In this document: positions 1 through 64,000 of the stretch, piece by piece
Layout of the letters: every line of letters begins with the position of its first letter
Numbering within the stretch: the stretch's first letter is position 1
Sequence record: PZ379074.1
Strand: one strand, 5' to 3'
Origin: a phage
Length of the DNA stretch: 64,000 nt
Made by a program: the position numbers and the translations under genes
The notes under the pieces: model-generated
What the model was told of the DNA's origin: nothing
Seen by the model: the letters and a program-made list of their open reading frames with translations, nothing else
Databases searched by the model: none

Positions 1-93
1 AAGAAATACACATTAATCATTTCCCTTGTCATCATCCTGGGGCTATTATATGTATTGGATATGGCATATTATTTGGCAGGGGTGAGTGGATGA
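1..93 (+). CDS. partial CDS, 3' end only (gene starts upstream of window); hydrophobic C-terminal segment
   Basis: Frame 1 open from base 1 to TGA at 91-93, encoding ...LIISLVIILGLLYVLDMAYYLAGVSG; stop overlaps next ATG (ATGA). Confidence 0.3.
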   Translation, partial: KKYTLIISLVIILGLLYVLDMAYYLAGVSG

Positions 94-380
94 ATATTGT
101 AATTCTTTATGGTGAAAATATCAGCGATGACGACATCGAAGTTGCCGTTGATGTTTACGGTATCGATGAGGTGAAACGTGTTGAAGAAATTAGTGGCGCA
201 AATCTCAATGAGATTGTCAAAGAAGCTGGCTGTCCTTCGGAAGAGATTCTGGTGGTTACTAACGATGACCTGTCTTCTATGGATCATTTGCGCCGCATCT
301 TCACCGATTGCCAATACCTTCATGCTGTTCAATCAGTAAACAAATTGAGAAAGGCATACGCCAACCAATTTCCTTGCTGA
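90..380 (+). CDS. hypothetical protein (96 aa)
   Basis: ORF with GGGGTGAGTGG Shine-Dalgarno-like sequence upstream; first of a co-directional array. Confidence 0.5.
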   Translation: MNIVILYGENISDDDIEVAVDVYGIDEVKRVEEISGANLNEIVKEAGCPSEEILVVTNDDLSSMDHLRRIFTDCQYLHAVQSVNKLRKAYANQFPC

Positions 381-516
381 TAGTTCACCAGTTATATTGC
401 TTTAAATTGAGTTTTACTATATTAATATACAACGCCAGAAATCTGGCGTTTATTTACCGCACCCTGAAAGGATATATCCATGCAACAATATAACAAAGCC
501 GTATCAGGAGGATTAA

Positions 517-2187
517 ATGTCAATTGAACATGACAATCTTCCAGAGGATACAGGTGATGAATTTGGTGCAATCTTTGACGAAATTCAAGACGCTGGTGTT
601 TCAGAAGAGATGCAAGCGGCAGAGCAGCAAGGCACCAGAGCTAAAATCAGCCTCCAGCATAAGGCTGTTGAGAAAGATGCAGAGCGCATGGAATGCTACG
701 GTGAAGAAGACTTGGTTGAAAGAGCACGCTTGCTCGCCTCACTTCAGGTAATCAAGTTCCCTCACTACAAGCCTACCAAAGATGACTTCGTTCTACAGGC
801 AGACCGGACGAGTGACATGAACCGTTATGCGGTTTTCGACGCGTTGTTTGATAAGGGAAGTGGCATTGTTCCATTCCCTCACAAAGATACTTTTCGTGGG
901 CGCTTAGTCGACCATCGCGGCGAAACATTCACTGACCGTACCTTGGAAGTCACAGAGATAGTTGCCGCTGTCGACGCAGCAGGACTGTCTAACCCAAACT
1001 CACGTCAGGTCGCTCAATCCTATAAGGAATGGGCCATGCGTTATCAGCGCGACGACCTGATGGACTTCTTCTACAAGAAGCTTCCTGAATGGGACGGTAC
1101 TGCGCGCATTGAAAAATACCTTATCGAGCTATTCCGACCGTTCGATACAGAGTTAAACCGACAAATCGGTGTGTATTTTTGGCTATCGCTCTACAACCGC
1201 CTGACAAACCCTGGATGTCAAGCGCCAATCTCCATCGCGCTCATCGGCGGCCAGAACGCAGGGAAGAGTTATTTTAGTAAGCTACTTTGCGAAGCTATTA
1301 TGAACGACCGCCACGCAACACCGATTCCGTTGAACTTGGCCGCGCAGAACTTCAACCCGTTCTTGCGAGCTATTACGGGTCGCTCAATTATCGCGAACGT
1401 TGGCGAGATGACAGGCTTTAAAAAGGCTGACATCGAAAACATGAAAGCATTCCTGACTAAGACGGAAGATGACCTGGACTTCAAATTTGAAGATACGCAG
1501 GTGAAACCACGCCAGTGGATTGCTATCATGGACGGCAACGAATACGCAGGCATGCAGCGTGACGACACAGGCAACCGTCGTGTGTACCCTATCTTTGTTG
1601 GCCAACTCGCTGACAAGGACGGGCAACCGAACTGGTCCAAAGACTTCCAAGCTGACCTTTCCACTTTGAAAGAAGACGTTTGGCAGTTGATGGCTGAGTG
1701 TGCTGCGTGGATGGAGAAGCACGGTGAAGCAGGTTACAACGCGTTTGTTGGTGAAACATCTCGCATGCTTACTGAGTTCAGTAAAAACGAAATGGAACGC
1801 GCTCGCGGCGTTATCCGTGATGAGATGGTGGACAACGACCTTGTTGAAGTCGTCATCACCGCGCCTTATGACCGACATCACAGCGGACGCTGGCACATCA
1901 CCAGTGGTGCTATTGCTATGGGATTCAGAGCGAAATGCGGCAAGTCGCCTTTCTCTCGTACCCTTGCGCCGCACATGTCAAAGCTTGGCTTTGAGCCTGC
2001 TACCTATCGCAACCAGCGCGGTTACTTTACGCCGCTGATTAAGAATGAAGCAGGGGAATACATTTCTGATTTGATGACTATCTTAGCGTATCTTATCCGC
2101 GACGAGTCTGACCCTGAAGATATTGAATTCTTGAAGAAGGTTATTGAACGCAAACGTTCTTTAGGAAGAGATAAGGATGAATTCTGA
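517..2187 (+). CDS. P-loop NTPase, primase/helicase-like (VirE/D5-type)
   Basis: 556 aa; Walker A-like GGQNAGKS; strong RBS AGGAGG 7 nt upstream of ATG; family assignment from motif only. Confidence 0.6.
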   Translation: MSIEHDNLPEDTGDEFGAIFDEIQDAGVSEEMQAAEQQGTRAKISLQHKAVEKDAERMECYGEEDLVERARLLASLQVIKFPHYKPTKDDFVLQADRTSDMNRYAVFDALFDKGSGIVPFPHKDTFRGRLVDHRGETFTDRTLEVTEIVAAVDAAGLSNPNSRQVAQSYKEWAMRYQRDDLMDFFYKKLPEWDGTARIEKYLIELFRPFDTELNRQIGVYFWLSLYNRLTNPGCQAPISIALIGGQNAGKSYFSKLLCEAIMNDRHATPIPLNLAAQNFNPFLRAITGRSIIANVGEMTGFKKADIENMKAFLTKTEDDLDFKFEDTQVKPRQWIAIMDGNEYAGMQRDDTGNRRVYPIFVGQLADKDGQPNWSKDFQADLSTLKEDVWQLMAECAAWMEKHGEAGYNAFVGETSRMLTEFSKNEMERARGVIRDEMVDNDLVEVVITAPYDRHHSGRWHITSGAIAMGFRAKCGKSPFSRTLAPHMSKLGFEPATYRNQRGYFTPLIKNEAGEYISDLMTILAYLIRDESDPEDIEFLKKVIERKRSLGRDKDEF

Positions 2188-2834
2188 TGAATAAAGCAAT
2201 CAACATCGCTAAATTCTTTCAACATCTCGGTGAACTGAACAAAGAGAGTGACGTTCACGGAGAAGAAATGAACCGGATGATTTCAACCGTGTTGCGTGGT
2301 TTTGGTTACGATAAGGACTCAATCACCTGTAAGCGCACGAAGCTTGTCGATGAGACATACCTTTACTACGTTGAATTGCGCGTAGGCAAAGATTTGATGA
2401 TCATCGACCCTAAATTGGAAGGGGCGCACTGTTTTGGCGCTCACCCTCGTGCGAGTGAATTCAAGGGTCGCGGTCGCAACCGACTCCAGAAGCTTGATGA
2501 TGCAGGCGACCTGAACATCTCGATGTTCCTCAAAGAGTTCCTTGCACTGCCGAAGGTTGCATCTTCAACGGGCCGTGATGACCTGTGCAAGATTGGATTC
2601 AGAACTAAAGATTTGCGCAATGCGCTACGCAAGAAGGGATTTGTGCCTTCTTATGATAACGTCGCCGCGCTGATGGCTTCCATGGAGGAAGCTGAAGCGA
2701 TGGATAAAGTGCGCGGCTATTTCCTGAATACAGGCTACACAATGTATGAGTGGCACACCAAAGGATTGACGGTCGCCGACTTCATCTATTCATTAGAGCA
2801 GAAGTATGTACGCAATATGCAGGCCACAGGATAA
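2187..2834 (+). CDS. hypothetical protein (215 aa)
   Basis: ATGA start/stop overlap with upstream gene. Confidence 0.55.
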   Translation: MNKAINIAKFFQHLGELNKESDVHGEEMNRMISTVLRGFGYDKDSITCKRTKLVDETYLYYVELRVGKDLMIIDPKLEGAHCFGAHPRASEFKGRGRNRLQKLDDAGDLNISMFLKEFLALPKVASSTGRDDLCKIGFRTKDLRNALRKKGFVPSYDNVAALMASMEEAEAMDKVRGYFLNTGYTMYEWHTKGLTVADFIYSLEQKYVRNMQATG

Positions 2835-2873
2835 TTATCATCAAAATATTTGCTTTTCTGACGAGGTGATATT

Positions 2874-3098
2874 ATGATTAATTTAGACAGGATTGAGTTA
2901 GCACTTAGTACCTTAATCAAATATTACCAGTTTGCTTTTAAGGCTAGTTTATTTGGCTTGTTCAATCCTCATCAAGCAGCAAAGGCGCGAAGCAATGCCA
3001 ACCGCCTGCGCTGCACTGGTATAGTCATCCACGACCGGATATTGACAGAGGGTAGATTCAGCCATGAATACACAAGGGAGAATAACAAAGCAACGTAG
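2874..3098 (+). CDS. hypothetical protein (74 aa)
   Basis: ORF with GAGGTG RBS. Confidence 0.45.
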   Translation: MINLDRIELALSTLIKYYQFAFKASLFGLFNPHQAAKARSNANRLRCTGIVIHDRILTEGRFSHEYTRENNKAT

Positions 3099-3273
3099 GG
3101 CTTTACAAGTCCTCATCCACTACCTGACACGCCTTTATCCTACGGCGCACGAGCAGAATCCATCAACTGGTCACCTGTTTAAGCGCCGTAACCTTTCGTT
3201 GAAAACATTCGCTTTAATCCAATACGACCGATACCTGGACGGGCGCTACTGCGGCCCGAAGGACTCACTATGA
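3064..3273 (+). CDS. hypothetical protein (69 aa)
   Basis: ORF overlapping upstream gene by 35 nt; basic protein. Confidence 0.35.
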   Translation: MNTQGRITKQRRALQVLIHYLTRLYPTAHEQNPSTGHLFKRRNLSLKTFALIQYDRYLDGRYCGPKDSL

Positions 3274-3548
3274 TTTCTACATACAAAGTGTTCTTTGTCA
3301 AGTGCACGTCATCGATTGATGACCAGTTTACTGCTGGAAAGAATTATCCCGTGATTTCTGAGTCAAGACTAGATATAATCTTGAACGATCATGAAATCTA
3401 TGAGCCGATGCCGGCAACTGCGTTTGATGTTATCGGTCACGTTCGGATTAAGACGAATGTTGAAACGATGCACGACCCGTTGTTCAAGAAGCAAATTAAG
3501 AATGCCATGCAAGACTTTTGCGCGGCTATGTTTAAATATTATAAGTGA
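3270..3548 (+). CDS. hypothetical protein (92 aa)
   Basis: ATGA overlap with upstream ORF; AAGGA RBS. Confidence 0.5.
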   Translation: MISTYKVFFVKCTSSIDDQFTAGKNYPVISESRLDIILNDHEIYEPMPATAFDVIGHVRIKTNVETMHDPLFKKQIKNAMQDFCAAMFKYYK

Positions 3549-3555
3549 GTTGAAG

Positions 3556-3777
3556 ATGAGCAAGAAAACTCTTAAGGCTGGGGACCGCATCCGTTGGATG
3601 TCAGGACAGAATATGCGCGCAGGCACCATCCTTGAGCTGGATCAATACCTTACTGATTCGCGCGGTCGCAATCACTATCGCGTTCGAATCGATACGGTAA
3701 AAGAAGATGACAAGTCACTGGTTGGTGAAGTAGTCATCGTTACTCCACGTCAAATTAAGGCGGCTTGTGAAGCATGA
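3556..3777 (+). CDS. hypothetical protein (73 aa)
   Basis: Start moved to internal ATG 3556 just after upstream stop (track ORF 3391..3777). Confidence 0.45.
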   Translation: MSKKTLKAGDRIRWMSGQNMRAGTILELDQYLTDSRGRNHYRVRIDTVKEDDKSLVGEVVIVTPRQIKAACEA

Positions 3778-3929
3778 ATAAATTTCAGTTTAACGATAAC
3801 AAGATTAGTAAAGCGGACGCAATCAAGCAGCTTCGCCGCGTACTTGAAGCCAGCGGCCATACAAAAGAGCGCGCACGCGTCTTAGCCAAAGAACATTATA
3901 AACGTTTTGTGTCACAAATCAGAGGTTAA
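3774..3929 (+). CDS. hypothetical small protein (51 aa)
   Basis: Not in track (<60 aa); ATGA overlap with upstream stop; ends 2 nt before next start. Confidence 0.35.
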   Translation: MNKFQFNDNKISKADAIKQLRRVLEASGHTKERARVLAKEHYKRFVSQIRG

Positions 3930-3931
3930 TT

Positions 3932-4414
3932 ATGATCATCCATCGCCCTTTAATGTTAAGTAAATCAGAAGCCGCAATTATTTTAGCGGCAGCAAGTCAA
4001 TGCGACGTCCCAATGCCATTAAGGATGAAAATAAATACATTTATCGACAACGAGTTTGCAGGTGTTGAGTCATTCAATATCTTACCGCCAACAAAAAGGC
4101 ATGTTGAAAGACTTGTCCATCATCAATCACGTTGCGTAAAAGTTCCTATTAAAACTTATGTTGATAAAAAGCCGCGCCTTAAACCTGTTCCGGCTGATAA
4201 AATAGAAGTCGGTGATGTTATCGTCTGCGTATATTACGGCAGTCAGATTTTCAATGCTGTTGTAGTAAGACGATACAGCATAAACGGCTGCCAATACATG
4301 GAAGTGACAAACGCAAAGAAAGAACCTGGCAGCTTGAACGTGGCTTATGCATTAAGGGAATTCAGCAGCCCTTCTTGCACTCTTTATAAGGTACTCGACC
4401 ATGGCTCATGTTAA
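3932..4414 (+). CDS. hypothetical protein (160 aa)
   Basis: ORF in packed array. Confidence 0.5.
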   Translation: MIIHRPLMLSKSEAAIILAAASQCDVPMPLRMKINTFIDNEFAGVESFNILPPTKRHVERLVHHQSRCVKVPIKTYVDKKPRLKPVPADKIEVGDVIVCVYYGSQIFNAVVVRRYSINGCQYMEVTNAKKEPGSLNVAYALREFSSPSCTLYKVLDHGSC

Positions 4415-4748
4415 AGATGAAACGCTGTATGGCGCAGAGATCAAGAAGCGTGTGCGTGAGATGGCTGAAGGCGGAACATTGCTACCGCCGCGAGTCCGCT
4501 GCGACCACGTGATTGGCGTATCCGGCACGAAGGAGATTGGCGTGTTGGTGAAAGACATTCGCGTTGGGGATGTCATGGTCATCGACCGACAAGCGCGAGT
4601 CGTTATCCAGGTGCAACCGAACGATGATGAAGGCTGTGTCCTATTGAAGCTGAAGAAGCTTTCATCCAGCCCAGCAAAGGCCGTCATCAAGAAGGTCTGG
4701 CCCGAAGGATTACGCAAACTCATTCGTCGACCAGTGGAGAATGTGTAA
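4401..4748 (+). CDS. hypothetical protein (115 aa)
   Basis: ORF overlapping upstream gene by 14 nt. Confidence 0.5.
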   Translation: MAHVKDETLYGAEIKKRVREMAEGGTLLPPRVRCDHVIGVSGTKEIGVLVKDIRVGDVMVIDRQARVVIQVQPNDDEGCVLLKLKKLSSSPAKAVIKKVWPEGLRKLIRRPVENV

Positions 4749-4984
4749 TGGAAGATTATATCAACGCTATGTATATGGCATTCTATGTCGTGCAACTTCC
4801 CAATGGCGCGGTATTTTATGGCGAGTATACCTTTGACGTTCAATATGACGTTTCAGAGCGTACAGTGTTAACAAGGGAGTTGATTGCGGACCTTAAGGGC
4901 GACATCAAGCGCGTCGCGCGGCAGCAGTTCAATTTGGATGACACCGTCATCGTTCGAATTACCGGAATAACAGAGGTGCAATAA
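4748..4984 (+). CDS. hypothetical protein (78 aa)
   Basis: Start overlaps upstream stop. Confidence 0.5.
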   Translation: MEDYINAMYMAFYVVQLPNGAVFYGEYTFDVQYDVSERTVLTRELIADLKGDIKRVARQQFNLDDTVIVRITGITEVQ

Positions 4985-5313
4985 TGACCCGTGATCAGAT
5001 ACTCGCCGCGCATGAGCGTGGATTGATAAAGGAAGTTTGGAAGAAGGCCAATGCCTTTGCTGATTCTTATTACTTCTTAAAGAAGTGCATAAAAGAAAAT
5101 GCAAGAATGGGCAACACGGTATTGACTTTCAATCTTCTATCTTATGGTGATAAGCTTAATGCAATATGCGCTTGTCGTCTCACCAGTATGAAATTTGAGA
5201 GATTGGGTGACGGAGAGTTGACCATCTATCGATTCTCCCACAGGACGGGAGATACAAAGATAACAAGGACGCGTGACCAGATAGAGATTGACCTGCTCCA
5301 CTATGTAAAATGA
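4984..5313 (+). CDS. hypothetical protein (109 aa)
   Basis: ATGA overlap; followed by terminator-like hairpin. Confidence 0.5.
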   Translation: MTRDQILAAHERGLIKEVWKKANAFADSYYFLKKCIKENARMGNTVLTFNLLSYGDKLNAICACRLTSMKFERLGDGELTIYRFSHRTGDTKITRTRDQIEIDLLHYVK

Positions 5314-5319
5314 ATATCA

Positions 5320-5350
5320 AAAAGGTGAGCTGAATGCTTGCCTTTTCTTT
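5320..5350 (+). terminator. rho-independent terminator-like hairpin (copy 1 of duplicated terminator-promoter cassette)
   Basis: AAAGGTGAGC-tgaat-GCTTGCCTTT stem (two G-U pairs) followed by TCTTTT; directly after stop of 4984..5313. Confidence 0.45.
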
Positions 5351-5398
5351 TATCAATACTTATACTCTTTTCATCAAGACTAACAAGTGAGGTGAATT

Positions 5399-5716
5399 AT
5401 GATTTACTTAGGAATGGACGAGGGTGCTTACAAAGACCTTTCAAGGGTGCCAAACGTTAAGTTAGACACAGCTGTACACATCAAGCCTTGGCCAATCGCC
5501 CACCCAGACGTAGTTGTACCAGTCGCTCCTGGCACGCGTTACGTGGCCATTGATGACGACGGAGTCATTCACTGTTATTCGGAAAAACCAAAGTATATAG
5601 AGCAATATCACGGTTGGTTCTTGGACGAGCGTGCAATGGCGCGTTACTGCGGCGAAGTCGGTCTGGAAGGCTGGAGCTTCAAGGCTAGTGAATCGTGTGT
5701 CGAGGTGCAATTATGA
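5399..5716 (+). CDS. hypothetical protein (105 aa)
   Basis: ORF with GTGAGGTG RBS. Confidence 0.5.
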   Translation: MIYLGMDEGAYKDLSRVPNVKLDTAVHIKPWPIAHPDVVVPVAPGTRYVAIDDDGVIHCYSEKPKYIEQYHGWFLDERAMARYCGEVGLEGWSFKASESCVEVQL

Positions 5717-5931
5717 ATGCCGCGCTGGGTAAGTTGTCTTTCAATAAACGCAACGAGCTGCGCATGGTATCGCGCTTTCAACAAACGCATTTATCACTAA
5801 TCAAGATTGCAAACAAGGCCTACTCTCTAAATTGTCCTGAAGAAGAATGGAAAGAATTGAATGAGCGTCGTAAACAATTACAAAAGGCTGCATTCAAGCT
5901 GCAGCAATATGCCATGGAGTATGCAAAATGA
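5713..5931 (+). CDS. hypothetical protein (72 aa)
   Basis: Start moved to ATG 5713 with GAGGTG RBS; ATGA overlap with upstream stop. Confidence 0.45.
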   Translation: MNAALGKLSFNKRNELRMVSRFQQTHLSLIKIANKAYSLNCPEEEWKELNERRKQLQKAAFKLQQYAMEYAK

Positions 5932-6311
5932 GAATGAAGCGTTGCCCTTACTGCCACGATGTAATGCACCTTCCACACGAAGAGTTTGTGCAGCACATGA
6001 CTAACTGTGATAAGAATCCTAATAGCGAAAGCCAACTTGAAGAAAGAATGTTCTTGGTGTCATTCAAAGCTTCTGCTTATGAAGTGCAACATTCTTACGG
6101 CGCACCAAGTACGATTTACTGTCCAACAACATTGAGAAGCGACATCGACTCAATTCAGCTTGCGGCCTGGATTAACGTTAAGGAAGGAATCACGCCGCAC
6201 TTTATTGCGCGCATCCAATCTCAGATTCTACAAATCAAGCGCGAATACAACCGTGACATAACTGAAGTGAAGGTGCTGTCTATCACTCCTATGAATAAGG
6301 AGTTGCCGTGA
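5928..6311 (+). CDS. hypothetical protein with N-terminal Cys/His cluster (127 aa)
   Basis: ATGA overlap; CPYCHDVMH...HMTNC zinc-finger-like cluster. Confidence 0.5.
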   Translation: MRMKRCPYCHDVMHLPHEEFVQHMTNCDKNPNSESQLEERMFLVSFKASAYEVQHSYGAPSTIYCPTTLRSDIDSIQLAAWINVKEGITPHFIARIQSQILQIKREYNRDITEVKVLSITPMNKELP

Positions 6312-6568
6312 ACAAGGGTCCGATGACTAAGTTGGCCGTTGCCGCGCGGAAGCTTCGACAAGCCGTTAATGGGTCGCGGCCCGTGGTGTTAACACTCGAC
6401 GACGCAAAGGCACTGGTAGAGCTACTCGACGAGCACAACCGACGCAAGAATCTGGAGAACACATTACGCTGGCGCGTTACTCCGAAAGGGCGGGAGAGCG
6501 AAAAGAAAGCTTACTTGCGGCGTAAACTAAGGTCGGTCGGCCTTCACGAAGAGGCGAAGAATATTTAA
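6308..6568 (+). CDS. hypothetical basic protein (86 aa)
   Basis: GTG start overlapping upstream stop (alternative ATG at 6323); followed by terminator-like hairpin. Confidence 0.45.
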   Translation: MNKGPMTKLAVAARKLRQAVNGSRPVVLTLDDAKALVELLDEHNRRKNLENTLRWRVTPKGRESEKKAYLRRKLRSVGLHEEAKNI

Positions 6569-6572
6569 TTCA

Positions 6573-6602
6573 AAAAGGTGAGCTATATGCTTGCCTTTTT
6601 AT
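6573..6602 (+). terminator. rho-independent terminator-like hairpin (copy 2 of duplicated cassette)
   Basis: AAAGGTGAGC-tatat-GCTTGCCTTT then TTATTT; same stem as 5320-5350. Confidence 0.45.
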
Positions 6603-6646
6603 TTGCCTGTATTATACTTAGTTCATCAAGCAAAGGAGATTTGATT

Positions 6647-6943
6647 ATGAGTTACGACGAAAGGTTTGGCAGAAGTGGATTGTTCCACGACGCTGTACAC
6701 AAAGACAGCAAAGATGTTGTCTGCGCATTCAAGGTTGATTCTTACGGTACGCTGAAACCTTTTAAGGTCGGCGAAACATACAAGCTGTTTCACGGCTGGT
6801 TGACGCGTCGCAACAACTTGCCTGATATGGAAGTCTGGTGGATAGAATATAAGGGCCAGGCCCATCGCTGCAAGGTTGTAGAGGTGCGCGGCGTCAAATA
6901 CTATCAATCGATTATCAGCGGTTTTGTGTTTAAGGGGATTTAA
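6647..6943 (+). CDS. hypothetical protein (98 aa); FKVGxTY paralog family
   Basis: Start set at ATG 6647 with AAGGAG RBS; shares FKVGETYKLF motif with 8267..8608 product. Confidence 0.5.
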   Translation: MSYDERFGRSGLFHDAVHKDSKDVVCAFKVDSYGTLKPFKVGETYKLFHGWLTRRNNLPDMEVWWIEYKGQAHRCKVVEVRGVKYYQSIISGFVFKGI

Positions 6944-6945
6944 TT

Positions 6946-7251
6946 ATGAGTACCGAAGCGATGAAGAAAAAGATTTTGAACGCTTTGCAAGAAGCTGTGA
7001 ACTGTGGTGCCATTAAAACCTTTACTGAAAGGCAAGTCGGTGAGGTGACGGTGCACGGATTCAATAATAACAAAAACGGAATTGCTGCCATAATGCTGTT
7101 GAAGAACAGCGATGACACATTCATCCTTTACGTCGGCGGATATGAGCTTATCGTTGATGATTTGTTCATCACTTGCGCTGACGGCCTTAACCCAATGTTA
7201 ACGTTCGAGCGGCGCGGCATCCGTGTTGCAACGTTTGGAGGGAAGCTATGA
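6946..7251 (+). CDS. hypothetical protein (101 aa)
   Basis: N-terminal motif LQEAVNCGAIKTF resembles N-terminus of 7758..8267 product. Confidence 0.5.
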   Translation: MSTEAMKKKILNALQEAVNCGAIKTFTERQVGEVTVHGFNNNKNGIAAIMLLKNSDDTFILYVGGYELIVDDLFITCADGLNPMLTFERRGIRVATFGGKL

Positions 7252-7541
7252 GACTAAGTCTAGCGCAAATTCAAACATTGTACCGGATGGAAGACGGAAC
7301 GCCATACATGCTGCGCGGCGACCGCAAGAAGGCTTATGAAAAGCGGCCATCACTGTTTCACGACATCAATGCGCCATCAATCCCTGTCTTATTCCGGTTG
7401 GGCCTTGTTGATTGGGCGGTGCCAGGGGAGAAAGACCCGACGCGCTATTCATCCGTGGTGATGACAAAAGCAGGTCGCGCGGCATTAAAAGAGATTAAAG
7501 AAAATATGGCTGGAGGTAAATATTATGACATCCAATCTTAA
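7248..7541 (+). CDS. hypothetical protein (97 aa)
   Basis: ATGA overlap. Confidence 0.5.
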   Translation: MRLSLAQIQTLYRMEDGTPYMLRGDRKKAYEKRPSLFHDINAPSIPVLFRLGLVDWAVPGEKDPTRYSSVVMTKAGRAALKEIKENMAGGKYYDIQS

Positions 7542-7761
7542 AGCCCGTTTATTATTCATCAAGCCGCATGTGCCGTATAAGATTAGTAAGCGCACCTGGC
7601 TTAACATCTACAACCGCAGCGGCGACCGTTGTTTGTACAAGGCAAAGCGGCGCAAGAAGGTATATTTAAAGGCGGTGATGTCGCAACCCGTCGATGCATT
7701 CAACATCGGCGAAAATGAATTGTCAATCGGCTATCAAATTGAACTCGGAGCAAAGAAATGA
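7525..7761 (+). CDS. hypothetical basic protein (78 aa)
   Basis: ORF overlapping upstream gene by 17 nt. Confidence 0.4.
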   Translation: MTSNLKARLLFIKPHVPYKISKRTWLNIYNRSGDRCLYKAKRRKKVYLKAVMSQPVDAFNIGENELSIGYQIELGAKK

Positions 7762-8267
7762 AAATCGAACAACTCGAAGCAGTATTGGAAATGGCTGTAA
7801 AGGCAGGCGCAATCAAAAGCTATCGTCGCGAGAAGTCAGATAGCGATAAGGTGTTTTGTCGCAACTTCTATATCGTTGGCAACCTTAATGACCACTACAC
7901 CATAGAGTGGTATATCAATATCATGACCCTTAAGTCGCGCACCATGGAGCTTTGGTGTGATGACATTTGTCTTTCTCATAGTCATCCGTGCTATGACGTT
8001 GCGCTTGGATTCTTTTATAAAAGCAACCAACCAATCGCACACATCGGTGAGAGGCATGAGCACTTGAAGGAGAAGCCAATGGCGAGTGACGGCTGGATTG
8101 ATTGGGATGGTGGAGACTTGAATCCAGTCCCAGGTAAGAAGGTGCTTTACGTGCTGCGCGACGGCGCTACAGCAACAAAGCCGATTGCATCAGATGAATT
8201 GCGCTGGGAGAAGATTGACGATGCTTATGCAGCCGACATCATCGCTTATCGGGTCGTGGAGGAATAA
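7758..8267 (+). CDS. hypothetical protein (169 aa) with shared C-terminal NPVPGK...IIAYRVV module
   Basis: ATGA overlap; C-terminal ~55 aa homologous to C-terminus of 9152..9571 product. Confidence 0.55.
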   Translation: MKIEQLEAVLEMAVKAGAIKSYRREKSDSDKVFCRNFYIVGNLNDHYTIEWYINIMTLKSRTMELWCDDICLSHSHPCYDVALGFFYKSNQPIAHIGERHEHLKEKPMASDGWIDWDGGDLNPVPGKKVLYVLRDGATATKPIASDELRWEKIDDAYAADIIAYRVVEE

Positions 8268-8608
8268 TGGAAGAGCAAGAAGGCCGTGAGCTAACGTTCG
8301 ACGAGCAAATGCAAGAGCTTCAGCGCACATCGCCGCTGCGCGGTAAGGTTGTTGACATCGAAGCGAGCGAATCCAACCTCACCCAGTGGCGGCTTAAGTG
8401 CACCAGCACAAGCAAGGATATGTTAAGCTTCAAAGTCGGTCAGACTTATTTGCTTTATGAGGCAAAAGGACTTATTATTGATGGAAAGCAAATTGTCTTT
8501 ACTTTTGTCAACGGCATGAGATGGTTTGTGAAGCGTGATGTCGAGGGCCGTGACATGTTTGTCGCAGGCTTTCCAGAAACAAGATTCCAATTGGAGAAGG
8601 TTAAATGA
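8267..8608 (+). CDS. hypothetical protein (113 aa); FKVGxTY paralog family
   Basis: Shares FKVGQTYLLY motif with 6647..6943 product. Confidence 0.5.
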   Translation: MEEQEGRELTFDEQMQELQRTSPLRGKVVDIEASESNLTQWRLKCTSTSKDMLSFKVGQTYLLYEAKGLIIDGKQIVFTFVNGMRWFVKRDVEGRDMFVAGFPETRFQLEKVK

Positions 8609-8937
8609 AATTGAAATGGTACGTGGACCCTGAGCCGACAGGCCAATACAGGTCATTCCAACGTCGCGGCTGGCCGACTTGTTACAGCGGCAATCCCGAT
8701 AAAGAAGATTGCGAGCTTCTTGCCGCGATAGTAAGTCTTAACCATGACGGCTATGAAGGCCACTACGCGAGAGCAACCAACCTTCGGCTCAAGGTGCGCA
8801 TCCATTTCAAGGTCGCAGGCGAGGACCGCACCGGACTCTCCAAGGAAGAGTTCAGCAGCATCGCTGAAGCAAAGGCATGGCTAAAAGCATTCTACAAGGC
8901 AAATCCTAAATTTTATCCAACTAAGGATGCATCATGA
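8605..8937 (+). CDS. hypothetical protein (110 aa)
   Basis: ATGA overlap. Confidence 0.5.
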   Translation: MKLKWYVDPEPTGQYRSFQRRGWPTCYSGNPDKEDCELLAAIVSLNHDGYEGHYARATNLRLKVRIHFKVAGEDRTGLSKEEFSSIAEAKAWLKAFYKANPKFYPTKDAS

Positions 8938-9155
8938 CCGATAAACAATACGCAGTCGGGCAACGTGACATCGAACAACTCGACGAGGGCGGCTATTATA
9001 CGCGCCACATCTATGCCATGACTCATGAAGGACTTTACAGCAAGTCGGACATCGCCGCTGAATTGGCCCATCGTGACTTGCAGATTGACATGTTGCGTCT
9101 CGCGCTTGAGAAGCAAACGCAGATTGCCATTGAAATTTTGGAGAAGTTAGAATGA
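8934..9155 (+). CDS. hypothetical protein (73 aa)
   Basis: ATGA overlap. Confidence 0.45.
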   Translation: MTDKQYAVGQRDIEQLDEGGYYTRHIYAMTHEGLYSKSDIAAELAHRDLQIDMLRLALEKQTQIAIEILEKLE

Positions 9156-9571
9156 TACAACGTTACGATGTTGATTATTGCACGCAGCACGCTTGCACTT
9201 GCGAAGTTGTAAAGGATAATGAAGGCGGCTACGTTGAATATGAGGACTATGCCGCGCTGGAAGCGAAATATAATGAAGCGCAACGCGAGTTGGCTGCATT
9301 ACGCTCACAGGTCCGTGATGCATCGGCGCTCGTTAAGCAGTTGCACGACGTTGTTGCTACTATAGGCGTGGATGATGATGCGCCGAAGGAGGAAGCGTGG
9401 ACCGTGTGGTTTGGTGGCGCGAATCCGGTGCCTGGGAAGATGGTTGAGTTTGAATTACTCAACGGTTATAAATCAAAAGAAGCCGTGCCAGCAGACAACT
9501 TGAACTGGGGCGAGGTAACAAGTCCGACTGGGGCAAAGATTATTGCTTATCGGGTCGTTAAGGAGGGGTGA
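9152..9571 (+). CDS. hypothetical protein (139 aa) with shared C-terminal NPVPGK...IIAYRVV module
   Basis: ATGA overlap; C-terminal module repeated from 7758..8267 at protein and partly DNA level (gcttatcgggtcgt). Confidence 0.55.
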   Translation: MIQRYDVDYCTQHACTCEVVKDNEGGYVEYEDYAALEAKYNEAQRELAALRSQVRDASALVKQLHDVVATIGVDDDAPKEEAWTVWFGGANPVPGKMVEFELLNGYKSKEAVPADNLNWGEVTSPTGAKIIAYRVVKEG

Positions 9572-10104
9572 TGGGCGGCTTTTGGCGTAAAGCTAAATAC
9601 TCTAAAGACTTGCATTACTTCTTGGATAATGAAGGCATAAGTATATGTGGCAGGTACAGAAGGGATAATGAATCAGCGTCGCAAAGTAATAAGGCTGAAT
9701 GGTTACTCAAGGAAGAGTGCAAAGTTTGCCGCAAACGTTTTTGTGACAAAACCAGCATGACTGATTACATAAAGGAGCTTAGAAAAAGATGCAAAAGCCC
9801 GCAAGAGTTTGCCATAACTCTTTGGGATGATCACCCTGAGTTGAGAAGTGAATGGTTAAAGACTGATGCAATCAATTACATCTTCAAATCGAAATACAGG
9901 ACGACAGCAAGATATAAAATGGATGAAGCAGTAATTCAAAAGGTATTTTCTTATTGGAGGGATACAGTCGATATTGTGAAAATAAAGAAATACCAAAACG
10001 AAGTGCTGCTGGAATTGGAGAGGATTGGCTATAAAGTCACCAATAAAATGATAAAAGAAGAAATAAAAAGGAGAACGGAAAAGGGGTTGATGCCTAAGAT
10101 ATAG
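9568..10104 (+). CDS. hypothetical Lys-rich protein with Cys cluster (178 aa); AT-rich gene
   Basis: ATGA overlap; visibly lower GC than neighbours; C-x-n-CKVC-x-n-C cluster. Confidence 0.5.
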   Translation: MMGGFWRKAKYSKDLHYFLDNEGISICGRYRRDNESASQSNKAEWLLKEECKVCRKRFCDKTSMTDYIKELRKRCKSPQEFAITLWDDHPELRSEWLKTDAINYIFKSKYRTTARYKMDEAVIQKVFSYWRDTVDIVKIKKYQNEVLLELERIGYKVTNKMIKEEIKRRTEKGLMPKI

Positions 10105-10439
10105 TGAATAAACGAACACCGTTTACGTGTTTTGAAGAATGGAATGTGTACAATGGGTCGCTTTATGCGGCCTTTTGTTGTTTGGGTCGTGTTTTGCGAT
10201 GGAATAATTATGAGGTTGTGTTTTATTTATTAATTGTGCGGAAATATTTAGAAATATATTTCATAGGTCGTGTCTATTGGTCCGTGGTGTTTGTTAGGAC
10301 TTATCTATGGATTGAAATTTTAGTGTCGTGAAACGTGGTGTTTGAACACATTTGATACGCGTAAAATACGGCTAAAAATTAAGCGTATCATGGCTGCAGG
10401 CCGCGCCGTTACTGAGTTCCTATTTTCAAAAGTGGTACA

Positions 10440-10800
10440 CCCTTACGGATGATACGTCATGGTTTTTTATCCGTATCAGTGTACAGCCCTTGCCGCGCCT
10501 GGCCTGTACATTAATCTTACGGATGATACGGATAAAACTGGGCACCATTATATATATAATTTGAAAAATTAATTAACTCCATTTTAAAAACATTTAAATT
10601 ATTTTTTTCATATCCTCATACTTATGTTAATTTATATATTTAACGTATCATCCGTAAGATATAAGTAAAAACAAAGACTTGCGGCAATACGGATGATACG
10701 TTATGATACGCTTCGACCAGCCAGCAGCGGCTAAGTCATTGATTTGCATAACAAGCAGCGAAAGGGATGGATTTCTTTTATCCGTATCAAACAGTACACC
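10440..10800. repeat. iteron-like repeat cluster, 13-bp motif TACGGATGATACG / CGTATCATCCGTA, flanking an AT-rich tract
   Basis: Full copies at 10444-10456, 10518-10530, 10688-10700 (+) and 10644-10656 (rc), plus partial copies; AT-rich tract 10545-10640. Confidence 0.7.
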
Positions 10801-10939
10801 ACGCACCACGGTCCGTTATCCATTCAGCACTATGATTTGTGTACGTTTATAGCCATAATGAACATCAATCTGCACTTGAATATAATGTCCATCCATTGTA
10901 TAATTCACACTATTAATTTGCACTATGGGATTTTGCACT

Positions 10940-11413
10940 ATGAGTCAAGATTATGTAGCGATGCCTGAAGACTTTGAAGACCCGCGATTTGCAGAGCACA
11001 ATCAGGCTTTATTCGATGAGTTCATTGACCTTGTTATTCAGGGCCATGACATGCGCGCAGCTTTTGCACTAGTATTTGGAATGGAAGTTGCAACGGATAA
11101 CTACACTGGCCAGCGAATCCTTTGCGCGCAACGCAATCCATACTACAAGATGCGCTTCAAAAAGCGTATGGAAGAGATGCCACTCAAGGATTTGTGGAGC
11201 GTAAAAGGTGCAATTCACAATTTGGTCAAGCTTGTGCGTGATCCAGAAGTCGCGGCGTCAGCCAAACTTAATGCTATTCGTGAACTGAATATCATCTACG
11301 GCATCACGATGATTGATGAAAACGGCAATAGTAAAATGGGCCGTTCCATGGACGATTTCTACAAGGATTTTGGAGAGGCGGCCAAAGAAGGTGAGCAATT
11401 CTCCCGCCACTAG
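10940..11413 (+). CDS. hypothetical protein (157 aa); speculative small-terminase/DNA-binding candidate
   Basis: ORF flanked on both sides by the ATTTGCACTAT array; alternative start ATG 10925; no motif recognised. Confidence 0.5.
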   Translation: MSQDYVAMPEDFEDPRFAEHNQALFDEFIDLVIQGHDMRAAFALVFGMEVATDNYTGQRILCAQRNPYYKMRFKKRMEEMPLKDLWSVKGAIHNLVKLVRDPEVAASAKLNAIRELNIIYGITMIDENGNSKMGRSMDDFYKDFGEAAKEGEQFSRH

Positions 11414-11432
11414 CCAATTTGCACTATAAAAC

Positions 11433-11466
11433 GGCCCTAGAACACATTTTCTCCACTTCTAGGGCC
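11433..11466 (+). other. hairpin downstream of 10940..11413 (weak terminator candidate)
   Basis: GGCCCTAGAA ... TTCTAGGGCC 10-bp inverted repeat with 14-nt loop; no U-tract. Confidence 0.3.
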
Positions 11467-11841
11467 ATCGGTAATACGACGGGGAAGGTTACAACCATAA
11501 ACGCGTTATAAAGTGTATTATTATAAGTCATCTTTTAGTCACTTTCCGTAACAATTTACGACCTTCAACCGTCCAATCGAACGACTCCACCAGCAGATTT
11601 GCACTATAACCTAAGACTACCCGACCTTTCTCGTTATCGACCCGCCAGCAAGTCTCGAATAGCATCTTATTTGCACTATTAACTATCGCCGCAACTCGCG
11701 TAGGATAAGCGCAATTTGCACTATGGTCATAAAGGGATAAGGTGCGACCACTTCCGATGGACAACGTAGCGATGAGAATGAGCGTATTCATAAGCCACCA
11801 ATTTGCACTATGAAAAGCGACCCCGAAGGGCCGCCATTCTA

Positions 11842-12468
11842 TTAGATAATCTGGAAGGTGTAGGACTTGTTGCCGAACTCAAAGTTCAAGCGCCCAGCTT
11901 CCTTAAGCTTCATGCGGAAGCGAATGTGTTTGCTATCCGGCAAGCCCAGCGCGGCGAACGCTACGCGGACCGATTTGAACTCGCCTACACCCTCGACCAT
12001 GACACCGTTACGGGTGAGACGCTTTTGCGCCACTTCCTTATTATCCCAGCTTTTTGCAATACCTTCGCTATTCGAACGGCGATGGGAAGGAGTTCCATTT
12101 TGCACTACGCAATTTGCACTATCGTTTAAACCGCTCTTAACGAAGGCTTCATATTCTTCGTCGGTCATCGCGTCGAGTTCTTCCTGGGTCGGCTCAGCCT
12201 TTTTAACGACCGCACGCGCCTTATGCGTTTTTACATCGCTGGACACTTCCTCGCGCGGCTTCGCGTCGGGAATGGGCGATTCGTTGGACGGCTCATCGAG
12301 CGCGTTTAAGGACTCGATTAACGCGATTACGCGAGTCTCGGCGGTCCGGCGGTCCGCGAATTTCTTAATCGGCTTCGAACCGGAATTTGCATTATAAAAT
12401 GCAACGAGGTCGGCGGTCTTAGTTGCGATAACGTCGCCGCTAGTAGAAAAGCGATTTAAGCTAACCAT
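11842..12468 (-). CDS. hypothetical protein (208 aa); member of TTATTATG-start module
   Basis: Same RBS context AGGAGTTTATTATGG as 12549..12863; 3' third overlaps the ATTTGCACTAT repeats. Confidence 0.45.
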   Translation of the reverse strand: MVSLNRFSTSGDVIATKTADLVAFYNANSGSKPIKKFADRRTAETRVIALIESLNALDEPSNESPIPDAKPREEVSSDVKTHKARAVVKKAEPTQEELDAMTDEEYEAFVKSGLNDSANCVVQNGTPSHRRSNSEGIAKSWDNKEVAQKRLTRNGVMVEGVGEFKSVRVAFAALGLPDSKHIRFRMKLKEAGRLNFEFGNKSYTFQII

Positions 12469-12548
12469 AATAAACTCCTATTTGTTAGGGCGCTAGGCGC
12501 GAAAGAATTTTATTAAAGCGCCGCGCACGACGCTCTAAAAATCCTCTC

Positions 12549-12863
12549 TTACTCTTCGTCGTCTTCGATTAATTCGAGGGCGAAGGCGTAAGCTTTGCTA
12601 TCGTAATTAACTAAAACGGCGAGTTCGAACTCGTTAATAAACGCCGTTTTACCGCATAAATTTAATTCCGCATCGACTTCGAAGAATCCGTTTTCGTCGC
12701 GCTCTAAGCGAGAAGCAGCGAGTTGCTCGATTACCGTCGCGTCGTTAATTTCTTCGCCTAAGCGAACGCCGGAGAATTTAGCGAGAATTTCGCCGTAAGT
12801 AAGCGTAACGCCCTGGACTTCGGCGGTTGCGTTTTCGAGGGTAAAGCGGGTAACGATAGCCAT
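12549..12863 (-). CDS. small highly acidic protein (104 aa)
   Basis: Preceded by sigma70-like promoter, conserved 5'UTR hairpin and AGGAGTTTATTATG start context; ends ...LELIEDDEE. Confidence 0.6.
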   Translation of the reverse strand: MAIVTRFTLENATAEVQGVTLTYGEILAKFSGVRLGEEINDATVIEQLAASRLERDENGFFEVDAELNLCGKTAFINEFELAVLVNYDSKAYAFALELIEDDEE

Positions 12864-12931
12864 AATAAACTCCTAGTTGGGAGAGGCGTTAACGACCTAT
12901 TCGTTAACTCATCCCGTCCCGATATGAGTAC

Positions 12932-12959
12932 ATTATAATATAGTGTAGAAAAAAGTAAA
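12932..12959 (-). promoter_or_regulatory. sigma70-like promoter (TTTACT-16-TATAAT) for 12863<-12549
   Basis: Reverse complement reads cTTTACT(16 nt)TATAAT; whole cassette near-identical to 13403-13430. Confidence 0.55.
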
Positions 12960-13003
12960 GCACTTTTTCGATAAAAATGCGATAAATTATTTTATCTTTT
13001 TTC

Positions 13004-13031
13004 TTTACTTCTTCGTACACTCGCGTATACT
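13004..13031 (+). promoter_or_regulatory. sigma70-like promoter (TTTACT-16-TATACT) for 13088..13390
   Basis: cTTTACTtcttcgtacactcgcgTATACT, back-to-back with divergent promoter at 12932-12959. Confidence 0.55.
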
Positions 13032-13087
13032 TGTTTATATCGAGACGGGCGATGTCCCTTTCTTCTACTAGCATCGGGAGCTTTATT

Positions 13088-13390
13088 ATGACTACTTTAA
13101 TCTCTTCCATCCTTACTTACGACGAAGACCGCTTAACCGTTCGCTCTCTTATCGCCGCCGTTAACGCGGAACTAGAATCTAGCGCCATTAAGGTCCGCGC
13201 GGTCGCCTTCATCGGCCTTTCCTTCGACGATATGAAGTATGCCGAACGTAGCGCTATCCGCTTCGCGAAGACCGACGACGAAGCCGTTACCCTTATCGAG
13301 ACGGTTACGCCGCGCGACGAAGCGTTAATTATCGTCGAGTATATCGACGTAGAAGGCGATAAGGCTTATAAATATTTTATCGCAGAATAA
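13088..13390 (+). CDS. small acidic protein (100 aa)
   Basis: Start set at ATG 13088 within GGGAGCTTTATTATG context (track ORF 13031..13390 starts earlier). Confidence 0.55.
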   Translation: MTTLISSILTYDEDRLTVRSLIAAVNAELESSAIKVRAVAFIGLSFDDMKYAERSAIRFAKTDDEAVTLIETVTPRDEALIIVEYIDVEGDKAYKYFIAE

Positions 13391-13402
13391 CGAAAAAGTG
13401 CT

Positions 13403-13430
13403 TTACTTCTTCGTACACTAAGACTATAAT
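13403..13430 (+). promoter_or_regulatory. sigma70-like promoter (TTTACT-16-TATAAT) for 13498..13788
   Basis: gtgcTTTACTtcttcgtacactaagacTATAATg; followed by hairpin GGTAGCGA-atagg-TCGCTACC and AGGAGATTATTATG. Confidence 0.55.
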
Positions 13431-13497
13431 GTTTTATATCGAGAGGGGATGAGGTAGCGAATAGGTCGCTACCCTCCCGACCAACTAGGAGATTATT

Positions 13498-13788
13498 ATG
13501 ATTACTTTAGCCGCTATCCGTAACGCTCGCGCCGAAACTTCCGAAAACTCTAACGTATTTGGCGAAAAACTTAAAAACGTTTATCTCTTTAACGTAGATG
13601 CGACTATCGAGGAGCTTCATAGTCCTATCGATTTTAGCGAATTTACGGAACTCGAAGAGGAAGATATTTCTACTTTCCGCGTTACTATCGAAGGCAAGGT
13701 TTATTTTGCTACGGAGTTCGGCGGCGAATATCTCGCGGTATCCGAAGGCGAAGGCCGTTACTCTTTCTTTAAAATCGTCTCCTTATAA
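13498..13788 (+). CDS. small acidic protein (96 aa)
   Basis: Own promoter cassette; followed by terminator. Confidence 0.6.
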   Translation: MITLAAIRNARAETSENSNVFGEKLKNVYLFNVDATIEELHSPIDFSEFTELEEEDISTFRVTIEGKVYFATEFGGEYLAVSEGEGRYSFFKIVSL

Positions 13789-13807
13789 TACCCTTCCGTT
13801 ACTAATA

Positions 13808-13833
13808 GGCCGCGCTTAGTCGCGGCTTTTCTT
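13808..13833 (+). terminator. rho-independent terminator
   Basis: GCCGCG-cttagt-CGCGGC followed by TTTTCTT, 20 nt after stop of 13498..13788. Confidence 0.55.
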
Positions 13834-14096
13834 CGTCCCTATCCCGATGCGCGTCTACGCGAAAACTCCTTTATCCTTCCCTTCGTCGTCGCATAATCTT
13901 CTTCGAGATGCTCCTTAGTTCGCATAACAGGTATTACGTTAAATGGAGAACATCGCGTAAGTCCTTGTTTTATATAGACACCTATATCGGACCGTTAGGG
14001 CGGGTCGCGTAAGTCGTTGTTTTATAAAGGCGCAAAACTTTCCCTTCGTTCCGAACTAAAACGAGGAATATGCCGACCCTTCGTCCGAAAATAGTA

Positions 14097-14470
14097 TGCA
14101 TGCGAAATTACATGCATCTAGAATAATCCCCACCGATATTATCCTACACGCAATCATTCGCTTTCGAATCATTATGCTTCATATTATTATGCATCGAATC
14201 ATTCTCTTTCGAATTGTAACGCTGGAAACTGTAACGGCGATTGATTATTGCGTTCGTGTGGTTTTTAGGGCATGGGTCTTTTGGTGCGTTTTGCTACTTG
14301 ATGAAATTTGCGGTACACTAATCAAAATACGACACATTTGGTCCACTAACTTTTCAAAGAAAAAGTCCTAGACAGTACCGTACTATTTTGCACCCACAGG
14401 AAATTTGCAGTACACTCCTGCGCGGCAGGCAAAATAAAGGGCCGCACTAAGCGACCCACTAAGCGACCCA
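14097..14470. repeat. non-coding repeat-rich region (short direct and inverted repeats)
   Basis: ATGCATG...CATGCAT inverted repeat near 14097; AATCATTC(G/T)CTTTCGAAT direct repeats near 14149 and 14201; (G/C)AGTACACT motifs near 14303 and 14400; tandem CACTAAGCGACCCA x2 at about 14445-14472. Confidence 0.5.
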
Positions 14471-14499
14471 CGATTCACGGTTAAAGCAACATCCACCCA

Positions 14500-14880
14500 C
14501 TATTCACTCTTATGGGCATCACCAAAGCCATCCGCAATCTGGCTGATCAATGATTCAATGGACACAGTTTTACCAATTGATCGAGCGGTAATAGCAAGCA
14601 TATTATCAATCAAACCACGATTGACTGCATATGTTCCAGGTTTTGACTCATCTTCAGAACAACCAAAAAGCTGGTCGCGCAGACTTTCAAGAGAACGCTC
14701 AATATTTTCCAACTTCTCTTCTAAATCGGATTGGCGACGTAAAACCCATGTCAAGTCACGGTTGCCAACTTCCAATCCATCAGAATAGCAAGGTGGAGCG
14801 TCAATTTTGATGCTGGAACCAAAAGCAATGCCGCTGCCTTTAGTATGTGTGTGGCTCATAGAATCATTTTTATTTGACAT
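14500..14880 (-). CDS. hypothetical protein (126 aa)
   Basis: Start set at internal ATG (MSNKND...) with AAAGG RBS; track ORF extends to 14946. Confidence 0.45.
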   Translation of the reverse strand: MSNKNDSMSHTHTKGSGIAFGSSIKIDAPPCYSDGLEVGNRDLTWVLRRQSDLEEKLENIERSLESLRDQLFGCSEDESKPGTYAVNRGLIDNMLAITARSIGKTVSIESLISQIADGFGDAHKSE

Positions 14881-14977
14881 ATCATTACCTTTAATATTTG
14901 GGTGATTAATAATAACTATAATAAAGCCGCATGGCGCGCCATTCAAATCGGTTTATTAATTGTAACGATTGGATTCA

Positions 14978-15172
14978 TCAATCGATACCAACTGAGCCGA
15001 TGTGCTGAAAGAATTCTGAATAAACTTCCTTCCAGTACTTGCGCGCAGCTTTCTGGGCTTGCCCTTTGCGCTTGTAGCTTTTACCTTGGAAAATGAAACG
15101 GTCGTTTGCTGCGTTATACTCCACCACACCTTCCAGCCATTGTAAGAATGCTACTGATTCATTTTTATTCAT
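14978..15172 (-). CDS. hypothetical protein (64 aa)
   Basis: ORF in minus-strand block. Confidence 0.4.
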   Translation of the reverse strand: MNKNESVAFLQWLEGVVEYNAANDRFIFQGKSYKRKGQAQKAARKYWKEVYSEFFQHIGSVGID

Positions 15173-15179
15173 GTTAACC

Positions 15180-15575
15180 TCAATATTTTAATAAGAAAGT
15201 ACCCAACCAACTTTCCTCAATCTCGCGGCCAGTAGCCACACGGTCGGTCTTGGCTATGGGTCTGGATTCGCCGCAGGGCAATCCGTCTTGTAGTTGTGTA
15301 CTATTGCCAATTCTCACCAGAACCTTTCCATCAGGGTCGATATAAGCGCGACAACCCATGATTTCGAGTCGTTGTAGACACTGGCGAATCGTTTTCAGCT
15401 TCTCACCGGACCGGATAGAGCGCGGTCGCGACCGCTGACCGTTTTTATTCACTGTACGCTTGAAAACCGGAATATCATTGGTGCGTTGCGGCTTGGGTCG
15501 GTAATAAGCCTCTTCGCCAGGAGTTGCACCTGGTGTCAGTTCGCGCTTAAGCGCCTTTTCAATATCAATGATCAT
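15180..15575 (-). CDS. hypothetical basic protein (131 aa)
   Basis: Start set at internal ATG (MIIDIEK...); track ORF extends to 15647 with Cys-rich leader. Confidence 0.4.
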   Translation of the reverse strand: MIIDIEKALKRELTPGATPGEEAYYRPKPQRTNDIPVFKRTVNKNGQRSRPRSIRSGEKLKTIRQCLQRLEIMGCRAYIDPDGKVLVRIGNSTQLQDGLPCGESRPIAKTDRVATGREIEESWLGTFLLKY

Positions 15576-15668
15576 AATTATGCTGCAGCAGCGTGAATGA
15601 TTGCATAAACAATTCCTAACATGGCGACAACACAAACCGTGCCCCAAAATGCAAAACGTCGTGATTCT

Positions 15669-15956
15669 TTATCCATTGGACCCTTCTCCACTGTTGATAT
15701 TATCCGAAATCAAAGTCGGAATTTCATCTTGAGTCCTTACCTTGTAGTGCGAAGGCATCTTACTTTCCAACAATGCCTGTTCAGCTTCGCCTTTTGTTTC
15801 AAACAAAGGAATGCACCAATCAACTGCATTTCCTTGCTCGTCGCCATTAACAGCTTTCAAGAATACAAGACGCTTGTCTGCAGGGTCGATGCCGCAAATT
15901 AAGTATTTAGGCAGCGCCTTTGCTTTTTGGGCCTTATCAATATCTTCAAATTTCAT
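15669..15956 (-). CDS. hypothetical protein (95 aa)
   Basis: ORF immediately downstream of tail fiber gene, same strand. Confidence 0.45.
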   Translation of the reverse strand: MKFEDIDKAQKAKALPKYLICGIDPADKRLVFLKAVNGDEQGNAVDWCIPLFETKGEAEQALLESKMPSHYKVRTQDEIPTLISDNINSGEGSNG

Positions 15957-16037
15957 AAATCACCTCACTTGTTAACGTATAATGAGTATAACTTAATATC
16001 GCATAAAGTAAAGGCGCTTTTCAGCGCCTTGAGTGAA

Positions 16038-18401
16038 TTATTTCGCTGCTTTTAGCGCGGCTATTTCTGCCTCTAGTGACTCGACCTTTTTCATCAACTC
16101 CTGCACCACGTGCATCGTATCCAAAAGCATAGGTGTGGTGTCAAGTTGCTTTTGCTCAACTTCGACACCTTCACTTGGATAGAATTTAATCGTTTTGACA
16201 TACAACGGGTCAATAGTCTCTGCCTGTTGAGCAATAATCCCTCTTCTCACCCTTTCCTTTTCATCATTGTTGTAGATGAAAGTTACATACTCCAGCAATG
16301 AAAGGTTGCTCCATGCTTTTTCTACCGTTCCTGGTTGTATGTCATGCTTCAAATTCTCATCAGAGATGGCATTCTTCTGAAGAGTGAAGAAACTGTCAGA
16401 GCCTGGAACGGATACTGAAAAGAATACGTCCTCTACGTTAGGCTGGATTTGCATCTTTGTTTGATACTTTGCATCATCATCACCAGAAGCAATCCACGTA
16501 GCTTGCGCAAAACTTCCATTGTTGTTGTGAATCATGCCATGGTGAACAGTAGTTGCGTATCCTGTATTAACAGATTGACTACCACTGATAAGGCTGTTGA
16601 AGCCATAGTTCTGACCAAGACCCTGACGAACCATCGAGAAGGTGCCTGACTTTGATCCTGTTTCAGCCCACGACATTAACGTTCCGTACCGTGCCGCAAA
16701 TCGGTCAGACCATAATAGACCGTCATCAGTCAAGCTGATGTCTTTTTCTTTACCTGCAGTGACGTTTTTTACTGATAACTGGGTGGAATATGACCCACCC
16801 ATCGTTGCTGATGTGTAAACCGTTCCTTGCGCTTCGATGGCAGTTCCAATCTTGTATTCAACGCTTACTTTCCCTGATTCAACTCTCGTTCCGTCTATCG
16901 GTCTGGTGGCGTCACCGTTGATAACACTCCAAGACGTTTTCGCGGCAACAAATCCGCCCGATGCACGAATCACCCAAACGCCGATGAAGTTGCGCGGCAA
17001 AATGTTATCCGAAACGCCATATCTGCCATAAGTGCCATTCGAATAACTTGCCCTAAAGTTCAAGGTGTTTAAACGGCCTGGTGTTGCACCAGTACCGCCT
17101 GGTATCGTTTCACCAGCCCCTTGAGGGTATAAGTCATTGTTTGTGTAAAATGCGCCTCTTACGGCTGTACCGAAAATTTGCGCGTAAGTCCCTTGAGACA
17201 CGCCTGCCGCAGAACCTGCAATGTCTGGCGCAGCCGCTTCATAAATTGTCCCGTCATTGGAAGATGTTCCGCCATCACCTCGCCCAAAAAGCTCCTTGAT
17301 TGATCCTGTCTGAACACCGTTTCTGTCCGGCACACGGAATGTAGTTGTGCCATTACCCAAAGAATATTTACCACGCTTTTGGGCGTCAGCAAGCCAGTCA
17401 GCATCCGCAATAGGTGATAACATTTGCGCGTATGCCCAAAGTTCAGGCCAGTCAGCGCGATTCAGCAATTGTCCGTCTGCAACGACTTCATACGGTTGAA
17501 TATATGCACGACTGTCTCGCAAGTGGAAGTCGCCGACGCCATAGTTCATAACACCGTTCATGCTTGGGCCAACGGTGCCTGTGTTCACTAAGTTCTCAAC
17601 CCAACGCTTGGTTGCAGCATCATAATCGTTTACCGGATCACCAGCAAGCGGAGTCGACCCTTGTGGACGAATATTCAACCAAGCTTGAGCATTGTCTGCT
17701 GATCCTGTGCCGCCCATGGAAGTTGGGACGATGCTTTGATCAGCAACAGGGCCAAATCCAAATGCATCTTTCATTCCTTGAATGGTTGTCTGCCCCGTTC
17801 CGCCATTTACAATTGGAATCGTGCTTTGCGTACTATACATCTGCACCCAATCCGACCAGGATGATGAGCCAGCATTGTATAGCCTTTGGTATATGGCGTT
17901 GATCCAATAAGGCGTATATCTTTGGACGCAACTTTCTCCTGCGACGCCAGTCTTGTAGACTTCAAGAATGCCAGCTTGTGAAACTGGATAGTTCAAAGCC
18001 GATGATGCGCCAGCATTTGCTGATTGATGATATTGGCCAAACCATGAACCAGTCAAAGCATTGAGATTTATTCCGTTAGGAATCTCCCCAAAGTTTCGGA
18101 CGGTGCCCGTCAAAGTCGCGGCAGTAGTTCGAATGGAAAGCATATCGCCAGCCGCCCATGCACGCGCTGCAGTTCCTTCTTGTGCACGCTGCACGGTCAG
18201 AACGTTTCCAACCACGGCTGTTACTGTGACGATTTCGAATTGGAGGCCTGTTGCAGCGTCGACGATTGTCGCCACTACACGCTCGTTTGCGCCCAAGGTC
18301 GGAAAGCCCGACCCTGAGCGAATTGTGATGGTGGTGTCTGAAGTCGTGGTTGGCTGAGCCAGTGCGACCTCAAAGTTGTTTTTGAATATTAGCCTTGGCA
18401 T
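16038..18401 (-). CDS. tail fiber / tailspike with C-terminal intramolecular chaperone (peptidase S74-like) domain
   Basis: 787 aa, Gly/Ser/Thr/Asn-rich body; C-terminus has SDENLK (Ser...Lys, S74-like) and coiled-coil tail. Confidence 0.7.
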   Translation of the reverse strand: MPRLIFKNNFEVALAQPTTTSDTTITIRSGSGFPTLGANERVVATIVDAATGLQFEIVTVTAVVGNVLTVQRAQEGTAARAWAAGDMLSIRTTAATLTGTVRNFGEIPNGINLNALTGSWFGQYHQSANAGASSALNYPVSQAGILEVYKTGVAGESCVQRYTPYWINAIYQRLYNAGSSSWSDWVQMYSTQSTIPIVNGGTGQTTIQGMKDAFGFGPVADQSIVPTSMGGTGSADNAQAWLNIRPQGSTPLAGDPVNDYDAATKRWVENLVNTGTVGPSMNGVMNYGVGDFHLRDSRAYIQPYEVVADGQLLNRADWPELWAYAQMLSPIADADWLADAQKRGKYSLGNGTTTFRVPDRNGVQTGSIKELFGRGDGGTSSNDGTIYEAAAPDIAGSAAGVSQGTYAQIFGTAVRGAFYTNNDLYPQGAGETIPGGTGATPGRLNTLNFRASYSNGTYGRYGVSDNILPRNFIGVWVIRASGGFVAAKTSWSVINGDATRPIDGTRVESGKVSVEYKIGTAIEAQGTVYTSATMGGSYSTQLSVKNVTAGKEKDISLTDDGLLWSDRFAARYGTLMSWAETGSKSGTFSMVRQGLGQNYGFNSLISGSQSVNTGYATTVHHGMIHNNNGSFAQATWIASGDDDAKYQTKMQIQPNVEDVFFSVSVPGSDSFFTLQKNAISDENLKHDIQPGTVEKAWSNLSLLEYVTFIYNNDEKERVRRGIIAQQAETIDPLYVKTIKFYPSEGVEVEQKQLDTTPMLLDTMHVVQELMKKVESLEAEIAALKAAK

Positions 18402-18439
18402 TTTACGGTCCTCGTTTTGTCGACAACCGTATTATAACC

Positions 18440-18781
18440 TTAATTTCTTTTGAGAGGAATATGACGGTTGCTGTCATTATTTGGTTTAATAATGAGCATA
18501 AAAACGATTAGAAAGATGATGGCTGATATACTTAATTCAATCAGCGCGGCTTGAGATATGGATTGATCTTCATGATACTGCTTTTGCATTTCTGCTTTCT
18601 TCTGAGCGCAAACTTCAGGTGATATATAATCGCCTTTTGAGTTTCCATAATAAATCTCGCCATTCTCAGAAATAAGTCTGCCGCAAATATCAGTATCGGC
18701 CTTTGCGCTTGACATCATAATAACGGTGCCGATGATAGCAGCGATAGTCCAGATTAACAGTTGTGATAAAGTGTTGTTCAT
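18440..18781 (-). CDS. small membrane protein (113 aa): N-terminal signal/anchor plus C-terminal TM
   Basis: Start set at internal ATG (MNNTLSQLLIWTIAAIIGTVIMM...); C-terminal hydrophobic segment. Confidence 0.45.
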   Translation of the reverse strand: MNNTLSQLLIWTIAAIIGTVIMMSSAKADTDICGRLISENGEIYYGNSKGDYISPEVCAQKKAEMQKQYHEDQSISQAALIELSISAIIFLIVFMLIIKPNNDSNRHIPLKRN

Positions 18782-18977
18782 GATAACCTCTTTAAATTCC
18801 CTTCCCATTTCGGGAAGGGCGATAATTATTTTACGCGAAAGAATAGGCGCGTGCCACACAGCGAGTCCCAACGGCCTTCGCCATCCCATACCGACCCAAC
18901 GCCAGCGGTGATGACACCAGCAGAATTGGCGGCATTGGCCCAGGCAAGACGTTTCAACTTCCAACTGCACCAACGAT

Positions 18978-19229
18978 TCACAGTTCGTCTCCAGATTGCA
19001 AAATCAGACCTGTATAGAGGATTGCCAGAGCTAAAGGCGCACCGCTGCCAGCCTCTCTATTCTCTTTAATTTGAAGCGTGTCCTTAAGGAATTGCAATTG
19101 AACGTTAAATTCATTTTCAATCCCAAGCACCACGGCCAATTCTTTTACAGAATCTGCATATGCCTTATCTAGCACTTCTTTTGGTACTTTTAAAGTTAAT
19201 TCACTTCCCATTTTCTTTCCACTCCACAA
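18978..19229 (-). CDS. hypothetical protein (83 aa)
   Basis: ORF in minus-strand block. Confidence 0.4.
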   Translation of the reverse strand: MWSGKKMGSELTLKVPKEVLDKAYADSVKELAVVLGIENEFNVQLQFLKDTLQIKENREAGSGAPLALAILYTGLILQSGDEL

Positions 19230-19422
19230 ATGTGCTGCCGCTTGTTTCTCTGTTTAGCAGGTATCTGCCGCGCATTCCATGAAGGCTGAATTCAACCGTC
19301 GATGGATTAGATTTTGAAAGCCACATCGCTTGACCGTCGAATGGACCGCCTACGCATGTATATTTCGCTTTTGGCTCACTCCTTTTGGGACGTTTTGCCC
19401 GCTCTTTGATTGATAGTCTCAT
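19201..19422 (-). CDS. hypothetical basic protein (73 aa)
   Basis: ORF in minus-strand block. Confidence 0.4.
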   Translation of the reverse strand: MRLSIKERAKRPKRSEPKAKYTCVGGPFDGQAMWLSKSNPSTVEFSLHGMRGRYLLNRETSGSTFVEWKENGK

Positions 19423-19637
19423 CAGTCTTCACCTTGAGATTCCAGACAAGTAAGGACAAGCCACGTCATCGGAAGAATCAAAACCAGAGAAATGAGGGAC
19501 CAGATAGACCAGCACAAGATGACAGACTTGAATGTGTGAACGTCGCCAAACGCAGCAGTAAAACAGAATCCCATTACAAATGCAATAGCCGTGGAATGGT
19601 TGTCTATGGCTTTGATGGCGCGGTCGATGAGTTTCAT
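19422..19637 (-). CDS. small two-TM membrane protein (71 aa); holin-like topology
   Basis: Two hydrophobic segments and charged C-terminus (ESQGED); first gene of leftward block. Confidence 0.4.
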   Translation of the reverse strand: MKLIDRAIKAIDNHSTAIAFVMGFCFTAAFGDVHTFKSVILCWSIWSLISLVLILPMTWLVLTCLESQGED

Positions 19638-19719
19638 ATTACCTCCGGTTTTGAGTTAATATGATTATAACGCAGACTTTCAGAAAGGCAAACTTTTTGT
19701 GAATTTTAATCAAAAAAAT

Positions 19720-19738
19720 GGCCAGAAAAAATCTGGCC
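19720..19738. other. GC hairpin between A/T runs in divergent intergenic region
   Basis: GGCCAG-aaaaaat-CTGGCC flanked by A-runs; on minus strand it reads as hairpin plus T-tract. Confidence 0.35.
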
Positions 19739-19815
19739 GAAAAGATCACCCTTTATCCACTACTAAGCTGGAATCATAATTTTACTTGATATAGCTGTCG
19801 CAAGCAAACTATAAT

Positions 19816-21276
19816 ATGAATAAAATATTAACACATAATTGGAAAGTCATGTACCAGTTGAATCCTGCTTTAAGAGAAGTCTGGAAGACGAAGGCGCGAT
19901 ACAAAGTTATATACGGCGGTCGTGCATCTTCCAAATCGCATGATGCCGCTGGTTTTGCTATTTATTTGGCGGCAAACTTTAAATTAAAATTCCTTTGCGT
20001 TCGACAATTCCAGAACAAGATTTCTGAATCAGTATATACGCTATTAAAAGACAAAATAGAAATTTCTGATTTCAAAGACGAGTTCAACTTATTAAAGAAC
20101 TCTATTGAACACAAAAGAACAAAATCTGAATTTTTATTTTACGGTATCGCACGCAACGTTGACGAAATCAAATCAACAGAAGGTGTTGATGTTCTTTGGC
20201 TTGAAGAAGCGCATGCACTGACTGAAGAGCAATGGGACATTATTGAGCCGACAATTCGTAAGGAAGGGTCCGAAATATGGATCATATTTAACCCTGATGA
20301 AGAGGCTGATTTCGTCTACCAGAACTTTGTCATGCGACCGCCGAAAAATGCCATCGTTAAGAAGATTAACTGGCAGGACAATCCATTCTTGTCGCAAACA
20401 ATGCTGGATGTTATCGCTGGCATGTATGAGCGCGACCCGAAAAAGGCAGAACACGTTTATGGCGGAGTGCCGAAGACAGGCGGCGATAAGTCGGTCATCA
20501 ACCGTGCATTCGTCAAAGCCGCGCTAAACCTCCACAAACACCCTACGCTGGGATGGAGCTTGTCAGGGTCTAACCGTATAGGCTTCGACGTGGCGGACGA
20601 CGGCGACGACTTAAACGCCACAGCATTTGTCACAGGCAACGTATTACGTGGCATCAAGACATGGGAAGGTCTGGAAGATGAATTGCTTAAGTCCGCAAGC
20701 GGAGTTTGGAAAGACGCATTGACATTCGGCGCGTCAATTACCTATGACGCCATCGGTGTCGGTGCATTTGCTGGTTCAAAATTTGATGAGCTCAATGAGT
20801 ATGCAATACATGAAAATCCAACATTCCCAAGAATCGAATTTAATGCGTTCAACGCGCAAGGTGCTGTTGATGATCCTGATGACGTTTTCCTTGAGTTACC
20901 ACACGTTGAAATACTCAATAAAGACCATTTCGCAAACATAAAAGCGCAAAAATGGACTGAGATTGCCGAACGATTCAGAAAGACATATGAGTATGCGACA
21001 GGGCAAGCCGCATATCCGACCGATGAGTTGATTTCCATCGACACAGACGGCATTCCAGAACTTGGGATTCCTGCTTGGTCTGCGGAAGAAATTGAGACGT
21101 TTCTTTTTGAGATGTCAGCGCCGCGCAAAGACACGTCTGTTCTTGGTAAGTTCAAAGTTGAATCGAAAAAGGATATGGCAAAGCGTGGAGTTAAATCGCC
21201 TAACAAAGCGGACGCCGCAATCATGGCATTGATGAAACCAATTGTTGCAGCATCCGGCTTCTTCTCTAACCTTTAA
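19816..21276 (+). CDS. terL: terminase large subunit
   Basis: 486 aa; N-terminal ATPase region (GGRASSKSHDAAG; VLWLEEAH); first gene of head module, followed by portal. Confidence 0.75.
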   Translation: MNKILTHNWKVMYQLNPALREVWKTKARYKVIYGGRASSKSHDAAGFAIYLAANFKLKFLCVRQFQNKISESVYTLLKDKIEISDFKDEFNLLKNSIEHKRTKSEFLFYGIARNVDEIKSTEGVDVLWLEEAHALTEEQWDIIEPTIRKEGSEIWIIFNPDEEADFVYQNFVMRPPKNAIVKKINWQDNPFLSQTMLDVIAGMYERDPKKAEHVYGGVPKTGGDKSVINRAFVKAALNLHKHPTLGWSLSGSNRIGFDVADDGDDLNATAFVTGNVLRGIKTWEGLEDELLKSASGVWKDALTFGASITYDAIGVGAFAGSKFDELNEYAIHENPTFPRIEFNAFNAQGAVDDPDDVFLELPHVEILNKDHFANIKAQKWTEIAERFRKTYEYATGQAAYPTDELISIDTDGIPELGIPAWSAEEIETFLFEMSAPRKDTSVLGKFKVESKKDMAKRGVKSPNKADAAIMALMKPIVAASGFFSNL

Positions 21277-21279
21277 CAA

Positions 21280-21519
21280 CTAAAGCATTCCGTGCTGAAG
21301 GTCGAGTTTTCTTGCGGCAAACGACCTGGCACGGAATCGCTTACCCGCCCTTACTGCCTGTCGAATCTTCTTTTGCAAACACTTACGATCAAAATCGTTG
21401 CGGTCGACGGCTTCGAGTAAATCACGACGCAGTGCACCCAGTGTCGACTTTTCGGAGACTTCAACACCCAGCGCGGCTGCAACATCTTTCAAAACATCGA
21501 GTTCGGTTAAAGTTCTCAT
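21280..21519 (-). CDS. hypothetical basic protein (79 aa), opposite strand inside head module
   Basis: Start overlaps stop of 21516..21932. Confidence 0.45.
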   Translation of the reverse strand: MRTLTELDVLKDVAAALGVEVSEKSTLGALRRDLLEAVDRNDFDRKCLQKKIRQAVRAGKRFRARSFAARKLDLQHGML

Positions 21520-21932
21520 TTGATAATCCCTTTGATGTCTGATTCTGCCATAAATATTGGAGTGCCGCCGCCAGGAACAATCGAGCGAGTAACTTTGTCA
21601 AACATATCGTTTTCTTCAACTTGAATACGATAAAATTTATTTTTGGATGAAGATGGGCACAATCCCATAAATTTGCCGATTCCGCGAACGCATTCATCTT
21701 CAAAGTATACTGTTTCACCTTGAATGGAGTCGATATTGTCTACTGGATAGACTTTGCGACCCAACAACCACTCATCCAAAGTCGCCTGCAAGACATTTCG
21801 CGCATCTAAAATCCACGGGTCAATAGTCGCACCTTCGTATCGCGCAGCAGTGGCCTTTGCCAGTTCTTCATATTCGCATACGTTAACGACTTCGCCGTTG
21901 TGTAGGACGACAAATACAATTGTTGTGCTCAT
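21516..21932 (-). CDS. hypothetical protein (138 aa), opposite strand inside head module
   Basis: Minus-strand ORF between terminase and portal with its own AT-rich upstream region. Confidence 0.5.
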   Translation of the reverse strand: MSTTIVFVVLHNGEVVNVCEYEELAKATAARYEGATIDPWILDARNVLQATLDEWLLGRKVYPVDNIDSIQGETVYFEDECVRGIGKFMGLCPSSSKNKFYRIQVEENDMFDKVTRSIVPGGGTPIFMAESDIKGIIK

Positions 21933-22094
21933 TTCAATCTCCTTTCGTTTGGTTAACTAAAATATAACTCAAAATGATACAAAAGCAAAATATTTTATGA
22001 ACTATTTATGATCACCATACATATCATTTGCTTACAAACACATGAATATTTATAATATAGATTGATTCCCTTTCACTGTCAGGTGGCGTTAACA

Positions 22095-24470
22095 ATGAAA
22101 ATTCTTGGCATAAAACTCTGGGAGAAGACGCAACCAGAAGCCGAACCAGCGGAGATGCCGCCAGGCGACCCATTGGCACCGTTTGAACGCCTTGAAAGGC
22201 GCGGCAGCGGTCAACGCTGGGAAAAGACTGAAAGCAATCGACCGACCTTTAAAACGGTTGATGACTTCCCTTTATATGAGCCTGATATTAATGGCGATGG
22301 TGTTGCAATCATAAAAGGTCGTTCAGTCGATTCCGCAACAGTATCCAAAAAGGTTATGGATAATGCCTTAAAGAACATCAGTTCAGAAGGGCAAGTCAAC
22401 CCATACACAGTACCTATTCAACTTCAAAACTGGTATTTGTCACAGTCATTCATCGGCTATCAAGCTTGTGCCATCATCGCACAGCATTGGCTGGTGAACA
22501 AGGCGTGTTCCATGGTAGGTCGCGATGCGGTCCGTAAAGGTTGGGAAGTCAAATCCAGTTCTGAGTCAGAATTGTCAGTACAGGCAAGCGAACGCCTAAA
22601 GCAAATTGATAAAGAATTTAATATCAAAGAGCACTTAGTTGAAGCCGAACGATTCAAAAATATTTTTGGTATCCGCGTCATCATATTTGATGTGCGTAGC
22701 GATGACCCAGAATATTACAGCAAGCCTTTTAACATTGATGGTGTGACAAAGGGGTCTTATAAGGGAATCATTCAGGTTGACCCTTATTGGATGATGCCGT
22801 TTCTGACGTCTGAAAACACAGCAGACCCTGCATCACAGCACTTCTATGACCCAGAATATTGGGTAATCAGCGGACAACGTTATCATCGCAGCCACCTCAT
22901 AATCTTGCGCAACGATGAGCCAGCTGATATTCTCAAGCCGACTTATATTTACGGCGGCATTCCTCTGACTCAGCAGATTTATGAACGCATCTATGCCGCT
23001 GAACGTACCGCTAACGAAGCGCCATTGCTGGCGATGTCCAAGCGTACAACCACGCTGCGGACCGACGTTGACAAGGCGATTGCCAATGAGCGGTCTTTTG
23101 CAGAACGTCTGATGATGTGGATCAAGTACCGCGACAACTATGCAGTTAAAGTGCTTGGCCAAAAAGAAGAGATGGACCAGTTTGACATCAACTTGTCAGA
23201 CTTCGACAGCATCATCATGAACCAGTACCAGCTTGTGGCCGCAATCGCAAAAGTTCCGTCGACCAAACTGCTTGGGACTTCGCCAAAAGGCTTTAACGCC
23301 ACTGGTGAATTCGAGATGGTCAGCTATCACGAAGAGTTGGAAACGTGCCAGCAGCATGACCTGACAAAAATTCTCGACCGCCATTACAAAATCCTTCTCA
23401 AATCAGAAGGGGTGGATGTCGATGTTAAGGTTGCATGGGAACCAGTTGGCTCACTTACTGCTACTCAACTTGCAGAAATCAATGATAAGCGAGCCAACAC
23501 TGGCAAAACTCTTATTGATGCTGGCGTCATTTCTCCTGATGAAGAGCGCGACCGCATCAAAGACGACAAAAACAGCGGCTACAACCGTCTGCCGGAAGAC
23601 GCAGCAGAAGAAACCCCAGGGATGTCTCCAGAGAATATGGCATTGCTTGGCAAGTCTGCTGGTGAAGTCCTGCAAGGTAAGGCCGATATTGAACAGGCGA
23701 AAGCTGATGTCGTTAAGATGGGCGGCCAGTTCTACAGTGAAACAGGCATTATGCCAGAGGGTGCCGCGCGTGGTGAGTTGGCGGAAAACCCTGACAAAGC
23801 GCCTGTCGAAATCAACATGGACGATACCGATGATGAATCAAGCCATCAGGTTGGTGTCCTAACGCAGTTGAAAGAAGGGCTGGAGGGTATTGCGGATTAC
23901 TACCTGAAAGAAGGTCAGGATGTGGATTTTGACCCTCAAAAAGATTCACGGTCGGTGCAACCGTCTACCCTTCCAAGCGTTAAAGGACACGTCGTCAACT
24001 TACGCCACAACGTGGGTAAAATGGACGCAGCATCATTACCTAAGATGAAGTTGCACGGAATGATTCTTGGCATTGAGAATCCGCGAAACAGCATTCGTAG
24101 AGGAAACAGCCTTGACGGTGAATGGGCCGTGAAGATGCCGCACCACTACGGATTCATCAAGGGCACCAAGGGCGCAGACGGTGATGAAGTCGACTGCTTT
24201 GTGGGTCCAAATCTGAAGTCGCCGAAAGTCTTTATCGTGAACCAAAACGATAACTACTCTGGCGAGTTTGATGAACACAAGTGTATGCTTGGATTCGATT
24301 CAGCAGAAGAAGCGAAAGAAGCTTATCAAGCATCATTTGGTAACGGTTGGAACGGATTCGACTCAATCCACGAATTAGATGTGAACTCATTCAAGGAGTG
24401 GTTGAAGGGTGATTGCTCTCAAGCATACGGAGCACTCAATAATCCTACTAATTCACCGAAGCAAGGTTGA
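22095..24470 (+). CDS. portal protein (long form with C-terminal extension)
   Basis: About 790 aa; position right after terL and before MuF-like gene; start set at ATG 22095 with GGTGG RBS. Confidence 0.6.
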   Translation: MKILGIKLWEKTQPEAEPAEMPPGDPLAPFERLERRGSGQRWEKTESNRPTFKTVDDFPLYEPDINGDGVAIIKGRSVDSATVSKKVMDNALKNISSEGQVNPYTVPIQLQNWYLSQSFIGYQACAIIAQHWLVNKACSMVGRDAVRKGWEVKSSSESELSVQASERLKQIDKEFNIKEHLVEAERFKNIFGIRVIIFDVRSDDPEYYSKPFNIDGVTKGSYKGIIQVDPYWMMPFLTSENTADPASQHFYDPEYWVISGQRYHRSHLIILRNDEPADILKPTYIYGGIPLTQQIYERIYAAERTANEAPLLAMSKRTTTLRTDVDKAIANERSFAERLMMWIKYRDNYAVKVLGQKEEMDQFDINLSDFDSIIMNQYQLVAAIAKVPSTKLLGTSPKGFNATGEFEMVSYHEELETCQQHDLTKILDRHYKILLKSEGVDVDVKVAWEPVGSLTATQLAEINDKRANTGKTLIDAGVISPDEERDRIKDDKNSGYNRLPEDAAEETPGMSPENMALLGKSAGEVLQGKADIEQAKADVVKMGGQFYSETGIMPEGAARGELAENPDKAPVEINMDDTDDESSHQVGVLTQLKEGLEGIADYYLKEGQDVDFDPQKDSRSVQPSTLPSVKGHVVNLRHNVGKMDAASLPKMKLHGMILGIENPRNSIRRGNSLDGEWAVKMPHHYGFIKGTKGADGDEVDCFVGPNLKSPKVFIVNQNDNYSGEFDEHKCMLGFDSAEEAKEAYQASFGNGWNGFDSIHELDVNSFKEWLKGDCSQAYGALNNPTNSPKQG

Positions 24471-25323
24471 TATGGCTTTTAAAGCTTCGAAAAAACGTGA
24501 ACGCCGCTCGCCCGATAGAGTCGGGCGCGGCAGTCCGATAATCCCATCAAACGCTATTGCAATGGCCTACCGTCGTGAGATGAAAGGTCTTTGCTATGCG
24601 ATGATTGATGACTATCAGGCAGGAATTTCAGAGTGGCTTGAAAAGAAGCAGGTGCAGAAGTTCTTTGCGCAAGACTCTGCTGATTCAACATTCCAAACTC
24701 TTATGAAACGTCTGCAGCTGAAATGGGCAAAGGCGTTTGCTCGTGTTGGGTCGAAGATTGCCGCTGATTTTATCAAGTCGGTTGAAAAGGGTGCTACTTC
24801 TGCTACATTCGCCAGCCTTAAGTCCGCAGGCATAGAAGCGCCAAAGGCCACATACAACAAATTCGTTGAGAACACTCTTAGAACAAGCGAGACGTTTAAC
24901 ACGACTCTAGTGACTAAGGTCGGCGAGGATATTCACAACAGAGTGTACGAAGCAGTCATGCTTTCGCTGACTTCGCCCGACCCAGCCCAGCAAGGCACGT
25001 CAGGCATTCAGGCGGCGCTGCGAAACGTAAAACACTTCTCTGCAAAGAGAGTCGACTTAATCGCTAAAGACCAGACAAGCAAATTGTATTGCGTTCTAAG
25101 CGATGAAAGGATGCGCCAGAATGGAGTTGAAGAATTTGAATGGGCGCACTCAGGAGCAGGAAAGGAGCCGCGAATCTCTCATGAACATGTCGACGGAATG
25201 AGATTCAAACTTGATGACAAGCGTCTATGGGAAGTGGGCGGAGAGTTGAAGTTCAAAAAGGGTGACATCGGTCCTCCTGGATGGGCGATACACTGCAAGT
25301 GCAGAAAAATACCAATCATTTGA
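24471..25323 (+). CDS. head morphogenesis protein, Mu F-like (minor head protein)
   Basis: Position after portal; C-terminal HEHVDG...CKC motif typical of Mu F/SPP1 gp7-type proteins; start set at ATG 24471. Confidence 0.55.
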
Positions 25324-25330
25324 GGTCATT

Positions 25331-26251
25331 ATGACGATACCAATCAGCACGTTTCCTCTATCTGGACAAACGCCAGTATTGCCTGCTGTATATGCTAACG
25401 GTTTGGCGATTGTTTCGGAATTCACATCCGATAAAAACCTGATTGTTCCATTGAGTCCGCCATTGGCGTCTGGATACAATTCAGTTGGCCAGTTCTTTAT
25501 GATCGGTAATGATGGCGATTCTACCAGCAAGCCGAATCTGACACTTTCAGTTCCCAAAATGAACATAACAGACGTGCAGACTGGTTTAACTGCATCTACG
25601 ATCACCATCGCTTTTGGAGAAGCAGTGATTATAGGCATGGAGTCTGGAGGGTCCAAGAATGCTGTCGCCGTTAAGGTAGTCAAATCCAGCAGCAACCAAT
25701 ACACACTACCAGCGGCAACGGCTTCTGTTCTTGGCGGCGTCAAAATAGGAAGTGGCATAAGCGTTGCAGGTGACGGTACAATTAGTGTGACTCAATACTC
25801 ATTACCGATTGCATCAGCATCAACCTTGGGTGGCATAAAGGTAGGAACGACACTATCAATTGATGGTTCTGGCGTCCTTAATGCTGCTGCAAGCACTGTG
25901 CAGAACGCAAGCAACAGCGTAAGCAATCCTCCGACAACTCTGGTGAATCTGGCAGCCTTAAACCTGCCTGCAGGGAAATGGCTTGTGACAGCAAGTCAGT
26001 TGACTGTCGCGACAGCAGGAGTTCAAGCGAATACCGGAATTACAGTCAAACTGTCAACAAGTAATTCAGATATTACGGATGATGCATTTACAATGTCAGC
26101 TGGCATTCGGGCTGCAGGTCGTTTCGGCGGCAATATCCCAACAAAGATAATTACTCTTGCCGCGCCTGGCAACGTGTATCTAAACTATCAATGCACAGAC
26201 GCATTGACATCTACCGTTTACGGACAGATCACCGCAATTAAGTTGAACTAA
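25331..26251 (+). CDS. fiber-like repeat protein (306 aa)
   Basis: Internal tandem repeats ASVLGGVKIGSGISVAGDGTISV / ASTLGGIKVGTTLSIDGSGVLNA; Ser/Thr/Gly/Ala-rich. Confidence 0.5.
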   Translation: MTIPISTFPLSGQTPVLPAVYANGLAIVSEFTSDKNLIVPLSPPLASGYNSVGQFFMIGNDGDSTSKPNLTLSVPKMNITDVQTGLTASTITIAFGEAVIIGMESGGSKNAVAVKVVKSSSNQYTLPAATASVLGGVKIGSGISVAGDGTISVTQYSLPIASASTLGGIKVGTTLSIDGSGVLNAAASTVQNASNSVSNPPTTLVNLAALNLPAGKWLVTASQLTVATAGVQANTGITVKLSTSNSDITDDAFTMSAGIRAAGRFGGNIPTKIITLAAPGNVYLNYQCTDALTSTVYGQITAIKLN

Positions 26252-26261
26252 AGAGGAAGTT

Positions 26262-26399
26262 ATGCAAAAGATTATTCAGTCACGTTACGTTAAAGTGCGA
26301 AATATTAATTGCAACTCTTTGCTTTCTTGGAAATGGGCTGTTTACGACTCGATGCTGATTGGCGTTTTAGTTGCTGGAGTGCTTTTTAATATTCACTGA
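26262..26399 (+). CDS. small membrane protein (45 aa)
   Basis: Not in track; AAGAGGAAG RBS 4 nt upstream of ATG; C-terminal hydrophobic segment. Confidence 0.4.
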   Translation: MQKIIQSRYVKVRNINCNSLLSWKWAVYDSMLIGVLVAGVLFNIH

Positions 26400-26439
26400 A
26401 TCGCCTGGCAATGGATTGCCGCAGGATTTTACGCGTATA

Positions 26440-26705
26440 ATGACGTATCATCCGTATCAAGTAAGTAGTTGTTTTCAAAAGAATCTTACGGATGATACGG
26501 ATGATACGCGTTGCCGCGATACTTTATAAGAGTTTATAAAAAAATAAAATTATATATCTAATTTAATTTTATTTTTTTATAAACTCTTATATATGAAAAG
26601 TATCCGTATCATCCGTATCATCCGTAGCACACCAGTGATAGCGCGGCTTATACACCGATACGGATAAAAATACACCTCATTTTATCCGTATCATCCGTAT
26701 CACAC
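26440..26705. repeat. iteron-like repeat cluster (TACGGATGATACG / CGTATCATCCGTA, tandem 9-mers) flanking a palindromic AT-rich element
   Basis: Copies at about 26444-26456, 26487-26507 (tandem), 26605-26627 (tandem), 26686-26700; same motif as 10440-10800. Confidence 0.7.
26526..26590. repeat. perfect 26-bp inverted repeat with 13-bp spacer, AT-rich
   Basis: ATAAGAGTTTATAAAAAAATAAAATT (26526-26551) exactly complementary to AATTTTATTTTTTTATAAACTCTTAT (26565-26590). Confidence 0.85.
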
Positions 26706-26811
26706 TAATTAAGGCGCGGCTATATCGGTTGTTATACATATTCAAACCATAATTATTGTTTGCCTAAGTTTTTTTCATTAGATATAATACACAATACTTA
26801 TTTGAGGGTGG

Positions 26812-28230
26812 ATGCGAATGCAAACGGCACGCGAAATTGACAAAAATGGATTCTTGACGATTGTGGGTTGTCCCATTTCGTCATTTGGCATTTTTGATTA
26901 TTCTGCAGGTCAGGTTGGACTTGATGGTGATCCGAATCGCATCGTAAAAGTTTATCGCCCAGAGTCAGCGGTGAAAGACCCCGAAGCGATAGATTCATTC
27001 AAAAATATCCCTTTCATCGACAATCACGAAATGCTTTCTGGATTCGAAGGTGATGAGGATAACACAGCACCCGAAGAGTATGGCGTTGATGGCGTTCTAA
27101 CTGGCAATGTTTATTATGACAAGCCATGGATGCGCGGCGACCTTAAAGTTTTTAGCCGTCGTCTGAAGAAAGCCATCGATTCTGGAAAGGTTGACTTGTC
27201 TTTGGGCTATGACTGTGAATTCATCATACAGTCTGGAGAGTTTGACGGGCAGCCGTATGAAGTGGTACAGACAACTCTTCGCGGCAACCACATTGCTCTC
27301 GTGGACGTTGGTCGAGTACCAGGTGCACGGGTGCTGGATGGTCGTTGCTTTGACCATCTTTGTTTGACGACTGTAACACCATCCAACGAGGATTTAGACA
27401 TGCCAAAACCGTTAAAAGGTAAAGCGCGTGATAATGCTGTTGAACAGCTGAAATCACTGATCCCTGCGCTCGAACAATTTCTGAATGAAGAGAGCACCGA
27501 AGCTGCTCATCAGGACGAAGTTGAAGTGAAAGCAGAAGAGAAGGATTCAACCGAAGAACGTGAAGAAGTGATGGTTGATCCAGAAGTTAAAGCAGAAGCT
27601 GAAGAGACTCCAGAAGGTGAAGAGAAGTTTGAAGTTGAAACTGAATCTCACGCTGGCGGCGAGCTTCCGCAACTGATCAGCCAAATCGAAGCACTTATTG
27701 CAAAACTGAAAGGTGGCGCGGTAGGTGATGAAGAAGAAGTTGAAGCCGAAGTCAAAGACGAAGAAGTTGAAGTCAAGGCTGAAGATGTATCACCTTGCGA
27801 CAAAGCTGAAGATGTGGTTAGCGGCCTGCAAAACAGCAACGTAAAGGGGGCTTCGGTCGAAAAAGATGACAAACCGACAAAAGCGGCGAAAGCGTCGCCA
27901 GGTCCAGCAAAAGGGGAACACTCAATGGCATCTGATTCAGCAGTTGCTGCTTTCTACGCTGATTCTGCTCGTAAGAATAGCCTCTACCAGCGCCTGTCTA
28001 AAGTTGTTGGTGCCTTTGATCATGCAACTATGGACTCCAAGTCCGTAGCGAAATATGGCGCTAAAAAGTTAGGCTTGAAGTGCGTTGATGGTGCTGAGTT
28101 TGACGTGGTGGATAATTATCTGCGCGGCGTTGAACACGGTCAAAAACAGCGTGTAGTCGCAAAACAAAAGGCCGCTGCGGATTCTGCAGCAACTGACGAA
28201 GCATTTGAAGCTTGGTTGAAAGGGGAATAA
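26812..28230 (+). CDS. prohead protease/scaffolding-like protein (acidic coiled-coil middle region)
   Basis: 472 aa; Glu/Lys/Val-rich acidic repeat region; position between portal/MuF and capsid. Confidence 0.5.
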   Translation: MRMQTAREIDKNGFLTIVGCPISSFGIFDYSAGQVGLDGDPNRIVKVYRPESAVKDPEAIDSFKNIPFIDNHEMLSGFEGDEDNTAPEEYGVDGVLTGNVYYDKPWMRGDLKVFSRRLKKAIDSGKVDLSLGYDCEFIIQSGEFDGQPYEVVQTTLRGNHIALVDVGRVPGARVLDGRCFDHLCLTTVTPSNEDLDMPKPLKGKARDNAVEQLKSLIPALEQFLNEESTEAAHQDEVEVKAEEKDSTEEREEVMVDPEVKAEAEETPEGEEKFEVETESHAGGELPQLISQIEALIAKLKGGAVGDEEEVEAEVKDEEVEVKAEDVSPCDKAEDVVSGLQNSNVKGASVEKDDKPTKAAKASPGPAKGEHSMASDSAVAAFYADSARKNSLYQRLSKVVGAFDHATMDSKSVAKYGAKKLGLKCVDGAEFDVVDNYLRGVEHGQKQRVVAKQKAAADSAATDEAFEAWLKGE

Positions 28231-28232
28231 AT

Positions 28233-28850
28233 ATGACTTTCCAAACTAGTGTAGGCCGTCAATATACAACTGGCTTTCCTGGCGACATCGTTCGCGACGG
28301 CCCACAGCGTGGGAAGCCAGGCCGAATTGCCAACGCCAACGAAGGCGCAAACGTAAACGCCATCAGCCGTGTGTTTGGTTTTAAAGCTGACGTATCTTTA
28401 ATGGGTACTGGCCAAACCAAAACCTTGGGAGCGCAGGACTTTGAAGTTGAACTGGGCGGCACCAATTACTACGGCATCCTTGGCAACAGCAAGCGTTACG
28501 CGCTGTATGGCAACTCTACTGGTCCTTTGGGTGCCAGCATGGTTCTGCCTCAATATAGCGAAGGCGAGTTTTACGATATGTGCACAGGCCTCGTAGTTGA
28601 AGTATTCAACCCTGGCACCAGTCCGCAGACGCTGAACTACGGCGACCTGCTTGCTTATGTACCTAAAGGCATTTCCGGCGCGAACAACCCGAATAACTTG
28701 CCTATCGGTGCAATTATCGCCTATACTGGCTCACTGCCAACTGGCATGGTTGCCATCCCAGGCGGTATTGTGATTGACCCGACTGCTATTGCCCTTTCCG
28801 GCCCAAGCGTCCAGTCTTCCACTTATACCATTGTACAATTGACTCGTTAA
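28233..28850 (+). CDS. head-associated structural protein (205 aa)
   Basis: Start set at ATG 28233; Gly/Thr/Asn-rich; sits between scaffold-like gene and capsid gene. Confidence 0.45.
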   Translation: MTFQTSVGRQYTTGFPGDIVRDGPQRGKPGRIANANEGANVNAISRVFGFKADVSLMGTGQTKTLGAQDFEVELGGTNYYGILGNSKRYALYGNSTGPLGASMVLPQYSEGEFYDMCTGLVVEVFNPGTSPQTLNYGDLLAYVPKGISGANNPNNLPIGAIIAYTGSLPTGMVAIPGGIVIDPTAIALSGPSVQSSTYTIVQLTR

Positions 28851-28864
28851 TAGGCAGGTGAATA

Positions 28865-30004
28865 ATGACTCGCATTAGCCAAACACACTCTCGCCTCCCA
28901 GCGAGCAAGGTGCGCCCTTTTGATATGCAATCCGTGACCGACGCGGCTGTTTCCCAGCTTGCTCGTATCGGTATTGTGTTTGATTCCGCGATTGTGCGTG
29001 ATCAGATTGAGCACTTAAACCGTGCAGGCGCTTTCCGCGTAGGTGACGCCGCGTTTACTGCACCGCAGACCACGCCATCAATCCCGACTCCGCTGCAGTT
29101 CCTGCAACAGTGGTTGCCTGGCTTCGTCAAAATCATGACCGCTGCTCGTAAAATTGACGAGCTGGTTGGTATTGACACCGTTGGTCAGTGGGAAGATGCA
29201 GAAATCGTTCAGGGCATCGTTGAACCAGCTGGCACCGCAGTTGAATATGGTGATTTCACCGCTATTCCTCTGGCAAGCTGGAACGTAAACTTTGAGCGAC
29301 GCTCCATCGTTCGCGGTGAAATGGGCATGGCAGTCGGCATGCTGGAAGAAGGTCGCGCGTCTGCGATGCGTCTGAACTCCGCAGAGACCAAGCGCCAGCA
29401 GGCTGCTGTATCTCTGGAAATCATGCGTAACGCAATCGGCTTCTATGGCTGGTACAACGGGAACAACCGCACGTTCGGCTTCCTGAATGATCCAAACCTG
29501 CCAGCGGCGATGACTTCAAACACCACTTCCGGCTGGGCTACTGCGACCTTCCAACAGGTGACTGCAGACATCCGTTTGATGGTTCGTCAAATCCGTGTCA
29601 ACTCTCAGGACCAGATTGATCCAGAGAAGGTTGATATGACTCTGGCGCTGCCGACCAACTCTATTGATTGGCTGTCAAACACCACCGACTTCGGTATTTC
29701 TGTACGTGACTGGATCACCCAAACTTATCCGAAGATGAAGATCAAATCTGCACCGGAACTCAACGGCGCACTTGGCAGTGACCCGACTTTCCTGAACGTG
29801 GCATATCTGTACGCTGATCACATCGATTCTTCAATTGATGGCTCAAGCGACGATGGTTCCGTATTCAGCCAGCTGGTTCAGACTAAGTTCATGACTCTGG
29901 GCGTTGAGAAACGCGCTAAGAGCTACGTTGAAGACTACGCAAACGCAACAGCAGGCGTTCTGCTCAAGCGTCCTTTCGCAGTCGTCCGTATGACTGGAAT
30001 CTAA
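28865..30004 (+). CDS. major capsid protein (putative)
   Basis: 379 aa; position after scaffold; high-expression-type codons; followed by hairpin. Confidence 0.6.
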
Positions 30005-30030
30005 TTGCTGTGATTACACAGTAAAACACA

Positions 30031-30059
30031 TGGGGCGTGGTCGAAAGGCTTCGCCCCAT
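30031..30059 (+). terminator. hairpin downstream of capsid gene (weak terminator or attenuator)
   Basis: TGGGGCG-(loop)-CGCCCCA inverted repeat; no clear U-tract. Confidence 0.35.
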
Positions 30060-30119
30060 ATCAATAGACCTCAAGGGCTGTAGGGGCTTATCTGAGGCTT
30101 ATATAAATAGGACTACAAA

Positions 30120-30584
30120 ATGCCAAAATACATCGTTTCAACTATGTCTATGTCAGTCAACTACACTTTCTATACGGAAGTGAAAGAAAACCCGAATGCA
30201 AAAGCTGGTTCAGGCGCTCTTCCAAATATTCGCAAACAGATTCTGATCAAGGGCGGTGCTGGTCTTACTTCGGCAACTTCCGGCTTTGGTGAAATGGCAA
30301 AAGGCGCTGATGGTGCACCTTTGTGGACTCCTGAAGGAATCGTCACCGTTGTAAGCGATGCTGATTTTGAACATTTAAAAGATCATCACGTATTCAAGCA
30401 GCACCTTGAAAAAGGTCTGGTTAAAGTGGTTAACCACGACATCGTTGGCAATCATAAAGCTGTCGCTAAAGAAGTGCGCGGCATGTCAGATGACCCGTTC
30501 GCACCTATGACGCGTGAGACGGCTGACAAGCGCATCAAGGTTAAATTGAGCGGCGAACAAGAAGATGATTTGTTCCGCGTTTAA
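30120..30584 (+). CDS. hypothetical virion protein (154 aa)
   Basis: ORF in structural module. Confidence 0.5.
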   Translation: MPKYIVSTMSMSVNYTFYTEVKENPNAKAGSGALPNIRKQILIKGGAGLTSATSGFGEMAKGADGAPLWTPEGIVTVVSDADFEHLKDHHVFKQHLEKGLVKVVNHDIVGNHKAVAKEVRGMSDDPFAPMTRETADKRIKVKLSGEQEDDLFRV

Positions 30585-30589
30585 ATAAG

Positions 30590-31054
30590 GTGAATGCCAT
30601 GCCATTAGATTACGAAAAGTTCAGAATAAAATTTCCACAGTTTGCTGATCAGGTAAAATTCCCTGACACAACGCTTCAAGTATTCTATGACATGGCATGT
30701 GAATTTATTGAATCACAAGACAGTCCTTGTCGTGTTTTAAATGGCAGTAAATTGGAGCTGGCATTGGAATATATGACGGCTCATCTTTTATGCATAGCCA
30801 CAGACCAACAGGTGTCTGTGTCTTCTGGAGACGGAGTTGAACAAGGCGGCTTCGTGACTGGCGCAACAATCGGTGACATCACCGTGAATAAGGTAGCGCC
30901 GCCTGCGAGTGATGGTTGGGAATACTGGCTTTCAAGCACTCCTTATGGCATGGCGCTTTGGGCGCTTCTGCAAGCACTAGCTGTCGGCGGCTTGTCGTTT
31001 GGCGGTCTTCCAGAGCGCGAAGGATTCCGTAAAATTGGTGGGGTATTCTGGTGA
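30590..31054 (+). CDS. hypothetical head-tail joining protein (154 aa)
   Basis: ORF in structural module between capsid and tail genes. Confidence 0.45.
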   Translation: MNAMPLDYEKFRIKFPQFADQVKFPDTTLQVFYDMACEFIESQDSPCRVLNGSKLELALEYMTAHLLCIATDQQVSVSSGDGVEQGGFVTGATIGDITVNKVAPPASDGWEYWLSSTPYGMALWALLQALAVGGLSFGGLPEREGFRKIGGVFW

Positions 31055-31437
31055 GGATTCCTGGCGTAAACTTATATCGAGTTGCGACAAAGGTCATCGG
31101 TCGACAACCGATTCAATATTACATGTACAAGGGGCGCGCTCTTGATAAAATGCGCAACTACGTTACCACTTATGAAGAACCAATCACCCTGCTTGCTTCG
31201 GTGCAGGCGGTACTTCGAAATCAATACGTTGAGCTTGGATTAGAGCTTCAAAAGAACTATGTCAAAATCTGGGTAGACAAAGACATTGTTGACCTCGACC
31301 GCGACGCTTCCGGCGACTATTTTGTGTTTGGTGGGAAAACGTATAAGATGGAAGATGAAACGACATGGTTTGACCAAGATGGTTGGACGTCTTGCCTTGC
31401 CGTGGAAGTAAAACAAAGCTTTCCAGTGTCTACTTGA
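31051..31437 (+). CDS. hypothetical structural protein (128 aa)
   Basis: Overlapping start/stop with neighbours. Confidence 0.5.
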   Translation: MRIPGVNLYRVATKVIGRQPIQYYMYKGRALDKMRNYVTTYEEPITLLASVQAVLRNQYVELGLELQKNYVKIWVDKDIVDLDRDASGDYFVFGGKTYKMEDETTWFDQDGWTSCLAVEVKQSFPVST

Positions 31438-31438
31438 G

Positions 31439-32020
31439 GTGTATATGACAGATGTCGACCTGATTGACATGCTGGCAACGCGAATTGAAGAAGGTCTGGC
31501 GGCGTATAGTCGTGCAGACCTTTCTGCTGTTCCGGTCCAGAAAAAGTATCAACCGACTCAACAGGGTATTCCGACTGGTGACCAAATTTGGTTTAACCTT
31601 TTATTCTCAGTTCCGTTTGGATGGTCCATGAGGAAAAGTGAATTTGTCAATGATGAGTCTCAATTTGTAAACGGAAAATTTAAAGATATTGAAGATCAGA
31701 TATACGCAACACGTTTTCAAATCAGCGGCTTATTCCCAGAAGTTCCTGGCAATCCAGAAAAGCCTACTGCTAATGACGTGTTGACTTATTTGGCAAGATT
31801 CATAACTCATAAAGCTAATCTGAGAGATTGGTTTAAAAAGCACCAAGCTTCAGTATATCGAATCGACATGAATAATAATGAAAAGTTTTATGATGACATG
31901 TCTCAATTCGAATCATTCCCTTCTTTTGATTTGGTAATACTTCACAGAAACGCAATTTCAATTGATACTCCTGCAGTGGCAAGAGCTGTTAATAATGATT
32001 TGGGTGACGTTCCGGTGTAA
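31439..32020 (+). CDS. hypothetical structural protein (193 aa)
   Basis: ORF in structural module. Confidence 0.5.
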   Translation: MYMTDVDLIDMLATRIEEGLAAYSRADLSAVPVQKKYQPTQQGIPTGDQIWFNLLFSVPFGWSMRKSEFVNDESQFVNGKFKDIEDQIYATRFQISGLFPEVPGNPEKPTANDVLTYLARFITHKANLRDWFKKHQASVYRIDMNNNEKFYDDMSQFESFPSFDLVILHRNAISIDTPAVARAVNNDLGDVPV

Positions 32021-32021
32021 T

Positions 32022-32507
32022 ATGACAAAATCAAAAATGATAGAAAAACAAATTAAGGCGCTTCAATCTATGAAGGGTCTTACTGTTGAAGCAGGATGGT
32101 TTGATTCCACCAGATACCCTTCAGAAACTGGTGGAGAAGGCATACTGGTGTCAGAAGTCGCGCGACTTAACGAATTTGGTCACATAGCCGTTTTGAACTT
32201 TGGACAAGGCCCAGTCAGGGTGGAAGTGCCACCCAGACCATTCATGAGATATGCCTATGAATTATTCGTTAGTGAGCGCAGTGAAATAGAGAATAAAATT
32301 GCTAAAAAGATTTTTTCCGGTAAAATAGACGCTAGACAGGCATTGGGTCAAATTGGGCTTGCGATGGAAGCAAAGATTGTCGAATCAATTAAAAACGGAC
32401 CGTGGCAACCAAACGCCAGATATACTGTACGTGTGAAGGGATTCGACAAGCCTTTGATTCACACCAGCCTCATGTGGCAATCTGTCAGCAGCCAAGTCAT
32501 TAAATAA
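32022..32507 (+). CDS. hypothetical structural protein (161 aa)
   Basis: Start set at ATG 32022 after upstream stop (track ORF 31962..32507). Confidence 0.45.
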   Translation: MTKSKMIEKQIKALQSMKGLTVEAGWFDSTRYPSETGGEGILVSEVARLNEFGHIAVLNFGQGPVRVEVPPRPFMRYAYELFVSERSEIENKIAKKIFSGKIDARQALGQIGLAMEAKIVESIKNGPWQPNARYTVRVKGFDKPLIHTSLMWQSVSSQVIK

Positions 32508-32519
32508 GAGGACACCGAC

Positions 32520-34058
32520 GTGATCAGTCAATCTCGTTATATTAAAATTGTATCAGGGGTCGGAGCAGGCGCGGCTGTTGCAGTTCGCAAACTGTCTCTT
32601 CGCGTCATGACTTCTAATACAGTTCTGCCGCCTGGCATTGTAGCAGAATTTTCAACGGCTGATGCTGTTGGATCATATTTCGGTTATTCTTCCGAAGAAT
32701 ATAAGCGCGCAGCATTATATTTTGGATTCATCAGCAAGCAAATTAACTCACCTGATTCAATCAGCTTCTCGCGTATTGTTTCAACTGCGATTCCAGCAAT
32801 GGTCATCGGTGATACTGAGCCTAAAGTGCTTGCCACGTTTCAAGCATTCACTGGCGCTATCTTAAGCATCACTTATGATGGCACAGACTACCTGACTGAC
32901 GCAATTAACCTTTCAGCGGCAACAAGCCTGGCAAATGTGGCTGAACTTCTGGAAACGGCAATCAATACTAAATTCGCAGCAGAAGGTGGCACGTCGGTGC
33001 CTGCACTTGCTGATGCAGAAGTGTATTGGAACGCTAATACTCAGCAGTTCACGCTGGAAGCAGCGCCGTCGACCGCTGGTGCAGGCAATCTGTCTATCAA
33101 CGTCACAGGCCAGCCGACCGACCCGTCTCAGGCATTGGGTTGGACCACCACTGGCACCGTAACCGTTGCAGGCCAGGGCGTTTCAAGTCCGGTAGAAGCC
33201 ATCGCGGCATCTGTGGAAATCTCCAACAACTTTGGCTCATTCCTTTTTGCTGGGGCTGACCGAACTCTGGAAGAAATTACCGCTGTGGCAGCGTGGACTC
33301 ATTCGCAGAATAACATGTACATGTATTTATTCTCGACTTCGTTCGCTAATATCGGGTCATACTACACCGCTCTGAAAGGGTACTCAGGCGTTGGCATGAT
33401 GATTCGCGCAACTAACCTTGCCAACGATTACATCGACCAAGCACCTGCTGAAATCCTCGCGGCAACAAACTATAATACTGTGAATGCGACTCAAAACTAC
33501 ATGTATTATCAGTTTGATACTCGCAACGTGACTGTTTCAACTGACTCTCGCGCAGATACTGCTGATCAAAACCGTGCGAACTACATCGGTGCTACTCAGC
33601 AGGCCGGACAAACCTTGGCATTCTTCCAGCGCGGCGTATTGATGGGCGGGTCAACAGCAGCAGTTGATATGAACACTTATGCCAACGAAATGTGGCTCAA
33701 GTCTGCTATCACATCCCAGCTTTTCAGTATGTTCTTGAATCTGGGCCGTGTCCCTGCTAACGAAGAAGGGAAGGCGACTGTACAAGCCATGATTCAGGTT
33801 GCTGTGGATAACGCGAAGGTTAACGGCACCATCTCTGTTGGCAAGGCGCTGACTGAGATTCAGAAACAATACATCACGCAAACTTCCGGTGACAACACTG
33901 CTTGGCGGCAGGTTGAAACTATCGGTTACTGGCTGACTGTAGATTTTGATACTGAAACCACTTCCGATGGGCGCACCGAATACTATGCAACATACACGCT
34001 AATCTACTCTAAAGATGATGCTGTGCGTCGCGTTGAAGGTCGTGACGTTCTTATCTAA
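32520..34058 (+). CDS. tail sheath protein (putative)
   Basis: 512 aa; GTG start; position before duplicated tube-like genes and tape measure. Confidence 0.5.
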   Translation: MISQSRYIKIVSGVGAGAAVAVRKLSLRVMTSNTVLPPGIVAEFSTADAVGSYFGYSSEEYKRAALYFGFISKQINSPDSISFSRIVSTAIPAMVIGDTEPKVLATFQAFTGAILSITYDGTDYLTDAINLSAATSLANVAELLETAINTKFAAEGGTSVPALADAEVYWNANTQQFTLEAAPSTAGAGNLSINVTGQPTDPSQALGWTTTGTVTVAGQGVSSPVEAIAASVEISNNFGSFLFAGADRTLEEITAVAAWTHSQNNMYMYLFSTSFANIGSYYTALKGYSGVGMMIRATNLANDYIDQAPAEILAATNYNTVNATQNYMYYQFDTRNVTVSTDSRADTADQNRANYIGATQQAGQTLAFFQRGVLMGGSTAAVDMNTYANEMWLKSAITSQLFSMFLNLGRVPANEEGKATVQAMIQVAVDNAKVNGTISVGKALTEIQKQYITQTSGDNTAWRQVETIGYWLTVDFDTETTSDGRTEYYATYTLIYSKDDAVRRVEGRDVLI

Positions 34059-34105
34059 ATAATTGCCGCCGTAACTGGCGGCCATCTCTCTGAGAGGAAT
34101 CTGTA

Positions 34106-34573
34106 ATGATTAACGTTTCCGGTTTTGGCGCTTCGATTCGTTTAGTGGCATCAAACACTTTTCCAAATGGTGTAACTCTTTCTGATTTCGCAGATGATGC
34201 TGATCCGATTGACGCGCCTGATCTTCAAATCTCTGAAGCCGCAATGGGGCTTAACGGTGACCTGGTAGTCTGGAACCGTGCCAACCCTCTTGAAGTAGGC
34301 GTCAACATCATCCCTACTTCTGAAAGCGATGTAAACTTAGATGTTCTGGCAGCGGCTAACCGTGTAGGCAAGCGCAAGAACTCTGCGAAAGACGTGATCA
34401 CCCTTATTCTGACCTACCCTTCTGGCATGGTCATCACACTGAACAAGGGAACTTTGACGACTGGTTCAGTGATTCCTGGCATCCAGTCTCAGGGTCGTGT
34501 AAAAACACGTCAATATCGCTTTAAGTTTGAGAACGTAGTCAAAACTGGCGTGAGCAACCAAGAGATTTTATAA
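34106..34573 (+). CDS. tail tube-like protein, paralog 1
   Basis: N-terminus MINVSGFGASIRLVAS and overall pattern homologous to 35524..36021. Confidence 0.5.
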   Translation: MINVSGFGASIRLVASNTFPNGVTLSDFADDADPIDAPDLQISEAAMGLNGDLVVWNRANPLEVGVNIIPTSESDVNLDVLAAANRVGKRKNSAKDVITLILTYPSGMVITLNKGTLTTGSVIPGIQSQGRVKTRQYRFKFENVVKTGVSNQEIL

Positions 34574-34902
34574 TGTATCAAATACCACTTGACAGCGTAC
34601 CTAACCAGAATATCAGCTTTAACGTTGACGGTGCTTATTGGCAGCTGCACATATTCGCCGCAATTGAGCACATGTGCGCAGATGTTTACCGCAATGGCGA
34701 ATTGTTGATTCAGGGGGTACGTTGTTTTGGTGGTATACCAATGGTGCCTTATAAATATCTCATGATTGGGTACGGCAATTTTATTTTTGACAGCACACCC
34801 GATTATGAGAATTTTAACTCTGGCAGCTGTAATTTATATTACATGTCAGAATCTGAGTTGGCTGAATTCCAGAAAACTGCTGAAGCGGAGTTTGCAATTT
34901 GA
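34573..34902 (+). CDS. hypothetical tail protein (109 aa)
   Basis: Start abuts upstream stop. Confidence 0.5.
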   Translation: MYQIPLDSVPNQNISFNVDGAYWQLHIFAAIEHMCADVYRNGELLIQGVRCFGGIPMVPYKYLMIGYGNFIFDSTPDYENFNSGSCNLYYMSESELAEFQKTAEAEFAI

Positions 34903-35255
34903 CAACTCTAACGATTGAAGTTAATGATAACAACGACCTGTTTCTGCCTGATGGAAGAAATTTGAATATTCTGTCAGGAGAAAAGGCCATCGTACAAGTT
35001 ATCAAGGCAGCGCATCAAATGCGACTTGGTGAAGACTTGTACGATGTTGAAAACGGAGTCGATTATTTAGGCACTGTTTTCAAATCGCCCGTTGATGAAG
35101 ACGGTGCGAGAAAGTCGATTGCAGATGCTATTCTGAAGAAAGCAGACGTTGCCGGAATCGACTCATTGACTGTCACCATCCAAAACGGTATTCTTGGATT
35201 CACCGCTGAAGTGGTGACTATTTATGGCGAACGTATAAAGGTGAGTAATCAATAA
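34899..35255 (+). CDS. hypothetical tail protein (118 aa)
   Basis: TTG/ATG start overlapping upstream stop. Confidence 0.45.
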   Translation: MTTLTIEVNDNNDLFLPDGRNLNILSGEKAIVQVIKAAHQMRLGEDLYDVENGVDYLGTVFKSPVDEDGARKSIADAILKKADVAGIDSLTVTIQNGILGFTAEVVTIYGERIKVSNQ

Positions 35256-35521
35256 TGGCACAAGTAATTCATTTTGCTAATGGCGTCATGAAATTTGGCG
35301 AAAAATTTGAAGACGCATCGGAATTATTCAAAAAGACTTCAAACCATGTTGCGGAGAAGAAAGCACAGGTTGAAGAGAAGGCAGTGGAATCGAAAGTTGA
35401 TTTTGATTCAATGAGCGTCTCTGAATTGAAGGCTTATGCAAAGGAACATGAGATTGACATCAAAGGTCTTTCTTATAAGGATGAAATTCTTGCAGCAGTT
35501 AAATCTGCATCTGCGGAGTAA
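35255..35521 (+). CDS. hypothetical protein (88 aa)
   Basis: Start abuts upstream stop. Confidence 0.45.
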   Translation: MAQVIHFANGVMKFGEKFEDASELFKKTSNHVAEKKAQVEEKAVESKVDFDSMSVSELKAYAKEHEIDIKGLSYKDEILAAVKSASAE

Positions 35522-35523
35522 AC

Positions 35524-36021
35524 ATGGTCAATATTAGTGGATTTGGCACAAGCATTAGAATTGTCGCTCTCCAATCTTTTCCTGTTGGGCTGAATATCAG
35601 TTCTTTGTCTGATGACCAGGATTCGCTAATTATTGAGGAAGTTGAATCAGTAGGCTATCAACTTACTTATGACGGCGGCATTTGTATTTATGACAAGGCC
35701 GCCGTCGTTCGCGTATCCATTGCAGTGATCCCAAACACTGAAGACGACATAAATCTAAAGCTTTTGCTTTCCGCTCGTAAAGGCGGATTCAAGTGGCTTC
35801 CTATCCAGGATGTCACATCAATGCTTATTACATATCCTGATGGCGGCAGAGTAGCATTTTCGAACGGGACCATCATCAGCGGTCCGCTTGGCGACTCCAT
35901 TGAGCAATCAGGTCGTCGCAAGACAAACAGATACACATTCGTGTTTGCCAGCTACGGCGGCGCACAGAGCACATCGCAAATTGCAAAAGGCGTGGTGCAG
36001 AGCATATTGGGGTCAATTTAA
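35524..36021 (+). CDS. tail tube-like protein, paralog 2
   Basis: N-terminus MVNISGFGTSIRIVAL; paralog of 34106..34573. Confidence 0.5.
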   Translation: MVNISGFGTSIRIVALQSFPVGLNISSLSDDQDSLIIEEVESVGYQLTYDGGICIYDKAAVVRVSIAVIPNTEDDINLKLLLSARKGGFKWLPIQDVTSMLITYPDGGRVAFSNGTIISGPLGDSIEQSGRRKTNRYTFVFASYGGAQSTSQIAKGVVQSILGSI

Positions 36022-36554
36022 TGGCTATCGATTTATTGTCATATAGTCTTTCAAACAGAAGCTTCAAAATAAGAAGCTTCAACCTTGGGGAAGTGTCAAC
36101 GCTTGGTTGGGCTATTGTTAACGTAAAAATAAGACTCCAAGCAAAGATATTCAAAAACCAAAGGGAAGACGGAAGCTATATCGTCGATGGCAGAGTCAAA
36201 ATGCCTAGAATATTGACTGTGACTGTAATAGCACAGACAAAAAGCGCGTCCGACGCAATCACAAAGATGTTGCAGAATAGGTCCACGATATACACAATAA
36301 ATTCTCGTGGGCTAATCTTTGAACGTATGGTGCTGCAAAATAACAATTTCAGCCAAGATGCTGACAATATAACCTCACAACCCATACAACTGGTCTTCCA
36401 TGAGATATTAACACAGCAGGATGTGTCTATTCAAACAGCGCAAGCAGCCGACTCCACTGTCATTGAGCGCGGCATCGCTTATATAAAAGAGACTACTGCC
36501 AGCGTCACTGGCGTTGCAACAAAGGTGATGAATGGCATCAAGGGGATGTTCTGA
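36021..36554 (+). CDS. hypothetical tail protein (177 aa)
   Basis: Start abuts upstream stop. Confidence 0.5.
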   Translation: MAIDLLSYSLSNRSFKIRSFNLGEVSTLGWAIVNVKIRLQAKIFKNQREDGSYIVDGRVKMPRILTVTVIAQTKSASDAITKMLQNRSTIYTINSRGLIFERMVLQNNNFSQDADNITSQPIQLVFHEILTQQDVSIQTAQAADSTVIERGIAYIKETTASVTGVATKVMNGIKGMF

Positions 36555-37114
36555 TGGACTTTGTTTCGATTCTGCTCTCTGGTCAATCTCTGACCATAAC
36601 GAATGAGTCAACAGGGATTCCTGTATGGACAAAGCTTTCTCCAGTGTCTGCAGAAATAACATCACCAGCAGAAACTACTCAATTTCCACTTGCTGGAACG
36701 GCGATGCAGGTGGTGGAAGTATCAAGCACATCCTCAGTAAGCAATTTACAGGCGGCAAAAGTAATAATGCCAGCGCACATGGCGCTAAACGTAATTTGCA
36801 ATGACCAATCGACTATTGAAAACATAATTAATACATTCGACAATGATGAAGTTACATTTTCAATAACTTCTCGAAGCATAATTGCAAGCAAAATGTCGAT
36901 GTCTGATGTCGAAATAACTCAGTCAGAAGAAAACCTGAATGGAGTCTCAATTGTAATAACATTTGAACAGACGTCATTTAGTATTCAGGGAAGCTTTGAC
37001 CCTAAACAGTCCGCAGATGAATCGTCAAATGGCGTGGCTATTAAAGAGCCAGTCAGTTTGACTACAACTGTGAGTTCGTTATATAATAAAATAAAATCAA
37101 CAGTAGGAATATAA
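36554..37114 (+). CDS. hypothetical tail protein (186 aa)
   Basis: Start abuts upstream stop. Confidence 0.5.
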   Translation: MDFVSILLSGQSLTITNESTGIPVWTKLSPVSAEITSPAETTQFPLAGTAMQVVEVSSTSSVSNLQAAKVIMPAHMALNVICNDQSTIENIINTFDNDEVTFSITSRSIIASKMSMSDVEITQSEENLNGVSIVITFEQTSFSIQGSFDPKQSADESSNGVAIKEPVSLTTTVSSLYNKIKSTVGI

Positions 37115-37115
37115 A

Positions 37116-37532
37116 ATGAAGATCACCAATAAACAAACTGGTCGCAAAGTAGAAATTAAAATCAGCAAAATGACTGCGATGGAAGGTTGGAACATACAGC
37201 GCCGATTCATCGAATTTGCAATGTCAAAAGACCCCGCCTTTCGTTCAGAATACACAATGGAAGTATTAAGCTTTGCGAAGGTTGAACTTGATGTCGGGCA
37301 AGAAATTCCTCTGAGCACTGGCGCACTTATTGACAACCATCTTGGCGACTGGGAAAACTTAAAATTGGTTTTCGAAGCGGTGTTGATGGAAAACGGAATC
37401 AACCCAGAGACTCACGCTGAACGTGAAGGATACTGGGAACAAGCTGGCGGCGAAATGGCTGCAGCATTTATTGGCGAATCGATGCGATTAATCGCGCCAT
37501 TCCTCAGCGGCGAGACTCCAAACAAGGGGTAA
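37116..37532 (+). CDS. tail assembly chaperone candidate (138 aa)
   Basis: Small acidic protein immediately upstream of tape measure gene (positional inference). Confidence 0.4.
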   Translation: MKITNKQTGRKVEIKISKMTAMEGWNIQRRFIEFAMSKDPAFRSEYTMEVLSFAKVELDVGQEIPLSTGALIDNHLGDWENLKLVFEAVLMENGINPETHAEREGYWEQAGGEMAAAFIGESMRLIAPFLSGETPNKG

Positions 37533-37535
37533 ACT

Positions 37536-39716
37536 GTGTCTGACTCATTAGAAAAATTTGTTCTTCAATATACGGTGGACTTGAAAGAGTCCATCAATCG
37601 TCTTGAGCAATTGCAAGATAAGGTTGATCAGACAAACAAAAAGGCAAAGTCCGCTGGTAAAGACTTCACCGGAGCATTCAAAGATGTGTTTGGTGAGCTG
37701 AAGCCTCTCACAGCTGAACTGGGGTCTATTGACGGAATCCTTGCGCGGCTTACTTATCGTTTTGCCGCGCTTGTTCCTGTTGTCGCAGGATTGGCTGTCG
37801 TCGTCAAATCCATTGTTGATGTTCGAAAAGAATATGAAGCGCAAAGGAAGCTGGGATTTGAAGCAGGTCTTTCACCAATCGGAGTGGAACAGCTACAGCG
37901 ACAATTGAATGAAAGTTCAGGTGGCATTCTTGGTGCGCAGGGGTCAAGGGATTTGATCAGCAAGGCTTCTAATCTCGCATTCAACGCGTACACCAACCCC
38001 GATGTGATGAACAAGGACAACTTGCTGCTGAACAAGATGGGGACCAGTCCTTTCAACAGTAACGGCGGCATCAAAGACACAAACCAGCTGCTTGATGAAA
38101 TTGGCACAAAGCTGAGAAGTGTGAATGAGCAGACCGCTCGTGCTATTGGTGCTCTGGCAGGTTTTACCGCCGATGAAGTCCGTGCGCTTCGTGAGCGAAA
38201 TCAATCAGTCAAAGAAAGCACCCGTATAAGCGACGAAGAAACGGCGAAGCTGCAAAGACAGCAGGCTGCGCTTGAAACGATACGAAACAGCATGGGCCAA
38301 ATTCAAGAAGACTGGCGACGCATTGAACTGGTAATCGGCGAGAACGTGATGCCAGCATTCTCGACGCTTGTCAGCAAGACTGCCGATACAGTCGAAGGAT
38401 TCCAGATGATGTTCCAAAGAATGTCTGATGGATGGTCTGAATTTGTCGACAATTTCATCGCTGACTTGAAGCACCCGTTTGATAAACAGGCGGCTGTCAA
38501 CGAGCGCCACGAGCGTGCCGTTGATAGATGGATCACTCAGATGGCCGACGGCGATGTGAAACGCCAGAGGAACCAGGAGCAAAACGCGGCTGAACAACGT
38601 TCTGCGCAAGCACTTTTCACTCGCGACATCAACCTGTTTTCAAGCGCCGTTTCAACCTTTGCTGGTGTTATTGATGAGCGACAAGCGTGGGCTGCATGGG
38701 CTGGTGAGATAGGACGAAGCGCAGGCCAATCCGCAATGCCTGGCACACCAGCACTAAGCACTGGTGCGACCGTAGGCAACAACTTGGGGTCAGGAAATCC
38801 GACTGCATATGACTCAATCTATGAGGAAGCTTCCAAGCGTTATGGAATCCCTGTTGCGATGATGAAGGCTGTCACAGAAGTCGAATCTGGATTCAACCCT
38901 AATGCCGTAAGCGGAGCAGGCGCGACCGGATTGATGCAAATAATGCCTTCCAACTTCAAGGGACTTGGCATCACAGACGGTAACGACCCAAGACAAAACA
39001 TTATGGGCGGCGCTCAACTTCTCAAGGAATATTTAACCGCTGCCAATGGCGATTGGAATCTTGCTCTGACGATGTATCACGGCGGATACGACCGCAGCGG
39101 ATGGGGAAAGAACACCCGTGCGTATCCTGGAAAGGTGATGGCTGCTCTCGACCGACAGGCGAATGGAGAATACGCCACAGGAGCGCCGCAAGGTGCACCA
39201 GTGACTCCAGTCCTTAGCGGTAGCGGAGCAGAAGCACCAAAAGGCAGCTACGCCCCAGTACAGGGCCAATCCCGCCAAACGGTGCAATACAGACAATTGC
39301 AAGAAGCCATTGCAGGATACCTAAACGTGCCAGTTGAGCAGTTGATGCAAGGGCAAGTTAACAAAGGTGATATTGACTTTGCTCAAACTTACCTTAAACT
39401 TGGAACGCAAAGGGATTATATTAAAAACATGCAGCTGGCTTCAACTCCAGGTGTAAGACCGAACATTCAGGCCGAAGCGATGAAGAATGCGCGTCTTGCG
39501 GCATTTCAGCTTGAGGCATTCCAGAAATACGGTGGCGACCTTTCCGCGAATAGTCGACCTGGTGGGCGTGATATTACTATGGGTCAGAAAAACGTTGTCA
39601 TCAACGTTAACGGCGCTCAAGACCCACGAAGCACGGCATTTGAAACAAAACGAGTGCTTGAACAAGATGATATCAACGACATAAACAACCTTACTGCTAC
39701 ACCTTTGAAGTGGTGA
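37536..39716 (+). CDS. tail tape measure protein with lytic transglycosylase (SLT) domain
   Basis: 726 aa; GTG start; coiled-coil N-terminal half; SLT-like motif ...EVESGFNPNAVSGAGATGLMQIMPS... Confidence 0.7.
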   Translation: MSDSLEKFVLQYTVDLKESINRLEQLQDKVDQTNKKAKSAGKDFTGAFKDVFGELKPLTAELGSIDGILARLTYRFAALVPVVAGLAVVVKSIVDVRKEYEAQRKLGFEAGLSPIGVEQLQRQLNESSGGILGAQGSRDLISKASNLAFNAYTNPDVMNKDNLLLNKMGTSPFNSNGGIKDTNQLLDEIGTKLRSVNEQTARAIGALAGFTADEVRALRERNQSVKESTRISDEETAKLQRQQAALETIRNSMGQIQEDWRRIELVIGENVMPAFSTLVSKTADTVEGFQMMFQRMSDGWSEFVDNFIADLKHPFDKQAAVNERHERAVDRWITQMADGDVKRQRNQEQNAAEQRSAQALFTRDINLFSSAVSTFAGVIDERQAWAAWAGEIGRSAGQSAMPGTPALSTGATVGNNLGSGNPTAYDSIYEEASKRYGIPVAMMKAVTEVESGFNPNAVSGAGATGLMQIMPSNFKGLGITDGNDPRQNIMGGAQLLKEYLTAANGDWNLALTMYHGGYDRSGWGKNTRAYPGKVMAALDRQANGEYATGAPQGAPVTPVLSGSGAEAPKGSYAPVQGQSRQTVQYRQLQEAIAGYLNVPVEQLMQGQVNKGDIDFAQTYLKLGTQRDYIKNMQLASTPGVRPNIQAEAMKNARLAAFQLEAFQKYGGDLSANSRPGGRDITMGQKNVVINVNGAQDPRSTAFETKRVLEQDDINDINNLTATPLKW

Positions 39717-39720
39717 TAAT

Positions 39721-40593
39721 TTGAAAAAGAGAATCCTTAAAGTCACCTTATCTATGCCGGATGGCACAAGCCAAGTTCTTGATGAAGGATTGATGCTTAG
39801 ATGTCGAATCAAAAAGGCAGCACTTTCCGTTCAGAATAAGGCTACGATTGAAGTCGCAGGATTGACAGGGTACTTGAGAGAGTACCTGCTTTCCAACTTC
39901 ACGGCATTCAACAAACGCCTGCGTGATCAAGGTCAGTTGGCGGCGAACTACGTTAACGTGACTATTGAAGCTGGATACAGAGAAGGGAGCGTAATCAGCA
40001 GCAACTTGGTATACAAGGGACAGGTGACGACAGTTGAGATCACAGCACCGCCGCCGAATATTGTAATCAGAATCACTTGCTACACCAACCAAATAAACAG
40101 AACGAAGTTCATAACTCAAGCCGCGCCATCCAACCCGACTTTCAAAGAGTTTGTGGAATGGTCTGCAAAACAAATGGACATCGATACTGTTATTTGTGAT
40201 ACGTCGATTAACAATCAGCGCCTTGTGAACCCAGGAAGAACGACATATGTTGCTGCTGCGCTGCTGCTTGAGATCCAGAACTATCAACGCAACTCAATCG
40301 CAGCATACATTGATGACGATACGTTAATTGTTAAGGATAAAGACAAAATTCTAAATCCAGACCAGATTACAGTCATTGAGGAATTTGTCGGAATACCGAT
40401 GTGGAACGAGTGGGGTGCAGACTTCACTTGTATGTATAACGCAGATTTGAAGCTTGCACAAGGTGTTAAATTCAAATCAGTCTTAAACCCAAGCTTGAAC
40501 GACACCACATTCGTCATCATGCAACTTGAATATGATTTAGCAAGTCGTGATGACATATTTACGGTGACGGGCGGCGTTGCACCATCGGCCTAA
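39721..40593 (+). CDS. baseplate/distal tail protein (290 aa)
   Basis: TTG start after GGTG; position after tape measure. Confidence 0.45.
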   Translation: MKKRILKVTLSMPDGTSQVLDEGLMLRCRIKKAALSVQNKATIEVAGLTGYLREYLLSNFTAFNKRLRDQGQLAANYVNVTIEAGYREGSVISSNLVYKGQVTTVEITAPPPNIVIRITCYTNQINRTKFITQAAPSNPTFKEFVEWSAKQMDIDTVICDTSINNQRLVNPGRTTYVAAALLLEIQNYQRNSIAAYIDDDTLIVKDKDKILNPDQITVIEEFVGIPMWNEWGADFTCMYNADLKLAQGVKFKSVLNPSLNDTTFVIMQLEYDLASRDDIFTVTGGVAPSA

Positions 40594-40595
40594 AT

Positions 40596-41117
40596 ATGAG
40601 AAAGAATAAAGTAATTGAGTTGTTTGGAGTTACTTATGAAATACATCAATTCAGCGCAATAGATGCGTTTGAAATGGTTGATGCGATAAGCATATTAACT
40701 CCACTTGAATTATTAAGTGAATGTCATGTTATTAAATATGACGGAACTAAAGTCAGGTTGAATTCTGAGAAGGCCATCAGTGAAGAAGTGAAAAGTGTGC
40801 CAAATCACTTGCCGCCCAACCTTGTATTGAAAGTTCTAATGGAAGCGGTAAAGAAGCACAATTTTGGATTCCTCAGTGATTGGAAAGGCACTAAGATTCC
40901 AAATAGATTCTTGGCTGATGTTCCGACCGTAGAGCCTAATTATCTTGAGCCGATGGTTGCAAGCCTAATAAACAATGGTCTTGCTTCGTTAAAAGAATTG
41001 GAAGAATATTATTCATTGCGTGATGCATTCGCTATGTTTGATGGACTAATAGCAAAATCACTTAATGAAGCCTACTCAAACGAAGCTGCCATTAAAGAAT
41101 CAAAGTCAAATCGCTAA
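40596..41117 (+). CDS. hypothetical baseplate protein (173 aa)
   Basis: ORF in baseplate region. Confidence 0.45.
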   Translation: MRKNKVIELFGVTYEIHQFSAIDAFEMVDAISILTPLELLSECHVIKYDGTKVRLNSEKAISEEVKSVPNHLPPNLVLKVLMEAVKKHNFGFLSDWKGTKIPNRFLADVPTVEPNYLEPMVASLINNGLASLKELEEYYSLRDAFAMFDGLIAKSLNEAYSNEAAIKESKSNR

Positions 41118-41174
41118 AATATTGCTTATAGACTCCTTATAGATTATAATTTGTTGATCAGATATAAGGAGTCT

Positions 41175-41903
41175 ATGATGGCAGAAAAGTTAACCCAACT
41201 TACAAGCCCCAACCAAACTGACAAATCAAGTATGTTTGCCGCGCTGCAGGGAATGCTGGACCGTGGCAAGTATACCACTGACGGCATGATTCCTGCACAA
41301 GTAATATCTTATGACCGCAAACAGAATTTAGCAGTCATAAAGCCTGTTATTCATTTCGTAAGTCTTGATGATAAACCAGTGGAGCGTCAACCACTGGTGT
41401 CAATTCCTGTATTGGCAATCGGCGGCGGCGGCTTCGTAATCAACTTTCCTCTGAAAGAGGGTGATTTGGGCTGGATATTCGCTGGCGACCGCGAGTTGTC
41501 GACATTCCTTGAAGAATTGAAGCCGACCGCGCCTACCAATGGCCGCGTGAAAACTTTCGCTGATGGACTGTTCATACCGGATGTATTTCGAAAATACACT
41601 ATAAGCGGAGAGGATGCAGGCTCAATGGTAATCCAGTCACTCAGCGGCGCTGTCCGCATTGCATTAAGTGATGACTCGATAAACATAACTGCATCGGCTG
41701 GAGTAAATGTGAAAACACCAATAACCACTATCGACCAACAATTGATAGTTAATGGAAAGGCAACGTTCAATGGTGGTATAGAAGGGAAAGAAGGAACGAC
41801 GGCAACGCTTCCGACTGGCACAACAATCGGCGGCACAAATGTATCCACTCACGGTCACATAGGTAACGGACCTGGAAACAGAACTGGGGATATGATAGAA
41901 TGA
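41175..41903 (+). CDS. baseplate protein (242 aa)
   Basis: Start set at ATG 41175 with AAGGAG RBS; position before J-like gene. Confidence 0.45.
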   Translation: MMAEKLTQLTSPNQTDKSSMFAALQGMLDRGKYTTDGMIPAQVISYDRKQNLAVIKPVIHFVSLDDKPVERQPLVSIPVLAIGGGGFVINFPLKEGDLGWIFAGDRELSTFLEELKPTAPTNGRVKTFADGLFIPDVFRKYTISGEDAGSMVIQSLSGAVRIALSDDSINITASAGVNVKTPITTIDQQLIVNGKATFNGGIEGKEGTTATLPTGTTIGGTNVSTHGHIGNGPGNRTGDMIE

Positions 41904-43171
41904 GTGCACAATATTCTTACATAGTAAGCACTGGTGTAATAACCATCGACACAGCCGATTTGCTGGCTGACGTTCAAAGTGAATGGATTGAGTCATTAGG
42001 GGTCGGGCTTGACGTTGATGCCTCGACACCGCAAGGCACCCTAATCGCAACGGAGACTTTGGCAAGAACTTCAGTGATGAAGAACAACGCCGAGCTGGGA
42101 AGTCTCATCAACCCAAATTATTCGTATGGCGTATACCTTGATGCCATCGCGGCATTGCTTGGGATTGAGCGAACTAAAAACATCAGCACGATGCTAAAAG
42201 GAATTACCGCAGAAGGAACGCCGCTGTTGGAAATTCCTGCTGGAAGTTTGCTGACGGATTCAAATGGTACATACTGGTATGTTCTGGAAGACGTTCAAAT
42301 CGCTTCGACTGGCAAGACAAGCAACATGACTCTTGCATCAAAAGAGTATGGCTCATTTACTGTTGCGCCTGATGAAGAGTTTACCGTGGTGCAAGGCTAT
42401 GACGTCATCGGATGGTCAAGAACGTATTCAACATCAGCAACGACAACCGTGCCAGGTACGCAATACATGGGCGACGGAGCGTTAAAGGCCGCTCGCGTTA
42501 AGCGCCTTTACCAGCAGGGAATTGCATCGCTTGGTGCCATTCGCGCTCGTGCCATGTCGGTCGACGGCGTGGAATCGGTGATGGTCGTGGAGAATGACAC
42601 GGGATTGCCTGGAACGGTGCGCGGCATCACCTTTTCAACGCCTAACGGTGTCTGGGTGTGCGCAAGCGGAACGTTCGATAAGCAAGTTTTTGCTGAGACT
42701 ATTTTCAAGGCAAAGATGGGTGGCCAGCCGTGGGACTTTGGTGCTACCAACCAGGGTGATCCAGTCAACTCGCCTGATGGAATAGAAGTTGTCGACGAAG
42801 AATCGCAACTGTCTTATTTCGTAAAGTTCAACACTGCTGTCATATATGACTTGTATGTCGACATTACTGTTGTAAGAGGCACCGCAACCGCCGATGCCGA
42901 ATCTATTATTGCCGCTGTGTTGAATTACGGTAATGGAAATTTTAACGGCGAGCAAGGATATGCAGTGGGTCAATCTCAATCTTCTTTTGAGATTGCTTCA
43001 GCAGTGTCTTGCGAGTATCCAGGTCTGTACATTAAAGATTGCAAAATTGCAGCAGTTCAAAGCGGACAGGCAGCGCCAAATTATCCATCCGATTACGGCA
43101 GCGAGTGGATTGCCAATCCTTGGGATAAGGCTAATACTATGCGCGGCTTCATCAACGTTAAATTTGTGTGA
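41900..43171 (+). CDS. baseplate J-like protein
   Basis: 423 aa; ATGA overlap; position and size fit baseplate wedge J/gp47 family (positional and compositional inference). Confidence 0.45.
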   Translation: MSAQYSYIVSTGVITIDTADLLADVQSEWIESLGVGLDVDASTPQGTLIATETLARTSVMKNNAELGSLINPNYSYGVYLDAIAALLGIERTKNISTMLKGITAEGTPLLEIPAGSLLTDSNGTYWYVLEDVQIASTGKTSNMTLASKEYGSFTVAPDEEFTVVQGYDVIGWSRTYSTSATTTVPGTQYMGDGALKAARVKRLYQQGIASLGAIRARAMSVDGVESVMVVENDTGLPGTVRGITFSTPNGVWVCASGTFDKQVFAETIFKAKMGGQPWDFGATNQGDPVNSPDGIEVVDEESQLSYFVKFNTAVIYDLYVDITVVRGTATADAESIIAAVLNYGNGNFNGEQGYAVGQSQSSFEIASAVSCEYPGLYIKDCKIAAVQSGQAAPNYPSDYGSEWIANPWDKANTMRGFINVKFV

Positions 43172-43177
43172 GGAACT

Positions 43178-45916
43178 ATGCAAAAGTTTGACACAAACCT
43201 GTTGCAAAACCTTAAGTGGATGCAGAACAATGCGCCAAACATCACATCTTTGGTGCAAAAGAAAAGTGACTGGTATGAAAGATACCAAGATCAGTTTTGG
43301 ACTGACTGGTACAATAACATTTTTAACATTGACACTTGTGATGCAATGGGCATCTATATTTGGTGTGACATCCTATGCATACCAAGGGATTTTGTTGACT
43401 TAAGCAACTATGAGCACAACTGGGCGTTTGGACCCACACGCGACAACTTCGAAGGGCCGGAAAATATCGGCGGCAACTTCTTTGGTGCTGGCGGAAAGGT
43501 TGTGAAAAACATCGAAGAAGCCCGCATCCTTCTGAAGCTTCGTTATCTGACGCTTACAAGTGATGGTCGCATAGAAAGCATCAACCGTATGCTTAAGTGG
43601 ATTTTCAACCGTGGAGAAGATTGGGATTACTCTTCATCGCGCTACGCATATGTTACAGATAATACTCAAGGCGCGGTGTCTTCTTCTGAAGCAACAAACG
43701 GCTCATTCCTTCTGTACGACTGGCAGGGGTCAACTGAGATTCAGCACGATTATAAGCAGATACTTTTAAGCCATGGCAACAATGCCGGACTGACCATCAG
43801 CGGAGTATCAGGCACCGTGTCACGGATGGCGCATCCAGATTGGTACTCATGGGGGAATGGTTCCGGCACAGGCCTTGTCGGTGGCGACACCAGACAGTAC
43901 GGCGGCCCTGATTACTATGGACAGTTGTGTGGCGATTACCCAGGTGAGGCAATAGAGAATTTTGCCAACGCAGTAAGGGTCGTCAAGACGGCTTCAAGCG
44001 GTGAGCCTGTGTATTCTTTGGCTAATAATCCAAGCGCACAGTCAATTGCCCTTCCTTCGCAGGCTGGCGTTAACGTTTGCTATAGCTTCTACATAAAGGT
44101 GCTTTCTGAAAACGTCGCTTCTGTTTCTGTTACAGAGAATAGTGATGCATCGAGCAATGGAAAGCTGTTTGACCCCGTCACTGGCCAGTTCAACTTGGAC
44201 CCGTCATTGAGCTATTTCATCAAAGGCAAATTCGATGGAGTAAGAAGGGAATCAAACCGTGGTGGCATAAAAGCAATTGGCGGCGATTGGTATCGAATCT
44301 GGATTGTAGAACAAACTGCGAACGCGACAGCTGGGGTAAACACAAGCTTTTCAATAGAGTTGAAGGCGACTGCCGCTGGATCAACTCAGACTCGTGAATT
44401 GCCTGAAGGGTCTGATGCACTTCTTTTTGGATACTCGATTTGCGTCTGCGACCCTGTTCAGAATCCAAATGGACCTGAGCCTTATTTCTATGGGACTCAA
44501 AATCCTCCTGCAGATGGAACGGCAATCCTGTCTGTTACGGCAGGAACGCTCAACAACATATCTTGCGCAAACGGTCCGTTGACCACAAGGGATGGCGTGG
44601 TAGGTGAATCATTCATGCAGCCTGGTTCATCGCTTGCATACTCTGGTTCAATCGGCGGCTACCCGTACCCAGGAAACGCAACATTGATTGCAGAGACAGA
44701 TGGAATCAGACGCTCATGGAACGTTAGCAGGCTTGATGGAGTACCGCCGCCGCCGACCGCTGACTATTACATGGAATATGTCATCGGGCCTTATTTCGCC
44801 AACAACTTATCCGACAACTTTAAGACGCTAGTTGGCGACAGGAATGAAGGATTCTTGCCAGCAAATGCCGGAATACGTTGGCAGCTTTACCAAGAAGTCG
44901 CAGACTTATCTGATATTGATTTGACCGTCAGCAACATAACAGACACGCGAGTAGGATTCGAAACGGAAGGTGTCGCATGGATTAACACTGACGGCATCAT
45001 CAGAGTTGGCGGCATAAACGAGTGGCCGTTGAACAACTTCAAAGGTGTTATACGACAGCTTGAATCTTTGAAAGGTGTGAACCAAGTTATCGACGGCGCA
45101 CTTGTCAACGACTATTCAATCTCAAAAGCATCAAGAGATGATTTTGGTCGTGAAATCCCACGTGCCGCGATCACAAACTACTGGCGATACACACAGCCCA
45201 ATGACGGCACATCTTTTGGAAATATCGTCAAGGACGGAGATAACACGGTAACGGCGACGCCAATCAGCGGTGTGCCCAACCAGTTCCCATCATTCAAGCT
45301 TTCCGCTACAATAGGGACTGTGCCAGCGTCCGGCTATGCACGTGCTGTACTTGCTACTAAATACACTGGCAACCTGACTGGTCCTTTGTCATTTATCGCA
45401 ATAGTTAAAAACAACACGGTAAACGGTCAAAAACTTTTCGTAACCGTACCGGATGGTATGGGCGGCTATATCCCTAAATTCTACAGCATAGGCGCAGGTG
45501 ATTTGCAACGTATCGAAATTGACCTTGCCGCTGAGATTGTTGCAGGAACGACTTGGGATGGTTCGACAGGTGGAATCAGCATTGGTTTGATATCAGGGAA
45601 GGATTTGCCGACCGAAGTTGGTACGACTCTTGAACTTGATATTTTAAGCTTGATGCTTGTTTCTGGTAATACGATGAATGCGCTTGCGATTTCAACAAGC
45701 GAAGACTTTGCAAAGAAAACTGCAACTTCTATATACATCAAAAACCCAGGGTCACTGGCGACTGGAGTTCAATTGATAGCTTCGAATGGGGATGTTGTAG
45801 CGACAGTAAACTTTCCAAGAAGTGCTGCTGGCGGTTATGTTTCAAGCATGAATATAACTGACTTAACTGGTGATTGGGCATCAACCCTTTTATCAAAAAT
45901 TAAATACATCGTGTAG
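43178..45916 (+). CDS. large baseplate wedge / tail fiber protein (912 aa)
   Basis: Trp/Asn-rich N-terminal domain, long Gly/Ser/Thr/Asn-rich body; directly upstream of fiber gene. Confidence 0.55.
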   Translation: MQKFDTNLLQNLKWMQNNAPNITSLVQKKSDWYERYQDQFWTDWYNNIFNIDTCDAMGIYIWCDILCIPRDFVDLSNYEHNWAFGPTRDNFEGPENIGGNFFGAGGKVVKNIEEARILLKLRYLTLTSDGRIESINRMLKWIFNRGEDWDYSSSRYAYVTDNTQGAVSSSEATNGSFLLYDWQGSTEIQHDYKQILLSHGNNAGLTISGVSGTVSRMAHPDWYSWGNGSGTGLVGGDTRQYGGPDYYGQLCGDYPGEAIENFANAVRVVKTASSGEPVYSLANNPSAQSIALPSQAGVNVCYSFYIKVLSENVASVSVTENSDASSNGKLFDPVTGQFNLDPSLSYFIKGKFDGVRRESNRGGIKAIGGDWYRIWIVEQTANATAGVNTSFSIELKATAAGSTQTRELPEGSDALLFGYSICVCDPVQNPNGPEPYFYGTQNPPADGTAILSVTAGTLNNISCANGPLTTRDGVVGESFMQPGSSLAYSGSIGGYPYPGNATLIAETDGIRRSWNVSRLDGVPPPPTADYYMEYVIGPYFANNLSDNFKTLVGDRNEGFLPANAGIRWQLYQEVADLSDIDLTVSNITDTRVGFETEGVAWINTDGIIRVGGINEWPLNNFKGVIRQLESLKGVNQVIDGALVNDYSISKASRDDFGREIPRAAITNYWRYTQPNDGTSFGNIVKDGDNTVTATPISGVPNQFPSFKLSATIGTVPASGYARAVLATKYTGNLTGPLSFIAIVKNNTVNGQKLFVTVPDGMGGYIPKFYSIGAGDLQRIEIDLAAEIVAGTTWDGSTGGISIGLISGKDLPTEVGTTLELDILSLMLVSGNTMNALAISTSEDFAKKTATSIYIKNPGSLATGVQLIASNGDVVATVNFPRSAAGGYVSSMNITDLTGDWASTLLSKIKYIV

Positions 45917-45926
45917 AGGAACGGCA

Positions 45927-47714
45927 ATGCCAACACTTATTAACAGACCTTTCGCGCAAAGCGGTGATGTATCCGTGGTGCCGGATGCAAGCCCAAGCGG
46001 TTATGTAAACTTCCAGCGCGGCTACACCCCTGACTATGCGCTTGCTCTGGAGGCTGGAAACGTCGCCGCGAAAGCTGTTGAGCGCGAATCGATGAACTGG
46101 TTGCTGAATTTGATCACAGACAACCTTATGTTTATTCAAGATCATGGCGCTCAACAATATTTCTCTTCTGACTTGAAGCCTGATGGATACCCGAAAAATG
46201 CCATCGTTGTCAGCAACTCTGGAACGCCTTCAGCACCTGAGTGGCGCATCTTTCAGAGCGTGGTCGACGGCAACACAAGCGCCGTACCAGCTAACGGAGA
46301 AACGGAATCTTGGCAGGAATTAACACTGCCCAGCGAAGCGCGAAAATACATTCCGATGCCTGCTGGCGGCGATGCGCAAAACCCGTACTTTGTTCGCGGA
46401 TTGATTTCAAGTTTTGTGGACTTCGATAACATCACGACATCCACAACTATCGTCATTCAATCCGATGCCGTCGCCGCTCTGTGCTCTAACATCCCGAATG
46501 CGGTTGGCGCAACGAAGGTTGCAGGTCGACTGCAGGCCTGCGCTTGGCAGGTCGATGCGCAAACCTTTGCCTTGCAGCAATATACATCAATGAATGGCTA
46601 TTTGTTTACTCGCTCTTATACTTCTGGTGCTTGGAGTGCTTGGATTCAAAATGCCACTGTTCAAGATGTGCAAATTGGAACGCCGAATCTTGCATCAGGT
46701 AAAGGTGCGCAAGATATAATTCTCACCGTTCCAGCAGGGTATTCATGGCCTCCGTCAGCAGGTAGTCGCCTGACAATCGTCAATGATGTAACGACTACCG
46801 GACCTGTCACCGTGACCATTGGTGTAAACAAAGTTGCCGTTCTTGGATTCGACGGCGGCGAGTTGCCAGCTGGCGCTATCGTAGGATTGCTGCCATTCAC
46901 CATCATTTATGACGGAACTGTTTGGCGTCTCCTTCAGGCGTTTGGCGCGGCGCAAATCGGCGTTGATGCTACTGAGCCGCAACAGTTTGTTACAAAGCGC
47001 CAACTCGATGCTTTGGCTGCGAAGTTGATCACTATGGGTGATGTGTTCGAAGTCGGTGAGACTCGATTCCTCACCAACGGGACCAACCCGAATACTAAAC
47101 TGGGCGCTTACGGCCAGGTATGGACACGACTGCCTGATAACATGGTGATTCGCACGTCCGGCGCTGCACGAAACGGTCTTGATACAGGCGGAGCAGACTC
47201 TGTTACCCTTACCGCCGCCATGCTTCCTCTCCACAATCACAGCGTGAACATTACCACGCGACAAAGTGGTCCATGGTCCAATACCACTGGAGACGCAGGC
47301 AACCACAACCACACAGGCGATACCAGTCAAAACGGCGCTCACGTGCACGGAATGGACACGGCAGGCAACCACCACCATGACAGTAGCTGGGGTGAAGCCA
47401 ATACTAGCGATGCGCGGTACGGCGTTTATGATGGGACACACAACAACTTCGGAAGTCGCAAAGGCGGCGACTGGGATAACTACAAATACAATACGTCAAC
47501 TAATGGCAACCACGTTCATAATATTCAATCTTCTGGATCACACACCCATGGGTTGAATATAAATTACGCTGGCAATCACAGCCACAGCTATACCCTTCCC
47601 GCTCACACTCACGATGTGGTCGGTAACACTGGCAATGCAGGGCAGTCGGTGCCAACGGCTGTTGCGACTTTGCCGCGATACGTTGTTTTGAATGGCTGGT
47701 ACAGAAGCGCATAA
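45927..47714 (+). CDS. tail fiber protein with His-rich HxH region
   Basis: N-terminus PTLINRPFAQSGDVSVVPDASPSGYVNFQRGYTPDY; C-terminal region with many HxH motifs (NHNHTGD, HVHGMD, NHHHD, HTHGLN, HSHSY, HTHDV). Confidence 0.7.
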   Translation: MPTLINRPFAQSGDVSVVPDASPSGYVNFQRGYTPDYALALEAGNVAAKAVERESMNWLLNLITDNLMFIQDHGAQQYFSSDLKPDGYPKNAIVVSNSGTPSAPEWRIFQSVVDGNTSAVPANGETESWQELTLPSEARKYIPMPAGGDAQNPYFVRGLISSFVDFDNITTSTTIVIQSDAVAALCSNIPNAVGATKVAGRLQACAWQVDAQTFALQQYTSMNGYLFTRSYTSGAWSAWIQNATVQDVQIGTPNLASGKGAQDIILTVPAGYSWPPSAGSRLTIVNDVTTTGPVTVTIGVNKVAVLGFDGGELPAGAIVGLLPFTIIYDGTVWRLLQAFGAAQIGVDATEPQQFVTKRQLDALAAKLITMGDVFEVGETRFLTNGTNPNTKLGAYGQVWTRLPDNMVIRTSGAARNGLDTGGADSVTLTAAMLPLHNHSVNITTRQSGPWSNTTGDAGNHNHTGDTSQNGAHVHGMDTAGNHHHDSSWGEANTSDARYGVYDGTHNNFGSRKGGDWDNYKYNTSTNGNHVHNIQSSGSHTHGLNINYAGNHSHSYTLPAHTHDVVGNTGNAGQSVPTAVATLPRYVVLNGWYRSA

Positions 47715-47722
47715 GGTGATTT

Positions 47723-48367
47723 ATGATTAATGCAAACGTAATATCTAAAGGGACAGGATGCAGCACGGATATTGCAGAAAATTGGGTGGACCCTTTCAAG
47801 CAGGCTTGTGAGCACTACGGAATAAAAAGCAAGAATGCCATTGCAGCATTCCTTGCAAACGTAGGAGTAGAGACGGGCGGCTTGAAGACCTTTGTGGAAA
47901 ATCTCAACTACTCTGCACAGGGACTTGCCAATACATGGCCTAGTCGTTACAGCGTCAACGGTCGTGCTGGAAGCGCCCCGAACTCATTGGCCCTGTCGAT
48001 TGCCCGTAAACCTGTGGAAATCGCCAATAATACATATGCAAACCGCATGGGCAACGGTTCAGTAGCATCTGGCGACGGTTGGAAGTACCGTGGCCGTGGT
48101 GCCATTCAGCTGACTGGAAAGGCCAACTATGCGGAATATACGCGTCAATCAGGCTATGATGCATTGAACAATCCTGATATTCTGACTGAACCAAAATACA
48201 TTGCTGACAGCGCGGCATGGTTCTTTAAGAATAGCGGCTGTATTCCTCTTGCGGATGCAGGAAATTTTGATTCAACCGTTAAGCGGATTAACGGGGCCGC
48301 GCCGAACGCGGCAAACCACGGTGAGTTGCGAAGAAAGCGTTACAAAGATGCACTAGCAGTTATGTAA
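47723..48367 (+). CDS. endolysin, glycoside hydrolase family 19-like
   Basis: 214 aa; GH19-type signature YRGRGAIQLTGKANY; last gene of plus-strand late block. Confidence 0.8.
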   Translation: MINANVISKGTGCSTDIAENWVDPFKQACEHYGIKSKNAIAAFLANVGVETGGLKTFVENLNYSAQGLANTWPSRYSVNGRAGSAPNSLALSIARKPVEIANNTYANRMGNGSVASGDGWKYRGRGAIQLTGKANYAEYTRQSGYDALNNPDILTEPKYIADSAAWFFKNSGCIPLADAGNFDSTVKRINGAAPNAANHGELRRKRYKDALAVM

Positions 48368-48368
48368 G

Positions 48369-48396
48369 AAAAAGGCCCATATGGGCCTTTGTTTAT
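48369..48396. terminator. bidirectional rho-independent terminator between convergent genes
   Basis: Perfect palindrome AAAGGCCCATATGGGCCTTT flanked by A-run and T-run. Confidence 0.6.
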
Positions 48397-48623
48397 TTTA
48401 CGGCTTCAACCTGGACGGGCGGAGCGGAACTTGTATCAATGTCTGGTAAGTCGAAATAATACCCCGCCATACCAATTGCACCCACAATCGCGGCCCGTGC
48501 CACCTTGTTGCTAATTGACTCCCCAATAAGCTTTACCAACAGGGACAAGATTTGAGACGTCAAAGCCTTTTTCAGCCTTTTGTTTTCTTCCAAATCTTTC
48601 TGCATAACTACCACCCATGTCAA
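48393..48623 (-). CDS. hypothetical small protein (76 aa) with one hydrophobic segment
   Basis: Start overlaps stop of upstream gene; AAIVGAIGMAGYYF segment. Confidence 0.4.
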   Translation of the reverse strand: MTWVVVMQKDLEENKRLKKALTSQILSLLVKLIGESISNKVARAAIVGAIGMAGYYFDLPDIDTSSAPPVQVEAVK

Positions 48624-49162
48624 CGCACTTCCTGTGTCTTAACATTACCTGAAGCATCTCTCAAGGGCAGTGGATAGTAGGCCATTTGGTAGTCTGATAC
48701 GCCTTCAATGTGATAAAACACGATTACGTCTTTGCTGTTGATGAGCATGTTAACGACATCTGATTTATCTTCTGGAGTGAGTATTAGTGCGCCGCCTGTC
48801 CTGCTGTCTACTGCAACAGGGTATGTCTTGTCGACAAGGCCGCTGTCCAATGTATTATACCTGACAACGATTTCAGGGGCATCAACTTTTACCATTGACA
48901 TTCCGAACACAAACGACACGACTTGGCGACCGCGATCATTCATTACGCACATCTTTTCCTTGTCAAACCTTTCCTTTATCACATCATATTTATTCCAGCA
49001 AAATTCGAACGATTGTCCGTTGTTAAAATATCTCGTTAACACTTTGGCATTACTATTTGGCGGCGTAAACATACTTTCAGCCGCTGCACTTTTGGTGAAG
49101 AACAAGACTGTCAGCATAGCCATGATGGTGATCAAAACAATCTTTAAAGTCTTCGATTTCAT
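48620..49162 (-). CDS. secreted/periplasmic protein (180 aa) with N-terminal signal peptide
   Basis: MKSKTLKIVLITIMAMLTVLFFTKSAAAE signal-like N-terminus. Confidence 0.5.
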   Translation of the reverse strand: MKSKTLKIVLITIMAMLTVLFFTKSAAAESMFTPPNSNAKVLTRYFNNGQSFEFCWNKYDVIKERFDKEKMCVMNDRGRQVVSFVFGMSMVKVDAPEIVVRYNTLDSGLVDKTYPVAVDSRTGGALILTPEDKSDVVNMLINSKDVIVFYHIEGVSDYQMAYYPLPLRDASGNVKTQEVR

Positions 49163-49237
49163 TATAATTCACCTTTTGATTACGAATATTAATAGTATAG
49201 GCCGAAGGTTTTGAAAGTAAATAAGGCGAAAGGTAAA

Positions 49238-49264
49238 TAAAAGAAAAGCCGGAGATTTCCGGCT
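49238..49264 (-). terminator. rho-independent terminator (minus strand) downstream of ligase gene
   Basis: GCCGGA-gattt-TCCGGC stem; on minus strand followed by TTTTCTTTT. Confidence 0.5.
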
Positions 49265-49338
49265 TTATGTATACACTGTATATTAAATTCTATAAAACGA
49301 CGCGATAGATTATCCGCACCAATTATTTATCTAGTGTC

Positions 49339-50301
49339 TTAAAAATACTCCATATCGGTAATATCACGGAAGCATTTATACAAAGCAGAGCGCGGCACAT
49401 CAACAATGCCAAAGTTAAAGAATTTATACGTTAGATATTTATCGCGATAGTTCTCGCGATTCTCCCAAAGCATTTTTCTCTCTGCCATAGGCATTGAACC
49501 AGCGGATACGCGGAAAGGAATCATTTCACCTTGCTCATCCACATATTTTGGATTGACGACTACGAATGAGCCAAGGTATCCTTTCGCAACTAAACCTTCA
49601 GCCTCTTTTGAACGCTTGGTGCGACCCAATTCGTCAATGAATGCTTCGTTGTTGTTCTCCATCATCTCAACGAAGTCTATGATCAGTCCTTCTTCATCGG
49701 TCCACGGCTTGTCCTTCCACACATCACGTGACTTTGGCGTCGCGCGGCCATGCTTGTATTTGCCCGTCCAAGACTTGCCATACAAGCCTTCATAGCCAAG
49801 CTGGTCTGCTTCGATTTGCATCGCCGCGTACTGTTCCATATTTTCGATGTTTCGATATTCGAGAGCGCGAAGGAATGGGCGTCGACCATGGTTGATGAGG
49901 TGCTGATTGACTTCAGCAACTCTAGCGCGATATTTTGCATAACGCTTTTCAAAAGGCAAATCAGGGTTGCTGAAGTCATCAAACACCCACCATGTAAAGT
50001 TAGTGATTGCATCAGTGTTCATGCATGCAGTATAGGCCTGTTGCATGACGTTCTTGTCGTTCGGATTACCGTCAATTAGCTCTCCATCAAGTCCGTGAAT
50101 TAGTTCACCCAAAAAGAGGAACTCTTTTTTGATTTGAACGTTGCGCAACGGCATGCCGGAAGTGCCCATTGGCAAGTTGTCATACGCCATTGCGCGTATG
50201 CCATCGACCTTGAATGACAGTCCGCAAGGCAGCGGAACGTCCTCGCCGCGCTCGATAATCTGCTTACGTTGGCAACCCTTCATTGGTTTTAATGCTGTCA
50301 T
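49339..50301 (-). CDS. ATP-dependent DNA ligase (nucleotidyltransferase)
   Basis: 320 aa; motif I KVDGIR (KxDGxR); size like small phage ATP ligases. Confidence 0.6.
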   Translation of the reverse strand: MTALKPMKGCQRKQIIERGEDVPLPCGLSFKVDGIRAMAYDNLPMGTSGMPLRNVQIKKEFLFLGELIHGLDGELIDGNPNDKNVMQQAYTACMNTDAITNFTWWVFDDFSNPDLPFEKRYAKYRARVAEVNQHLINHGRRPFLRALEYRNIENMEQYAAMQIEADQLGYEGLYGKSWTGKYKHGRATPKSRDVWKDKPWTDEEGLIIDFVEMMENNNEAFIDELGRTKRSKEAEGLVAKGYLGSFVVVNPKYVDEQGEMIPFRVSAGSMPMAERKMLWENRENYRDKYLTYKFFNFGIVDVPRSALYKCFRDITDMEYF

Positions 50302-50303
50302 AA

Positions 50304-50927
50304 TTATTGTCCTGTAACTTCTCTGATCACACGGTCTTCAAGTTCCAGCTTCTTTACCATTTTGCAGGAGTGCTCATAAGCTGGATCAGTAGATTTGATG
50401 AACGTTCCGTTGTACATGACACCTTTGCGGTCCTTGATGTCTTCGTAGGCCGCTTGCGCACAGTCGGATAAGCGAAGGCCATAATCATGAGCTACGCCGG
50501 AAAGGTAATCGACTGCGGCCATGATGGTGACGTCAATATCCATGGTCTGATTCTTAGCAATAGCATCACCAAGCCGTCCAAGGGTCTTTGCCAGGCGAAG
50601 GATGAATGAATGAGGGTGAGCGCCTTTATCAGCACAACCGCCGCCATTAATGTTTTCGATTTCAGTACCGTTTTGCGCCGCCAGGATGGTCAACACAACA
50701 AGACAATCGCCAATGTCGTCCTTGATTGCAGCTTGCAAGTCACAGATGGCCTGCTCTGTATATCCAATTTCAGGGTCGAAGAACACAAGGTCATGGAGTT
50801 GATCAACGTGGTCGGTTAACTCCCCAAACTCGCTGATAAGTTTCGGGTATTGGTCCTTAAGGTCGCAACCTTGGATGATGTTACGGTCAGAAGCCCACTG
50901 GCGAATGTTTGCATAAATCTGTTTCAT
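50304..50927 (-). CDS. MazG-like nucleotide pyrophosphohydrolase (putative)
   Basis: 207 aa; EFGELTDHV-type acidic helix motifs (ExxE...D); weak. Confidence 0.35.
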   Translation of the reverse strand: MKQIYANIRQWASDRNIIQGCDLKDQYPKLISEFGELTDHVDQLHDLVFFDPEIGYTEQAICDLQAAIKDDIGDCLVVLTILAAQNGTEIENINGGGCADKGAHPHSFILRLAKTLGRLGDAIAKNQTMDIDVTIMAAVDYLSGVAHDYGLRLSDCAQAAYEDIKDRKGVMYNGTFIKSTDPAYEHSCKMVKKLELEDRVIREVTGQ

Positions 50928-51443
50928 TTATTTTTCCTTTGATGCATTGAATTGATCGATTTTTATTTTAGCCTGATTATAAGTATCAATCAAGCTATTA
51001 ACTTTCTCTTTTAATCGATTTGTTTCTGCGGCGAACTGAACAAGAAATCTGACATCCTCTTCTGATAGTCCACAGTTTCCTTCTGGGATAGAGAGGCGTC
51101 CAGTGGTCGCAGAGTCGGGCACACTCCTGAGTAACTCACGGGAGCAGCTGAGTTGCTCGCGCAACTTGACATTCCCAGACTTGTAACGAGCAATAGTGTC
51201 ATCAGCAACCAGTTGCGCTTCCTGGCGACCCTTCTCATATGCCGATGCCGATTCAACCTGTAAAGTTGCAATTTGCTCTTCGAGTGCATTTATCTTGTCC
51301 TTACGCTCATTAAGCGATGTCAGATATTGATTATCCTTGGCCAGTGATGCGTTGGTTTGCTGCAGGTCTTCAACGTATGATCCAGCGGCAAACGCGCCAA
51401 CAAGGGCCAGAATCTTCAGGAGCGGTACAATTCTTTCTATCAT
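50928..51443 (-). CDS. i-spanin (Rz-like) candidate: N-terminal TM plus coiled coil
   Basis: 171 aa; TM ILALVGAFAAGSY then coiled-coil region; contains embedded +1-frame lipoprotein ORF. Confidence 0.45.
   Translation of the reverse strand: MIERIVPLLKILALVGAFAAGSYVEDLQQTNASLAKDNQYLTSLNERKDKINALEEQIATLQVESASAYEKGRQEAQLVADDTIARYKSGNVKLREQLSCSRELLRSVPDSATTGRLSIPEGNCGLSEEDVRFLVQFAAETNRLKEKVNSLIDTYNQAKIKIDQFNASKEK
51011..51238 (-). CDS. o-spanin (Rz1-like) candidate embedded within Rz-like gene in another frame
   Basis: Signal MRRVARKRNWLLMTLLLVTSLGMSSC with lipobox-like MSSC; Pro-containing mature region; start set at internal Met. Confidence 0.3.
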   Translation of the reverse strand: MRRVARKRNWLLMTLLLVTSLGMSSCASNSAAPVSYSGVCPTLRPLDASLSQKETVDYQKRMSDFLFSSPQKQID

Positions 51444-51500
51444 GATGCACCAGATAAATAAAAGGCCGCCAATCGGCAGCCTTGTTGATTTGATTGTCGA

Positions 51501-52361
51501 TTAAAACTCTTCTGCGTCGGTCGGAGTTTCGTTTACAGGACCAGCGGCACCGCTTGCTTCTTCCTGCTTGCTGCGGTCGATGTTGACGTTGCCGCCAACT
51601 ACGTCGTTGTGGAATGCTTTGGCGACTTCGTACAGACCTTTGCCCTGCACCAGACCTTCCAGCTCAAACTTCAGAACGGACCAGGTGTTGCCGTCTTTGG
51701 ACTGGGATGCAGTACCCATGCGAACGATGTTCATAAAGGTCGGCGGCGTTTTCAGACCTTGCGGAGTCTGAACTTTCTTCTGCTGCAGAGCGGTCATCAG
51801 CATGCGAGACGGCTTGATCATGGAAGAAGTCAAAGACAGCATTGCGCTACCAAATTCACCCGTTTCTTCGTTCAACAGAATTACGAAGTGGTTACGTGTA
51901 TCTGCGTAGTAAGGAGACTTCTTCTCGTGCACCTTTCCGTTTTCGTCCGGCACGAATACCTTACCGTTGATCTCAACAGCGCGGCCTGCCGCGACTTCTG
52001 CATCAACGTGCTCTTTGGTGAATTCACCTTTAAAGCCTTTATCGTCGGACTCGCGACCGCCCCAAAGGATGAAGGTGCGTTTGAATGCGCAAGGGATGAT
52101 CTGCACGCCTTTCTTGCCGTCATACAACTCACCAGTGACAGTGTTGTACAGCATGCCAGCTTTTGCGCCAGGAACGTGTTTCGGATCATCTTCGTCGACC
52201 ATAGGTGACATCTTCTGCAGGACGACGATAAAAGGAATGGCATACGCATCGGCATCGGCACCTTCAAAACCAGCGCCAAAATCGGTCATGTCGACAAAAT
52301 CAGCCATAGCGGACATCTGGGTGTTTTTCACTGCAACTTCGGTGGTTTCTTTCTTAGACAT
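51501..52361 (-). CDS. ssDNA-binding-like protein (acidic C-terminal tail ending in Phe)
   Basis: 286 aa; C-terminus ...NETPTDAEEF resembles acidic aromatic-tipped tails of SSB/T7 gp2.5-type proteins; replication module. Confidence 0.4.
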   Translation of the reverse strand: MSKKETTEVAVKNTQMSAMADFVDMTDFGAGFEGADADAYAIPFIVVLQKMSPMVDEDDPKHVPGAKAGMLYNTVTGELYDGKKGVQIIPCAFKRTFILWGGRESDDKGFKGEFTKEHVDAEVAAGRAVEINGKVFVPDENGKVHEKKSPYYADTRNHFVILLNEETGEFGSAMLSLTSSMIKPSRMLMTALQQKKVQTPQGLKTPPTFMNIVRMGTASQSKDGNTWSVLKFELEGLVQGKGLYEVAKAFHNDVVGGNVNIDRSKQEEASGAAGPVNETPTDAEEF

Positions 52362-52420
52362 TTGATATTTTCCTATAGTATCAAGTTTCGTGGCAACCTG
52401 ATTTCAAGATAAAGGTTAAA

Positions 52421-52978
52421 TTACTTTTTGCTTTTAGGCAAGGTTATTTTAGCTTCTTTGTATTCAAAAACGCTAATATCTTCACTAACTGGATTGCCCG
52501 CTTCCAGCTGTTCTTTTACAAACGACTTCAGTGTAGCAGAATGAACGCCTTGTTTCAACGTGGCTTCAACACCATCTTCACGCAGCGCGGAAACAATCTC
52601 TTGCGCCTGTTCGATTTCTTCGCGACCGAACTCAGCCGTGACGCTGGACTTGATCAAGCCGCCGTAACCGTTGTTGACAAGCCAATCGAAAACTTTTAAT
52701 TCGTTTTCTTTCTTGATTGAAGCGTTCACCTTGGACTCGACCTTGATTTTGGTCTTGTCCTCAAGCTTGATTTCGGACACGCCAAGCTCATCCATAACGC
52801 CAGGAAGCAGAACAGTTTTGATTTCACTGATTCGCTGCTTTTGCATATCAGCTTCATCTTCAAGCTCTGTCAAAGCTTCTTGGCGTTCTGCCAGTTCAGA
52901 TACTAAGCGCGCAAGGCGCTCTTGAATGCTCTCAGGAGCGACCTGCGGCAAATCATCTTCCCAATTAATATTGCTCAT
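52421..52978 (-). CDS. hypothetical acidic coiled-coil protein (185 aa)
   Basis: ORF in replication module. Confidence 0.5.
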   Translation of the reverse strand: MSNINWEDDLPQVAPESIQERLARLVSELAERQEALTELEDEADMQKQRISEIKTVLLPGVMDELGVSEIKLEDKTKIKVESKVNASIKKENELKVFDWLVNNGYGGLIKSSVTAEFGREEIEQAQEIVSALREDGVEATLKQGVHSATLKSFVKEQLEAGNPVSEDISVFEYKEAKITLPKSKK

Positions 52979-53238
52979 ATTTTACCTTCTTGCATTAGCC
53001 CTTCAACACGGGTCATTTGATAACGTTCAGGCTTCCAAGCCGCCAAAGCCTTCTCAGCGCCTTTCAAGGTTTTATATGCCTTGATGCCAGGCATAATAAC
53101 GGTATTCACCCCAGCACCGTTGCCATAATCAAACTCTTTAACAACGCGGAACATCCCGTCAATTTCTTTGACCAAAAGACGTTTGAAAGCGATTGCACCA
53201 GTAGCTTCATTTTTGTAACGTTCAAGGATGCGTACCAT
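52975..53238 (-). CDS. hypothetical protein (87 aa)
   Basis: Start overlaps upstream stop. Confidence 0.45.
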   Translation of the reverse strand: MVRILERYKNEATGAIAFKRLLVKEIDGMFRVVKEFDYGNGAGVNTVIMPGIKAYKTLKGAEKALAAWKPERYQMTRVEGLMQEGKI

Positions 53239-53312
53239 TTTGTATTCCTCTGTTTCGTTTCGATGAAGTAATTATGACTCATCTTCCGTGACAAGTCAAA
53301 TTATTTTTGATA

Positions 53313-54836
53313 TTAATTCATCTTTTTGCCGTCGAGGATGTGATCAGCAAGCATAGACTTCATACTTAATGAACGCTGAATTTCTTCATCGATGGTATCA
53401 ACACCAATAAAATCAACATACAGCACACTTGATTTGGTGCCGATGCGGTGATTTCGGTCTTCGGATTGTTTGCGCAACTCGTTGTCATAGTTGCAAGAAT
53501 AATAGATTGCCAAGTCGGCGGCGGTAAGCGTGATACCGATTCCTGCCGCTGCAGCGTGACAAACAAGCACTTGCGTCCCACCGTTCTCGACTGTGTTCTT
53601 CTGGAAGTCATCAATCAAGAACTCACGCTGCTCTTTTGACGTCTCACCGTTATATACACCAGTGACCACGCCTTCAGACTCAAGCCAATCCTTAATCTGG
53701 TTCATCTCTTCCTTAAAGATGGCCCAAACAATGAATTTGCGCTCTGGGTCGTCTTCCAGCACCCCTTCCACATAGTCCTTAAAGGCCGTGAATCGTGGGT
53801 TGTCTTCCATGTAGACCATCTCATCATACACCTTAACAAAGCCTGATGTCACCTGCTTCATCTTAGTGCGAGATGCGATCATCTCAAACTTAACGTTTTC
53901 TTCTTCGCCTTTGTACTCCATAAGATAGTTGTACTCATTCTTGAGTTCATCGTAGACATCGCGCTGCTTAGGCGACAACTCGAAGTCGATAAACTTGTAC
54001 ACCTTCTCTGGAAGGTCCGGCAAGTATTCCGCTTTTGTGGCGCGGAAATAGTGCGGTTCCATCAACCGGATAAGCTTGTCAAGGTTTTTGTACATCGGTC
54101 GGCCAAACTGGTCCTTGCGCGGCACTTGCGGAATACCATAACCATTGCCGCCAATTTTCTTGAGAATGGCCTGCATCTCTGGGTCGTGCGCTTCAAGAAG
54201 CACTGTAAATTCAGAGTTGAATGCACGGAATGATTTGGTGCCGAGCAAGCCAGCTTCAAGGAAGTGATACTGCATGTAAATATCAGCAGGCGAGCGCGGC
54301 AGCGGAGTGCCAGAAAGGATTCGACGGGCCTTTGCCAGCCGACCCAATTCCACGACCTTGATGGAGCGTTTTGCTGTGTTATTTTTGATGCGAGTCGATT
54401 CATCAATGATCATCAGGCAGCGGTATTTCTTCAAGACCGACTCGATGTGTTGATAACCTACTGGTGTGTTGACGGTATCGATGTTGAATGAGAAGATGCG
54501 CGCAGGCACTTCGCCTTCAGGGTAGTGATCAGCAAACATCTTCTCCCAAAGCGCTTTGCCCTTTTTAGTCTTCATCTTGTCATTGCCGCGCCAGTAATGC
54601 CCAATCCATTTAATGGAAAGGTGTTCTGGTGCTTCACGACGAATCCAGTTCGAGTGGACACCGTTAGGAGCGATGACAACCATGGCATCAAATGCGCCAG
54701 CGGCGAAGTGTTTTTCAAACTCTGCCAAAGCAGTCCAGGTTTTACCAAGACCCTGTTCCATAAAATAAGCAAAGTATTTTCTGCGGCCTGCTTTATCAAG
54801 CGCCAATAATTGGTGGCGCATTCCTTGTGTTTTCAT
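53313..54836 (-). CDS. SNF2-family helicase
   Basis: 507 aa; motif I GLGKT, motif II DESTRIKN (DExx), C-terminal helicase region. Confidence 0.75.
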   Translation of the reverse strand: MKTQGMRHQLLALDKAGRRKYFAYFMEQGLGKTWTALAEFEKHFAAGAFDAMVVIAPNGVHSNWIRREAPEHLSIKWIGHYWRGNDKMKTKKGKALWEKMFADHYPEGEVPARIFSFNIDTVNTPVGYQHIESVLKKYRCLMIIDESTRIKNNTAKRSIKVVELGRLAKARRILSGTPLPRSPADIYMQYHFLEAGLLGTKSFRAFNSEFTVLLEAHDPEMQAILKKIGGNGYGIPQVPRKDQFGRPMYKNLDKLIRLMEPHYFRATKAEYLPDLPEKVYKFIDFELSPKQRDVYDELKNEYNYLMEYKGEEENVKFEMIASRTKMKQVTSGFVKVYDEMVYMEDNPRFTAFKDYVEGVLEDDPERKFIVWAIFKEEMNQIKDWLESEGVVTGVYNGETSKEQREFLIDDFQKNTVENGGTQVLVCHAAAAGIGITLTAADLAIYYSCNYDNELRKQSEDRNHRIGTKSSVLYVDFIGVDTIDEEIQRSLSMKSMLADHILDGKKMN

Positions 54837-55255
54837 GACAATTCCTCTAAATACTTGATGATGTGATGAATAGTTCCCTTCACGATTATCTCACGTTGAA
54901 CGTCTGCAGTATTATAACGCTTTAATTCAATAGAAGGGTGGACTAAATAAAACATCTTCTCAGAATCAACTTTAAGTAAAACGAATGATGGGTATCGCCA
55001 ATCATTCCAAGACGAAAGAAAGCTGCATTGGCCTTTCTCAAATGCATTTCTGAAAGGTGCAGTGGTGGCCCTTGCAGGCCACGATTCAAAGAACTTCATT
55101 TCAAGCCAAAAGCCGCGCCCTTTCCGGTTGGTGCCGATTACGTCCGGCACACCATCACCCGTCATTGATTCGATTCTTTGAAGCTTCAAGATTGATTCTG
55201 AATGCTTCTTCAAAGGCACGAATATGTATTTCTGTTCACGGTTATTTGTTGCCAT
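54833..55255 (-). CDS. VRR-NUC / PD-(D/E)xK-type nuclease (putative)
   Basis: GVPDVIGTNRKGRGFWLEMK (D...E.K pattern); start set at internal Met; overlaps end of polymerase gene. Confidence 0.45.
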   Translation of the reverse strand: MATNNREQKYIFVPLKKHSESILKLQRIESMTGDGVPDVIGTNRKGRGFWLEMKFFESWPARATTAPFRNAFEKGQCSFLSSWNDWRYPSFVLLKVDSEKMFYLVHPSIELKRYNTADVQREIIVKGTIHHIIKYLEELS

Positions 55256-58139
55256 TTGGATACACCTGTTTGATAACGTCGACGATGAACATGTCAATGC
55301 CTTCAAGTTTGCGGCCTTTCATCAGAAAGAATGCGCCGTTCCCGACGTTCTCTGCAATGTATTTCCCGTATTTCTGGAACTTCTCTGGACGAATCCTGAA
55401 GCGCATTGGCGAGTCGGTCGAATCGTCCTTGCACATAAGGTCAATGAACTGAGTCTCAAGCTTGTTTCCATACTGGTCAAACTCTGCGTAGCGGCCATCA
55501 GCTTGAAGACCCTTTTTAAGTTTGCCGTGCTTTGTATAAATGCCGCGCTCAAGACGTTTACGGATGCGTGTCGCTTCGTTCTCGTCAGCCAGCACTTTCT
55601 TGGTCAACTTGCCGATCACTATTGCACGCTCGTCATCTCCGACTTCCTTCATCTGGCGTATTGAAGCACCGGAAGTAACGCCAATCAGATAGGGGTCATT
55701 ATATGCCCAGCCGAACTTTGTGTGCATTTCGGTAAGGTCGCCGTATTTAACTTCAGCATTGGCCAATGCGTCCTTCTGTTTTTGCGTTAAGGTTCCGGCT
55801 TCACGCGCTTCGATGTACTTCATCGCCTTCACCATGCCATATCCTTTTGCGTTCATGATGCCGCCGATTAGCTTTCCGTTAGCGATGGTCCAGTTCATTG
55901 AAGAGTGATCAGGGTCGATTGGCACATAATCCACGCCTTCCTTCGCAAGTTCACGTAATATAGCAATCGTCTGGTCTTCGTCCTTAGCAGCGCGTAAGCA
56001 AGCAGCGGCAAATTCCAACGGGTAGTGTCGCTTAAGCCACAAGGTCCAGTAGGTCACGACCGCGTATGATACGGAGTGTGACTTGTTAAAGCCCCATGAC
56101 CCGAACGTCGCCATCGCTTGCCAAAGCTTTCTTGCATCCGCTTCCGGTACGCCGTTATTTATTGCGCCTGCAACGAAGTCTTCGCCAAGCTTGTTAAAGT
56201 ATTCCTCACCCTTACGACCTGACATCGCCTTACGTACAGCGGATGTTTTCGCCCAGTCAAATGAACCAATCTCTTTAACCACGGCCATGATTTGCTCTTG
56301 GTAAAGAAACACGCCGTAAGTCTCTTTTAAGTACGGCTCAAGCTGCGGCACGTCGTACTCAATCGGCGCACGTCCTGCCGCGCGTTCAATGTATTTCTGG
56401 GCCATACCGGACGACAACGGGCCAGGTCGGCCAAGTGCTGTCAGGTTATCGATTTTGTTAAAGTTATCAACGTGCACAAAGTTGGTCACTGAGCGTACAG
56501 CGTCGCCTTCAAACTGGAAGATGCCTGACATCTTGTTTTCGTTAAGGATGTCAAGGACGCTTTGGTCATCAAGCTTGATTCCGTACAGCGTTTCAGCATC
56601 TATCACGCCAGTATCAGAAATGATTCCGAGGGTACGAAGACCCAATGCATCAAGCTTCAAAAGGTTAAGGTATTCGCTGTCAGGCTTATCAATTTGCGCA
56701 ATCCCTTCCGCCGTCACCGTACAGTAATCAGAGATTGGGTCATTACACACAATGATTCCCGCTGCGTGAACGCCAGTGTGGGAAGGGTGAATCTCAAGGT
56801 CACCCATGCAACGCGCGGCGTCAGGATATTTCGCCACGAACTCTTGACCCGTAGTCGTTGTTGCAAAGGTATCCTCCAGGCCGTGACCATAACGGGCGTC
56901 ACCGGATGAGTATTCAAGCAGTGCGTTTTTAATGTTGGCCGTTTCGTGATATCCAATGTTGAACTTCTTACCAACCTGCGCCATTACTGAGTTGGCCTTA
57001 AGCGTGTTTATGTTGCCAAGCTTTGCAACGTTCATTTCGCCGTATTTCTCTTTAAGATAATCAAACACCATATAGCGTTTGGTATCTTCAAAGTCGATGT
57101 CGATGTCAGGAAGGTCGGCGCGGCTTACGTCGATGAATCGGGCAAACAGCAGCTTATACGGGATTGGGTCCACTTCCGTGATGCCGAGACAATAGCAAAC
57201 AAGTGAACCAGCCGATGAGCCGCGAGCAGGCCCGACTAGCATTTTTGTTTTTGCGAATCGTACAAGGTCCGCTACCACCAGAAAGTATGAGTCGAAATCT
57301 TTCAGCTGAATCTGGTGAATTTCTTCGTTGAAGCGGTCCTCATATTCCTGAGTCCATTCTTTGATGTGACCTGCTTTTAGACGGTACTCCATCCCCTCGC
57401 GAGCAAGCTTTACCATGTCACCAGCAAGGTGGATAATCGGTGCCTTTCGCAGCTTCAGGTCAAGCCCAACGATTCCGTTTGCAATATCAATCGCATTGAC
57501 CGTTGCCTGATCAAGCTCATCTTCAGTCAAGATTCCTTTAAGCTGTTTGCGCAAGTCTTCAACGTCAACGATGCAATGCGGCTTAACCGTGTCGCGCACT
57601 TCCCACGCATAAGCGAAGTCAACGTGCTCAGGAGAAGGCATGTGATTGTATCCGGTTAAAACCAGCGGCCTTCCACTGCTACGATGAGCCAACGCCTGGC
57701 GCTTTGCCAAAAGGAACGACGATGGGTTGACGTCTATATAGTCGTAGTCCTCTGGCCGCAGCAGTTCCACGGCACCGCCACAGAATTTAACGACGCCATC
57801 GAGCGCCCCGAACTCTGCACGGGTAAGACCACCACGCTGCGTTGCAAGTGTTGTAGCGTTGTAAAAAGATTTTAAGTCAAGGGCCAATATCCAAGCCTTC
57901 GGTTTGAATCCCTTTTTCGGGTCCGCATCAGGGTCGATGATTGGAATCTCCATTCCAAACATAGGCTTAATATCATTTTTCTGGCATTCCTTTTCCCAGC
58001 GAACGTGACCCCATGTGTTGTTATCAACTAATGCCGCGACTTCGCAGCCCAACTCTTTGAGCCGTGCTATAATTTCAGGATGCCGTCCATAAACTTCTTT
58101 GAACGTGTAACCGCTGCGAACTCTCAATTGTGGAAACAT
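55242..58139 (-). CDS. DNA polymerase III alpha (DnaE)-like replicative polymerase
   Basis: 965 aa; N-terminal PHP-like region and long polymerase core; adjacent separate DnaQ-like exonuclease. Confidence 0.75.
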   Translation of the reverse strand: MFPQLRVRSGYTFKEVYGRHPEIIARLKELGCEVAALVDNNTWGHVRWEKECQKNDIKPMFGMEIPIIDPDADPKKGFKPKAWILALDLKSFYNATTLATQRGGLTRAEFGALDGVVKFCGGAVELLRPEDYDYIDVNPSSFLLAKRQALAHRSSGRPLVLTGYNHMPSPEHVDFAYAWEVRDTVKPHCIVDVEDLRKQLKGILTEDELDQATVNAIDIANGIVGLDLKLRKAPIIHLAGDMVKLAREGMEYRLKAGHIKEWTQEYEDRFNEEIHQIQLKDFDSYFLVVADLVRFAKTKMLVGPARGSSAGSLVCYCLGITEVDPIPYKLLFARFIDVSRADLPDIDIDFEDTKRYMVFDYLKEKYGEMNVAKLGNINTLKANSVMAQVGKKFNIGYHETANIKNALLEYSSGDARYGHGLEDTFATTTTGQEFVAKYPDAARCMGDLEIHPSHTGVHAAGIIVCNDPISDYCTVTAEGIAQIDKPDSEYLNLLKLDALGLRTLGIISDTGVIDAETLYGIKLDDQSVLDILNENKMSGIFQFEGDAVRSVTNFVHVDNFNKIDNLTALGRPGPLSSGMAQKYIERAAGRAPIEYDVPQLEPYLKETYGVFLYQEQIMAVVKEIGSFDWAKTSAVRKAMSGRKGEEYFNKLGEDFVAGAINNGVPEADARKLWQAMATFGSWGFNKSHSVSYAVVTYWTLWLKRHYPLEFAAACLRAAKDEDQTIAILRELAKEGVDYVPIDPDHSSMNWTIANGKLIGGIMNAKGYGMVKAMKYIEAREAGTLTQKQKDALANAEVKYGDLTEMHTKFGWAYNDPYLIGVTSGASIRQMKEVGDDERAIVIGKLTKKVLADENEATRIRKRLERGIYTKHGKLKKGLQADGRYAEFDQYGNKLETQFIDLMCKDDSTDSPMRFRIRPEKFQKYGKYIAENVGNGAFFLMKGRKLEGIDMFIVDVIKQVYPNGNK

Positions 58140-58681
58140 TATTTACTCCAGATGTCATATACGCCAATTTGTTGGCAGACTTTGTGCAGTAATATTACGT
58201 CGTCTAATGCACGGTGTTTCTGTTCATATTTTCCGAAATATAATTCATACAGCTCTTGAAGCTTAACTCTTCGGCCAAAAATAGGCAAGGTTTGCTCAAC
58301 TGTACAAATGTTTATTTCTGGAAAATTAACATCATCAAGCGTAAGTCCTTCGCGCTGTAGTGCATAATCAAGAATGTTTTTATCGAACGCATGGTTGTGC
58401 GCGATAGTGGCATCCGTCTTCTTGAAGATTTCTTTTAGCTGCGGGACAAAATTGATGAATGGTGGATTGCACTCAAGGTCTTCATTTGTTAATCCGGTAA
58501 TCTTTGTGATAATTTCTTCAATCACGATTTCAGGATTAATTATGAATTCAAACGTTTCAAGAATCTCTTTGCCGTCTGTCAACAGGCCTGCAAATTCAAT
58601 AGGGCGCGGCTGCATCCCAAGCGGCGCTTTCGGGTGCACGGTCAATCCGGTTGTTTCGAAGTCATAAGGGAGAAATAACAC
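58139..58681 (-). CDS. DnaQ-like 3'-5' exonuclease (DEDDh)
   Basis: 180 aa; Exo I DFETTG, Exo II HNHAFD, Exo III HRALDD; stop overlaps polymerase start. Confidence 0.8.
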   Translation of the reverse strand: MLFLPYDFETTGLTVHPKAPLGMQPRPIEFAGLLTDGKEILETFEFIINPEIVIEEIITKITGLTNEDLECNPPFINFVPQLKEIFKKTDATIAHNHAFDKNILDYALQREGLTLDDVNFPEINICTVEQTLPIFGRRVKLQELYELYFGKYEQKHRALDDVILLHKVCQQIGVYDIWSK

Positions 58682-58735
58682 ATTAGCCTCCTACAAAAAG
58701 GCCGCCCATTAGGACGGCCACAGATTCACGATTCA

Positions 58736-59287
58736 TTATACAGTGTACGGAGTACCGTCTTGATTCAACCGCACGATGAACTTAAGGTCGACACCAATGA
58801 TTTCACGCGTATCAAAGATAACATAGTTGTAACGACGCTGACCAGCAATGTTTGGGTTGGTGTGAGAGTCGGTCACAACTTCCTGCGCAACCTGAATGCC
58901 TTCTTCTTTAAAGAACTTGCGCCATTCAGCAAGTTCAGCGGCAGTCACGTGCATACCAAGATGGCTAACCTGATTGTCGTGCGCATCGATGTATTCGATG
59001 TTTTCGTGAATCCAGTTGCAACCTTTTGTATAGTCAAGAATTTCAAGCTCAAGAGGCTTACCAGCGTCGCCATCGGTGCCGTTGCCAGCCTGATAGTTGA
59101 AGCGCAAGTCAGCTTCGTTGGTGCAATCGCCGCGCTGACCCTTAAAGACATCAGCTTCAAATACGCGACCAGTAGCAACAACGTGATCATGGAACCATTC
59201 TGTCAGGCCGATTTTAGCCAGGAAATTCTGTGCGCGCTGAGCACCTGGAATTGACAGGGCGATTTGTTCAATTTTAAAATGTGGCAT
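58736..59287 (-). CDS. hypothetical protein (183 aa), in nucleotide-metabolism operon
   Basis: ORF co-directional with SDR/HAD/thyX genes; no motif recognised. Confidence 0.5.
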   Translation of the reverse strand: MPHFKIEQIALSIPGAQRAQNFLAKIGLTEWFHDHVVATGRVFEADVFKGQRGDCTNEADLRFNYQAGNGTDGDAGKPLELEILDYTKGCNWIHENIEYIDAHDNQVSHLGMHVTAAELAEWRKFFKEEGIQVAQEVVTDSHTNPNIAGQRRYNYVIFDTREIIGVDLKFIVRLNQDGTPYTV

Positions 59288-59307
59288 TTTGTTTCCTTAA
59301 TTAAATA

Positions 59308-59478
59308 TTATTGATTAATTACTGTGTTGCCTTCGATGGAATAAGTCTCAATGGAACCGACGCGCTCGTGGTTAATCTTTGCGTTTTCGATTCTTATTAC
59401 TTCAAATCCAACACCTTCTTGATCAATCTTCACTTCTGCTACGTCGCCAATCACTTCTACAACAACTTTGATAGTCAT
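59308..59478 (-). CDS. hypothetical small protein (56 aa)
   Basis: Not in track (<60 aa); starts 3 nt after SDR stop. Confidence 0.35.
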   Translation of the reverse strand: MTIKVVVEVIGDVAEVKIDQEGVGFEVIRIENAKINHERVGSIETYSIEGNTVINQ

Positions 59479-59481
59479 GAT

Positions 59482-60165
59482 TTATTTCCCAAATGGAATA
59501 TCAGTACCAGACATAAAGCGCCATGCGCCCGTAATTAAGATATGGCGAATGAAGTCAGCAATTACTTGCGGCTCAGTCTCCAATCCATTCATCAGCGCCT
59601 TTTTCTGGTATTCAGCAGCATACTCAGGAGTCCAGCCGCGAGTCGCACAAACAGCATCTTCAATCTGTTTGGACATGCCAGTACCACGTAACTTATTAGG
59701 ACTAATAGAAAATACCGTGATCCCGTATTTAGGCGTAAGCTCGTGAGCCATCTGCTTGCTAATCATGAGCGCAGCAGCCTTGGAAGCATTATAACACAAG
59801 CTGGACGTCATAGGAATATGCGCAGCGTTGGAAACGATGTTGATCACAAAACCTTTGTTGTCGATAAGACTTTTCAGCGCGGCTTGAGTTGTGTTAACGA
59901 AAGAGAAGGCGTTGGTATGCATAACGCGGTTAAACTCTTCGTAGTTGACATCTTCAAACCAGTTGTTGGAGTTGACTCCAGCACAGTTGATCAAGCCTTC
60001 TACATCATATGGGCTTAAAATTTCTTTCATCTGTTTAGCGTCGCGGACGTCATATCCGTATGCTGAATCGATTCCAAGCACGTTATGACCGTAAGCGCCA
60101 AGGGTGTCAAAAATAGATTTACCAAGACCGGAATTGGAACCTGTTACAACAATTACTTTTTTCAT
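59482..60165 (-). CDS. short-chain dehydrogenase/reductase (SDR) family oxidoreductase
   Basis: 227 aa; cofactor motif TGSNSGLGK (TGxxxGxG); catalytic YNASK (YxxxK). Confidence 0.7.
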   Translation of the reverse strand: MKKVIVVTGSNSGLGKSIFDTLGAYGHNVLGIDSAYGYDVRDAKQMKEILSPYDVEGLINCAGVNSNNWFEDVNYEEFNRVMHTNAFSFVNTTQAALKSLIDNKGFVINIVSNAAHIPMTSSLCYNASKAAALMISKQMAHELTPKYGITVFSISPNKLRGTGMSKQIEDAVCATRGWTPEYAAEYQKKALMNGLETEPQVIADFIRHILITGAWRFMSGTDIPFGK

Positions 60166-60231
60166 TTATTTATCCTTTTTTGGACTTCGTTTCGACGAGA
60201 TAAATATAACTCATCGAAACGCACAAGTAAA

Positions 60232-61104
60232 CTATTTATTGAAATTAATATTGTGGGTGTTGACGAGACGTTCACACATGGCGCTGTAAACACCATCATC
60301 GTGTATAGAGTCTTCGTGCTTCAGGCCGCTGATTGCAAAGCGTGTAAGCTTGACAATCTTAAGCTCGAACAGATGCCACATGTGGTAGTCTTCCGGTGTC
60401 TTCAACGTTACGCCATTAGGGAACAACACCTGCATAACCTGACCTACCATCACAGCGTTATCGCCATAGACAGCGTTGCGCTCACGGAAGGTTGCTGCCA
60501 TTGCATCAAGAATATCGGCGGCAGTTGCCGGAGATTGTTCAACTTCTACATCCTTAGTCTCTTCTTGCCCTGTTGCGCTTGGATCAATTGCTAATTGTTG
60601 CACCACTTCACCTGCTTTGCAAAGATTAAATGTAAAAGCGATTTTATTTTGAGCAACGGAGTTATAATACAATGCTTCATCTTGCATCCGCGCGAGTACG
60701 TCTTGTCGGTCGTCGAATACATTGATGATTCGATAATCGCCGTGCTGCAAAGCGTGCGATAGCCATGCAGATTTCATAATAGTTGATGGACGTTTGTCGC
60801 CATAGTCTCTCATCTTGATTGTAAATTCATCAAAAGGAAAAACATTGTCCAGACGTTCAAAAGTCACTTGTCTGTATTTTTCTGGCCTTGCAGTCCAATA
60901 TTCAACCGCCTCACCGCGAAGAGATGCCGACTCTACTGCTGATGCAATGTGAGGATAGAACTGATCATAACCAATACCGCTGTGATAGTCATCATAGTCT
61001 GACAACGGACCTGCCACCTTGATGCGGTCTAAGCGCCAACGGTCATCAAACAGCGTTCCGTCAAGGTCGAATACGTTTAAGATTTCGCTGTTTTTAATGC
61101 TCAT
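60232..61104 (-). CDS. HAD-superfamily hydrolase-like protein (phosphatase/nucleotidase candidate)
   Basis: 290 aa; N-terminal motif I FDLDGTLFD (DxDGT); stop overlaps thyX start region. Confidence 0.5.
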   Translation of the reverse strand: MSIKNSEILNVFDLDGTLFDDRWRLDRIKVAGPLSDYDDYHSGIGYDQFYPHIASAVESASLRGEAVEYWTARPEKYRQVTFERLDNVFPFDEFTIKMRDYGDKRPSTIMKSAWLSHALQHGDYRIINVFDDRQDVLARMQDEALYYNSVAQNKIAFTFNLCKAGEVVQQLAIDPSATGQEETKDVEVEQSPATAADILDAMAATFRERNAVYGDNAVMVGQVMQVLFPNGVTLKTPEDYHMWHLFELKIVKLTRFAISGLKHEDSIHDDGVYSAMCERLVNTHNINFNK

Positions 61105-61931
61105 CCTTTTGATACTCCATCTTTGGCAACCGGATTATTGGTGATTGGCATTGCATTCCAAAACTGGATGCGTAATTCTTCTTGCTGTGCAGTGGTATCC
61201 ATCCAATCACGATACCAAGGGCAATGGGCCTTGCCATGGCGAGGGAATGCGCACTTGCCCATGCCGATGCATTGCGGCTGTAGTAAAGGATTAGCCCACG
61301 GGTGCACCTTGAGGACTTCAGCTACCATCGCACGGAAAACTTCCTGATACTCGCCTTGAGTGCGCGTGCACAAGCGGTTTGACGCCATCTGTTGCAGCGT
61401 TCGCAAGTTGAACTTTGCCATGATATGCGTTTGCATATTAGAAGGCAACACGGCACGTGCATCTTGAATCTCTGCGCCAGCCGCGCGAAGCTCTTGGTAG
61501 AGGGCGTCAATCGTTGCCATGGCATCATCCCACTTCTCTGCTAAGTATTGCTTTTGAAGTAAAGATTGATGCTCTTCATCAGTTCCAAATGCTTCACAGT
61601 GATCAATCAACTCTGGATTTTGGTGTGAAAATGCCTTCGGACGAATCGCATCAAACGCTGACGACTCCTGAGCGCGGCTTGTTCGTTCTTGATATGCACC
61701 TGTTCGTGTGCGCACCATCTGATGAGTCATATTCTTTGATACATCAGTGATGTCAAAGATATAGTCAACAAAGTCGAAAGGTGACTTTATGGTGTCAAGC
61801 ATGTAGCGCCAGTGCTCTTGCTTCTCTGATTCTGTCATCTCAGAGACTGGCTTACCAGTCATGCGCGTATTCTTTGTTTCCAGCAGAAGGTCAAGTGCAT
61901 CTTGGGTGTATCGAATTAATTCAACTTTCAT
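61101..61931 (-). CDS. thyX: flavin-dependent thymidylate synthase ThyX homolog (RTR variant of the RHR motif)
   Basis: 276 aa; RTRTGAYQERTSR aligns to ThyX RHRxxxxxxxS region; LPSNMQTHIMAKFNLRTLQQMASNR resembles ThyX substrate-loop region. Confidence 0.65.
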   Translation of the reverse strand: MKVELIRYTQDALDLLLETKNTRMTGKPVSEMTESEKQEHWRYMLDTIKSPFDFVDYIFDITDVSKNMTHQMVRTRTGAYQERTSRAQESSAFDAIRPKAFSHQNPELIDHCEAFGTDEEHQSLLQKQYLAEKWDDAMATIDALYQELRAAGAEIQDARAVLPSNMQTHIMAKFNLRTLQQMASNRLCTRTQGEYQEVFRAMVAEVLKVHPWANPLLQPQCIGMGKCAFPRHGKAHCPWYRDWMDTTAQQEELRIQFWNAMPITNNPVAKDGVSKG

Positions 61932-61944
61932 TTTAATTATCCTA

Positions 61945-62391
61945 TTAACGGTAGTTAACTAGTTGCTGATCACCAGAGAAGGTGCAATGATAAACGAATT
62001 GTGCGTTATAAAGCAACTGAAAACTTTTCTTTGGTTCATTATTAGAACTCATTGATGTAAAGATTTCTGCACCAGAACGGTTTTCACCAATCAGGTTGAT
62101 AAAGCCGCCAGTTGAACGAGGCTGAACGAAAGTGAAACGTTGCATCCACGGAGTGCGGTTGGCACCTTTCCCTGTGAATCCTTGAATCTGAATATTCAGG
62201 CCTTCTTGCTCGTTCACACCGATGTAAGTGGTAATTGTTGCGCCAGTCGTTGCTGCGGTCTTGCCGTCCATCGCTTCGCAATCGTAAACAGCGATTGAAT
62301 CGGAAGTACGGACAGCGGCTTCAGTCGCTTCCATATACATGGTTCCGAGAATAGCAGTTGCGGCAAGCGCGATTCCAGTGATTCGTTTCAT
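61945..62391 (-). CDS. secreted protein (148 aa) with signal peptide
   Basis: MKRITGIALAATAILGTMYMEATEAA signal-like N-terminus; lies between FAD oxidoreductase and thyX. Confidence 0.5.
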   Translation of the reverse strand: MKRITGIALAATAILGTMYMEATEAAVRTSDSIAVYDCEAMDGKTAATTGATITTYIGVNEQEGLNIQIQGFTGKGANRTPWMQRFTFVQPRSTGGFINLIGENRSGAEIFTSMSSNNEPKKSFQLLYNAQFVYHCTFSGDQQLVNYR

Positions 62392-62456
62392 TTTCGTTTC
62401 CTCTATGAGTTCTGCTTCAATGATTAAAGTATACGCCCATTGAAGCAGAAAGCAAA

Positions 62457-63452
62457 TTATTTATTAGCAATATAAGCAAATTTTTGATAGTTATTTGCTT
62501 TGATGAGTTTTTCAACTTCAACAAGGTCATGAGCAACGTCATCAAGCAAAATGTTTCGCCAAGTAGCAAATCGACCGACACTAAATACGTTCAAATCCAT
62601 GGTCAGCTGTAGGAGTAGAGCGTGTCGCAAGTCTTTCGGAATGTCGACAATCTTGCCATACTTCTGGTCGACCTTTTCAACTTCTTCGAGAGCGATGTCA
62701 CTCCATGATAGGCCAAAGGCTGTCAATACTTCGTCAACTTCTGCACGCAACTTAATGTCACGGTAACGAGTAATGCCGCCAGCGGCTTCAATTGCGGCTT
62801 CACTTACGCTAACCAAAGGAATTGTTTCAATGATCAGTGTGTCACCAGTGATTGATGCACGGTAAGTTCTGACGGAGTAGTCAGGAAAGTAAATGGTTTG
62901 ATACAGTTCACACTTGCGTTTAATCTTAAAGCGGTAAACACGAATGTTTGCCTTATCGAATGAGAAATCAATCTTTTGATCAATCCCAGCAAGCTTCATC
63001 ATGACTGGAAGCGGCGACGTGTTGATGATTGGCGTCTCGCTATAGCCGCAAAGAGTATCAACAGGAGTATTAAAGAATATGCGGTCACCCAGTTTGTCGA
63101 CAAGCTGATCATAAAAGTCATCAGGCGCAATATAACGCGTTGCAGTTTTAAGCTTCATGATTGAACGGCTGCCAAACTGATTGGTGACCTTCATGGAATA
63201 CATATTGGCAAGGTTGATTGGGCAATGGTCGTGGTAGTAGTTGCCGCGAAAATACACAGCCTTGTCAACTGTCACGGCTTTAAAAGGGATTCCGGTAATA
63301 CGGCTTACTTCTTCGCCGCGAAAGCGTAGCAACGCCTTGTGCTGTGGCGCTCGCTCCCCTGCTTCGTACACAATAGAGTTCGGGAAGTGACACGCGGTAA
63401 TAAGTCCTGCCAAACCGCCGCCGATAATCATTACAGGTTGTTTCATGTTCAT
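62457..63452 (-). CDS. FAD/NAD(P)-binding oxidoreductase
   Basis: 331 aa; N-terminal dinucleotide-binding fingerprint VMIIGGGLAGL (GxGxxG). Confidence 0.6.
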   Translation of the reverse strand: MNMKQPVMIIGGGLAGLITACHFPNSIVYEAGERAPQHKALLRFRGEEVSRITGIPFKAVTVDKAVYFRGNYYHDHCPINLANMYSMKVTNQFGSRSIMKLKTATRYIAPDDFYDQLVDKLGDRIFFNTPVDTLCGYSETPIINTSPLPVMMKLAGIDQKIDFSFDKANIRVYRFKIKRKCELYQTIYFPDYSVRTYRASITGDTLIIETIPLVSVSEAAIEAAGGITRYRDIKLRAEVDEVLTAFGLSWSDIALEEVEKVDQKYGKIVDIPKDLRHALLLQLTMDLNVFSVGRFATWRNILLDDVAHDLVEVEKLIKANNYQKFAYIANK

Positions 63453-63530
63453 TTGTCCTTTGTGGGTGATATGAGAAGTATAATAGCTAAATTATTTTAC
63501 AGCAACAAGTCATTTCTATTTAGTACAGAC

Positions 63531-63560
63531 GAAAAAAGACCCACAACAAGTGTGGGTCAA
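63531..63560 (-). terminator. rho-independent terminator (minus strand) after partial upstream gene
   Basis: GACCCACA-acaa-GTGTGGGTC stem; on minus strand followed by TTTTTTC. Confidence 0.6.
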
Positions 63561-63586
63561 TTACCGCTATATAACCGTCCTACAGG

Positions 63587-64000
63587 TTATTCCGCTTGAT
63601 CACCGTCTTCAGCATCGTCGTTTGATTCAACATCGACAAACTCGATGTGGCCCATCTCTTCCAGCTTGCTCAGGTAGGAGCGAACGGAAGCGCCAAACAG
63701 TTGATCTTTAACTTTTTCGCCCAGCTCATCGATAGACTGTGCCACACCAACTTCGCCTTCTTTGATCGCCGCCAGAACGCGTCCACGGGTGGAGTGCTCC
63801 TGCGGCTGGCTCAGGCCATTGCCAGTGTAGATGAAGTGAGTAGCTTTTGCACGACGCTGACCGTTTGCCTTTTTAGCAGCCTTACGTTCTGCGATGGCTT
63901 TGCGACGTTCTTCAGCTTCTTTCTTACGCTGTTCTTTCTGCTGTTCTGCAGCTTCTTTCGCCGCAATCTTAGCAGCTTCACGCTCTGCCTTGCGTTTCGC
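63587..64000 (-). CDS. partial CDS (C-terminal part; start beyond window end): Lys/Ala/Glu-rich basic repeat region plus acidic C-terminus
   Basis: Open minus-strand frame from window edge to TAA at 63587-63589; ...KRKAERKAAKIAAKEAAEQQKEQRKK...VESNDDAEDGDQAE; high-expression-type codons. Confidence 0.5.
   Translation of the reverse strand, partial: AKRKAEREAAKIAAKEAAEQQKEQRKKEAEERRKAIAERKAAKKANGQRRAKATHFIYTGNGLSQPQEHSTRGRVLAAIKEGEVGVAQSIDELGEKVKDQLFGASVRSYLSKLEEMGHIEFVDVESNDDAEDGDQAE

Follow-up and report, generated by a model that had tools for sequence, protein, structure and literature searches.

What is a cluster of small genes, set behind repeated promoter cassettes, doing in a segment of phage DNA from which the dinucleotide pair CA/TG has largely disappeared? 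The locus lies in a 64-kb window (the whole stretch of DNA that was analysed), which belongs to a Wifcevirus, an E. coli myophage with WFC and Bas98 as relatives. With a rough probability of 55%, it is read here as an immediate-early takeover or anti-defence module, carried on the leading DNA and subject to selection, at the level of double-stranded DNA, against CA:TG steps. The two most informative facts about the locus are its location in the direct terminal repeat (DTR) of the genome and the dinucleotide nature of its compositional anomaly, both of which were missed in the preliminary description.

An exact 3784-bp repeat is found at either end of the WFC record; its first base corresponds to window position 10581 and its last to ~14362, and in Mansfield a DTR is predicted by PhageTerm at 1-3673. 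The small-protein module forms the right half of this repeat, which is laid out as follows.

10581-14362, unstranded: direct terminal repeat, 3.8 kb, present as a single collapsed copy in this assembly
11811-11835, minus strand: intrinsic terminator at the end of the leftward unit (GCGGCCC-UUCG-GGGUCGC then UUUUCA), as read from the sequence
13807-13836, plus strand: intrinsic terminator at the end of the rightward units, from the sequence and the WFC annotation
13837-14362, unstranded: non-coding tail of the DTR, 526 bp, with several repeats

As the module is found in the terminal repeat, two copies are present per virion, one of which lies ~0.3-2.4 kb from the right physical end of the DNA. 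The predicted transcription units run leftward from g104 through g208 to the first terminator, which is also annotated in WFC at 1238-1255, and rightward through g100, and through g96 to the second terminator, which is kept in L017, a distant uncultured relative. The four genes of the module are listed below.

11842-12468, minus strand: g208, 208 aa, basic, pI 8.9, matching PHROG 4730 (E 1.9e-89)
12549-12863, minus strand: g104, 104 aa, pI 4.07, net charge -15, with the C-terminus EDDEE
13088-13390, plus strand: g100, 100 aa, pI 4.47, net charge -8
13498-13788, plus strand: g96, 96 aa, pI 4.40, net charge -10

The products had been described as four small acidic proteins, which is true of three of them (pI 4.07, 4.47 and 4.40) but not of the fourth, the basic 208-aa product of g208. 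This is a core gene of a wider clade, shared with Pbunavirus; 356 phage records contain a homologue, PB1 ORF77 among them, and the ortholog vB_Eco4M-7_19 has been detected by mass spectrometry. A reading of g208 as a glycosylase was considered and set aside as unverified; a homologue in Ocp-2 bears the name 'deaminated base DNA N-glycosylase', the sole echo of which is a sub-threshold match to a 36-residue Pfam model. Members of the g104 family also occur in the DTR islands of relatives, namely L017 (105 aa, E 3e-15), Kyle (94 aa) and MTx (114 aa). The L017 homologue is the one distant addition from an exhaustive HMMER search, and it is through L017 that the Kyle and MTx members are joined to the family. 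The g104 gene is absent from vB_Eco4M-7, and its slot is occupied by a different gene in Mansfield, AV128 and SP13, the allele of the Mansfield-type phages being a paralogue of g96 (hhalign probability 93.6%, E 2e-7). Relatives of g100 are found only on Wifcevirus-sized (~68-kb) contigs. Searches of Pfam, PHROGs and NCBIfam with the four proteins gave no match except that of g208 to PHROG 4730, which has no assigned function, and a word-index search of 5.8 billion proteins returned close relatives only, on phage-sized contigs.

The charge of the three acidic proteins raises the possibility that they counter restriction by DNA mimicry in the manner of Ocr and ArdA, the odd composition of the locus being incidental. 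Their net charges of -8 to -15, reaching -23 in relatives, with a pI of ~4.05, are to be compared with a pI of 4.05 and a net charge of -28 for T7 Ocr, and the early position of the genes, their apparently strong promoters and a variable cargo slot, typical of arms-race genes, would all be in keeping with such a role. Moreover, Wifceviruses resist five restriction-modification (RM) systems, EcoKI, EcoCFT_I, EcoRI, EcoRV and EcoCFT_II, by no known mechanism (PMC11990801), which implies some anti-restriction function somewhere in these genomes. However, the enzymes blocked by Ocr-type mimics are of type I, which leaves out EcoRI and EcoRV, several isolates do without the g104 gene or have another in its slot, and mimicry would leave the CA/TG depletion unexplained. 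The kinship with Ocr or ArdA that had been suggested from the sequence found no backing either, as no link emerged from Pfam or PHROGs, profile searches of the PDB with g96, g100, g104 and g208 gave no relevant match and no similarity to any solved structure, Ocr and ArdA included, and T7 Ocr had no tblastn match in the window. Structure prediction, which had been put forward for a comparison with the Ocr/ArdA folds, yielded AlphaFold models of low quality, too poor to compare (pLDDT 63.9 for g96 and 44.9 for g104), and Foldseek searches of the PDB and BFVD with these poor models returned nothing beyond the WFH ortholog. DNA mimicry by the acidic proteins is considered doubtful.

Transcription of these genes is served by the following elements.

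12932-12959, minus strand: promoter A, TTTACT, 16-nt spacer, TATAAT
13004-13031, plus strand: promoter B, TTTACT, 16-nt spacer, TATACT
13402-13430, plus strand: promoter C, TTTACT, 17-nt spacer, TATAAT
12888-12908, minus strand: leader A hairpin, GUUAACGA-AUAGG-UCGUUAAC, 8 bp
13453-13473, plus strand: leader C hairpin, GGUAGCGA-AUAGG-UCGCUACC, 8 bp
12469-12548, minus strand: structured g104-g208 intergenic region with a second copy of the ribosome-binding site (RBS) and start context

The promoter, leader and RBS cassettes are real and, within the window, are confined to this module. A 19-nt promoter core, CTTTACTTNTTNNTACACT, has exact matches across the whole 64 kb only at 12942-12960 (minus), 13003-13021 (plus) and 13401-13419 (plus), and the 3 further matches each contain 3 mismatches, against a chance expectation of 0.5. 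The promoter class as such has 5 copies in the window, where 0.76 would be expected by chance, and three of the five are inside the module; the two outside, at 16012 and 49221, drive operons of ordinary composition. The sigma70-like hexamers of the preliminary description, TTTACT with TATAAT or TATACT, are present at all three sites, and the 16-nt spacer attributed to every promoter holds for A and B but is 17 nt in C. Similarly, the picture of three near-identical cassettes of ~100 bp stands for the threefold promoter core and for cassettes A and C, which additionally share a 65-nt leader (82% identity) and a 33-nt promoter stretch (88%). It fails for cassette B, whose likeness to the others is limited to the promoter, the start of the transcribed sequence and the RBS, and whose different leader folds no better than shuffled sequences (z +1.0). 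The start context AGGAGNTTATTATG, once ascribed to all four genes, occurs at three of them only, g100 having GGGAGCTTTATTATG in its place.

The claim of compensatory changes in the 5'UTR hairpin is upheld, as both sides are changed in 3 of the 8 pairs when the leader hairpins are compared with each other and with variants from relatives, with 97.5% of the cells remaining paired. The hairpins gave no match to an Rfam covariance model at E <= 1 over the scanned region (10000-16500). The g104-g208 intergenic region has a folding energy of -32.1 kcal/mol (z -3.2), and a 37-nt repeat, 81% identical, is found at 12448-12484 and 12843-12879. The three cassettes arose through direct and inverted duplication.

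The second informative fact concerns base composition.

12050-14150 (core 12200-14000), unstranded: CA/TG-depleted island, with CG and TA enriched in compensation, from dinucleotide statistics

The module had been described as compositionally distinct from the rest of the genome, and the computed comparison bears this out in a much sharper form, with an observed/expected ratio for CA/TG of 0.35 in the island against 1.19 elsewhere in the window; the corresponding values are 2.0 against 1.08 for CG and 1.17 against 0.66 for TA. The 'cg-rich' codon choice that was noted is real, but it is one face of the CA/TG depletion, which is accompanied by a rise of both CG and TA at an ordinary G+C of 0.46-0.47. 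Throughout the 64 kb, 300-nt windows with a CA/TG ratio below 0.6 occur in the island only. Its right boundary is compositionally sharp, the first 200-300 nt of the non-coding DTR tail remaining CA/TG-poor, and its left boundary falls within g208, the left 1.5 kb of the DTR having no depletion.

In each of the small genes only 6-8 CA/TG dinucleotides are observed where 31-39 are expected, the theoretical minimum given the proteins being 2-4. The third codon base within the island is chosen with regard to the codon that follows, with C outnumbering T by 106 to 11 before codons that begin with G, and T outnumbering C by 55 to 8 before those that begin with A (odds ratio 66, p 2e-26), whereas the rest of the genome is biased in the opposite way. 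All eight trinucleotide pairs that contain CA/TG are the eight rarest in the island, and even the -35 box, TTTACT, is a variant of TTGACA that is free of TG and CA. It is proposed that the constraint on CA/TG takes precedence over codon preference, skews amino-acid usage and has left its mark on the promoters.

Such a pattern might reflect selection on the mRNA, either for escape from an endoribonuclease (for instance MazF, which cuts ACA) or for an adjusted rate of translation or stability of the transcript. Expression of the genes is presumably very high and their leaders have conserved hairpins, and ACA/TGT is strongly depleted (0.22), all of which would suit this explanation. Yet CA and UG are equally rare on the sense strand of each module gene, the depletion is reverse-complement symmetric and equally strong across codon junctions and inside codons, and UA, the classic labile RNA step, is enriched. 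Moreover, by manual count the depletion is also present, at about three-fold, in the untranscribed spacer that separates the divergent promoters and in the DNA past the terminator. Selection on the mRNA hence appears improbable.

A depletion that is double-stranded and includes the promoters could alternatively mark a zone free of DNA modification, if the phage were to modify a motif containing CA/TG and the genes that must be read at once by the unaided host polymerase had lost that motif. Such a modification would also account for an RM resistance that is broad and of no known mechanism. Against it, no DNA-modification genes are recognisable in the genome, where only ThyX, a PNKP-type phosphatase, an SDR and a MazG-like protein were found, and the EcoRI and EcoRV sites contain no CA/TG. 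The other operons with the same promoter type, at 16012 and 49221, are not depleted, which indicates that early transcription by the host polymerase does not by itself demand the loss of CA/TG, and the modification explanation is likewise held to be rather unlikely.

Avoidance of restriction sites was also considered as a cause. GATC is missing from the islands of the window and of L017 (z -5.3), yet other isolates have GATC there, and GATC-free gaps larger than the island exist in the window genome; GATC avoidance was accordingly rejected as a conserved feature. Avoidance of known RM sites was set aside as well, an EcoKI site and inverted EcoP1I sites being present in the island. AGACC sites, relevant to EcoP1_I sensitivity, number three in the island. 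The ratio for 6-bp palindromes is 0.52 in the island against 0.79 elsewhere (blocks 0.58-1.11), but palindrome avoidance is genome-wide rather than specific to the island, and the absolute density of these palindromes is about equal inside and outside. With palindrome density alike and RM sites present, simple restriction-site avoidance does not explain the pattern.

The island recurs beyond the close relatives, and its conservation extends over four lineages. An island of the same type is present in L017, where the proteins are at 40% identity, and in the DTR of Pantoea phage Kyle and Serratia phage MTx (Myosmarvirus), ending in each ~250-350 bp before the right DTR boundary. Kyle has four promoters, and MTx a single promoter 230 bp from the DTR boundary that points inward. 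AV128 and SP13 carry extra genes at the locus that have the same depleted composition. No comparable island was found in the early regions of T5, SPO1 and T7 or in PB1, nor, unlike in the Myosmarvirus MTx, at the locus of the Myosmarvirus Spe5P4 as fetched (L007), and a search of the literature on dinucleotide depletion in phage early regions gave nothing relevant. Among 10 genomes, transitions that create CA/TG are fewer than expected in the island (odds ratio 0.51, p 0.016), while the flanks have an excess of them (odds ratio 1.55, p 0.015). Polymorphisms that create CA/TG in the island are nonetheless fairly often tolerated, with 67 seen, which speaks against a nuclease that would kill at any site. 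From these sequence comparisons it is proposed that the island is maintained by selection. That it is instead left over from a horizontal transfer, the donor having had another genomic signature, and is now unconstrained, would suit the sharp boundary on the right and the lack of protein relatives outside this phage clade but is very improbable, given that the island persists although the proteins of the lineages are only 30-43% identical and synonymous sites thus saturated, that unrelated alleles and accessory genes at the locus have the same composition, that a boundary lies inside the vertically inherited core gene g208, that the CA/TG counts adjoin the theoretical minimum, that polymorphisms are biased against CA/TG creation, and that we know of no natural genome with a CA/TG observed/expected near 0.2-0.35.

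The preferred reading, an immediate-early module under selection against CA:TG steps, may be set out as follows. Host sigma-70-type promoters on the terminal repeat would lead to immediate-early expression of a cargo that probably consists of a conserved basic protein of the g208 family together with exchangeable small, highly acidic proteins, and the most likely targets of the latter, within minutes of the start of infection, are host functions or defences. An anti-restriction role of the module is plausible. The DNA of the module would itself be selected, at the double-strand level, against the CA:TG base-pair step, perhaps because DNA that arrives first in the cell has to remain intact and open to transcription while some DNA-acting activity is under way, which could be a defence of the host or an assault by the phage itself on host DNA. 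Early timing is suggested by promoter type and position only, and protein function, the leading end and the agent of selection against CA/TG are likewise inferred.

A more tentative extension, possible though on balance unlikely, is that of a 'dinucleotide exclusion zone' in one clade of DTR myophages that infect Enterobacterales (Wifcevirus, Kylevirus, Myosmarvirus and an uncultured lineage), in which the first ~2 kb to enter would have been purged of CA:TG on account of a low-specificity activity on double-stranded DNA operating while this is the only segment inside. The activity might be a host defence, or an attack by the phage on host DNA during a T5-like first-step transfer, and the early genes would survive by absence of the target rather than by modification or inhibitors. 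If true, the exclusion zone would represent a new kind of self-protection as well as a sequence signature for finding leading ends and early modules.

The analysis locates a likely immediate-early module in an understudied group of phages reported to be unusually fast-replicating and restriction-resistant, and names the g104 family and g208 as concrete candidate genes. That one dinucleotide pair has all but vanished from a defined 2 kb, a trait kept in phages of three host genera, provides a clean, quantitative signature of what would be a selective agent that nobody has named. One member of the group, vB_Eco4M-7, has already been assembled from synthetic fragments (PMC11074155).

Among known systems, the locus resembles the pre-early region of T5, in which genes under host-type promoters are likewise found inside a long direct terminal repeat, with divergent promoters in the middle of the repeat and a terminator followed by a non-coding, repeat-rich stretch at its inner boundary (here the 526 bp of 13837-14362). 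The divergent host sigma-70 promoters and the terminators that typify T5 are present here by sequence. Unlike the 3.8 kb found here, the T5 repeat is 10.2 kb in length, and it has a mild CpG excess with essentially normal CA/TG (~0.9). The two-step DNA transfer of T5 is not known for this phage, and tblastn of T5 A1, A2, dmp, T5.014 and T5.015 against the window gave short chance matches only, the best at E 0.015 and outside the module.

The host-takeover module of SPO1 is also a cluster of small genes of no known fold within a terminal redundancy, and the SPO1 takeover genes reportedly each have strong host-type early promoters and strong ribosome-binding sites. A gene cluster with promoters and ribosome-binding sites of this kind appears to be present here, with three predicted cassettes for four genes. 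In contrast, SPO1 has another host and another promoter class, no sequence relationship was found, and CA/TG is not depleted in SPO1 (its lowest value in any 300 nt being 0.53, and ~1.1 overall). In the early region of T7, promoters for the host polymerase are directed inward from positions a few hundred bp inside the entering end, a likeness that is clearest in MTx, and a small, very acidic protein is among the first products, as would be the case here if the timing is early. T7 differs in having neither a long DTR-borne module nor CA/TG depletion, and no Ocr homology is found here.

The avoidance of restriction sites and palindromes is similar in that selection acts on DNA words and not on proteins, and these phages do avoid 6-bp palindromes genome-wide (observed/expected 0.79), but here a whole dinucleotide class has gone from a defined 2-kb segment. 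In vertebrate RNA viruses, CpG and UpA are suppressed in relation to ZAP and RNase L, and selection on dinucleotides overrides codon choice. The island is the mirror image of this, with CG and TA raised and CA/TG lowered, and it is found on DNA, locally rather than genome-wide, and in a bacterial virus.

A stretch at 11800-14100 matches 29 phage records at 80-99% identity, only one of them below 90%. The matched phages all belong to the genus Wifcevirus, myophages of Escherichia or Shigella, and include Bas98 (98.0%) and WFC (97.7%); the four module genes, named here by product length in amino acids, are labelled hypothetical in every record. In WFC the matching segment lies at 1221-3522 and is present twice in the record, whilst in Mansfield it falls within the PhageTerm-predicted direct terminal repeat (DTR, 1-3673). 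Comparison of the WFC record ends gives an exact repeat of 3784 bp whose first base corresponds to 10581 and its last to about 14362, which places the module (12469-13835) in the right half of the DTR. The DTR is collapsed to a single copy in the window assembly.

Several repeats are associated with the DTR. Nine copies of ATTTGCACTAT (at most one mismatch; 1.8 expected by chance) occur at 10916-12395, all on the plus strand and all in the left half, with no copy in the remainder of the 64 kb. The gene that they surround is labelled terminase small subunit in Mansfield, so the copies could serve as iterons or as terminase-binding or pac-like repeats. A second cluster, at 10442-10790 across the left boundary (10581), is made up of TACGGATGATACG and TGATACGGATAAAA in both direct and inverted orientation and could mark a terminase cleavage or recognition region. 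The non-coding DTR tail holds 25-nt repeats at 13953 and 14005 and 43-nt repeats at 14136-14223, and GAAATTTGC(G/A)GTACACT is found on both sides of the right boundary (14303-14319 and 14400-14416).

The module is organised as three transcription units, headed by promoter/leader/RBS cassettes A, B and C.

Features of the module
12959-12932, minus: promoter A (TTTACT, 16-nt spacer, TATAAT)
12888-12908, minus: leader A hairpin, 8 bp
12863-12549, minus: g104, driven by promoter A
between g104 and g208, minus: structured intergenic region (z -3.2)
12468-11842, minus: g208, in the promoter A unit after g104
11835-11811, minus: UUCG-loop terminator, end of the promoter A unit
13004-13031, plus: promoter B (TTTACT, 16-nt spacer, TATACT)
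13088-13390, plus: g100, driven by promoter B
13402-13430, plus: promoter C (TTTACT, 17-nt spacer, TATAAT)
13453-13473, plus: leader C hairpin
13498-13788, plus: g96, driven by promoter C
13807-13836, plus: terminator, end of the promoter C unit

The preliminary description had proposed three near-identical cassettes with 16-nt promoter spacers and a start context common to all four genes, which holds in part. Within the 64 kb, the 19-nt promoter core is matched exactly at three places, all in the module, and with three mismatches at three more (0.5 expected by chance). Cassettes A and C repeat each other in inverted orientation (65 nt at 82%, 33 nt at 88%), whereas B has the promoter and first transcribed bases in common with them but a different leader. 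The 16-nt spacer applies to A and B but not to C, and the start context AGGAGNTTATTATG is restricted to g208, g104 and g96, the counterpart in g100 being GGGAGCTTTATTATG. A relaxed promoter pattern occurs five times in the window against 0.76 by chance, twice beyond the module. These extra promoters, TTTACT-N17-TATACT at 16012 and 49221 on the minus strand, lie beyond the DTR; a terminator hairpin immediately precedes one of them, and the leftward operons that they drive are ordinary in composition. Between the divergent promoters, at 12965-12992, sit TCGATAAAAAT and GCGATAAATT, which resemble the high-affinity H-NS motif TCGATAAATT but may instead be UP-like or regulator sites.

The proposed covariation of the leader hairpin is borne out, albeit in a small sample of five distinct sequences. 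Two pairs distinguish the A stem from the C stem, with both sides changed in each, and SP13 has a G-U intermediate at one of these. In L017, a distant uncultured contig, the loop GAAUAG and the stem register are kept and a third pair is flipped. Overall, 97.5% of alignment cells are paired and three of the eight pairs are changed on both sides; only 6 of 500 shuffles attain the observed score, and slid registers pair at 18-51%. The hairpins match no Rfam family, and we infer a role in 5' end stabilisation or as a processing site.

The products had been described as small and acidic, which is true of g104 (pI 4.07, net charge -15), g100 (pI 4.47, -8) and g96 (pI 4.40, -10) but not of g208, which is basic (pI 8.9). 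The latter belongs to PHROG 4730, with homologues in 356 phage records, mostly of Pseudomonas Pbunavirus, including PB1 ORF77, the last gene in an operon of small genes. Its ortholog vB_Eco4M-7_19 was found by mass spectrometry in a lysate preparation that also held non-structural proteins, and the small acidic proteins are absent from the same detections (PMC7048862). The homologue in Pseudomonas phage Ocp-2 (L021 2180-2791) is annotated 'deaminated base DNA N-glycosylase', a label for which Pfam, NCBIfam and PDB sequence searches gave only a sub-threshold match to a 36-residue DRHyd model.

A word-index protein search places the small acidic proteins on Wifcevirus-sized contigs only, and an exhaustive search adds one g104 homologue, 43% identical. 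The g104 slot is exchangeable: in Mansfield, AV128 and SP13 it holds a 94-aa acidic protein that is a paralogue of g96 (hhalign probability 93.6%, E 2e-7), and in vB_Eco4M-7 it is empty, with g208 driven directly by cassette A. AV128 and SP13 also carry extra small genes within the module. The suggestion of Ocr/ArdA-type DNA mimics fared poorly on its testable features, as Pfam, PHROGs and PDB profile searches and tblastn with Ocr related no module protein to Ocr, ArdA or any solved structure; AlphaFold models were of too low quality for fold comparison. What emerges is a DTR-borne module in which duplicated host-type cassettes carry exchangeable small acidic cargo and a conserved basic protein.

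The distinct composition claimed for the module proves to lie in one dinucleotide pair, the G+C content being ordinary. At 11842-13900 the observed/expected ratio of CA/TG is 0.35 against 1.19 in the rest of the window, with CG at 2.0 against 1.08 and TA at 1.17 against 0.66. In 300-nt windows, CA/TG values below 0.6 are confined to an island at about 12050-14150 (minimum 0.14; lowest elsewhere 0.64), and the rest of the Bas98 genome has no comparable island. A small dip (0.54) lies in Bas98 near the counterpart of the 49221 promoter.

Plain codon preference is ruled out because the third base depends on the first base of the next codon: before G-initial codons it is C in 106 cases and T in 11, and before A-initial codons T in 55 and C in 8 (odds ratio 66, p 2e-26), whereas other genes of the phage (47.7 kb) have the opposite bias (odds ratio 0.45). 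CTG and TTG account for 0 of 32 Leu codons, and ACA, TCA and CCA are unused. On each sense strand CA is as rare as TG, and the eight rarest of the 32 trinucleotide pairs are the eight with CA/TG (0.14-0.48). With protein sequence fixed and the codon usage of the phage itself, 38.7, 37.2 and 30.6 CA/TG (sd about 4) are expected in g104, g100 and g96, against 8, 7 and 6 present. Their theoretical minima of 4, 2 and 2 are far below those of ordinary genes of the phage (7-19), so the amino-acid content has been shaped too; the small acidic proteins contain few Gln, His, Cys, Trp and Met. The -35 hexamer TTTACT is itself the TTGACA consensus minus TG and CA, and by manual count the depletion is about three-fold both in the untranscribed DNA separating the divergent promoters and in the non-coding stretch past the right terminator. 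The left edge is a gradient within g208, whose N-terminal half has 14 CA/TG against 32 expected and its C-terminal half a near normal 36 against 45. Strand symmetry, the codon-junction effect and the depletion of untranscribed DNA are read as evidence that the selection acts on double-stranded DNA.

The island is present in all Wifcevirus examined, including those with another allele or extra genes at the locus. L017 (72.5 kb), with a distant g104 homologue and a g208 62% identical to that of the window, has CA/TG of 0.19-0.33 across about 1.7 kb, shares the terminator and carries three TTTACT cassettes, differently arranged; its island ends about 300 nt short of sequence homologous to the WFC DTR boundary. 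A g208 profile run against viral contigs picked up 40 loci, of which only those of Wifcevirus, Pantoea phage Kyle and Serratia phage MTx have an island. Kyle has a DTR of 3603 bp with an island at about 1650-3300, where four TTTACT/TATAAT promoters serve homologues of g208 and g104 (the latter 94 aa, net charge -18) and two other small proteins. The MTx DTR is 3566 bp (PhageTerm) with an island at about 1500-3300, and a single promoter, 230 bp from the DTR boundary and directed inward, serves a g208 paralogue, a 104-aa acidic protein and a g104-family protein (114 aa, net charge -18). A short g208-family gene of MTx (L062 2714-3220) lies inside the island, and a longer one (6483-7517; 344 aa, N-terminal extension) lies outside the DTR with ordinary composition. 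The island is thus tied to the right end of the DTR rather than to g208. In all four lineages the right boundary, where virion DNA has its right physical end, is about 250-350 bp from the start of the island.

Retention of the island extends to phages of three host genera with protein identities of 30-43%, a divergence at which unconstrained synonymous sites would be back at the genomic norm. Across ten Wifcevirus genomes, CA/TG-creating transitions are found in the island at 9.2% of the sites where they could occur and CA/TG-destroying ones at 16.7% (odds ratio 0.51, p 0.016), whereas the flanks have the opposite bias (odds ratio 1.55, p 0.015), so selection is ongoing but weak per site. The exclusion of CA:TG steps is strand-symmetric, position-bound and evolutionarily maintained. 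CA/TG-creating polymorphisms are fairly frequent, which favours a density-dependent cost over single sites that are lethal.

In the preferred model, which the position near the right physical end in four lineages and the MTx promoter, directed inward from that end as are T7 early promoters, support, the right end of virion DNA would enter first and the island would be the first 2 kb in the cell. One candidate for the selective agent is a very-low-specificity enzyme, of host or phage, that would act on double-stranded DNA when nothing beyond this segment has yet entered; others are that the island is a modification-free zone, or that a physical property of the DNA selects against CA/TG. No DNA-modification genes are recognisable in the phage, and the BASEL table lists no tRNA genes. 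Palindromes of 6 bp are avoided throughout the genome (0.79), and avoidance specific to the island is rejected, its ratio of 0.52 being not clearly different and its absolute density the same. GATC avoidance fails as well: GATC is lacking in the window and L017 islands (z -5.3), yet is present there in other isolates, and the window genome has GATC-free gaps larger than the island's.

The DTR has no EcoRI or EcoRV site, against an expectation of less than one for either. Of the three EcoKI sites in the window, one falls inside the island (13389-13401, AACGAAAAAGTGC), created by promoter C's conserved upstream element. EcoP1I sites (AGACC) occur in the island in both orientations, at 12415 (minus), 13126 (plus) and 13269 (plus), and Wifceviruses are reported by BASEL to be sensitive to EcoP1_I alone (PMC11990801), a coincidence offered as a lead only.

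Most of the preliminary observation stands, and its interpretation is plausible, though unproven. Of note are the dinucleotide exclusion zone and its connection with the DTR end, neither of which we found described in the searchable literature. Promoter type, DTR position and the precedents of T5, SPO1 and T7 suggest that the module is expressed immediate-early. Unlike the island, the SPO1 terminal redundancy and the T7 early region have normal CA/TG, which is also normal, with no island, in PB1 and the Spe5P4 locus as fetched. The T5 terminal repeat is laid out very much alike, with divergent promoters followed by a terminator and, at its inner boundary, by a non-coding 'injection stop' stretch, which the repeat layout of the DTR tail (13953-14416) recalls, but its CA/TG is about 0.9 and only CpG is in excess. 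The T5 CpG observed/expected ratio (L016, phage T5 1-14000) is about 1.0-1.8 within the terminal repeat and 0.46-0.87 just past the boundary, and this drop is a milder change of composition at a comparable boundary.

Follow-up and report, generated by a model that had tools for sequence, protein, structure and literature searches.

In phages T7 and T3, the concatemer junction carries a terminal repeat flanked by arrays of short repeats and by packaging signals. To our knowledge, the cis signal that defines the genome end is undefined for any phage with long terminal repeats. In phage T5, the inner end of the direct terminal repeat (DTR), which bears early genes, is occupied by a large untranslated and repeat-rich region (Repeat Region 3/iss) of 1.2-1.7 kb, which overruns the boundary into unique DNA by 270 bp and is more conserved than the neighbouring genes (10.1101/866236). 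The mechanism making long DTRs is described as unknown in PMC6454146, which cites Casjens and Gilcrease 2009. A DTR of ~3.7 kb has been reported for Wifcevirus (PMC6563267), with 3,673 bp in phage Mansfield (PMC6753283) and 3,533 bp in phage Ro157lw (PMC6454146). These phages are distantly related to Pbunavirus (PB1-like) phages of Pseudomonas (PMC11990801), and at least one of them, vB_Eco4M-7, can be rebuilt from PCR fragments (PMC11074155). In the publications on vB_Eco4M-7, WFC/WFH, Mansfield, Ro157lw and BASEL, the non-coding region studied here is not discussed and transcript data are absent.

The window, that is, the whole stretch of 64 kb of DNA analysed, comes from a Wifcevirus (E. 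coli myophage with a genome of ~68 kb). The region and its flanks matched 29 GenBank phage records at 88-96% identity, all of them Wifcevirus (E. coli and Shigella myophages of 66-72 kb), and no phage match to the region or its flanks was obtained outside Wifcevirus, even by sensitive blastn. The same kind of search gave no match to the region in E. coli genomes, so that it is not host-derived. The gene-free interval extends over 711 bp (13789-14499), and two genes converge on it, a 96-aa gene at 13498..13788 on the plus strand and a gene at 14500..14880 on the minus strand, with their 3' ends, and not their starts, facing the interval. On the basis of sequence comparison we consider, with a probability of about 0.6, that the region is a terminator-closed, gene-free spacer between convergent units that contains the inner boundary of the DTR. 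Most likely, it is a DNA-level site for making genome ends, and not an RNA gene or an origin of replication. The same locus is found at 88-96% identity in other Wifcevirus phages (Mansfield MK903282, WFH MK373776, SP13 OP352608 and Ro157lw MH051335), with the same flanking genes and terminators and an identical junction (GGGTCTTT/TGGTGCG, the slash marking the repeat boundary), which in Mansfield is already annotated as the DTR boundary. In comparison with these relatives, the present phage has two terminator-stem units, its ATGCATG palindrome is intact, and a spurious 91-aa ORF is opened by an ATG. The kind of feature, a DTR inner boundary with convergent terminators, is already known; what is new, judging from its identity of at most 96% to any record, is the isolate.

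No informative annotation was found in Pfam or PHROGs for seven neighbouring proteins; the proteins encoded in the repeat had no Pfam hits, and their PHROG matches were to families of unknown function. In six relatives (F13, Eco4M-7, ECML-117, FEC19, SP13 and Ro157lw), an extra 69-aa gene inserted at ~13790 separates the 96-aa gene from the non-coding region (778-987 in record L016, 3191-3400 in L006 and 2825-3034 in L008, and also present in L018, L022 and L023). This gene is annotated as 'transcriptional regulator' in F13, and the 96-aa gene is ~79-80% identical to that of the window in the five of these six relatives in which it aligned.

The DTR is present in the window as a single collapsed copy of ~3.7 kb at 10581..14281. 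Both copies are deposited in the WFC, WFH, SP13 and Ro157lw records, with 0 mismatches between copies, while the Mansfield record holds one copy with a PhageTerm-derived repeat annotation; PhageTerm was used for the ends of Mansfield (PMC6753283) and Ro157lw (PMC6454146). The left genome end (AACTCC/ATTTT) is common to the five relatives with determined ends, save for an offset of 1 nt in the left junction of SP13 relative to the other four, and it corresponds to the junction 10580/10581 of the window (AATTAACTCC/ATTTTAAAAAC). By homology to these relatives, the right (inner) boundary of the DTR, which would be the right physical end of virion DNA, is placed inside the non-coding region at 14281/14282, the junction being identical in WFH, SP13, Ro157lw, Mansfield and the window. 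The spacer is split by this boundary into 445-490 bp inside the DTR and ~218 bp in unique DNA, and the last ~60 nt of the DTR (14223..14281), terminating in GGGCATGGGTCTTT, are highly conserved. The WFC record is an outlier, as its DTR ends 81 nt further right at 14362/14363 (CAAAGAAA/AAGTCC), and in view of this discrepancy the right end may be imprecise or strain-dependent. Either the end was determined imprecisely in WFC or the cut site has really moved; WFC and Bas99 carry the change G14270A, 11 nt from the majority junction. An earlier, sequence-only reading of this DNA had rightly singled out the region, but it had missed the DTR inner boundary inside it.

The base composition of the window independently supports the boundary mapped by homology. 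A CpG-rich island extends from ~12100 to ~14260, with observed/expected values of 2.0-2.9 against a genome mean of 1.12 ± 0.26; the ratio falls to ~1 after ~14260, and the island stops ~20 nt before 14281/14282. In the right half of the DTR, this island takes in non-coding DNA as well as genes of either strand, and the codon junctions of the acidic proteins (GAC/G) account for part of its CpG richness, not for that of its non-coding part. Comparison of the left-end with the right-end flanks revealed no common motif (28 shared 8-mers vs a null of 24 ± 8).

Both sides of the interval are closed by intrinsic terminators. The terminator of the 96-aa gene lies at 13807..13828 on the plus strand (AGGCCGCG-CTTAGT-CGCGGCTT followed by TTCTTCG), with a stem of 8 pairs, 6 of them G-C; it is invariant in 20/20 genomes and is annotated as a terminator in WFC, WFH and Mansfield. 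The terminator of the gene at 14500..14880 reads on the minus strand from 14457 to 14439 (feature 14439..14470; GGGTCGC-TTAGT-GCGGCCC followed by TTTATTTT) and is annotated as such in WFC and WFH; as read from the sequence, its stem contains a G-U wobble on the minus strand that becomes a C-A mismatch on the plus strand. At both sites a G+C-rich stem-loop and a T-run follow a stop codon and are conserved, the stems being kept in 20 genomes with variation in the loop and in copy number. A tandem repeat had been claimed here from the sequence and is indeed present, yet the tandem CTAAGCGACCCA at 14447 and 14459 is merely the duplicated 5' stem arm of the minus-strand terminator, which had gone unrecognised. 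The copy number of the tandem CACTAAGCGACCCA is 1 in most genomes, 2 in this phage and higher in Mansfield. In the proposed mechanism, these terminators would keep early transcription of the DTR from reaching the opposing operon or from continuing past the end of the right-hand repeat.

The conservation of the interval was determined from an alignment of 20 genomes. Nucleotide diversity (pi) was 0.049 over the region and ranged from 0.055 to 0.137 in the five neighbouring genes that were measured; the spacer is more conserved than four of these genes and about level with the fifth (0.055). Block A (13829..14095), which is CpG-rich, lies inside the DTR and contains the D3 repeat pair described below, showed a pi of 0.035 with 85% invariant columns. 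The segment 14096-14222, with a palindrome and a 45-nt duplication, reached 0.082, and the block containing the boundary and both D2 repeats (14223-14438, block C) 0.031, with 0.011 for its part 14223-14262. In this alignment the blocks 13829-14095 and 14223-14438 show purifying selection, and a DNA-level function of the region is likely because it is both non-coding and conserved. Selection acts on the D3 pair and on the sequence flanking the boundary to its left and right. Of the four features that had been flagged by eye, three (the palindrome, the AATCATTC duplication and the tandem repeat) are the least conserved, and such eye-catching features are mostly dispensable since the conservation lies in other blocks.

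Regarding coding potential, the interval was confirmed as non-coding: an ORF at 14096..14371 exists, as had been noted, and it does not make a convincing gene. This 91-aa ORF starts with ACG, not ATG, in 19/20 genomes and is intact in 1/20, and its variation by codon position (29/30/15) is concentrated at positions 1 and 2; it was rejected as a protein-coding gene, being not intact across relatives and showing no synonymous excess. None of eight candidate ORFs examined in the 20 genomes looked coding, the small ORFs had no excess of third-position changes, and the substitution patterns of the seven ORFs smaller than 14096..14371 were not coding-like; mini-ORFs other than 14096..14371 showed 3-9 synonymous vs 7-34 non-synonymous changes, and six-frame reading revealed no hidden long frame. 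Nothing is annotated in the interval in the curated BASEL records, and the mini-ORFs placed there by other GenBank records are mutually inconsistent.

The description of the region as repeat-rich was borne out, its content of repeated 8-10-mers ranking ~17-21 among 634 equal-sized windows of the 64 kb (top 3%). The highest ranks went to windows overlapping ~26000-26700 and 10200-10500, and at k=9 one that begins at 12901 also came near the top. The pair of TCGCGTAAGTCNTTGTTTTATA repeats at 13953 and 14005 is, by alignment, the best-conserved repeat of the region, and it had been missed in the sequence-only reading. Its two members, D3a (TCGCGTAAGTCCTTGTTTTATATAG, 13953..13977, plus strand) and D3b (TCGCGTAAGTCGTTGTTTTATAAAG, 14005..14029, plus strand), are both near-invariant in 20 genomes and are spaced by 52 nt (~5 helical turns), and 2 copies were reached in 0/100 shuffles. 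A second pair, D2, flanks the alternative WFC boundary. D2a (TTTTGC..GAAATTTGCGGTACACT, 14289..14319, plus strand) starts 8 nt outside the DTR boundary, and D2b (TTTTGC..GAAATTTGCAGTACACT, 14386..14416, plus strand) follows 97 nt after it. The GTACACT pair that had been reported is present at 14313 and 14410, the core in D2a being invariant across 20 genomes, but the form given for it, (G/C)AGTACACT, was inexact, as the copies read GCGGTACACT and GCAGTACACT. The true repeat is longer than had been noted, with the 17-nt GAAATTTGCRGTACACT at 14303 and 14400; 3 matches to GAAATTTGCRGTACACT were observed, a count reached in 0/100 shuffles. Further copies of D1 (the 45-nt duplication), D2 and D3 were not found in the 64 kb at up to 3 mismatches, save for one 3-mismatch match at chance level. 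A scan of IMG/VR with the D3 and D2 patterns recovered both copies in Wifcevirus contigs only; single matches elsewhere look like chance, and no more distant relatives were gained.

The GTACACT core also occurs, as had been stated, in nearby promoter spacers, at 13015 and 13413 in two promoters. These promoters are part of a set of three paralogous strong sigma-70 cassettes, at 13004-13031 (+), 13402-13430 (+) and 12959-12932 (-), which drive small genes of the DTR and follow the pattern GCTTTACTT(C/T)TT(C/T)(G/C)TACACT-N-TATA(A/C)T...ATATCG(A/G)GA. The cassettes at 13004 and 13402 read GCTTTACTTCTTCGTACACT...TATAAT...ATATCGAGA with GTACACT in the spacer, and the minus-strand cassette at 12959 has CTACACT in its place. 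The sequence TGTTTTATA lies at the start site of P13402 and is otherwise present only in the two D3 repeats, and D3 may derive from a promoter cassette through loss of the -10 hexamer. D2 and D3 were rejected as sigma-70 promoters, as an acceptable -10 hexamer was absent both by eye and by scan. The proposal of a regulatory hub found no backing, since the flanking genes end here and the conserved parts lack a credible sigma-70 promoter.

The likeness of D3 to an early promoter cassette without its -10 hexamer bears on the alternative that the region consists of decaying remnants of genes or promoter cassettes at a module junction, where only the terminators would be functional and the conservation would reflect a young genus. 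The CpG-rich composition of 13829-14260, similar to that of the adjacent acidic-protein genes, and the tolerance of indels (the 69-aa gene at ~13790 in six relatives, the 45-bp deletion in Bas100 and the variable tandem copy number) are consistent with such decay. We consider this alternative unlikely, as conservation in blocks A and C exceeds that of every neighbouring coding gene measured and is about level with that of a working promoter region (pi 0.029), a pattern not expected from neutral decay.

The central, variable segment contains the palindrome and the duplication D1. The ATGCATG/CATGCAT inverted repeat that had been described was confirmed, with ATGCATG at 14096 and CATGCAT at 14111 forming an 8-bp hairpin over 14096-14117 (ATGCATGCGAAATTACATGCAT, 14096..14117). 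This palindrome is restricted to this phage and a few others, is broken in most relatives and is not conserved: the change T14097C is found in 19/20 genomes, and the right arm has CGA instead of ATG in about half. D1 (14136..14223, plus strand) is the most variable part of the region and holds the duplicated AATCATTC(G/T)CTTTCGAAT, verified at 14152 and 14197; its 43-nt unit recurs with a 45-nt period (14136-14178 and 14181-14223, 74% identity), and at least 2 matches to AATCATTCKCTTTCGAAT were reached in 4/100 shuffles with 3 mismatches allowed. Phage Bas100 (L011) lacks exactly one 45-bp D1 unit (window 14152-14196), so that D1 is, on this comparison, dispensable; it probably arises and collapses via unequal recombination. 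Under the proposed mechanism, the palindrome, the 45-nt duplication and the duplication of the terminator stem would all be evolutionary noise from slippage or unequal recombination and not functional parts.

This variable segment is also where the signals for a transcript of the region are found. A region that is conserved and non-coding could encode a small ncRNA or a transcript with an antisense or cis-regulatory role, and weak promoter-like sites occur on the minus strand inside D1 (14167..14138 and 14212..14183), together with a hairpin followed by a T-run at 14117-14096. However, these D1 sites and the hairpin lie in the least conserved part, the hairpin is broken in about half of the relatives, and no sigma-70 match reaching 9/12 was found in blocks A and C. 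The Rfam scan that had been suggested along with the proposal of an ncRNA locus returned nothing over 12500-16000 at E up to 1, and ARAGORN detected no tRNA or tmRNA in the whole window. RNA folding was evaluated in sliding 100-nt windows on both strands against dinucleotide shuffles; z-scores in the conserved blocks ranged roughly from -1.7 to +1.8, and values of about -2 or below corresponded to the minus-strand terminator, to the non-conserved palindrome (both strands) and to the variable D1 repeats. Variation among relatives was too low for covariation to be used in the assessment of RNA structure. With no Rfam match, no internal promoter-plus-terminator pair and unremarkable folding, the ncRNA proposal did not hold, and we judge an RNA gene at this site to be quite unlikely.

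An origin of replication had been put forward as well, and its direct repeats and the moderately AT-rich stretch at 14100-14220 would suit such a site, as would the position of the DTR near the peak of cumulative GC skew (~10-11 kb), a position confounded with gene orientation. The region contains no consensus DnaA box (TTWTNCACA; 1 one-mismatch site vs 1.25 expected), no IHF core was found in the scan, and an iteron array of at least 3 copies is absent, the direct repeats being present in two copies only. Moreover, the AT-rich repeated part is the most variable one and is partly deleted in Bas100, GC skew tracks gene orientation, and stronger GGATGATACG iteron/AT-rich arrays are found at 10440-10700 and 26440-26700. 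The origin proposal was discarded on these grounds, and we regard it as highly improbable. The sequence GGATGATACG is limited in the 64 kb to these two clusters, each with inverted CTTACGGATGATACGG / CGTATCATCCGTAAG arms around an AT-rich spacer of ~110 nt, and alignment of one locus with the other gave 72% column identity. The AT-rich spacer of the first cluster contains the left genome end 10580/10581, and the second cluster is upstream of a DUF2213 head gene (26812..28230). These clusters could be sites for a regulator, for terminase or for an origin, and as iteron/AT-rich origin candidates they are much better than the region itself.

The closest architectural parallel, T5 Repeat Region 3, raises the alternative of an injection-pause or hold region acting in cis during DNA entry. 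Such a region would either halt or delay transfer once the early genes of the repeat are inside the cell, or attach to a protein of the host or the phage at the membrane. Like its T5 counterpart, the region is large, non-coding and repeat-rich, lies for the most part within the repeat, overruns the boundary into unique DNA (by ~218 bp here) and is better conserved than the adjacent genes; strong sigma-70 promoters in front of the small DTR genes are what would be expected of first-expressed genes. In contrast with T5, the region measures 0.7 kb, is much less repetitive and shows neither sequence homology nor large inverted repeats nor DnaA boxes, of which T5-like phages have 7-8 in an ordered arrangement. 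No sequence similarity was found to phages outside Wifcevirus, and no A1/A2-like genes were found in the DTR with Pfam and PHROGs. Two-step injection is a T5 trait that has never been reported for Wifcevirus, and the very short infection cycle reported for two Wifcevirus isolates (PMC11990801) leaves little room for two-step transfer. Because the paired DnaA boxes of the T5 iss are absent and homology is lacking, the resemblance is a lead rather than a classification, and an injection role as the main function of the region seems improbable.

For the preferred interpretation, a spacer that contains the DTR inner boundary and serves in the making of genome ends, the link with packaging is supported by a TerS homologue encoded inside the DTR. 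The 162-aa ORF at 10925..11413 (+), which starts 344 nt from the left genome end, is a clear homologue of TerS of the Pbunavirus E217 (PDB 7UXE, E 6e-34). Pfam gave no hit for this ORF, PHROGs assigned it to a family of unknown function, its product is labelled hypothetical in most GenBank relatives, and the single-sequence AlphaFold model of the protein was poor (pLDDT 48.5) and was set aside, the homology to E217 TerS being sufficient. DNA binding by E217 TerS in vitro was not appreciable (PMC9611059), so that recognition of D2 or D3 by TerS is not a given.

According to the mechanism we propose, concatemers would contain the DTR once between genomes, and since their junctions hold one copy, cutting at both boundaries together with duplication would be needed. 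The packaging machinery, of which the TerS homologue would be part, would cut or nick at 10580/10581 and 14281/14282 and copy the DNA between, and this duplication would give each packaged genome a DTR at both ends. The scheme resembles that of T7 and T3 in that the ends are fixed in sequence, the repeat would be duplicated during packaging and short repeats lie beside the boundaries; it differs in that the T7 repeat is 160 bp long and non-coding, whereas the one described here is 3.7 kb long and full of genes.

The near-invariant sequence to either side of 14281/14282, which takes in the GAAATTTGCRGTACACT pair immediately outside, would be the best candidate for the right-end cis signal, and the GAAATTTGCRGTACACT pair sits in the densest GTAC cluster of an otherwise GTAC-avoiding genome. 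With a low probability, the 14223-14281 block and the two GAAATTTGCRGTACACT repeats may be the cis signal that marks the end of the long DTR to the packaging machinery, and the D3 pair may contribute to such an end signal. In a variant of this reading, the region may, by analogy, also hold entering DNA as the T5 iss does, without DnaA boxes. D2 and D3 are named putative signal elements from their conservation, which could serve functions other than end formation. GTAC is rare genome-wide (122 observed vs ~247 expected), its densest 150-nt window being 14311-14460 (4 sites), immediately outside the right DTR boundary; 3 sites, in a five-way tie for the next densest window, are found at 10431-10580, immediately outside the left end. 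As a recognition feature common to both boundaries, the GTAC clusters are suggestive in this genome; the left cluster falls in a stretch replaced in WFH, and they are kept as a weak lead only.

In practical terms, the interval should be annotated with its terminators and the repeat boundary, the mini-ORFs that several GenBank records place in it are probably spurious, and circularly permuted assemblies of such phages should be opened at 10581. Wifcevirus combines a short repeat (3.7 kb), a precisely mapped, conserved and gene-free inner boundary, a TerS homologue inside the DTR and, in at least one member, a genome that can be rebuilt from PCR fragments, and on account of this combination the locus would be a workable place to seek the cis signals of end formation. 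A strongly conserved, gene-free boundary zone in a phage that can be rebuilt in vitro could help to find out what sets the limits of long terminal repeats.

Follow-up and report, generated by a model that had tools for sequence, protein, structure and literature searches.

A modular S74-type tail fiber and conserved small proteins in a leftward gene block of an E. coli Wifcevirus phage

The window analyzed here (the whole stretch of 64,000 nucleotides, to which all coordinates refer) is from an E. coli Wifcevirus myovirus with ~90% nucleotide identity to WFC, ECML-117 and Bas98-101. The block at 14500-19637 is flanked by the left direct terminal repeat and the large terminase gene (TerL), and all of its features described below are on the minus strand. 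The block very probably comprises two leftward units, the first encoding conserved small proteins and then a modular lateral fiber that sets the host range. The fiber itself is already known; new here are the two-unit structure, the map of the fiber modules, and the selection on and restriction to the genus of three of the small genes (g1, g2 and g5).

A 787-aa tail fiber with an S74 C-terminal domain had been read from the minus strand in the preliminary description, and the ORF is indeed present (16038..18401). It matches PHROG 6921 'tail fiber' (E 4e-214) and, at its C-terminus, Pfam Peptidase_S74, and its orthologs bear the NCBI name 'pyocin knob domain-containing S74 family peptidase'. 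The distance to the main fiber genes (43178-47714), given earlier as about 25 kb, was measured as 24.8 kb. Judged by sequence, the gene is the ortholog of the published Wifcevirus "T-shaped" fiber, which has already been described and determines host range. Humolli 2025 (PMC11990801) assigns to Wifcevirus 'two sets of tail fibers', of which the T-shaped fiber has two receptor-binding domains, and reports that infection by Bas98-101 depends on the O16 O-antigen. By analogy, the window allele most likely also binds O-antigen. Both the window fiber and 'Gp114' of ManiWeber/Bas99 (tag Bas99_0109) are encoded by the last gene of a leftward unit upstream of TerL, are 97-100% identical over the N-terminal 100 aa, fall within a length of 777-790 aa and end in an S74 domain. 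The pattern of a conserved N-terminus and variable receptor-binding domains, published for the Bas99 fiber, recurs in the window; the pyocin-knob region (residues 101-200) as a third independently assorting module was found here and does not figure in the accessible part of the published Bas99 description. Mass spectrometry of virion preparations purified on CsCl has identified orthologs of the fiber (Necel 2020). In the published tables of two Wifceviruses, purified in this way, the ortholog is represented by 34 peptides (80% coverage) and by 18 peptides (37%).

The fiber is a mosaic of a conserved anchor and three independently assorting variable modules. The anchor (residues 1-100; 18102..18401) is 95-99% identical across the genus and aligns to the N-terminus of the PDB 8jov_1 fiber; it is presumed to attach to the baseplate, the role given to the fiber N-terminus in Humolli 2025 (PMC11990801). 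The first variable module, V1 (residues 101-200; 17802..18101), is pyocin-knob-like and shows 47-98% identity across the genus. Its allele in the window resembles that of WFC/ECML-117, its predicted model has a pLDDT of 65-86, and residues ~101-190 match the R2 pyocin fiber (6ct8/6cl6) in sequence (E 3e-6 to 4e-8) and in fold (E 5e-4). In the R2 pyocin fiber the knobs come before the C-terminal receptor-binding foot, whereas the window fiber has a single knob near the N-terminus, just past the anchor, that is strongly variable between phages. The shaft/collar that follows (residues 201-375; 17277..17801) is 86-98% conserved and is common to T5-like LtfA and phiEco32-like fibers. A Pfam Collar match at residues 345-362 was sub-threshold (E 0.11, 12.9 bits against a cutoff of 24), and SSF88874 is cited by the Mansfield record for its fiber ortholog. 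The hypervariable V2 (residues 376-475; 16977..17276) has a mean identity of 29-51% and a WFC/ECML-117-like allele, and is probably the variable part of the 'Gp12-like RBD1'. V3, the distal tip (residues 501-679; 16365..16901), is likewise hypervariable, carries a TH35/kaset-like allele and corresponds to the 'T5-like RBD2' of the literature. The closest full-length fiber is that of TH35 among GenBank phages (83%) and reaches 98% in assemblies; on its sequence, the fiber allele is a new recombinant. The monomer prediction had a pLDDT of 48, with residues 191-494 unconfident, a beta domain at 495-566 partially confident and the tip at 567-679 below 50. The T shape and the two receptor-binding folds are accordingly carried over from the literature by analogy (Humolli 2025).

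The shared fiber module occurs in 231 phage records covering all three morphotypes. Residues 234-565 align to residues 540-870 of LtfA from the T5-like phage DT57C (phmmer E 3.5e-116), the central region of LtfA is 62% identical to the fiber (tblastn, E 1e-109), and the chaperone domains also align. The N-terminal attachment is, in contrast, wholly different, as LtfA inserts in the siphovirus LtfC collar and bears LtfB as a branch. Since LtfA is resolved only N-terminally in PDB 8HQZ (chain d), the shared region is without solved coordinates. The LtfA fibers of DT57C are required on O-antigen-producing hosts (Ayala et al. 2023, PMC10713586).

The C-terminal part of the fiber (residues 680-787 and the stop codon; 16038..16364) was assigned as an S74 chaperone/auto-processing domain on the basis of Pfam, the catalytic-type dyad and the fold. 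Pfam PF13884 (Peptidase_S74, 'Chaperone of endosialidase') covers residues 680-734 (E 1.3e-9, 38.6 bits against a cutoff of 22). The Ser...Lys arrangement in SDENLK, pointed out earlier, was confirmed as Ser680 and Lys685; both align with the Ser and Lys of the PDB fibers 8hqz_d and 8jov_1 and are invariant in 34 homologs, with variable flanks. The domain was compared with the ICA domains of K1F endosialidase (3GW6), MyRF (7DC3), S16 gp37 (6F45) and phi29 gp12 (3GUD), to which it is similar in the Ser-x4-Lys dyad at the domain start, the long C-terminal helix, and fold and profile matches. Profile matches were obtained to 7dc3 (9e-10), 6f45 (4.5e-6) and 3gud (0.06), and Foldseek matches to 7dc3 (E 1.2e-5, TM 0.55-0.59 on the target) and 3gw6 (E 4e-4). 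An alignment to endosialidase and T5 pb1 chaperones had been suggested; the former is supported by the 3GW6 fold match, and fold and profile searches of the fiber returned no match to T5 pb1. The model of residues 680-787 has a pLDDT of 67-88, and the coiled-coil-type C-terminal tail noticed before is in agreement with a long predicted helix at 755-786 (pLDDT 83-88). Self-cleavage with release is established for the domains of K1F endosialidase, MyRF, S16 gp37 and phi29 gp12, and by analogy with these the Wifcevirus fiber would be autocleaved, at a site predicted between Ile679 and Ser680. Published mass spectrometry is ambiguous on release of the chaperone. In CsCl-purified vB_Eco4M-7, the peptides of the chaperone domain are as abundant as those of the fiber body, in roughly equimolar amounts (published tables), and none of the eight chaperone-domain peptides searched was found in the published ECML-117 tables. 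No peptide spanning the cleavage site was seen in the published tables; given how short that peptide is, its absence says little.

At least three fiber-type genes, and with them a branched or dual receptor-binding apparatus, had been proposed for this phage. That count was too high, as the 912-aa protein (43178..45916) is a baseplate wedge homolog: its N-terminal ~186 aa match the baseplate wedge/triplex proteins 9b45 gp46 and E217 gp45 (8env), and it matches Pfam DUF2612 and PHROG 4797. No fiber family match was found for it, a 'spike fiber' domain being sub-threshold (19.5 bits against 36), and its C-terminal ~700 aa received no assignment. Of the two, only the neighboring 595-aa protein (45927..47714) has a solved tail fiber (9b45 gp47) among its matches; it is, judged by sequence, the second, conserved fiber, encoded in the main tail locus. 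A dual apparatus therefore holds in the sense of two different fibers, as in Humolli 2025 (PMC11990801), and the third fiber gene falls away.

The block was divided into two leftward transcription units from its promoter- and terminator-like signals, from which operon structure and timing may be read. Unit 1 would run from a promoter at 19691 to a terminator at 16011 and contains five small genes (g1-g5), with the fiber gene last. Upstream of it is a terminator-like hairpin (19720..19738) with a 7-bp GC stem and a U tract (-14.4 kcal/mol, z -2.8), also present in relatives without the extra upstream gene; its putative role is to insulate the fiber unit against leftward transcription from beyond TerL. 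The sigma-70-type promoter of unit 1 (19664..19691; TTGCCT-16-TATAAT, followed by GGAGG and the ATG of g1) is nearly invariant, together with the 5'UTR, in 12 phages regardless of upstream content. Its hexamers are of the class found at the portal, head and baseplate operon promoters (5 sites against 0.03 expected), the promoter classes being post hoc definitions drawn from sequence alone. In the interval between g4 and g5 there is a GC-rich hairpin (18799..18819; CCCTTCCC-loop-GGGAAGGG) with a stem that is invariant and a loop that is variable among relatives, possibly an attenuator or RNA-stability element. A perfect TATAAT (18430..18435), 27 nt upstream of the fiber ATG, sits within a 70-nt stretch invariant in 12 phages and is a possible internal promoter of the fiber gene; no recurring extended motif was found around it. 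The intrinsic terminator of unit 1 (16011..16030; -13.6 kcal/mol, z -3.1) is directly past the fiber stop codon, is conserved, and is annotated in WFC. Unit 2 begins with a promoter-like site (15985..16012; TTTACT-16-TATACT) of a class unlike that of unit 1 and ends with a terminator (14439..14457). The direct terminal repeat was mapped at ~10581-14280 and is annotated in the Mansfield record; its inner edge is ~160 bp from that terminator. PB1, of the sister genus, also has a leftward block of small genes upstream of TerL, but without a fiber there.

The small genes of the block are real, with pN/pS of 0.03-0.18 across 11 relatives. The first of unit 1, g1 (71 aa; 19422..19637), encodes a membrane protein with an acidic C-terminus. 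The two transmembrane segments ascribed to it earlier are of unequal strength, one strong (39-57/64) and the other weak (17-31). It is 95-100% identical and was found in 29 Wifcevirus records only (pN/pS 0.034); an exhaustive HMMER search of 1.84 billion representatives gave no homolog outside its own cluster, and no family match was obtained in Pfam, PHROGs or NCBIfam. A basic soluble protein is encoded by g2 (73 aa; 19201..19422; PHROG 12090; 1-nt overlap with g1; pN/pS 0.058), for which there are close homologs only. The product of g3 (77 aa; 18978..19211; 11-nt overlap with g2; pN/pS 0.14) has a C-terminal hydrophobic stretch at 57-71, and that of g4 (51 aa; 18826..18981; 4-nt overlap with g3; pN/pS 0.11) is Trp/Gly-rich and starts at a GTG in the window. 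A bitopic membrane protein is encoded by g5 (113 aa; 18440..18781), with a signal peptide/transmembrane segment at 8-26 and a second segment at 80-98. A Phobius note in the vB_Eco4M-7 record gives the ortholog the same two segments. The predicted layout includes a cleavage site between AKA and D, some ~50 aa in the periplasm that contain 2 Cys, and a cytoplasmic tail that is basic. It is 96-100% identical, occurs in Wifcevirus only (pN/pS 0.038), and gave no match in a fold search (model pLDDT 64.5). An Llp/Cor-type exclusion lipoprotein was considered for g5 and rejected, as the site is of the signal-peptidase-I type and there is no lipobox Cys. Thus g1, g2 and g5 are under strong purifying selection and are confined to the genus.

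Unit 2 begins with g7 (95 aa; 15669..15956), which encodes a variable soluble protein whose alleles and those of the fiber tip assort independently; its orthologs vB_Eco4M-7_26 and PI34_gp23 were detected by mass spectrometry in phage preparations. It is followed by g8 (32 aa, single transmembrane segment; 15578..15676; pN/pS 0.18), g9 (131 aa, basic soluble; 15180..15575), g10 (64 aa; 14978..15172; PHROG 20882), which differs in length among relatives, and g11 (126 aa; 14500..14880), the final gene of the unit. The grouping of the fiber with small membrane proteins was upheld by hydropathy, g1, g5 and g8 being hydrophobic and g3 having its short hydrophobic stretch. The small proteins hold 95-100% identity where the fiber modules fall to 12-50%, with no co-variation with the fiber alleles. 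As the membrane proteins do not track the fiber alleles, they would act on something conserved and not on the receptor. A role in the envelope or in lysis control, other than that of a canonical holin, is our best single guess.

The GH19 endolysin (47723..48367) is cytoplasmic, with neither a signal nor a SAR segment, and so requires a holin; the annotations of the relatives include spanins and no holin. That g1 and/or g5 supply this holin, or a holin/antiholin pair that times lysis, is nevertheless rather improbable. The only clearly hydrophobic real products in the window are g1, g5, g8, the spanins and a 180-aa signal-peptide protein, and g1 has a strong transmembrane segment at 39-57 plus the weaker one at 17-31. 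The basic cytoplasmic tail of g5 is holin-like, the promoter class of unit 1 is that of late-type structural operons, the lysis genes are already dispersed in this genome, and purifying selection on g1 and g5 is very strong. Against these points, searches of Pfam and PHROGs relaxed to E<=5 matched neither g1 nor g5 to a holin family, and NCBIfam gave none for g1. The C-terminus of g1 is ESQGED (net charge -3 over 6 residues) where a basic tail is usual in holins, and its first transmembrane segment is weak. Both genes are 28 kb from the endolysin gene, and the spanins are at ~50928..51443; linkage is usual, not obligatory. The holin-like label given to the 71-aa protein is therefore weak, and the tiny membrane proteins are probably not the holin of the phage. 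The gene that adjoins the endolysin is not g1 but a 70-aa ORF (48393..48605), convergent with it and homologous to PA1-LRP (52% identity over 74% in PA1, 44% over 91% in Kyle). PA1-LRP, from Pantoea phage PA1, was toxic and enhanced endolysin-dependent killing, on the modest evidence of 24-h overexpression assays (PMC11538084); in PA1, too, the arrangement beside a homologous endolysin is convergent, as confirmed via published primers. The 70-aa ORF, which lies outside 14500-19637, has a weak hydrophobic segment and no relation to g1; by analogy it appears the better lysis candidate.

Superinfection exclusion of the T4 Imm/Sp type, in which the small inner-membrane proteins would block DNA entry or wall penetration and not mask the receptor, is quite unlikely. 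These proteins are genus-restricted orphans encoded beside the gene for a receptor-binding protein, which is a common site of exclusion genes; in T5, llp adjoins pb5. Their invariance across fiber alleles is in keeping with a target beyond the receptor-binding step, and receptor-specific exclusion by the membrane proteins is disfavored because their sequences stay constant as the fiber modules change. They showed no homology to Imm, Sp, Llp or Cor, however, PADLOC gave nothing beyond a 13-bit match to transmembrane segments only, and the promoter class is that of structural operons, whereas known exclusion genes of lytic phages appear to be early. The 787-aa protein is, for its part, extremely unlikely to be an enzymatic tailspike with endosialidase-like depolymerase activity. 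That reading is prompted by the Pfam name 'Chaperone of endosialidase' and by the label endo-N-acetylneuraminidase on the SP13 ortholog, but the match to the endosialidase family is restricted to the C-terminal chaperone domain. Pfam, PHROGs and NCBIfam showed no domain of a sialidase, beta-helix lyase or hydrolase, and the fold matches are confined to chaperone and pyocin-knob domains. LtfA, to which the body is homologous, is a lateral fiber that is non-enzymatic, and the T-shaped fibers are without enzymatic properties according to Humolli 2025 (PMC11990801).

The preferred reading is that unit 1 would express five small, packed and conserved proteins, at least two of them in the inner membrane, and then the 787-aa lateral fiber that sets the host range. 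The N-terminal anchor of the fiber would dock on the baseplate, and the conserved shaft/collar would bear the hypervariable insert (RBD1), with the hypervariable distal tip serving as RBD2. The S74 chaperone would drive the tip to trimerize and fold before excising itself at Ser680 using Lys685. Recombination with the fibers of other coliphages, T5-like and phiEco32-like ones among them, would exchange the variable modules, and the window allele joins WFC/ECML-117-like knob and middle modules to a TH35/kaset-like tip.

The findings extend published work and do not describe a new kind of system. A new genus-specific lysis clock of the holin/antiholin type, formed by g1 and g5, the most constrained membrane proteins of the unit, under the promoter class of virion genes, is unlikely; if real, it would supply the holin that cannot be recognized in Wifcevirus, and it might be relevant to the latent period of these phages, which is reported to be unusually short. 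Wifcevirus phages are candidates for use in therapy and against E. coli O157 in biocontrol, and their host range is determined by the fiber; its fixed anchor and three swappable modules would provide clear junctions for host-range engineering.

The 787-aa ORF lies on the minus strand at 16038..18401, with small minus-strand ORFs on either side, and the 6-kb region shares about 90% nucleotide identity with about 30 E. coli and Shigella myoviruses of the genus Wifcevirus. These relatives include TH35, kaset, WFC, WFH, ECML-117, FEC19, vB_Eco4M-7, Mansfield and the BASEL phages Bas98-101; in their records the large ORF is labelled tail fiber and the small ORFs hypothetical. Mansfield and WFC were mapped onto the window, which placed the left end of the physical genome at ~10581 and the inner boundary of a 3.7-kb direct terminal repeat at ~14280; the fiber block therefore occupies the gap between the repeat and the large terminase gene. 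The predicted repeat (~10581-14280) holds several genes, including that for the small terminase subunit as annotated in Mansfield, which would thus be present twice per virion DNA and is parted from the large-subunit gene by the entire fiber block. As mechanically called, the large terminase (TerL) ORF starts at 19816 (486 aa, plus strand); the ATG in the relatives' annotation is at 19849 (475 aa) and is probably the true start, because 19816 directly follows the −10 hexamer (19810-19815) of the TerL promoter. In PB1 (sister genus Pbunavirus), small leftward genes are also grouped upstream of TerL but include no fiber gene, a layout consistent with gain of the fiber at this locus by the Wifcevirus lineage.

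The S74 fiber recognized in the preliminary description was confirmed by a match to Pfam Peptidase_S74 at residues 680-734, over the curated cutoff, and PHROG 6921 ('tail fiber') spans most of the protein. Among PDB sequences, residues 234-565 matched LtfA of the T5-like phage DT57C (8HQZ chain d) with an E value of 3.5e-116, and the chaperone domains of the two proteins aligned too; residues 4-97 matched the N-terminus of the 8JOV fiber and residues 101-189 the knob of the R2 pyocin fiber. Entry 8JOV is presumably the tail of the Ralstonia podophage GP4. For the C-terminal domain, a profile built from 34 homologs added matches to the MyRF ICA (9e-10), S16 gp37 (4.5e-6) and phi29 gp12 (0.06). 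Ser680 and Lys685 of the SDENLK motif align with their counterparts in the LtfA (8HQZ) and 8JOV fibers and are invariant in 34/34 homologs, although the surrounding tip is hypervariable; this conserved Ser/Lys dyad suggests autocleavage of the fiber. The monomer AlphaFold model had an overall pLDDT of 48, as would be expected of an intertwined trimer, and was confident at residues 103-190, 495-566 and 680-787, the last of these with a helix at 755-786. Foldseek paired exactly these confident parts with the K1F endosialidase chaperone, the MyRF ICA and the R2 pyocin fiber. A reading of the 787-aa fiber as a depolymerase or endosialidase was dropped.

The gene has already been described for the genus by Humolli et al. 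(2025; PMC11990801), according to whom Wifceviruses carry two fibers, one of them conserved and encoded in the tail locus. The other is predicted to be 'T-shaped': a baseplate anchor forms its N-terminus, a Gp12-like RBD1 and a T5-like RBD2 follow, and an intramolecular chaperone makes up the C-terminal end. They also describe horizontal swapping of its RBDs with Tequintavirus and Gordonclarkvirinae, and an absolute requirement of Bas98-101 for the O16 O-antigen. Orthologs of the 787-aa protein are named 'pyocin knob domain-containing S74 family peptidase' by NCBI, and Pfam Collar, taken as a test of a Gp12-like RBD1, gave only E 0.11. For DT57C, the LtfA/LtfB fibers are required on O-antigen-producing hosts, and the N-terminus alone of LtfA is resolved in 8HQZ. 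A UDP-galactopyranose mutase is annotated in the relatives amid replication and nucleotide-metabolism genes and, by correspondence with Mansfield gene 072, would lie at ~62400-63400 (minus strand) in the window; such a sugar-nucleotide enzyme is out of the ordinary for a lytic phage with an O-antigen receptor.

The window fiber was aligned to 11 GenBank orthologs to map its modules: a conserved anchor (residues 1-100, 95-99% identical), a variable knob (101-200), a conserved segment (201-375), a hypervariable insert (376-475), a short conserved segment (476-500) and a hypervariable tip plus chaperone (501-787). These modules assort independently among the 12 aligned proteins. In the window allele the knob (88-100% identical) and insert (64-96%) are of the WFC/ECML-117 type, and the tip and chaperone are of the TH35/kaset type (92-100%). 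The central module was found in 231 phage records covering all three morphotypes, with 62% identity to DT57C ltfA. No full-length match above 83% was found in the GenBank phage set; full-length matches at 98% occur in assemblies outside it.

At least three fiber genes had been counted from the sequence, and this count was reduced. The 912-aa product (43178..45916, plus strand) matches wedge/triplex proteins and Pfam DUF2612 and no fiber family, its first ~186 residues corresponding to the Pbunavirus-type baseplate wedge/triplex proteins 9b45 gp46 and E217 gp45, and the 595-aa product (45927..47714) matches the solved tail fiber gp47 of 9b45; there are therefore two fibers, in agreement with the literature. 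The 912-aa wedge homolog is longer than the solved 9b45 gp46 and E217 gp45 (~500 aa), and its C-terminal extension of ~700 aa could be a docking platform for the extra T-shaped fiber.

The fiber had been expected in virions, and its orthologs were detected in both CsCl-purified phages, vB_Eco4M-7 and ECML-117, analyzed by mass spectrometry by Necel et al. (2020; PMC7048862), with 34 peptides, 80% coverage and the top score among all proteins in the former and 18 peptides and 37% coverage in the latter. Tryptic peptides were derived for the two fibers and looked up in the supplementary peptide tables of that study. For vB_Eco4M-7 (Table S2), the entries included six peptides lying beyond the predicted cleavage Ser on its C-terminal side, with spectral counts and intensities equal to those of fiber-body peptides (IEVLEAEIAALK, 223 PSMs; SVNTPGVAAALHHEAILALMDR, 187 PSMs; ITDPLVK, intensity 8.1e9; compared with 158 PSMs and 5.8e9 for the fiber-body peptide TTAATLTGTVR). 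For ECML-117, none of the eight chaperone peptides looked for was in the tables, and the peptide immediately preceding the predicted cleavage site was detected; the peptide spanning the site is absent from the tables and too short to inform. The CsCl-purified preparation also held non-structural proteins and the fiber scored above capsid and sheath, so that free precursor may co-purify. The vB_Eco4M-7 data reflect either retention of the chaperone domain or free fiber or precursor co-purifying in large amounts.

The operon layout was drawn from sequence scans and folds. Unit 1, comprising the 71-, 73-, 77-, 51- and 113-aa genes and then the fiber gene, has a promoter (TTGCCT-16-TATAAT, 19691-19664, minus strand) preceded by a terminator (19738-19720, minus strand), and a second terminator (16030-16011, minus strand) follows immediately after the fiber stop codon. 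Unit 2 (the 95-, 32-, 131-, 64- and 126-aa genes) begins with a promoter-like TTTACT-16-TATACT (16012-15985, minus strand), with a terminator at 14457-14439 (minus strand). Within unit 1 there are gene overlaps of 1, 11 and 4 nt. An invariant stretch of 70 nt leads up to the fiber ATG and includes a perfect TATAAT, in a motif that does not recur elsewhere in the genome. Between the 51- and 113-aa genes lies a hairpin (CCCTTCCC / GGGAAGGG, 18799-18819, minus strand) with a stem invariant in 12 phages and a variable loop; the weakness of the U tract after it suggests a possible attenuator, or an element for processing or stability, in preference to a full terminator.

Two promoter classes, picked after viewing the data and not certain guides to expression timing, were distinguished: class A (TTGCYT-N16/17-TATAAT), with five sites genome-wide and 0.03 expected, and class B (TTTACT-N16/17-TATAMT), with five sites and 0.01 expected. 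Four of the five class A sites (19664-19691, 22028-22056, 26760-26788 and 41122-41150) precede unit 1, the portal gene, the head protease/capsid genes and a baseplate gene. Class B sites stand before unit 2 (15985-16012), at three places in the terminal repeat (12932-12959, 13004-13031 and 13402-13430), and before the 180-aa/70-aa unit adjoining the endolysin (49194-49221). Judged by promoter sequence, these positions indicate a probable grouping of the fiber unit with the morphogenesis operons. The fifth class A site (32714-32741, minus strand) is antisense within tail genes. An early-gene reading of the block, which abuts the terminal repeat, was rejected, since the promoter comparison puts unit 1 with the structural operons. 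The fiber and small genes form a leftward block, as first described, and the promoter classes indicate that it consists of two differently controlled units.

By hydropathy, the 71-aa protein has a strong TM at 39-57 and a weaker one at 17-31, and its end is acidic. In the 113-aa protein a signal-like TM carrying an AKA|D site leads into a periplasmic segment of ~50 aa that contains two Cys, and a further TM and a basic tail come after it; the 32-aa protein has one TM. Among 11 relatives, pN/pS was 0.034, 0.058 and 0.038 for the 71-, 73- and 113-aa genes, compared with 0.018 for TerL and 0.39 for the fiber. The 71- and 113-aa proteins are confined to 29 Wifcevirus records; word-indexed searches with the 113- and 73-aa proteins and exhaustive HMMER with the 71-aa protein returned near-identical Wifcevirus copies only. 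For all the small proteins, relaxed-threshold searches of Pfam, PHROGs, NCBIfam and PADLOC yielded only TM-driven matches of 12-15 bits (DUF1422, KwaA). The AlphaFold model of the 113-aa protein (pLDDT 64.5; two helices and a small hairpin) had no significant fold match in BFVD (best E 0.09). Neither the 71- nor the 113-aa protein was among those detected in purified phage (PMC7048862). Roughly half of the relatives (Mansfield, ECML-117, vB_Eco4M-7, Bas100, TH35 and TH32) have an extra 76-aa gene upstream of the 71-aa gene, at 9102-9332, 6042-6272 and 5958-6188 in three of their records, and its product scored highly by MS in purified phage (vB_Eco4M-7_32, PI34_gp30); at its position in the window (between 19637 and 19849) the gene is absent and a terminator hairpin is found instead. 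Irrespective of whether the extra gene or the terminator stands upstream, the promoter and leader of unit 1 hardly vary across 12 phages.

The 71-aa protein had been called holin-like; its hydrophobicity agrees with this, but the other usual holin features fail, and a holin/antiholin pair formed by the 71- and 113-aa proteins is considered unlikely. A holin is indeed missing, since the GH19-type endolysin (47723..48367) lacks a signal or SAR segment and the relatives' annotations include spanins but no holin. Next to the endolysin gene and convergent with it, however, is a 70-aa ORF (48393..48605, minus strand) encoding a weakly hydrophobic homolog of PA1-LRP of Pantoea phage PA1, an identity confirmed via published primers; a homolog is also present in phage Kyle. 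PA1-LRP was toxic alone and boosted endolysin-dependent killing, in long overexpression assays only. By its homology and its adjacency to the endolysin, the 70-aa ORF is better placed and supported for lysis than the 71-aa protein and, from this analysis, is at present the strongest candidate for the holin-like role in the genus. A co-oriented 180-aa protein (48620-49162, minus strand) has an N-terminal signal/TM, and the 70-aa/180-aa unit sits behind a promoter-like TTTACT-16-TATACT at 49221. Superinfection exclusion had also been proposed for the small membrane proteins. None of the neighbor genes co-varies with the fiber modules, the 95-aa gene being variable yet assorting independently, which speaks against a blocker specific to the receptor or a chaperone specific to the allele; exclusion factors acting other than at the receptor are rather improbable. 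For the 71- and 113-aa pair the rest of the probability goes to other envelope-related roles.

The feature first described is confirmed, and the reading given to it holds in part. The fiber is of a published type in a described genus, and the window carries a new recombinant allele of it. What remains of interest is the orphan membrane proteins, the holin of the genus and the fate of the chaperone domain.

Follow-up and report, generated by a model that had tools for sequence, protein, structure and literature searches.

An iteron element in the head gene region of a wifcevirus is, by its motifs and geometry, a paralogue of the genome-terminus site

Introduction

What function is served by an intergenic stretch packed with short repeats in both orientations, mirrored about an AT-rich core, inside the head gene module of a phage? 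We addressed this question for one such element, designated c1, in a 64,000-nucleotide stretch of phage DNA (sequence record PZ379074.1; the window). A sequence-only reading had taken the locus for an origin-like element in a 560-bp intergenic gap, with a packaging site as an alternative. The non-coding part of that gap is 412 bp (26400-26811), and the figure of 560 bp counts a 45-aa open reading frame (ORF) in.

Few Pseudomonas phages are used in therapy as much as the pbunaviruses, whose E. coli relatives are the wifceviruses. The packaging signal of this group has so far been undefined, with a proposed read-start position in phage JG024 only. The literature that we searched on these regions contained only a predicted sigma-70 promoter, a putative pac coordinate and an "AT-rich region"; it held no description of the architecture of iterons and GCCGCR motifs, or of the paired arrangement, reported below.

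Results

Genomic setting of c1

A megablast search with positions 25800-27300 identified the window as a Wifcevirus, a PB1-like E. coli myophage. Twenty-nine Wifcevirus genomes matched this segment at 92-99% identity, including the E. coli and Shigella myophages WFH, WFC, ECML-117, FEC19 and Mansfield. The gene order around c1 is portal, MuF-like, head-fibre, 45-aa ORF, c1 and head maturation protease gene, and the genes flanking c1 on both sides are transcribed in the same direction. The sigma-70-like promoter on the protease side of c1 precedes the protease/scaffold/capsid operon and is invariant in eight wifceviruses. A coding function for the gap was rejected: only short ORFs run through the repeats, and strains differ by a 4-nt indel in the core.

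The position of the 45-aa ORF and its SWKWAVYD motif are kept in Kylevirus, Pbunavirus and Myosmarvirus. Homologues at L009:19339-19491, L012:11285-11422 and L011:13621-13770 carry a motif resembling SW(K/R)WAVYD followed by a hydrophobic tail. Because position and motif are shared across four genera, the ORF likely encodes a genuine small membrane protein.

Iterons of c1 are mirrored about an AT-rich core

We counted copies of the repeat unit in the window and in shuffled controls. The 9-mer GATACGGAT occurs in 10 exact copies in the 64 kb, compared with 0.25 expected, and none of 100 shuffled controls reached this number; seven of the ten copies lie at 26450-26701. The 13-mer TACGGATGATACG likewise has 10 exact copies in the window, six of them at 26444-26699 on both strands. 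Allowing one mismatch in the search of the window added scattered single matches only, and the iterons form two clusters there, c1 and a second one, c2. Within c1, strict 9-bp tandem arrays occupy 26487-26508, 26602-26626 and 26684-26702, and the first of these is a perfect 22-nt inverted partner of 26605-26626. The whole is arranged about a dyad centre near 26556 (Table 1).

No other 80-nt stretch of the window is as AT-rich as the core of c1 (8.75% GC). Several iterons adjoin this core, as in iteron-type origins, and inverted iteron arrays stand on both sides of the core, as in c2 and as expected of a pac-type site. The anatomy given by the sequence-only reading, with iterons in both orientations around an AT-rich core, was therefore correct. 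The repeats also recur in related genomes: an alignment of eight wifceviruses shows no variation in the iterons, GCCGCR motifs and right half-core of c1.

Table 1. Coordinates of c1, c2 and neighbouring features in the window
Feature	Position	Strand	Remark
VapE-like SF3 helicase gene	517-2187		24 kb from c1
Sister element c2: same iterons and GCCGCR motifs, same geometry	10400..10790	.
Left physical genome end, between CTCC and ATTTTAAAA	10580..10581	.	within c2 core, 8 nt from dyad centre
Direct terminal repeat (DTR), 3701 bp	10581..14281	.	mapped from WFH and Mansfield
Two overlapping sigma-70-like promoters 5' of terS	10859..10904	+	consensus matches only
Small terminase (TerS) gene	10940..11413	+	first gene 3' of c2; PDB 7UXE "Small terminase", E = 7e-34; TerS in Mansfield annotation
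45-aa ORF, hydrophobic tail	26262..26399	+	directly 5' of c1
Element c1, whole: GCCGCR motifs and 9-bp iterons, dyad-symmetric about AT-rich core	26416..26721	.	collinear with c2
Outer left GCCGCA motif, left-hand orientation	26418..26423	+
Outer left iterons CGTATCATCCGTATCA	26444..26459	-
Inner left iteron array TACGGATGA x2.4, 9-bp period	26487..26508	+
Inner left GCCGCG motif	26513..26518	+
AT-rich core, palindromic in this genome only	26525..26591	.
Inner right iteron array ATCCGTATC x2.8 plus one degenerate copy	26602..26629	-
Right CGCGGC motif, mirror orientation of GCCGCR	26642..26647	+
Single iteron GATACGGAT, opposite orientation	26657..26665	+	c2 copy at same +100 offset
Outer right iteron array ATCCGTATC x2.1	26684..26702	-
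Outer right CGCGGC motif	26715..26720	+
Sigma-70-like promoter TTGCCT-17-TATAAT, 10/12 matches	26760..26788	+	consensus match only
Head maturation protease/scaffold gene	26812..28230	+	3' of c1

The palindrome in the core is private to this genome

The sequence-only reading had placed an exact 26-bp inverted repeat at the heart of the locus, as an unwinding or cruciform element. The repeat is present, and its size is in fact slightly larger, with 31-nt arms (26525-26555 and 26561-26591) that differ by one mismatch, 28 bp of exact pairing and a 5-nt centre. When cores were folded as single-stranded DNA, the c1 core of this genome gave -22.5 kcal/mol (z = -8.3), compared with -4 kcal/mol (z = +1.2) for the WFH-type c1 core and -6.5 kcal/mol (z = -0.5) for the c2 core of this genome. 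The c1 core of the Pantoea phage PA1, which has an independent 31-nt quasi-palindrome at the same dyad centre, gave -14.3 kcal/mol (z = -5.4).

We then checked the conservation of the palindrome in related phages. The results showed that it is missing from all 29 sequenced wifceviruses, among which the best match over 26470-26640 (171 nt) reaches 95.4%; the subject spans over this segment exceed the query length by 4 nt or more in 28 genomes, and in the remaining one, Bas101, the span falls short of it by 5 nt. In all eight wifceviruses aligned base by base, the left arm is different and the left half-core is 4 nt longer, and the left arm of the window (26525-26555) stands in place of a 35-nt segment of the relatives (WFH, L001:16132-16166). 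The conspicuous perfect palindrome, taken earlier for an unwinding or cruciform element, is one genome's private feature and not a conserved origin core.

The left arm of the window is the reverse complement of the right arm, as would result from an intrastrand template switch (quasi-palindrome correction). The palindrome looks like a recent private change in which the inverted right half-core was written over the left half, or is possibly an assembly artefact. If it is a natural mutation, the exact left half-core sequence of c1, the homologue of the c2 segment that carries the cut, would not be essential. The palindrome stands outside the conserved mechanism.

Three other assignments of the palindrome were rejected. 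It is not a conserved functional core, given its absence from the relatives and the lack of hairpin potential in the WFH-type core. Nor is it an intrinsic terminator, since it is nearly pure A/T and missing in relatives, and has no G+C-rich hairpin followed by a T run; the one terminator-like match found (26361-26383) lies within the 45-aa ORF. Rfam matches to known RNAs were sub-threshold and of the miRNA-precursor hairpin type (at most 37 bits, compared with 80-140 required).

The sister element c2 contains the left genome end

All remaining iteron copies in the window lie at 10444-10788, in the second cluster c2, which was missing from the sequence-only reading. In AT content, the c2 core ranks second in the window, after that of c1. 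Both elements are collinear, in the order iterons, AATCTTACGGATGATACGGAT, AT-rich core and CGTATCATCCGTA, and their cores have ATTTAA-TTATTTTTTT-ATA..CTC in common. Relative to the dyad centre, the inner iteron lies at -70/-62 in both elements, the inner right iteron at +46 to +62 in c1 and +60 in c2, YGCGGC at +86 in c1 and +92 in c2, and the reversed iteron at +100 in both. Between c1 and c2 the motifs are kept and the spacers have diverged. That only the motifs are common to the two elements argues for selection for the same factor and against homogenisation by gene conversion.

To locate genome ends, we aligned deposited records with the window. The records of WFH, WFC, Ro157lw, SP13 and Mansfield all begin at the base equivalent to window position 10581, inside the c2 core, and those of WFH, WFC, Ro157lw and SP13 carry the terminal repeat at both ends. 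Wifcevirus terminal repeats have been reported as about 3.7 kb (Korf et al.), and the Mansfield record was opened at the PhageTerm-predicted boundary of a 3,673-bp DTR; Mansfield and WFH agree to the base at both DTR boundaries. With the deposited termini inside its core and terS directly downstream, c2 is where the left genome end forms. The sequence-only reading's alternative of a packaging site is thus the one to which the evidence points. By motif classes and geometry held in common, c1 is a conserved paralogue of this packaging/terminus site.

The right DTR boundary (14281/14282; region 13950-14420) contains no c1/c2 iterons. Near it, TCGCGTAAGTC(C/G)TTGTTTTATA occurs twice (13953 and 14005), as does a 45-nt unit (14136 and 14181) with 15-nt AATCATT..TTCG periods, and AAATTTGC(G/A)GTACACT occurs twice beside the boundary (14305 and 14402). 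Without iterons and with direct repeats of its own, the right boundary indicates that the two genome ends are defined by different sequences. On the other side, the segment upstream of c2 (10104-10400) varies among wifceviruses by a 21-nt indel and several substitutions, and from 10440 on the iterons and core are almost invariant.

The element c1 does not adjoin terS: it follows this gene at a distance of 15.3 kb, in the gap that separates the 45-aa ORF from the protease gene. A mature virion DNA end, the defining feature of a pac site, was found at c1 in none of the deposited records or papers. The full motif set of c1 and its c2-like geometry would fit a secondary packaging start that is cut in a minority of events, too rare for PhageTerm to detect, and one metagenomic genome, IMGVR_UViG_3300045988_152943, ends inside c1, which could equally be an assembly break. 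We nevertheless regard such a rare second cut as highly unlikely: no record or paper places ends at c1, and the left half-core, homologous to the cut-bearing c2 segment, has been overwritten in this genome. That contig (L020, 68,520 bp) stops 334 nt upstream of the protease gene, just to the left of the inner iteron array; the assembly probably broke there at the repeats, but this is the sole hint of an end at c1. Metagenomic contig ends near c1 in general were rejected as DNA ends, as they scatter over several hundred bases and are probably assembly breaks.

Paired elements and a mirrored GCCGCR motif in other genera

We next examined related genera. Two paralogous elements each are present in PA1 (Pantoea, Kylevirus), Spe5P4 (Serratia, Myosmarvirus) and HTN4 (Pseudomonas, Pbunavirus), one 5' of terS and one 5' of the protease gene after the homologous small ORF, and paired elements also occur in metagenomic lineages. 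The iteron sequence is lineage-specific and common to c1 and c2 in each lineage with the pair: GATACGGAT in Wifcevirus, AACGGTTAT in Kylevirus (PA1), ACTTTTCG / AAAAGTAA in Myosmarvirus and AATTTGGTA / AATTTCC in Pbunavirus. IMG/VR scans revealed at least 10 iteron types 5' of the protease gene. Six lineages had both loci on a single contig; in these, lineage-specific 8-mers are common to both elements and nearly missing from 10-12 kb of flanking DNA.

In c1 and c2 of every lineage examined, GCCGCR stands to the left of the core, and to the right stands its complement, YGCGGC. Across 21 elements, GCCGCR is forward in 41 cases and reverse in 3 on the left, and forward in 1 and reverse in 39 on the right (Fisher p = 6e-19, a value that overstates the evidence because the lineages compared are phylogenetically related and not independent). 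The orientation rule is nearly absolute. By its sequence, the element is a large dyad-symmetric assembly site that combines one fast-evolving and one conserved putative recognition motif.

Genome ends in the other genera fall in the same place. The Pantoea phage Kyle record, with a DTR at both ends, begins inside the c2 core, 36 nt upstream of a conserved CCTTC-TAC; in wifceviruses, the corresponding distance from the end to the equivalent motif is 33 nt. MyoSmar has a 3,559-bp DTR by PhageTerm, with the record reopened at the repeat, and MTx a 3,566-bp DTR; both boundaries fall between inverted iterons, the MyoSmar position being inferred from the stated repeat length. For JG024, which packages by the headful mechanism, 36 of 161 long reads begin at 59,376 +/- 5, the authors' putative pac, a position within the c2 core that is 14 nt away from the midpoint of CCAATTTCCTAATTTCC and AGTAATTTGGTAATTTGG. 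In four genera, end positions are thus at most about 15 bp from the dyad centre of a c2-type core. The pac of SCUT-S1 was reported "in an AT-rich region" that in its authors' words "could be a replication origin"; its coordinates are not in the text, and the record does not open at pac.

The Xanthomonas phage XcP1 has no iteron element 5' of the protease gene (L013:7276-7647, L018:25700-26100). Its c2-like element, with GCCGCG twice, an AT core and TGCGGC three times, directly follows the primase gene and lies 3 kb upstream of terS. This layout indicates that the paired arrangement is not universal and that c2 is separable from terS. IMG/VR scans likewise found no iterons 5' of the protease gene in several other lineages; c1 therefore appears dispensable in some relatives. 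Its absence there would suit a non-functional relic of an old pac duplication, kept c2-like by occasional gene conversion, but we consider this extremely improbable, as the pair is kept in at least six lineages with TerS only 31-42% identical, the motifs are conserved while spacers have diverged, the iterons are invariant within the genus and the mirror orientation of GCCGCR is kept in c1 elements.

In several records, coding sequences are annotated over the terS-proximal element: the "hypothetical protein" genes ABMZ59_76 of HTN4 (L015:24344-24997) and PJG24_078 of JG024 (L017:706-1287), and three tiny genes in Spe5P4 (L016:3144-3492). Given the iteron, GCCGCR and AT-core content of the element, these calls are probably spurious.

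Candidate binding proteins and functions

TerS is 31-42% identical between genera, and Kyle and PA1 have 59% identical TerS and 70% identical proteases. The TerS of the window is 41% identical to that of E217. The matching structure, PDB 7UXE, is a ten-chain entry, which we take to be the TerS decamer of the Pbunavirus E217. According to a review, purified E217 TerS showed no appreciable DNA binding in vitro, with DNA that the review does not specify, and is hypothesised to stack via its C-terminal helix (PMC9611059). The terS gene lies inside the DTR, about 8.5 kb from terL and behind sigma-70-like promoters at the left genome end. It is annotated as "hypothetical protein" in WFH, WFC, Ro157lw, SP13, ECML-117, Eco4M-7 and F13, and PHROGs places its product in phrog_4783, function class unknown.

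In placement, the promoters 5' of terS correspond to the one at 26760-26788: the former follow c2 as the latter follows c1. The two elements might be operators or activating sites through which a non-terminase regulator acts on the terS and head-operon promoters, with the end in c2 being coincidental. Strong sigma-70-like promoters directed at terS and at the protease gene follow the two elements at a distance of 60-250 nt, PA1, Spe5P4 and HTN4 have analogous TATAAT boxes, and a sigma-70 promoter within the c1 core of Pbunavirus had been predicted in earlier papers. However, ends so close to the dyad centre in four genera are hard to accept as coincidence, and at about 300 bp, with more than 10 sites, such an element is oversized for an operator. 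A single DTR gene carries the annotation "transcriptional regulator" (69 aa); its product was rejected as iteron binder because the gene is absent from the window, WFH, WFC and Mansfield, where the iterons are identical. Pure transcriptional control by a non-terminase regulator is thus quite unlikely. The 69-aa gene (ECML-117 gp19, L006:5082-5291) is present in Ro157lw, SP13, Eco4M-7 and F13. The main text of the ONT-cappable-seq study of the Pbunavirus 14-1 mentions nothing on the c1 core region.

A second possibility is that c1, and perhaps c2, is a replication origin, with the terminase cut separate or superimposed; the initiator, for example the VapE-like SF3 helicase encoded by the phage, would bind GCCGCR and/or the iterons, melt the AT-rich core and assemble helicases head to head. 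Iterons and an AT-rich core with dyad symmetry fit an origin equally well, RepB-like or VirE-like primase genes adjoin c2 in Pbunavirus, Myosmarvirus and XcP1, and two dispersed sites with common iterons recall ori and crr of satellite phage P4. The guess of the SCUT-S1 authors points the same way. On the other hand, the GC skew keeps its sign at 26.5 kb, a weak test since skew follows gene orientation, and gene directions are the same on both sides of c1 and converge on c2, whose flanking genes point toward it from both sides. There is no initiator gene beside c1, where the neighbours are the head-fibre gene, the 45-aa ORF and the protease gene. The only biochemical event mapped in such elements is terminase-type end formation, and c1 is missing in some relatives. 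Of the origin-like element, then, the anatomy stands, while a skew inflection, an adjacent initiator gene and a shared palindrome are all lacking, and we consider an origin, the main rival reading, possible but doubtful.

Discussion

We propose, with a probability of roughly 0.45, that c1 is a second, uncut copy of the packaging-initiation/terminus site, with an auxiliary or regulatory role. What links c1 to packaging is its paralogy with c2. On this proposal, c1 and c2 would both be dyad-symmetric protein-assembly sites, with iterons and GCCGCR motifs mirrored around a deformable AT-rich core. At c2 the terminase cuts at most about 15 bp from the dyad centre and thereby produces the left genome end, a step to which the deposited termini attest. 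The same sequence-specific proteins would load on c1, where the complex is presumably not productive for cleavage, given that no mature end lies there. The likeliest reader of the iterons is the TerS ring, being encoded beside c2 and fast-evolving (31-42%), and neighbouring ring subunits could read iterons 9 bp apart. In cis, c1 may bind terminase in an auxiliary capacity, act as a partner for c2, and/or control the protease/scaffold/capsid promoter from upstream.

A stronger version, which we hold to be unlikely, would make c1 and c2 an obligatory two-site signal, in which stacked TerS decamers, or TerS plus a partner that together recognise iterons and GCCGCR motifs, synapse both elements, and DNA lacking either site is not licensed for the cut at c2. 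If true, packaging initiation would be coupled to the head operon that starts at c1, and a "twin pac" would be conserved across the Pbunavirus-Wifcevirus supergroup.

For the Pbunavirus/wifcevirus group, these results provide a testable candidate for terminase recognition, namely lineage-specific iterons and a universal GCCGCR mirrored around the cut, and the signal comes as a conserved pair of which one member has never been seen as an end. The 9-bp tandem spacing bears on how ring-shaped small terminases read DNA. For rebooting or engineering these phages, the elements mark intergenic regions to leave untouched, and in annotation, terS and the two elements have mostly been passed over or lie under doubtful small CDSs.

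Among known systems, the pac sites of SPP1 (pacL-pacC-pacR) and P1 resemble these elements in having short repeated motifs on both sides of the end-forming region, as shown for c2, and AT-rich, bendable DNA between motifs; like them, c2 is close to terS. Unlike them, the present elements combine two motif classes, lineage-specific iterons and a family-wide GCCGCR, with strict dyad symmetry, have a second, uncut copy 16 kb away, and in Wifcevirus, Kylevirus and Myosmarvirus have a cut that marks a DTR boundary and not a headful series.

In T4, the twin pac sequences lie in genes 16 and 19. The "twin ring pac synapsis" described for this phage involves two homologous TerS-binding sequences whose pairing by stacked gp16 rings has been proposed (PMC9611059). 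In both cases a pair of homologous sites lies in the late region, separated by a few to tens of kb, and one site of the pair is at terS. However, the T4 sites are inside coding sequence and lack the architecture of iterons and AT core, and T4 is not known to make a sequence-specific end; the two sites here are homologous in sequence, and synapsis or recombination between them would be hypothetical.

Satellite phage P4 carries ori and crr, dispersed cis sites with octamer iterons bound by the alpha primase-helicase. As in P4, separated sites carry the same short iterons in both orientations, one of them with an AT-rich segment, and the phage encodes an SF3-type (VapE/D5-like) helicase, whose binding is putative here. 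Neither P4 site is known as a packaging end, whereas the only event mapped here is end formation at c2.

Iteron-type origins include lambda ori and plasmid oriV, and dyad-symmetric origins of SF3 helicases are found in SV40 and papillomavirus. Clustered short repeats by an AT-rich region and mirrored conserved motifs are common to these origins and c1, but c1 has no cis initiator gene and no skew shift, and in those origins genome ends are not known to map in a sister copy, as they do here at c2. We therefore file c1 neither with pac sites, for want of an end at c1, nor with iteron origins, for want of a cis initiator; it is best described as part of a two-copy, dyad-symmetric site of the putative terminase type.
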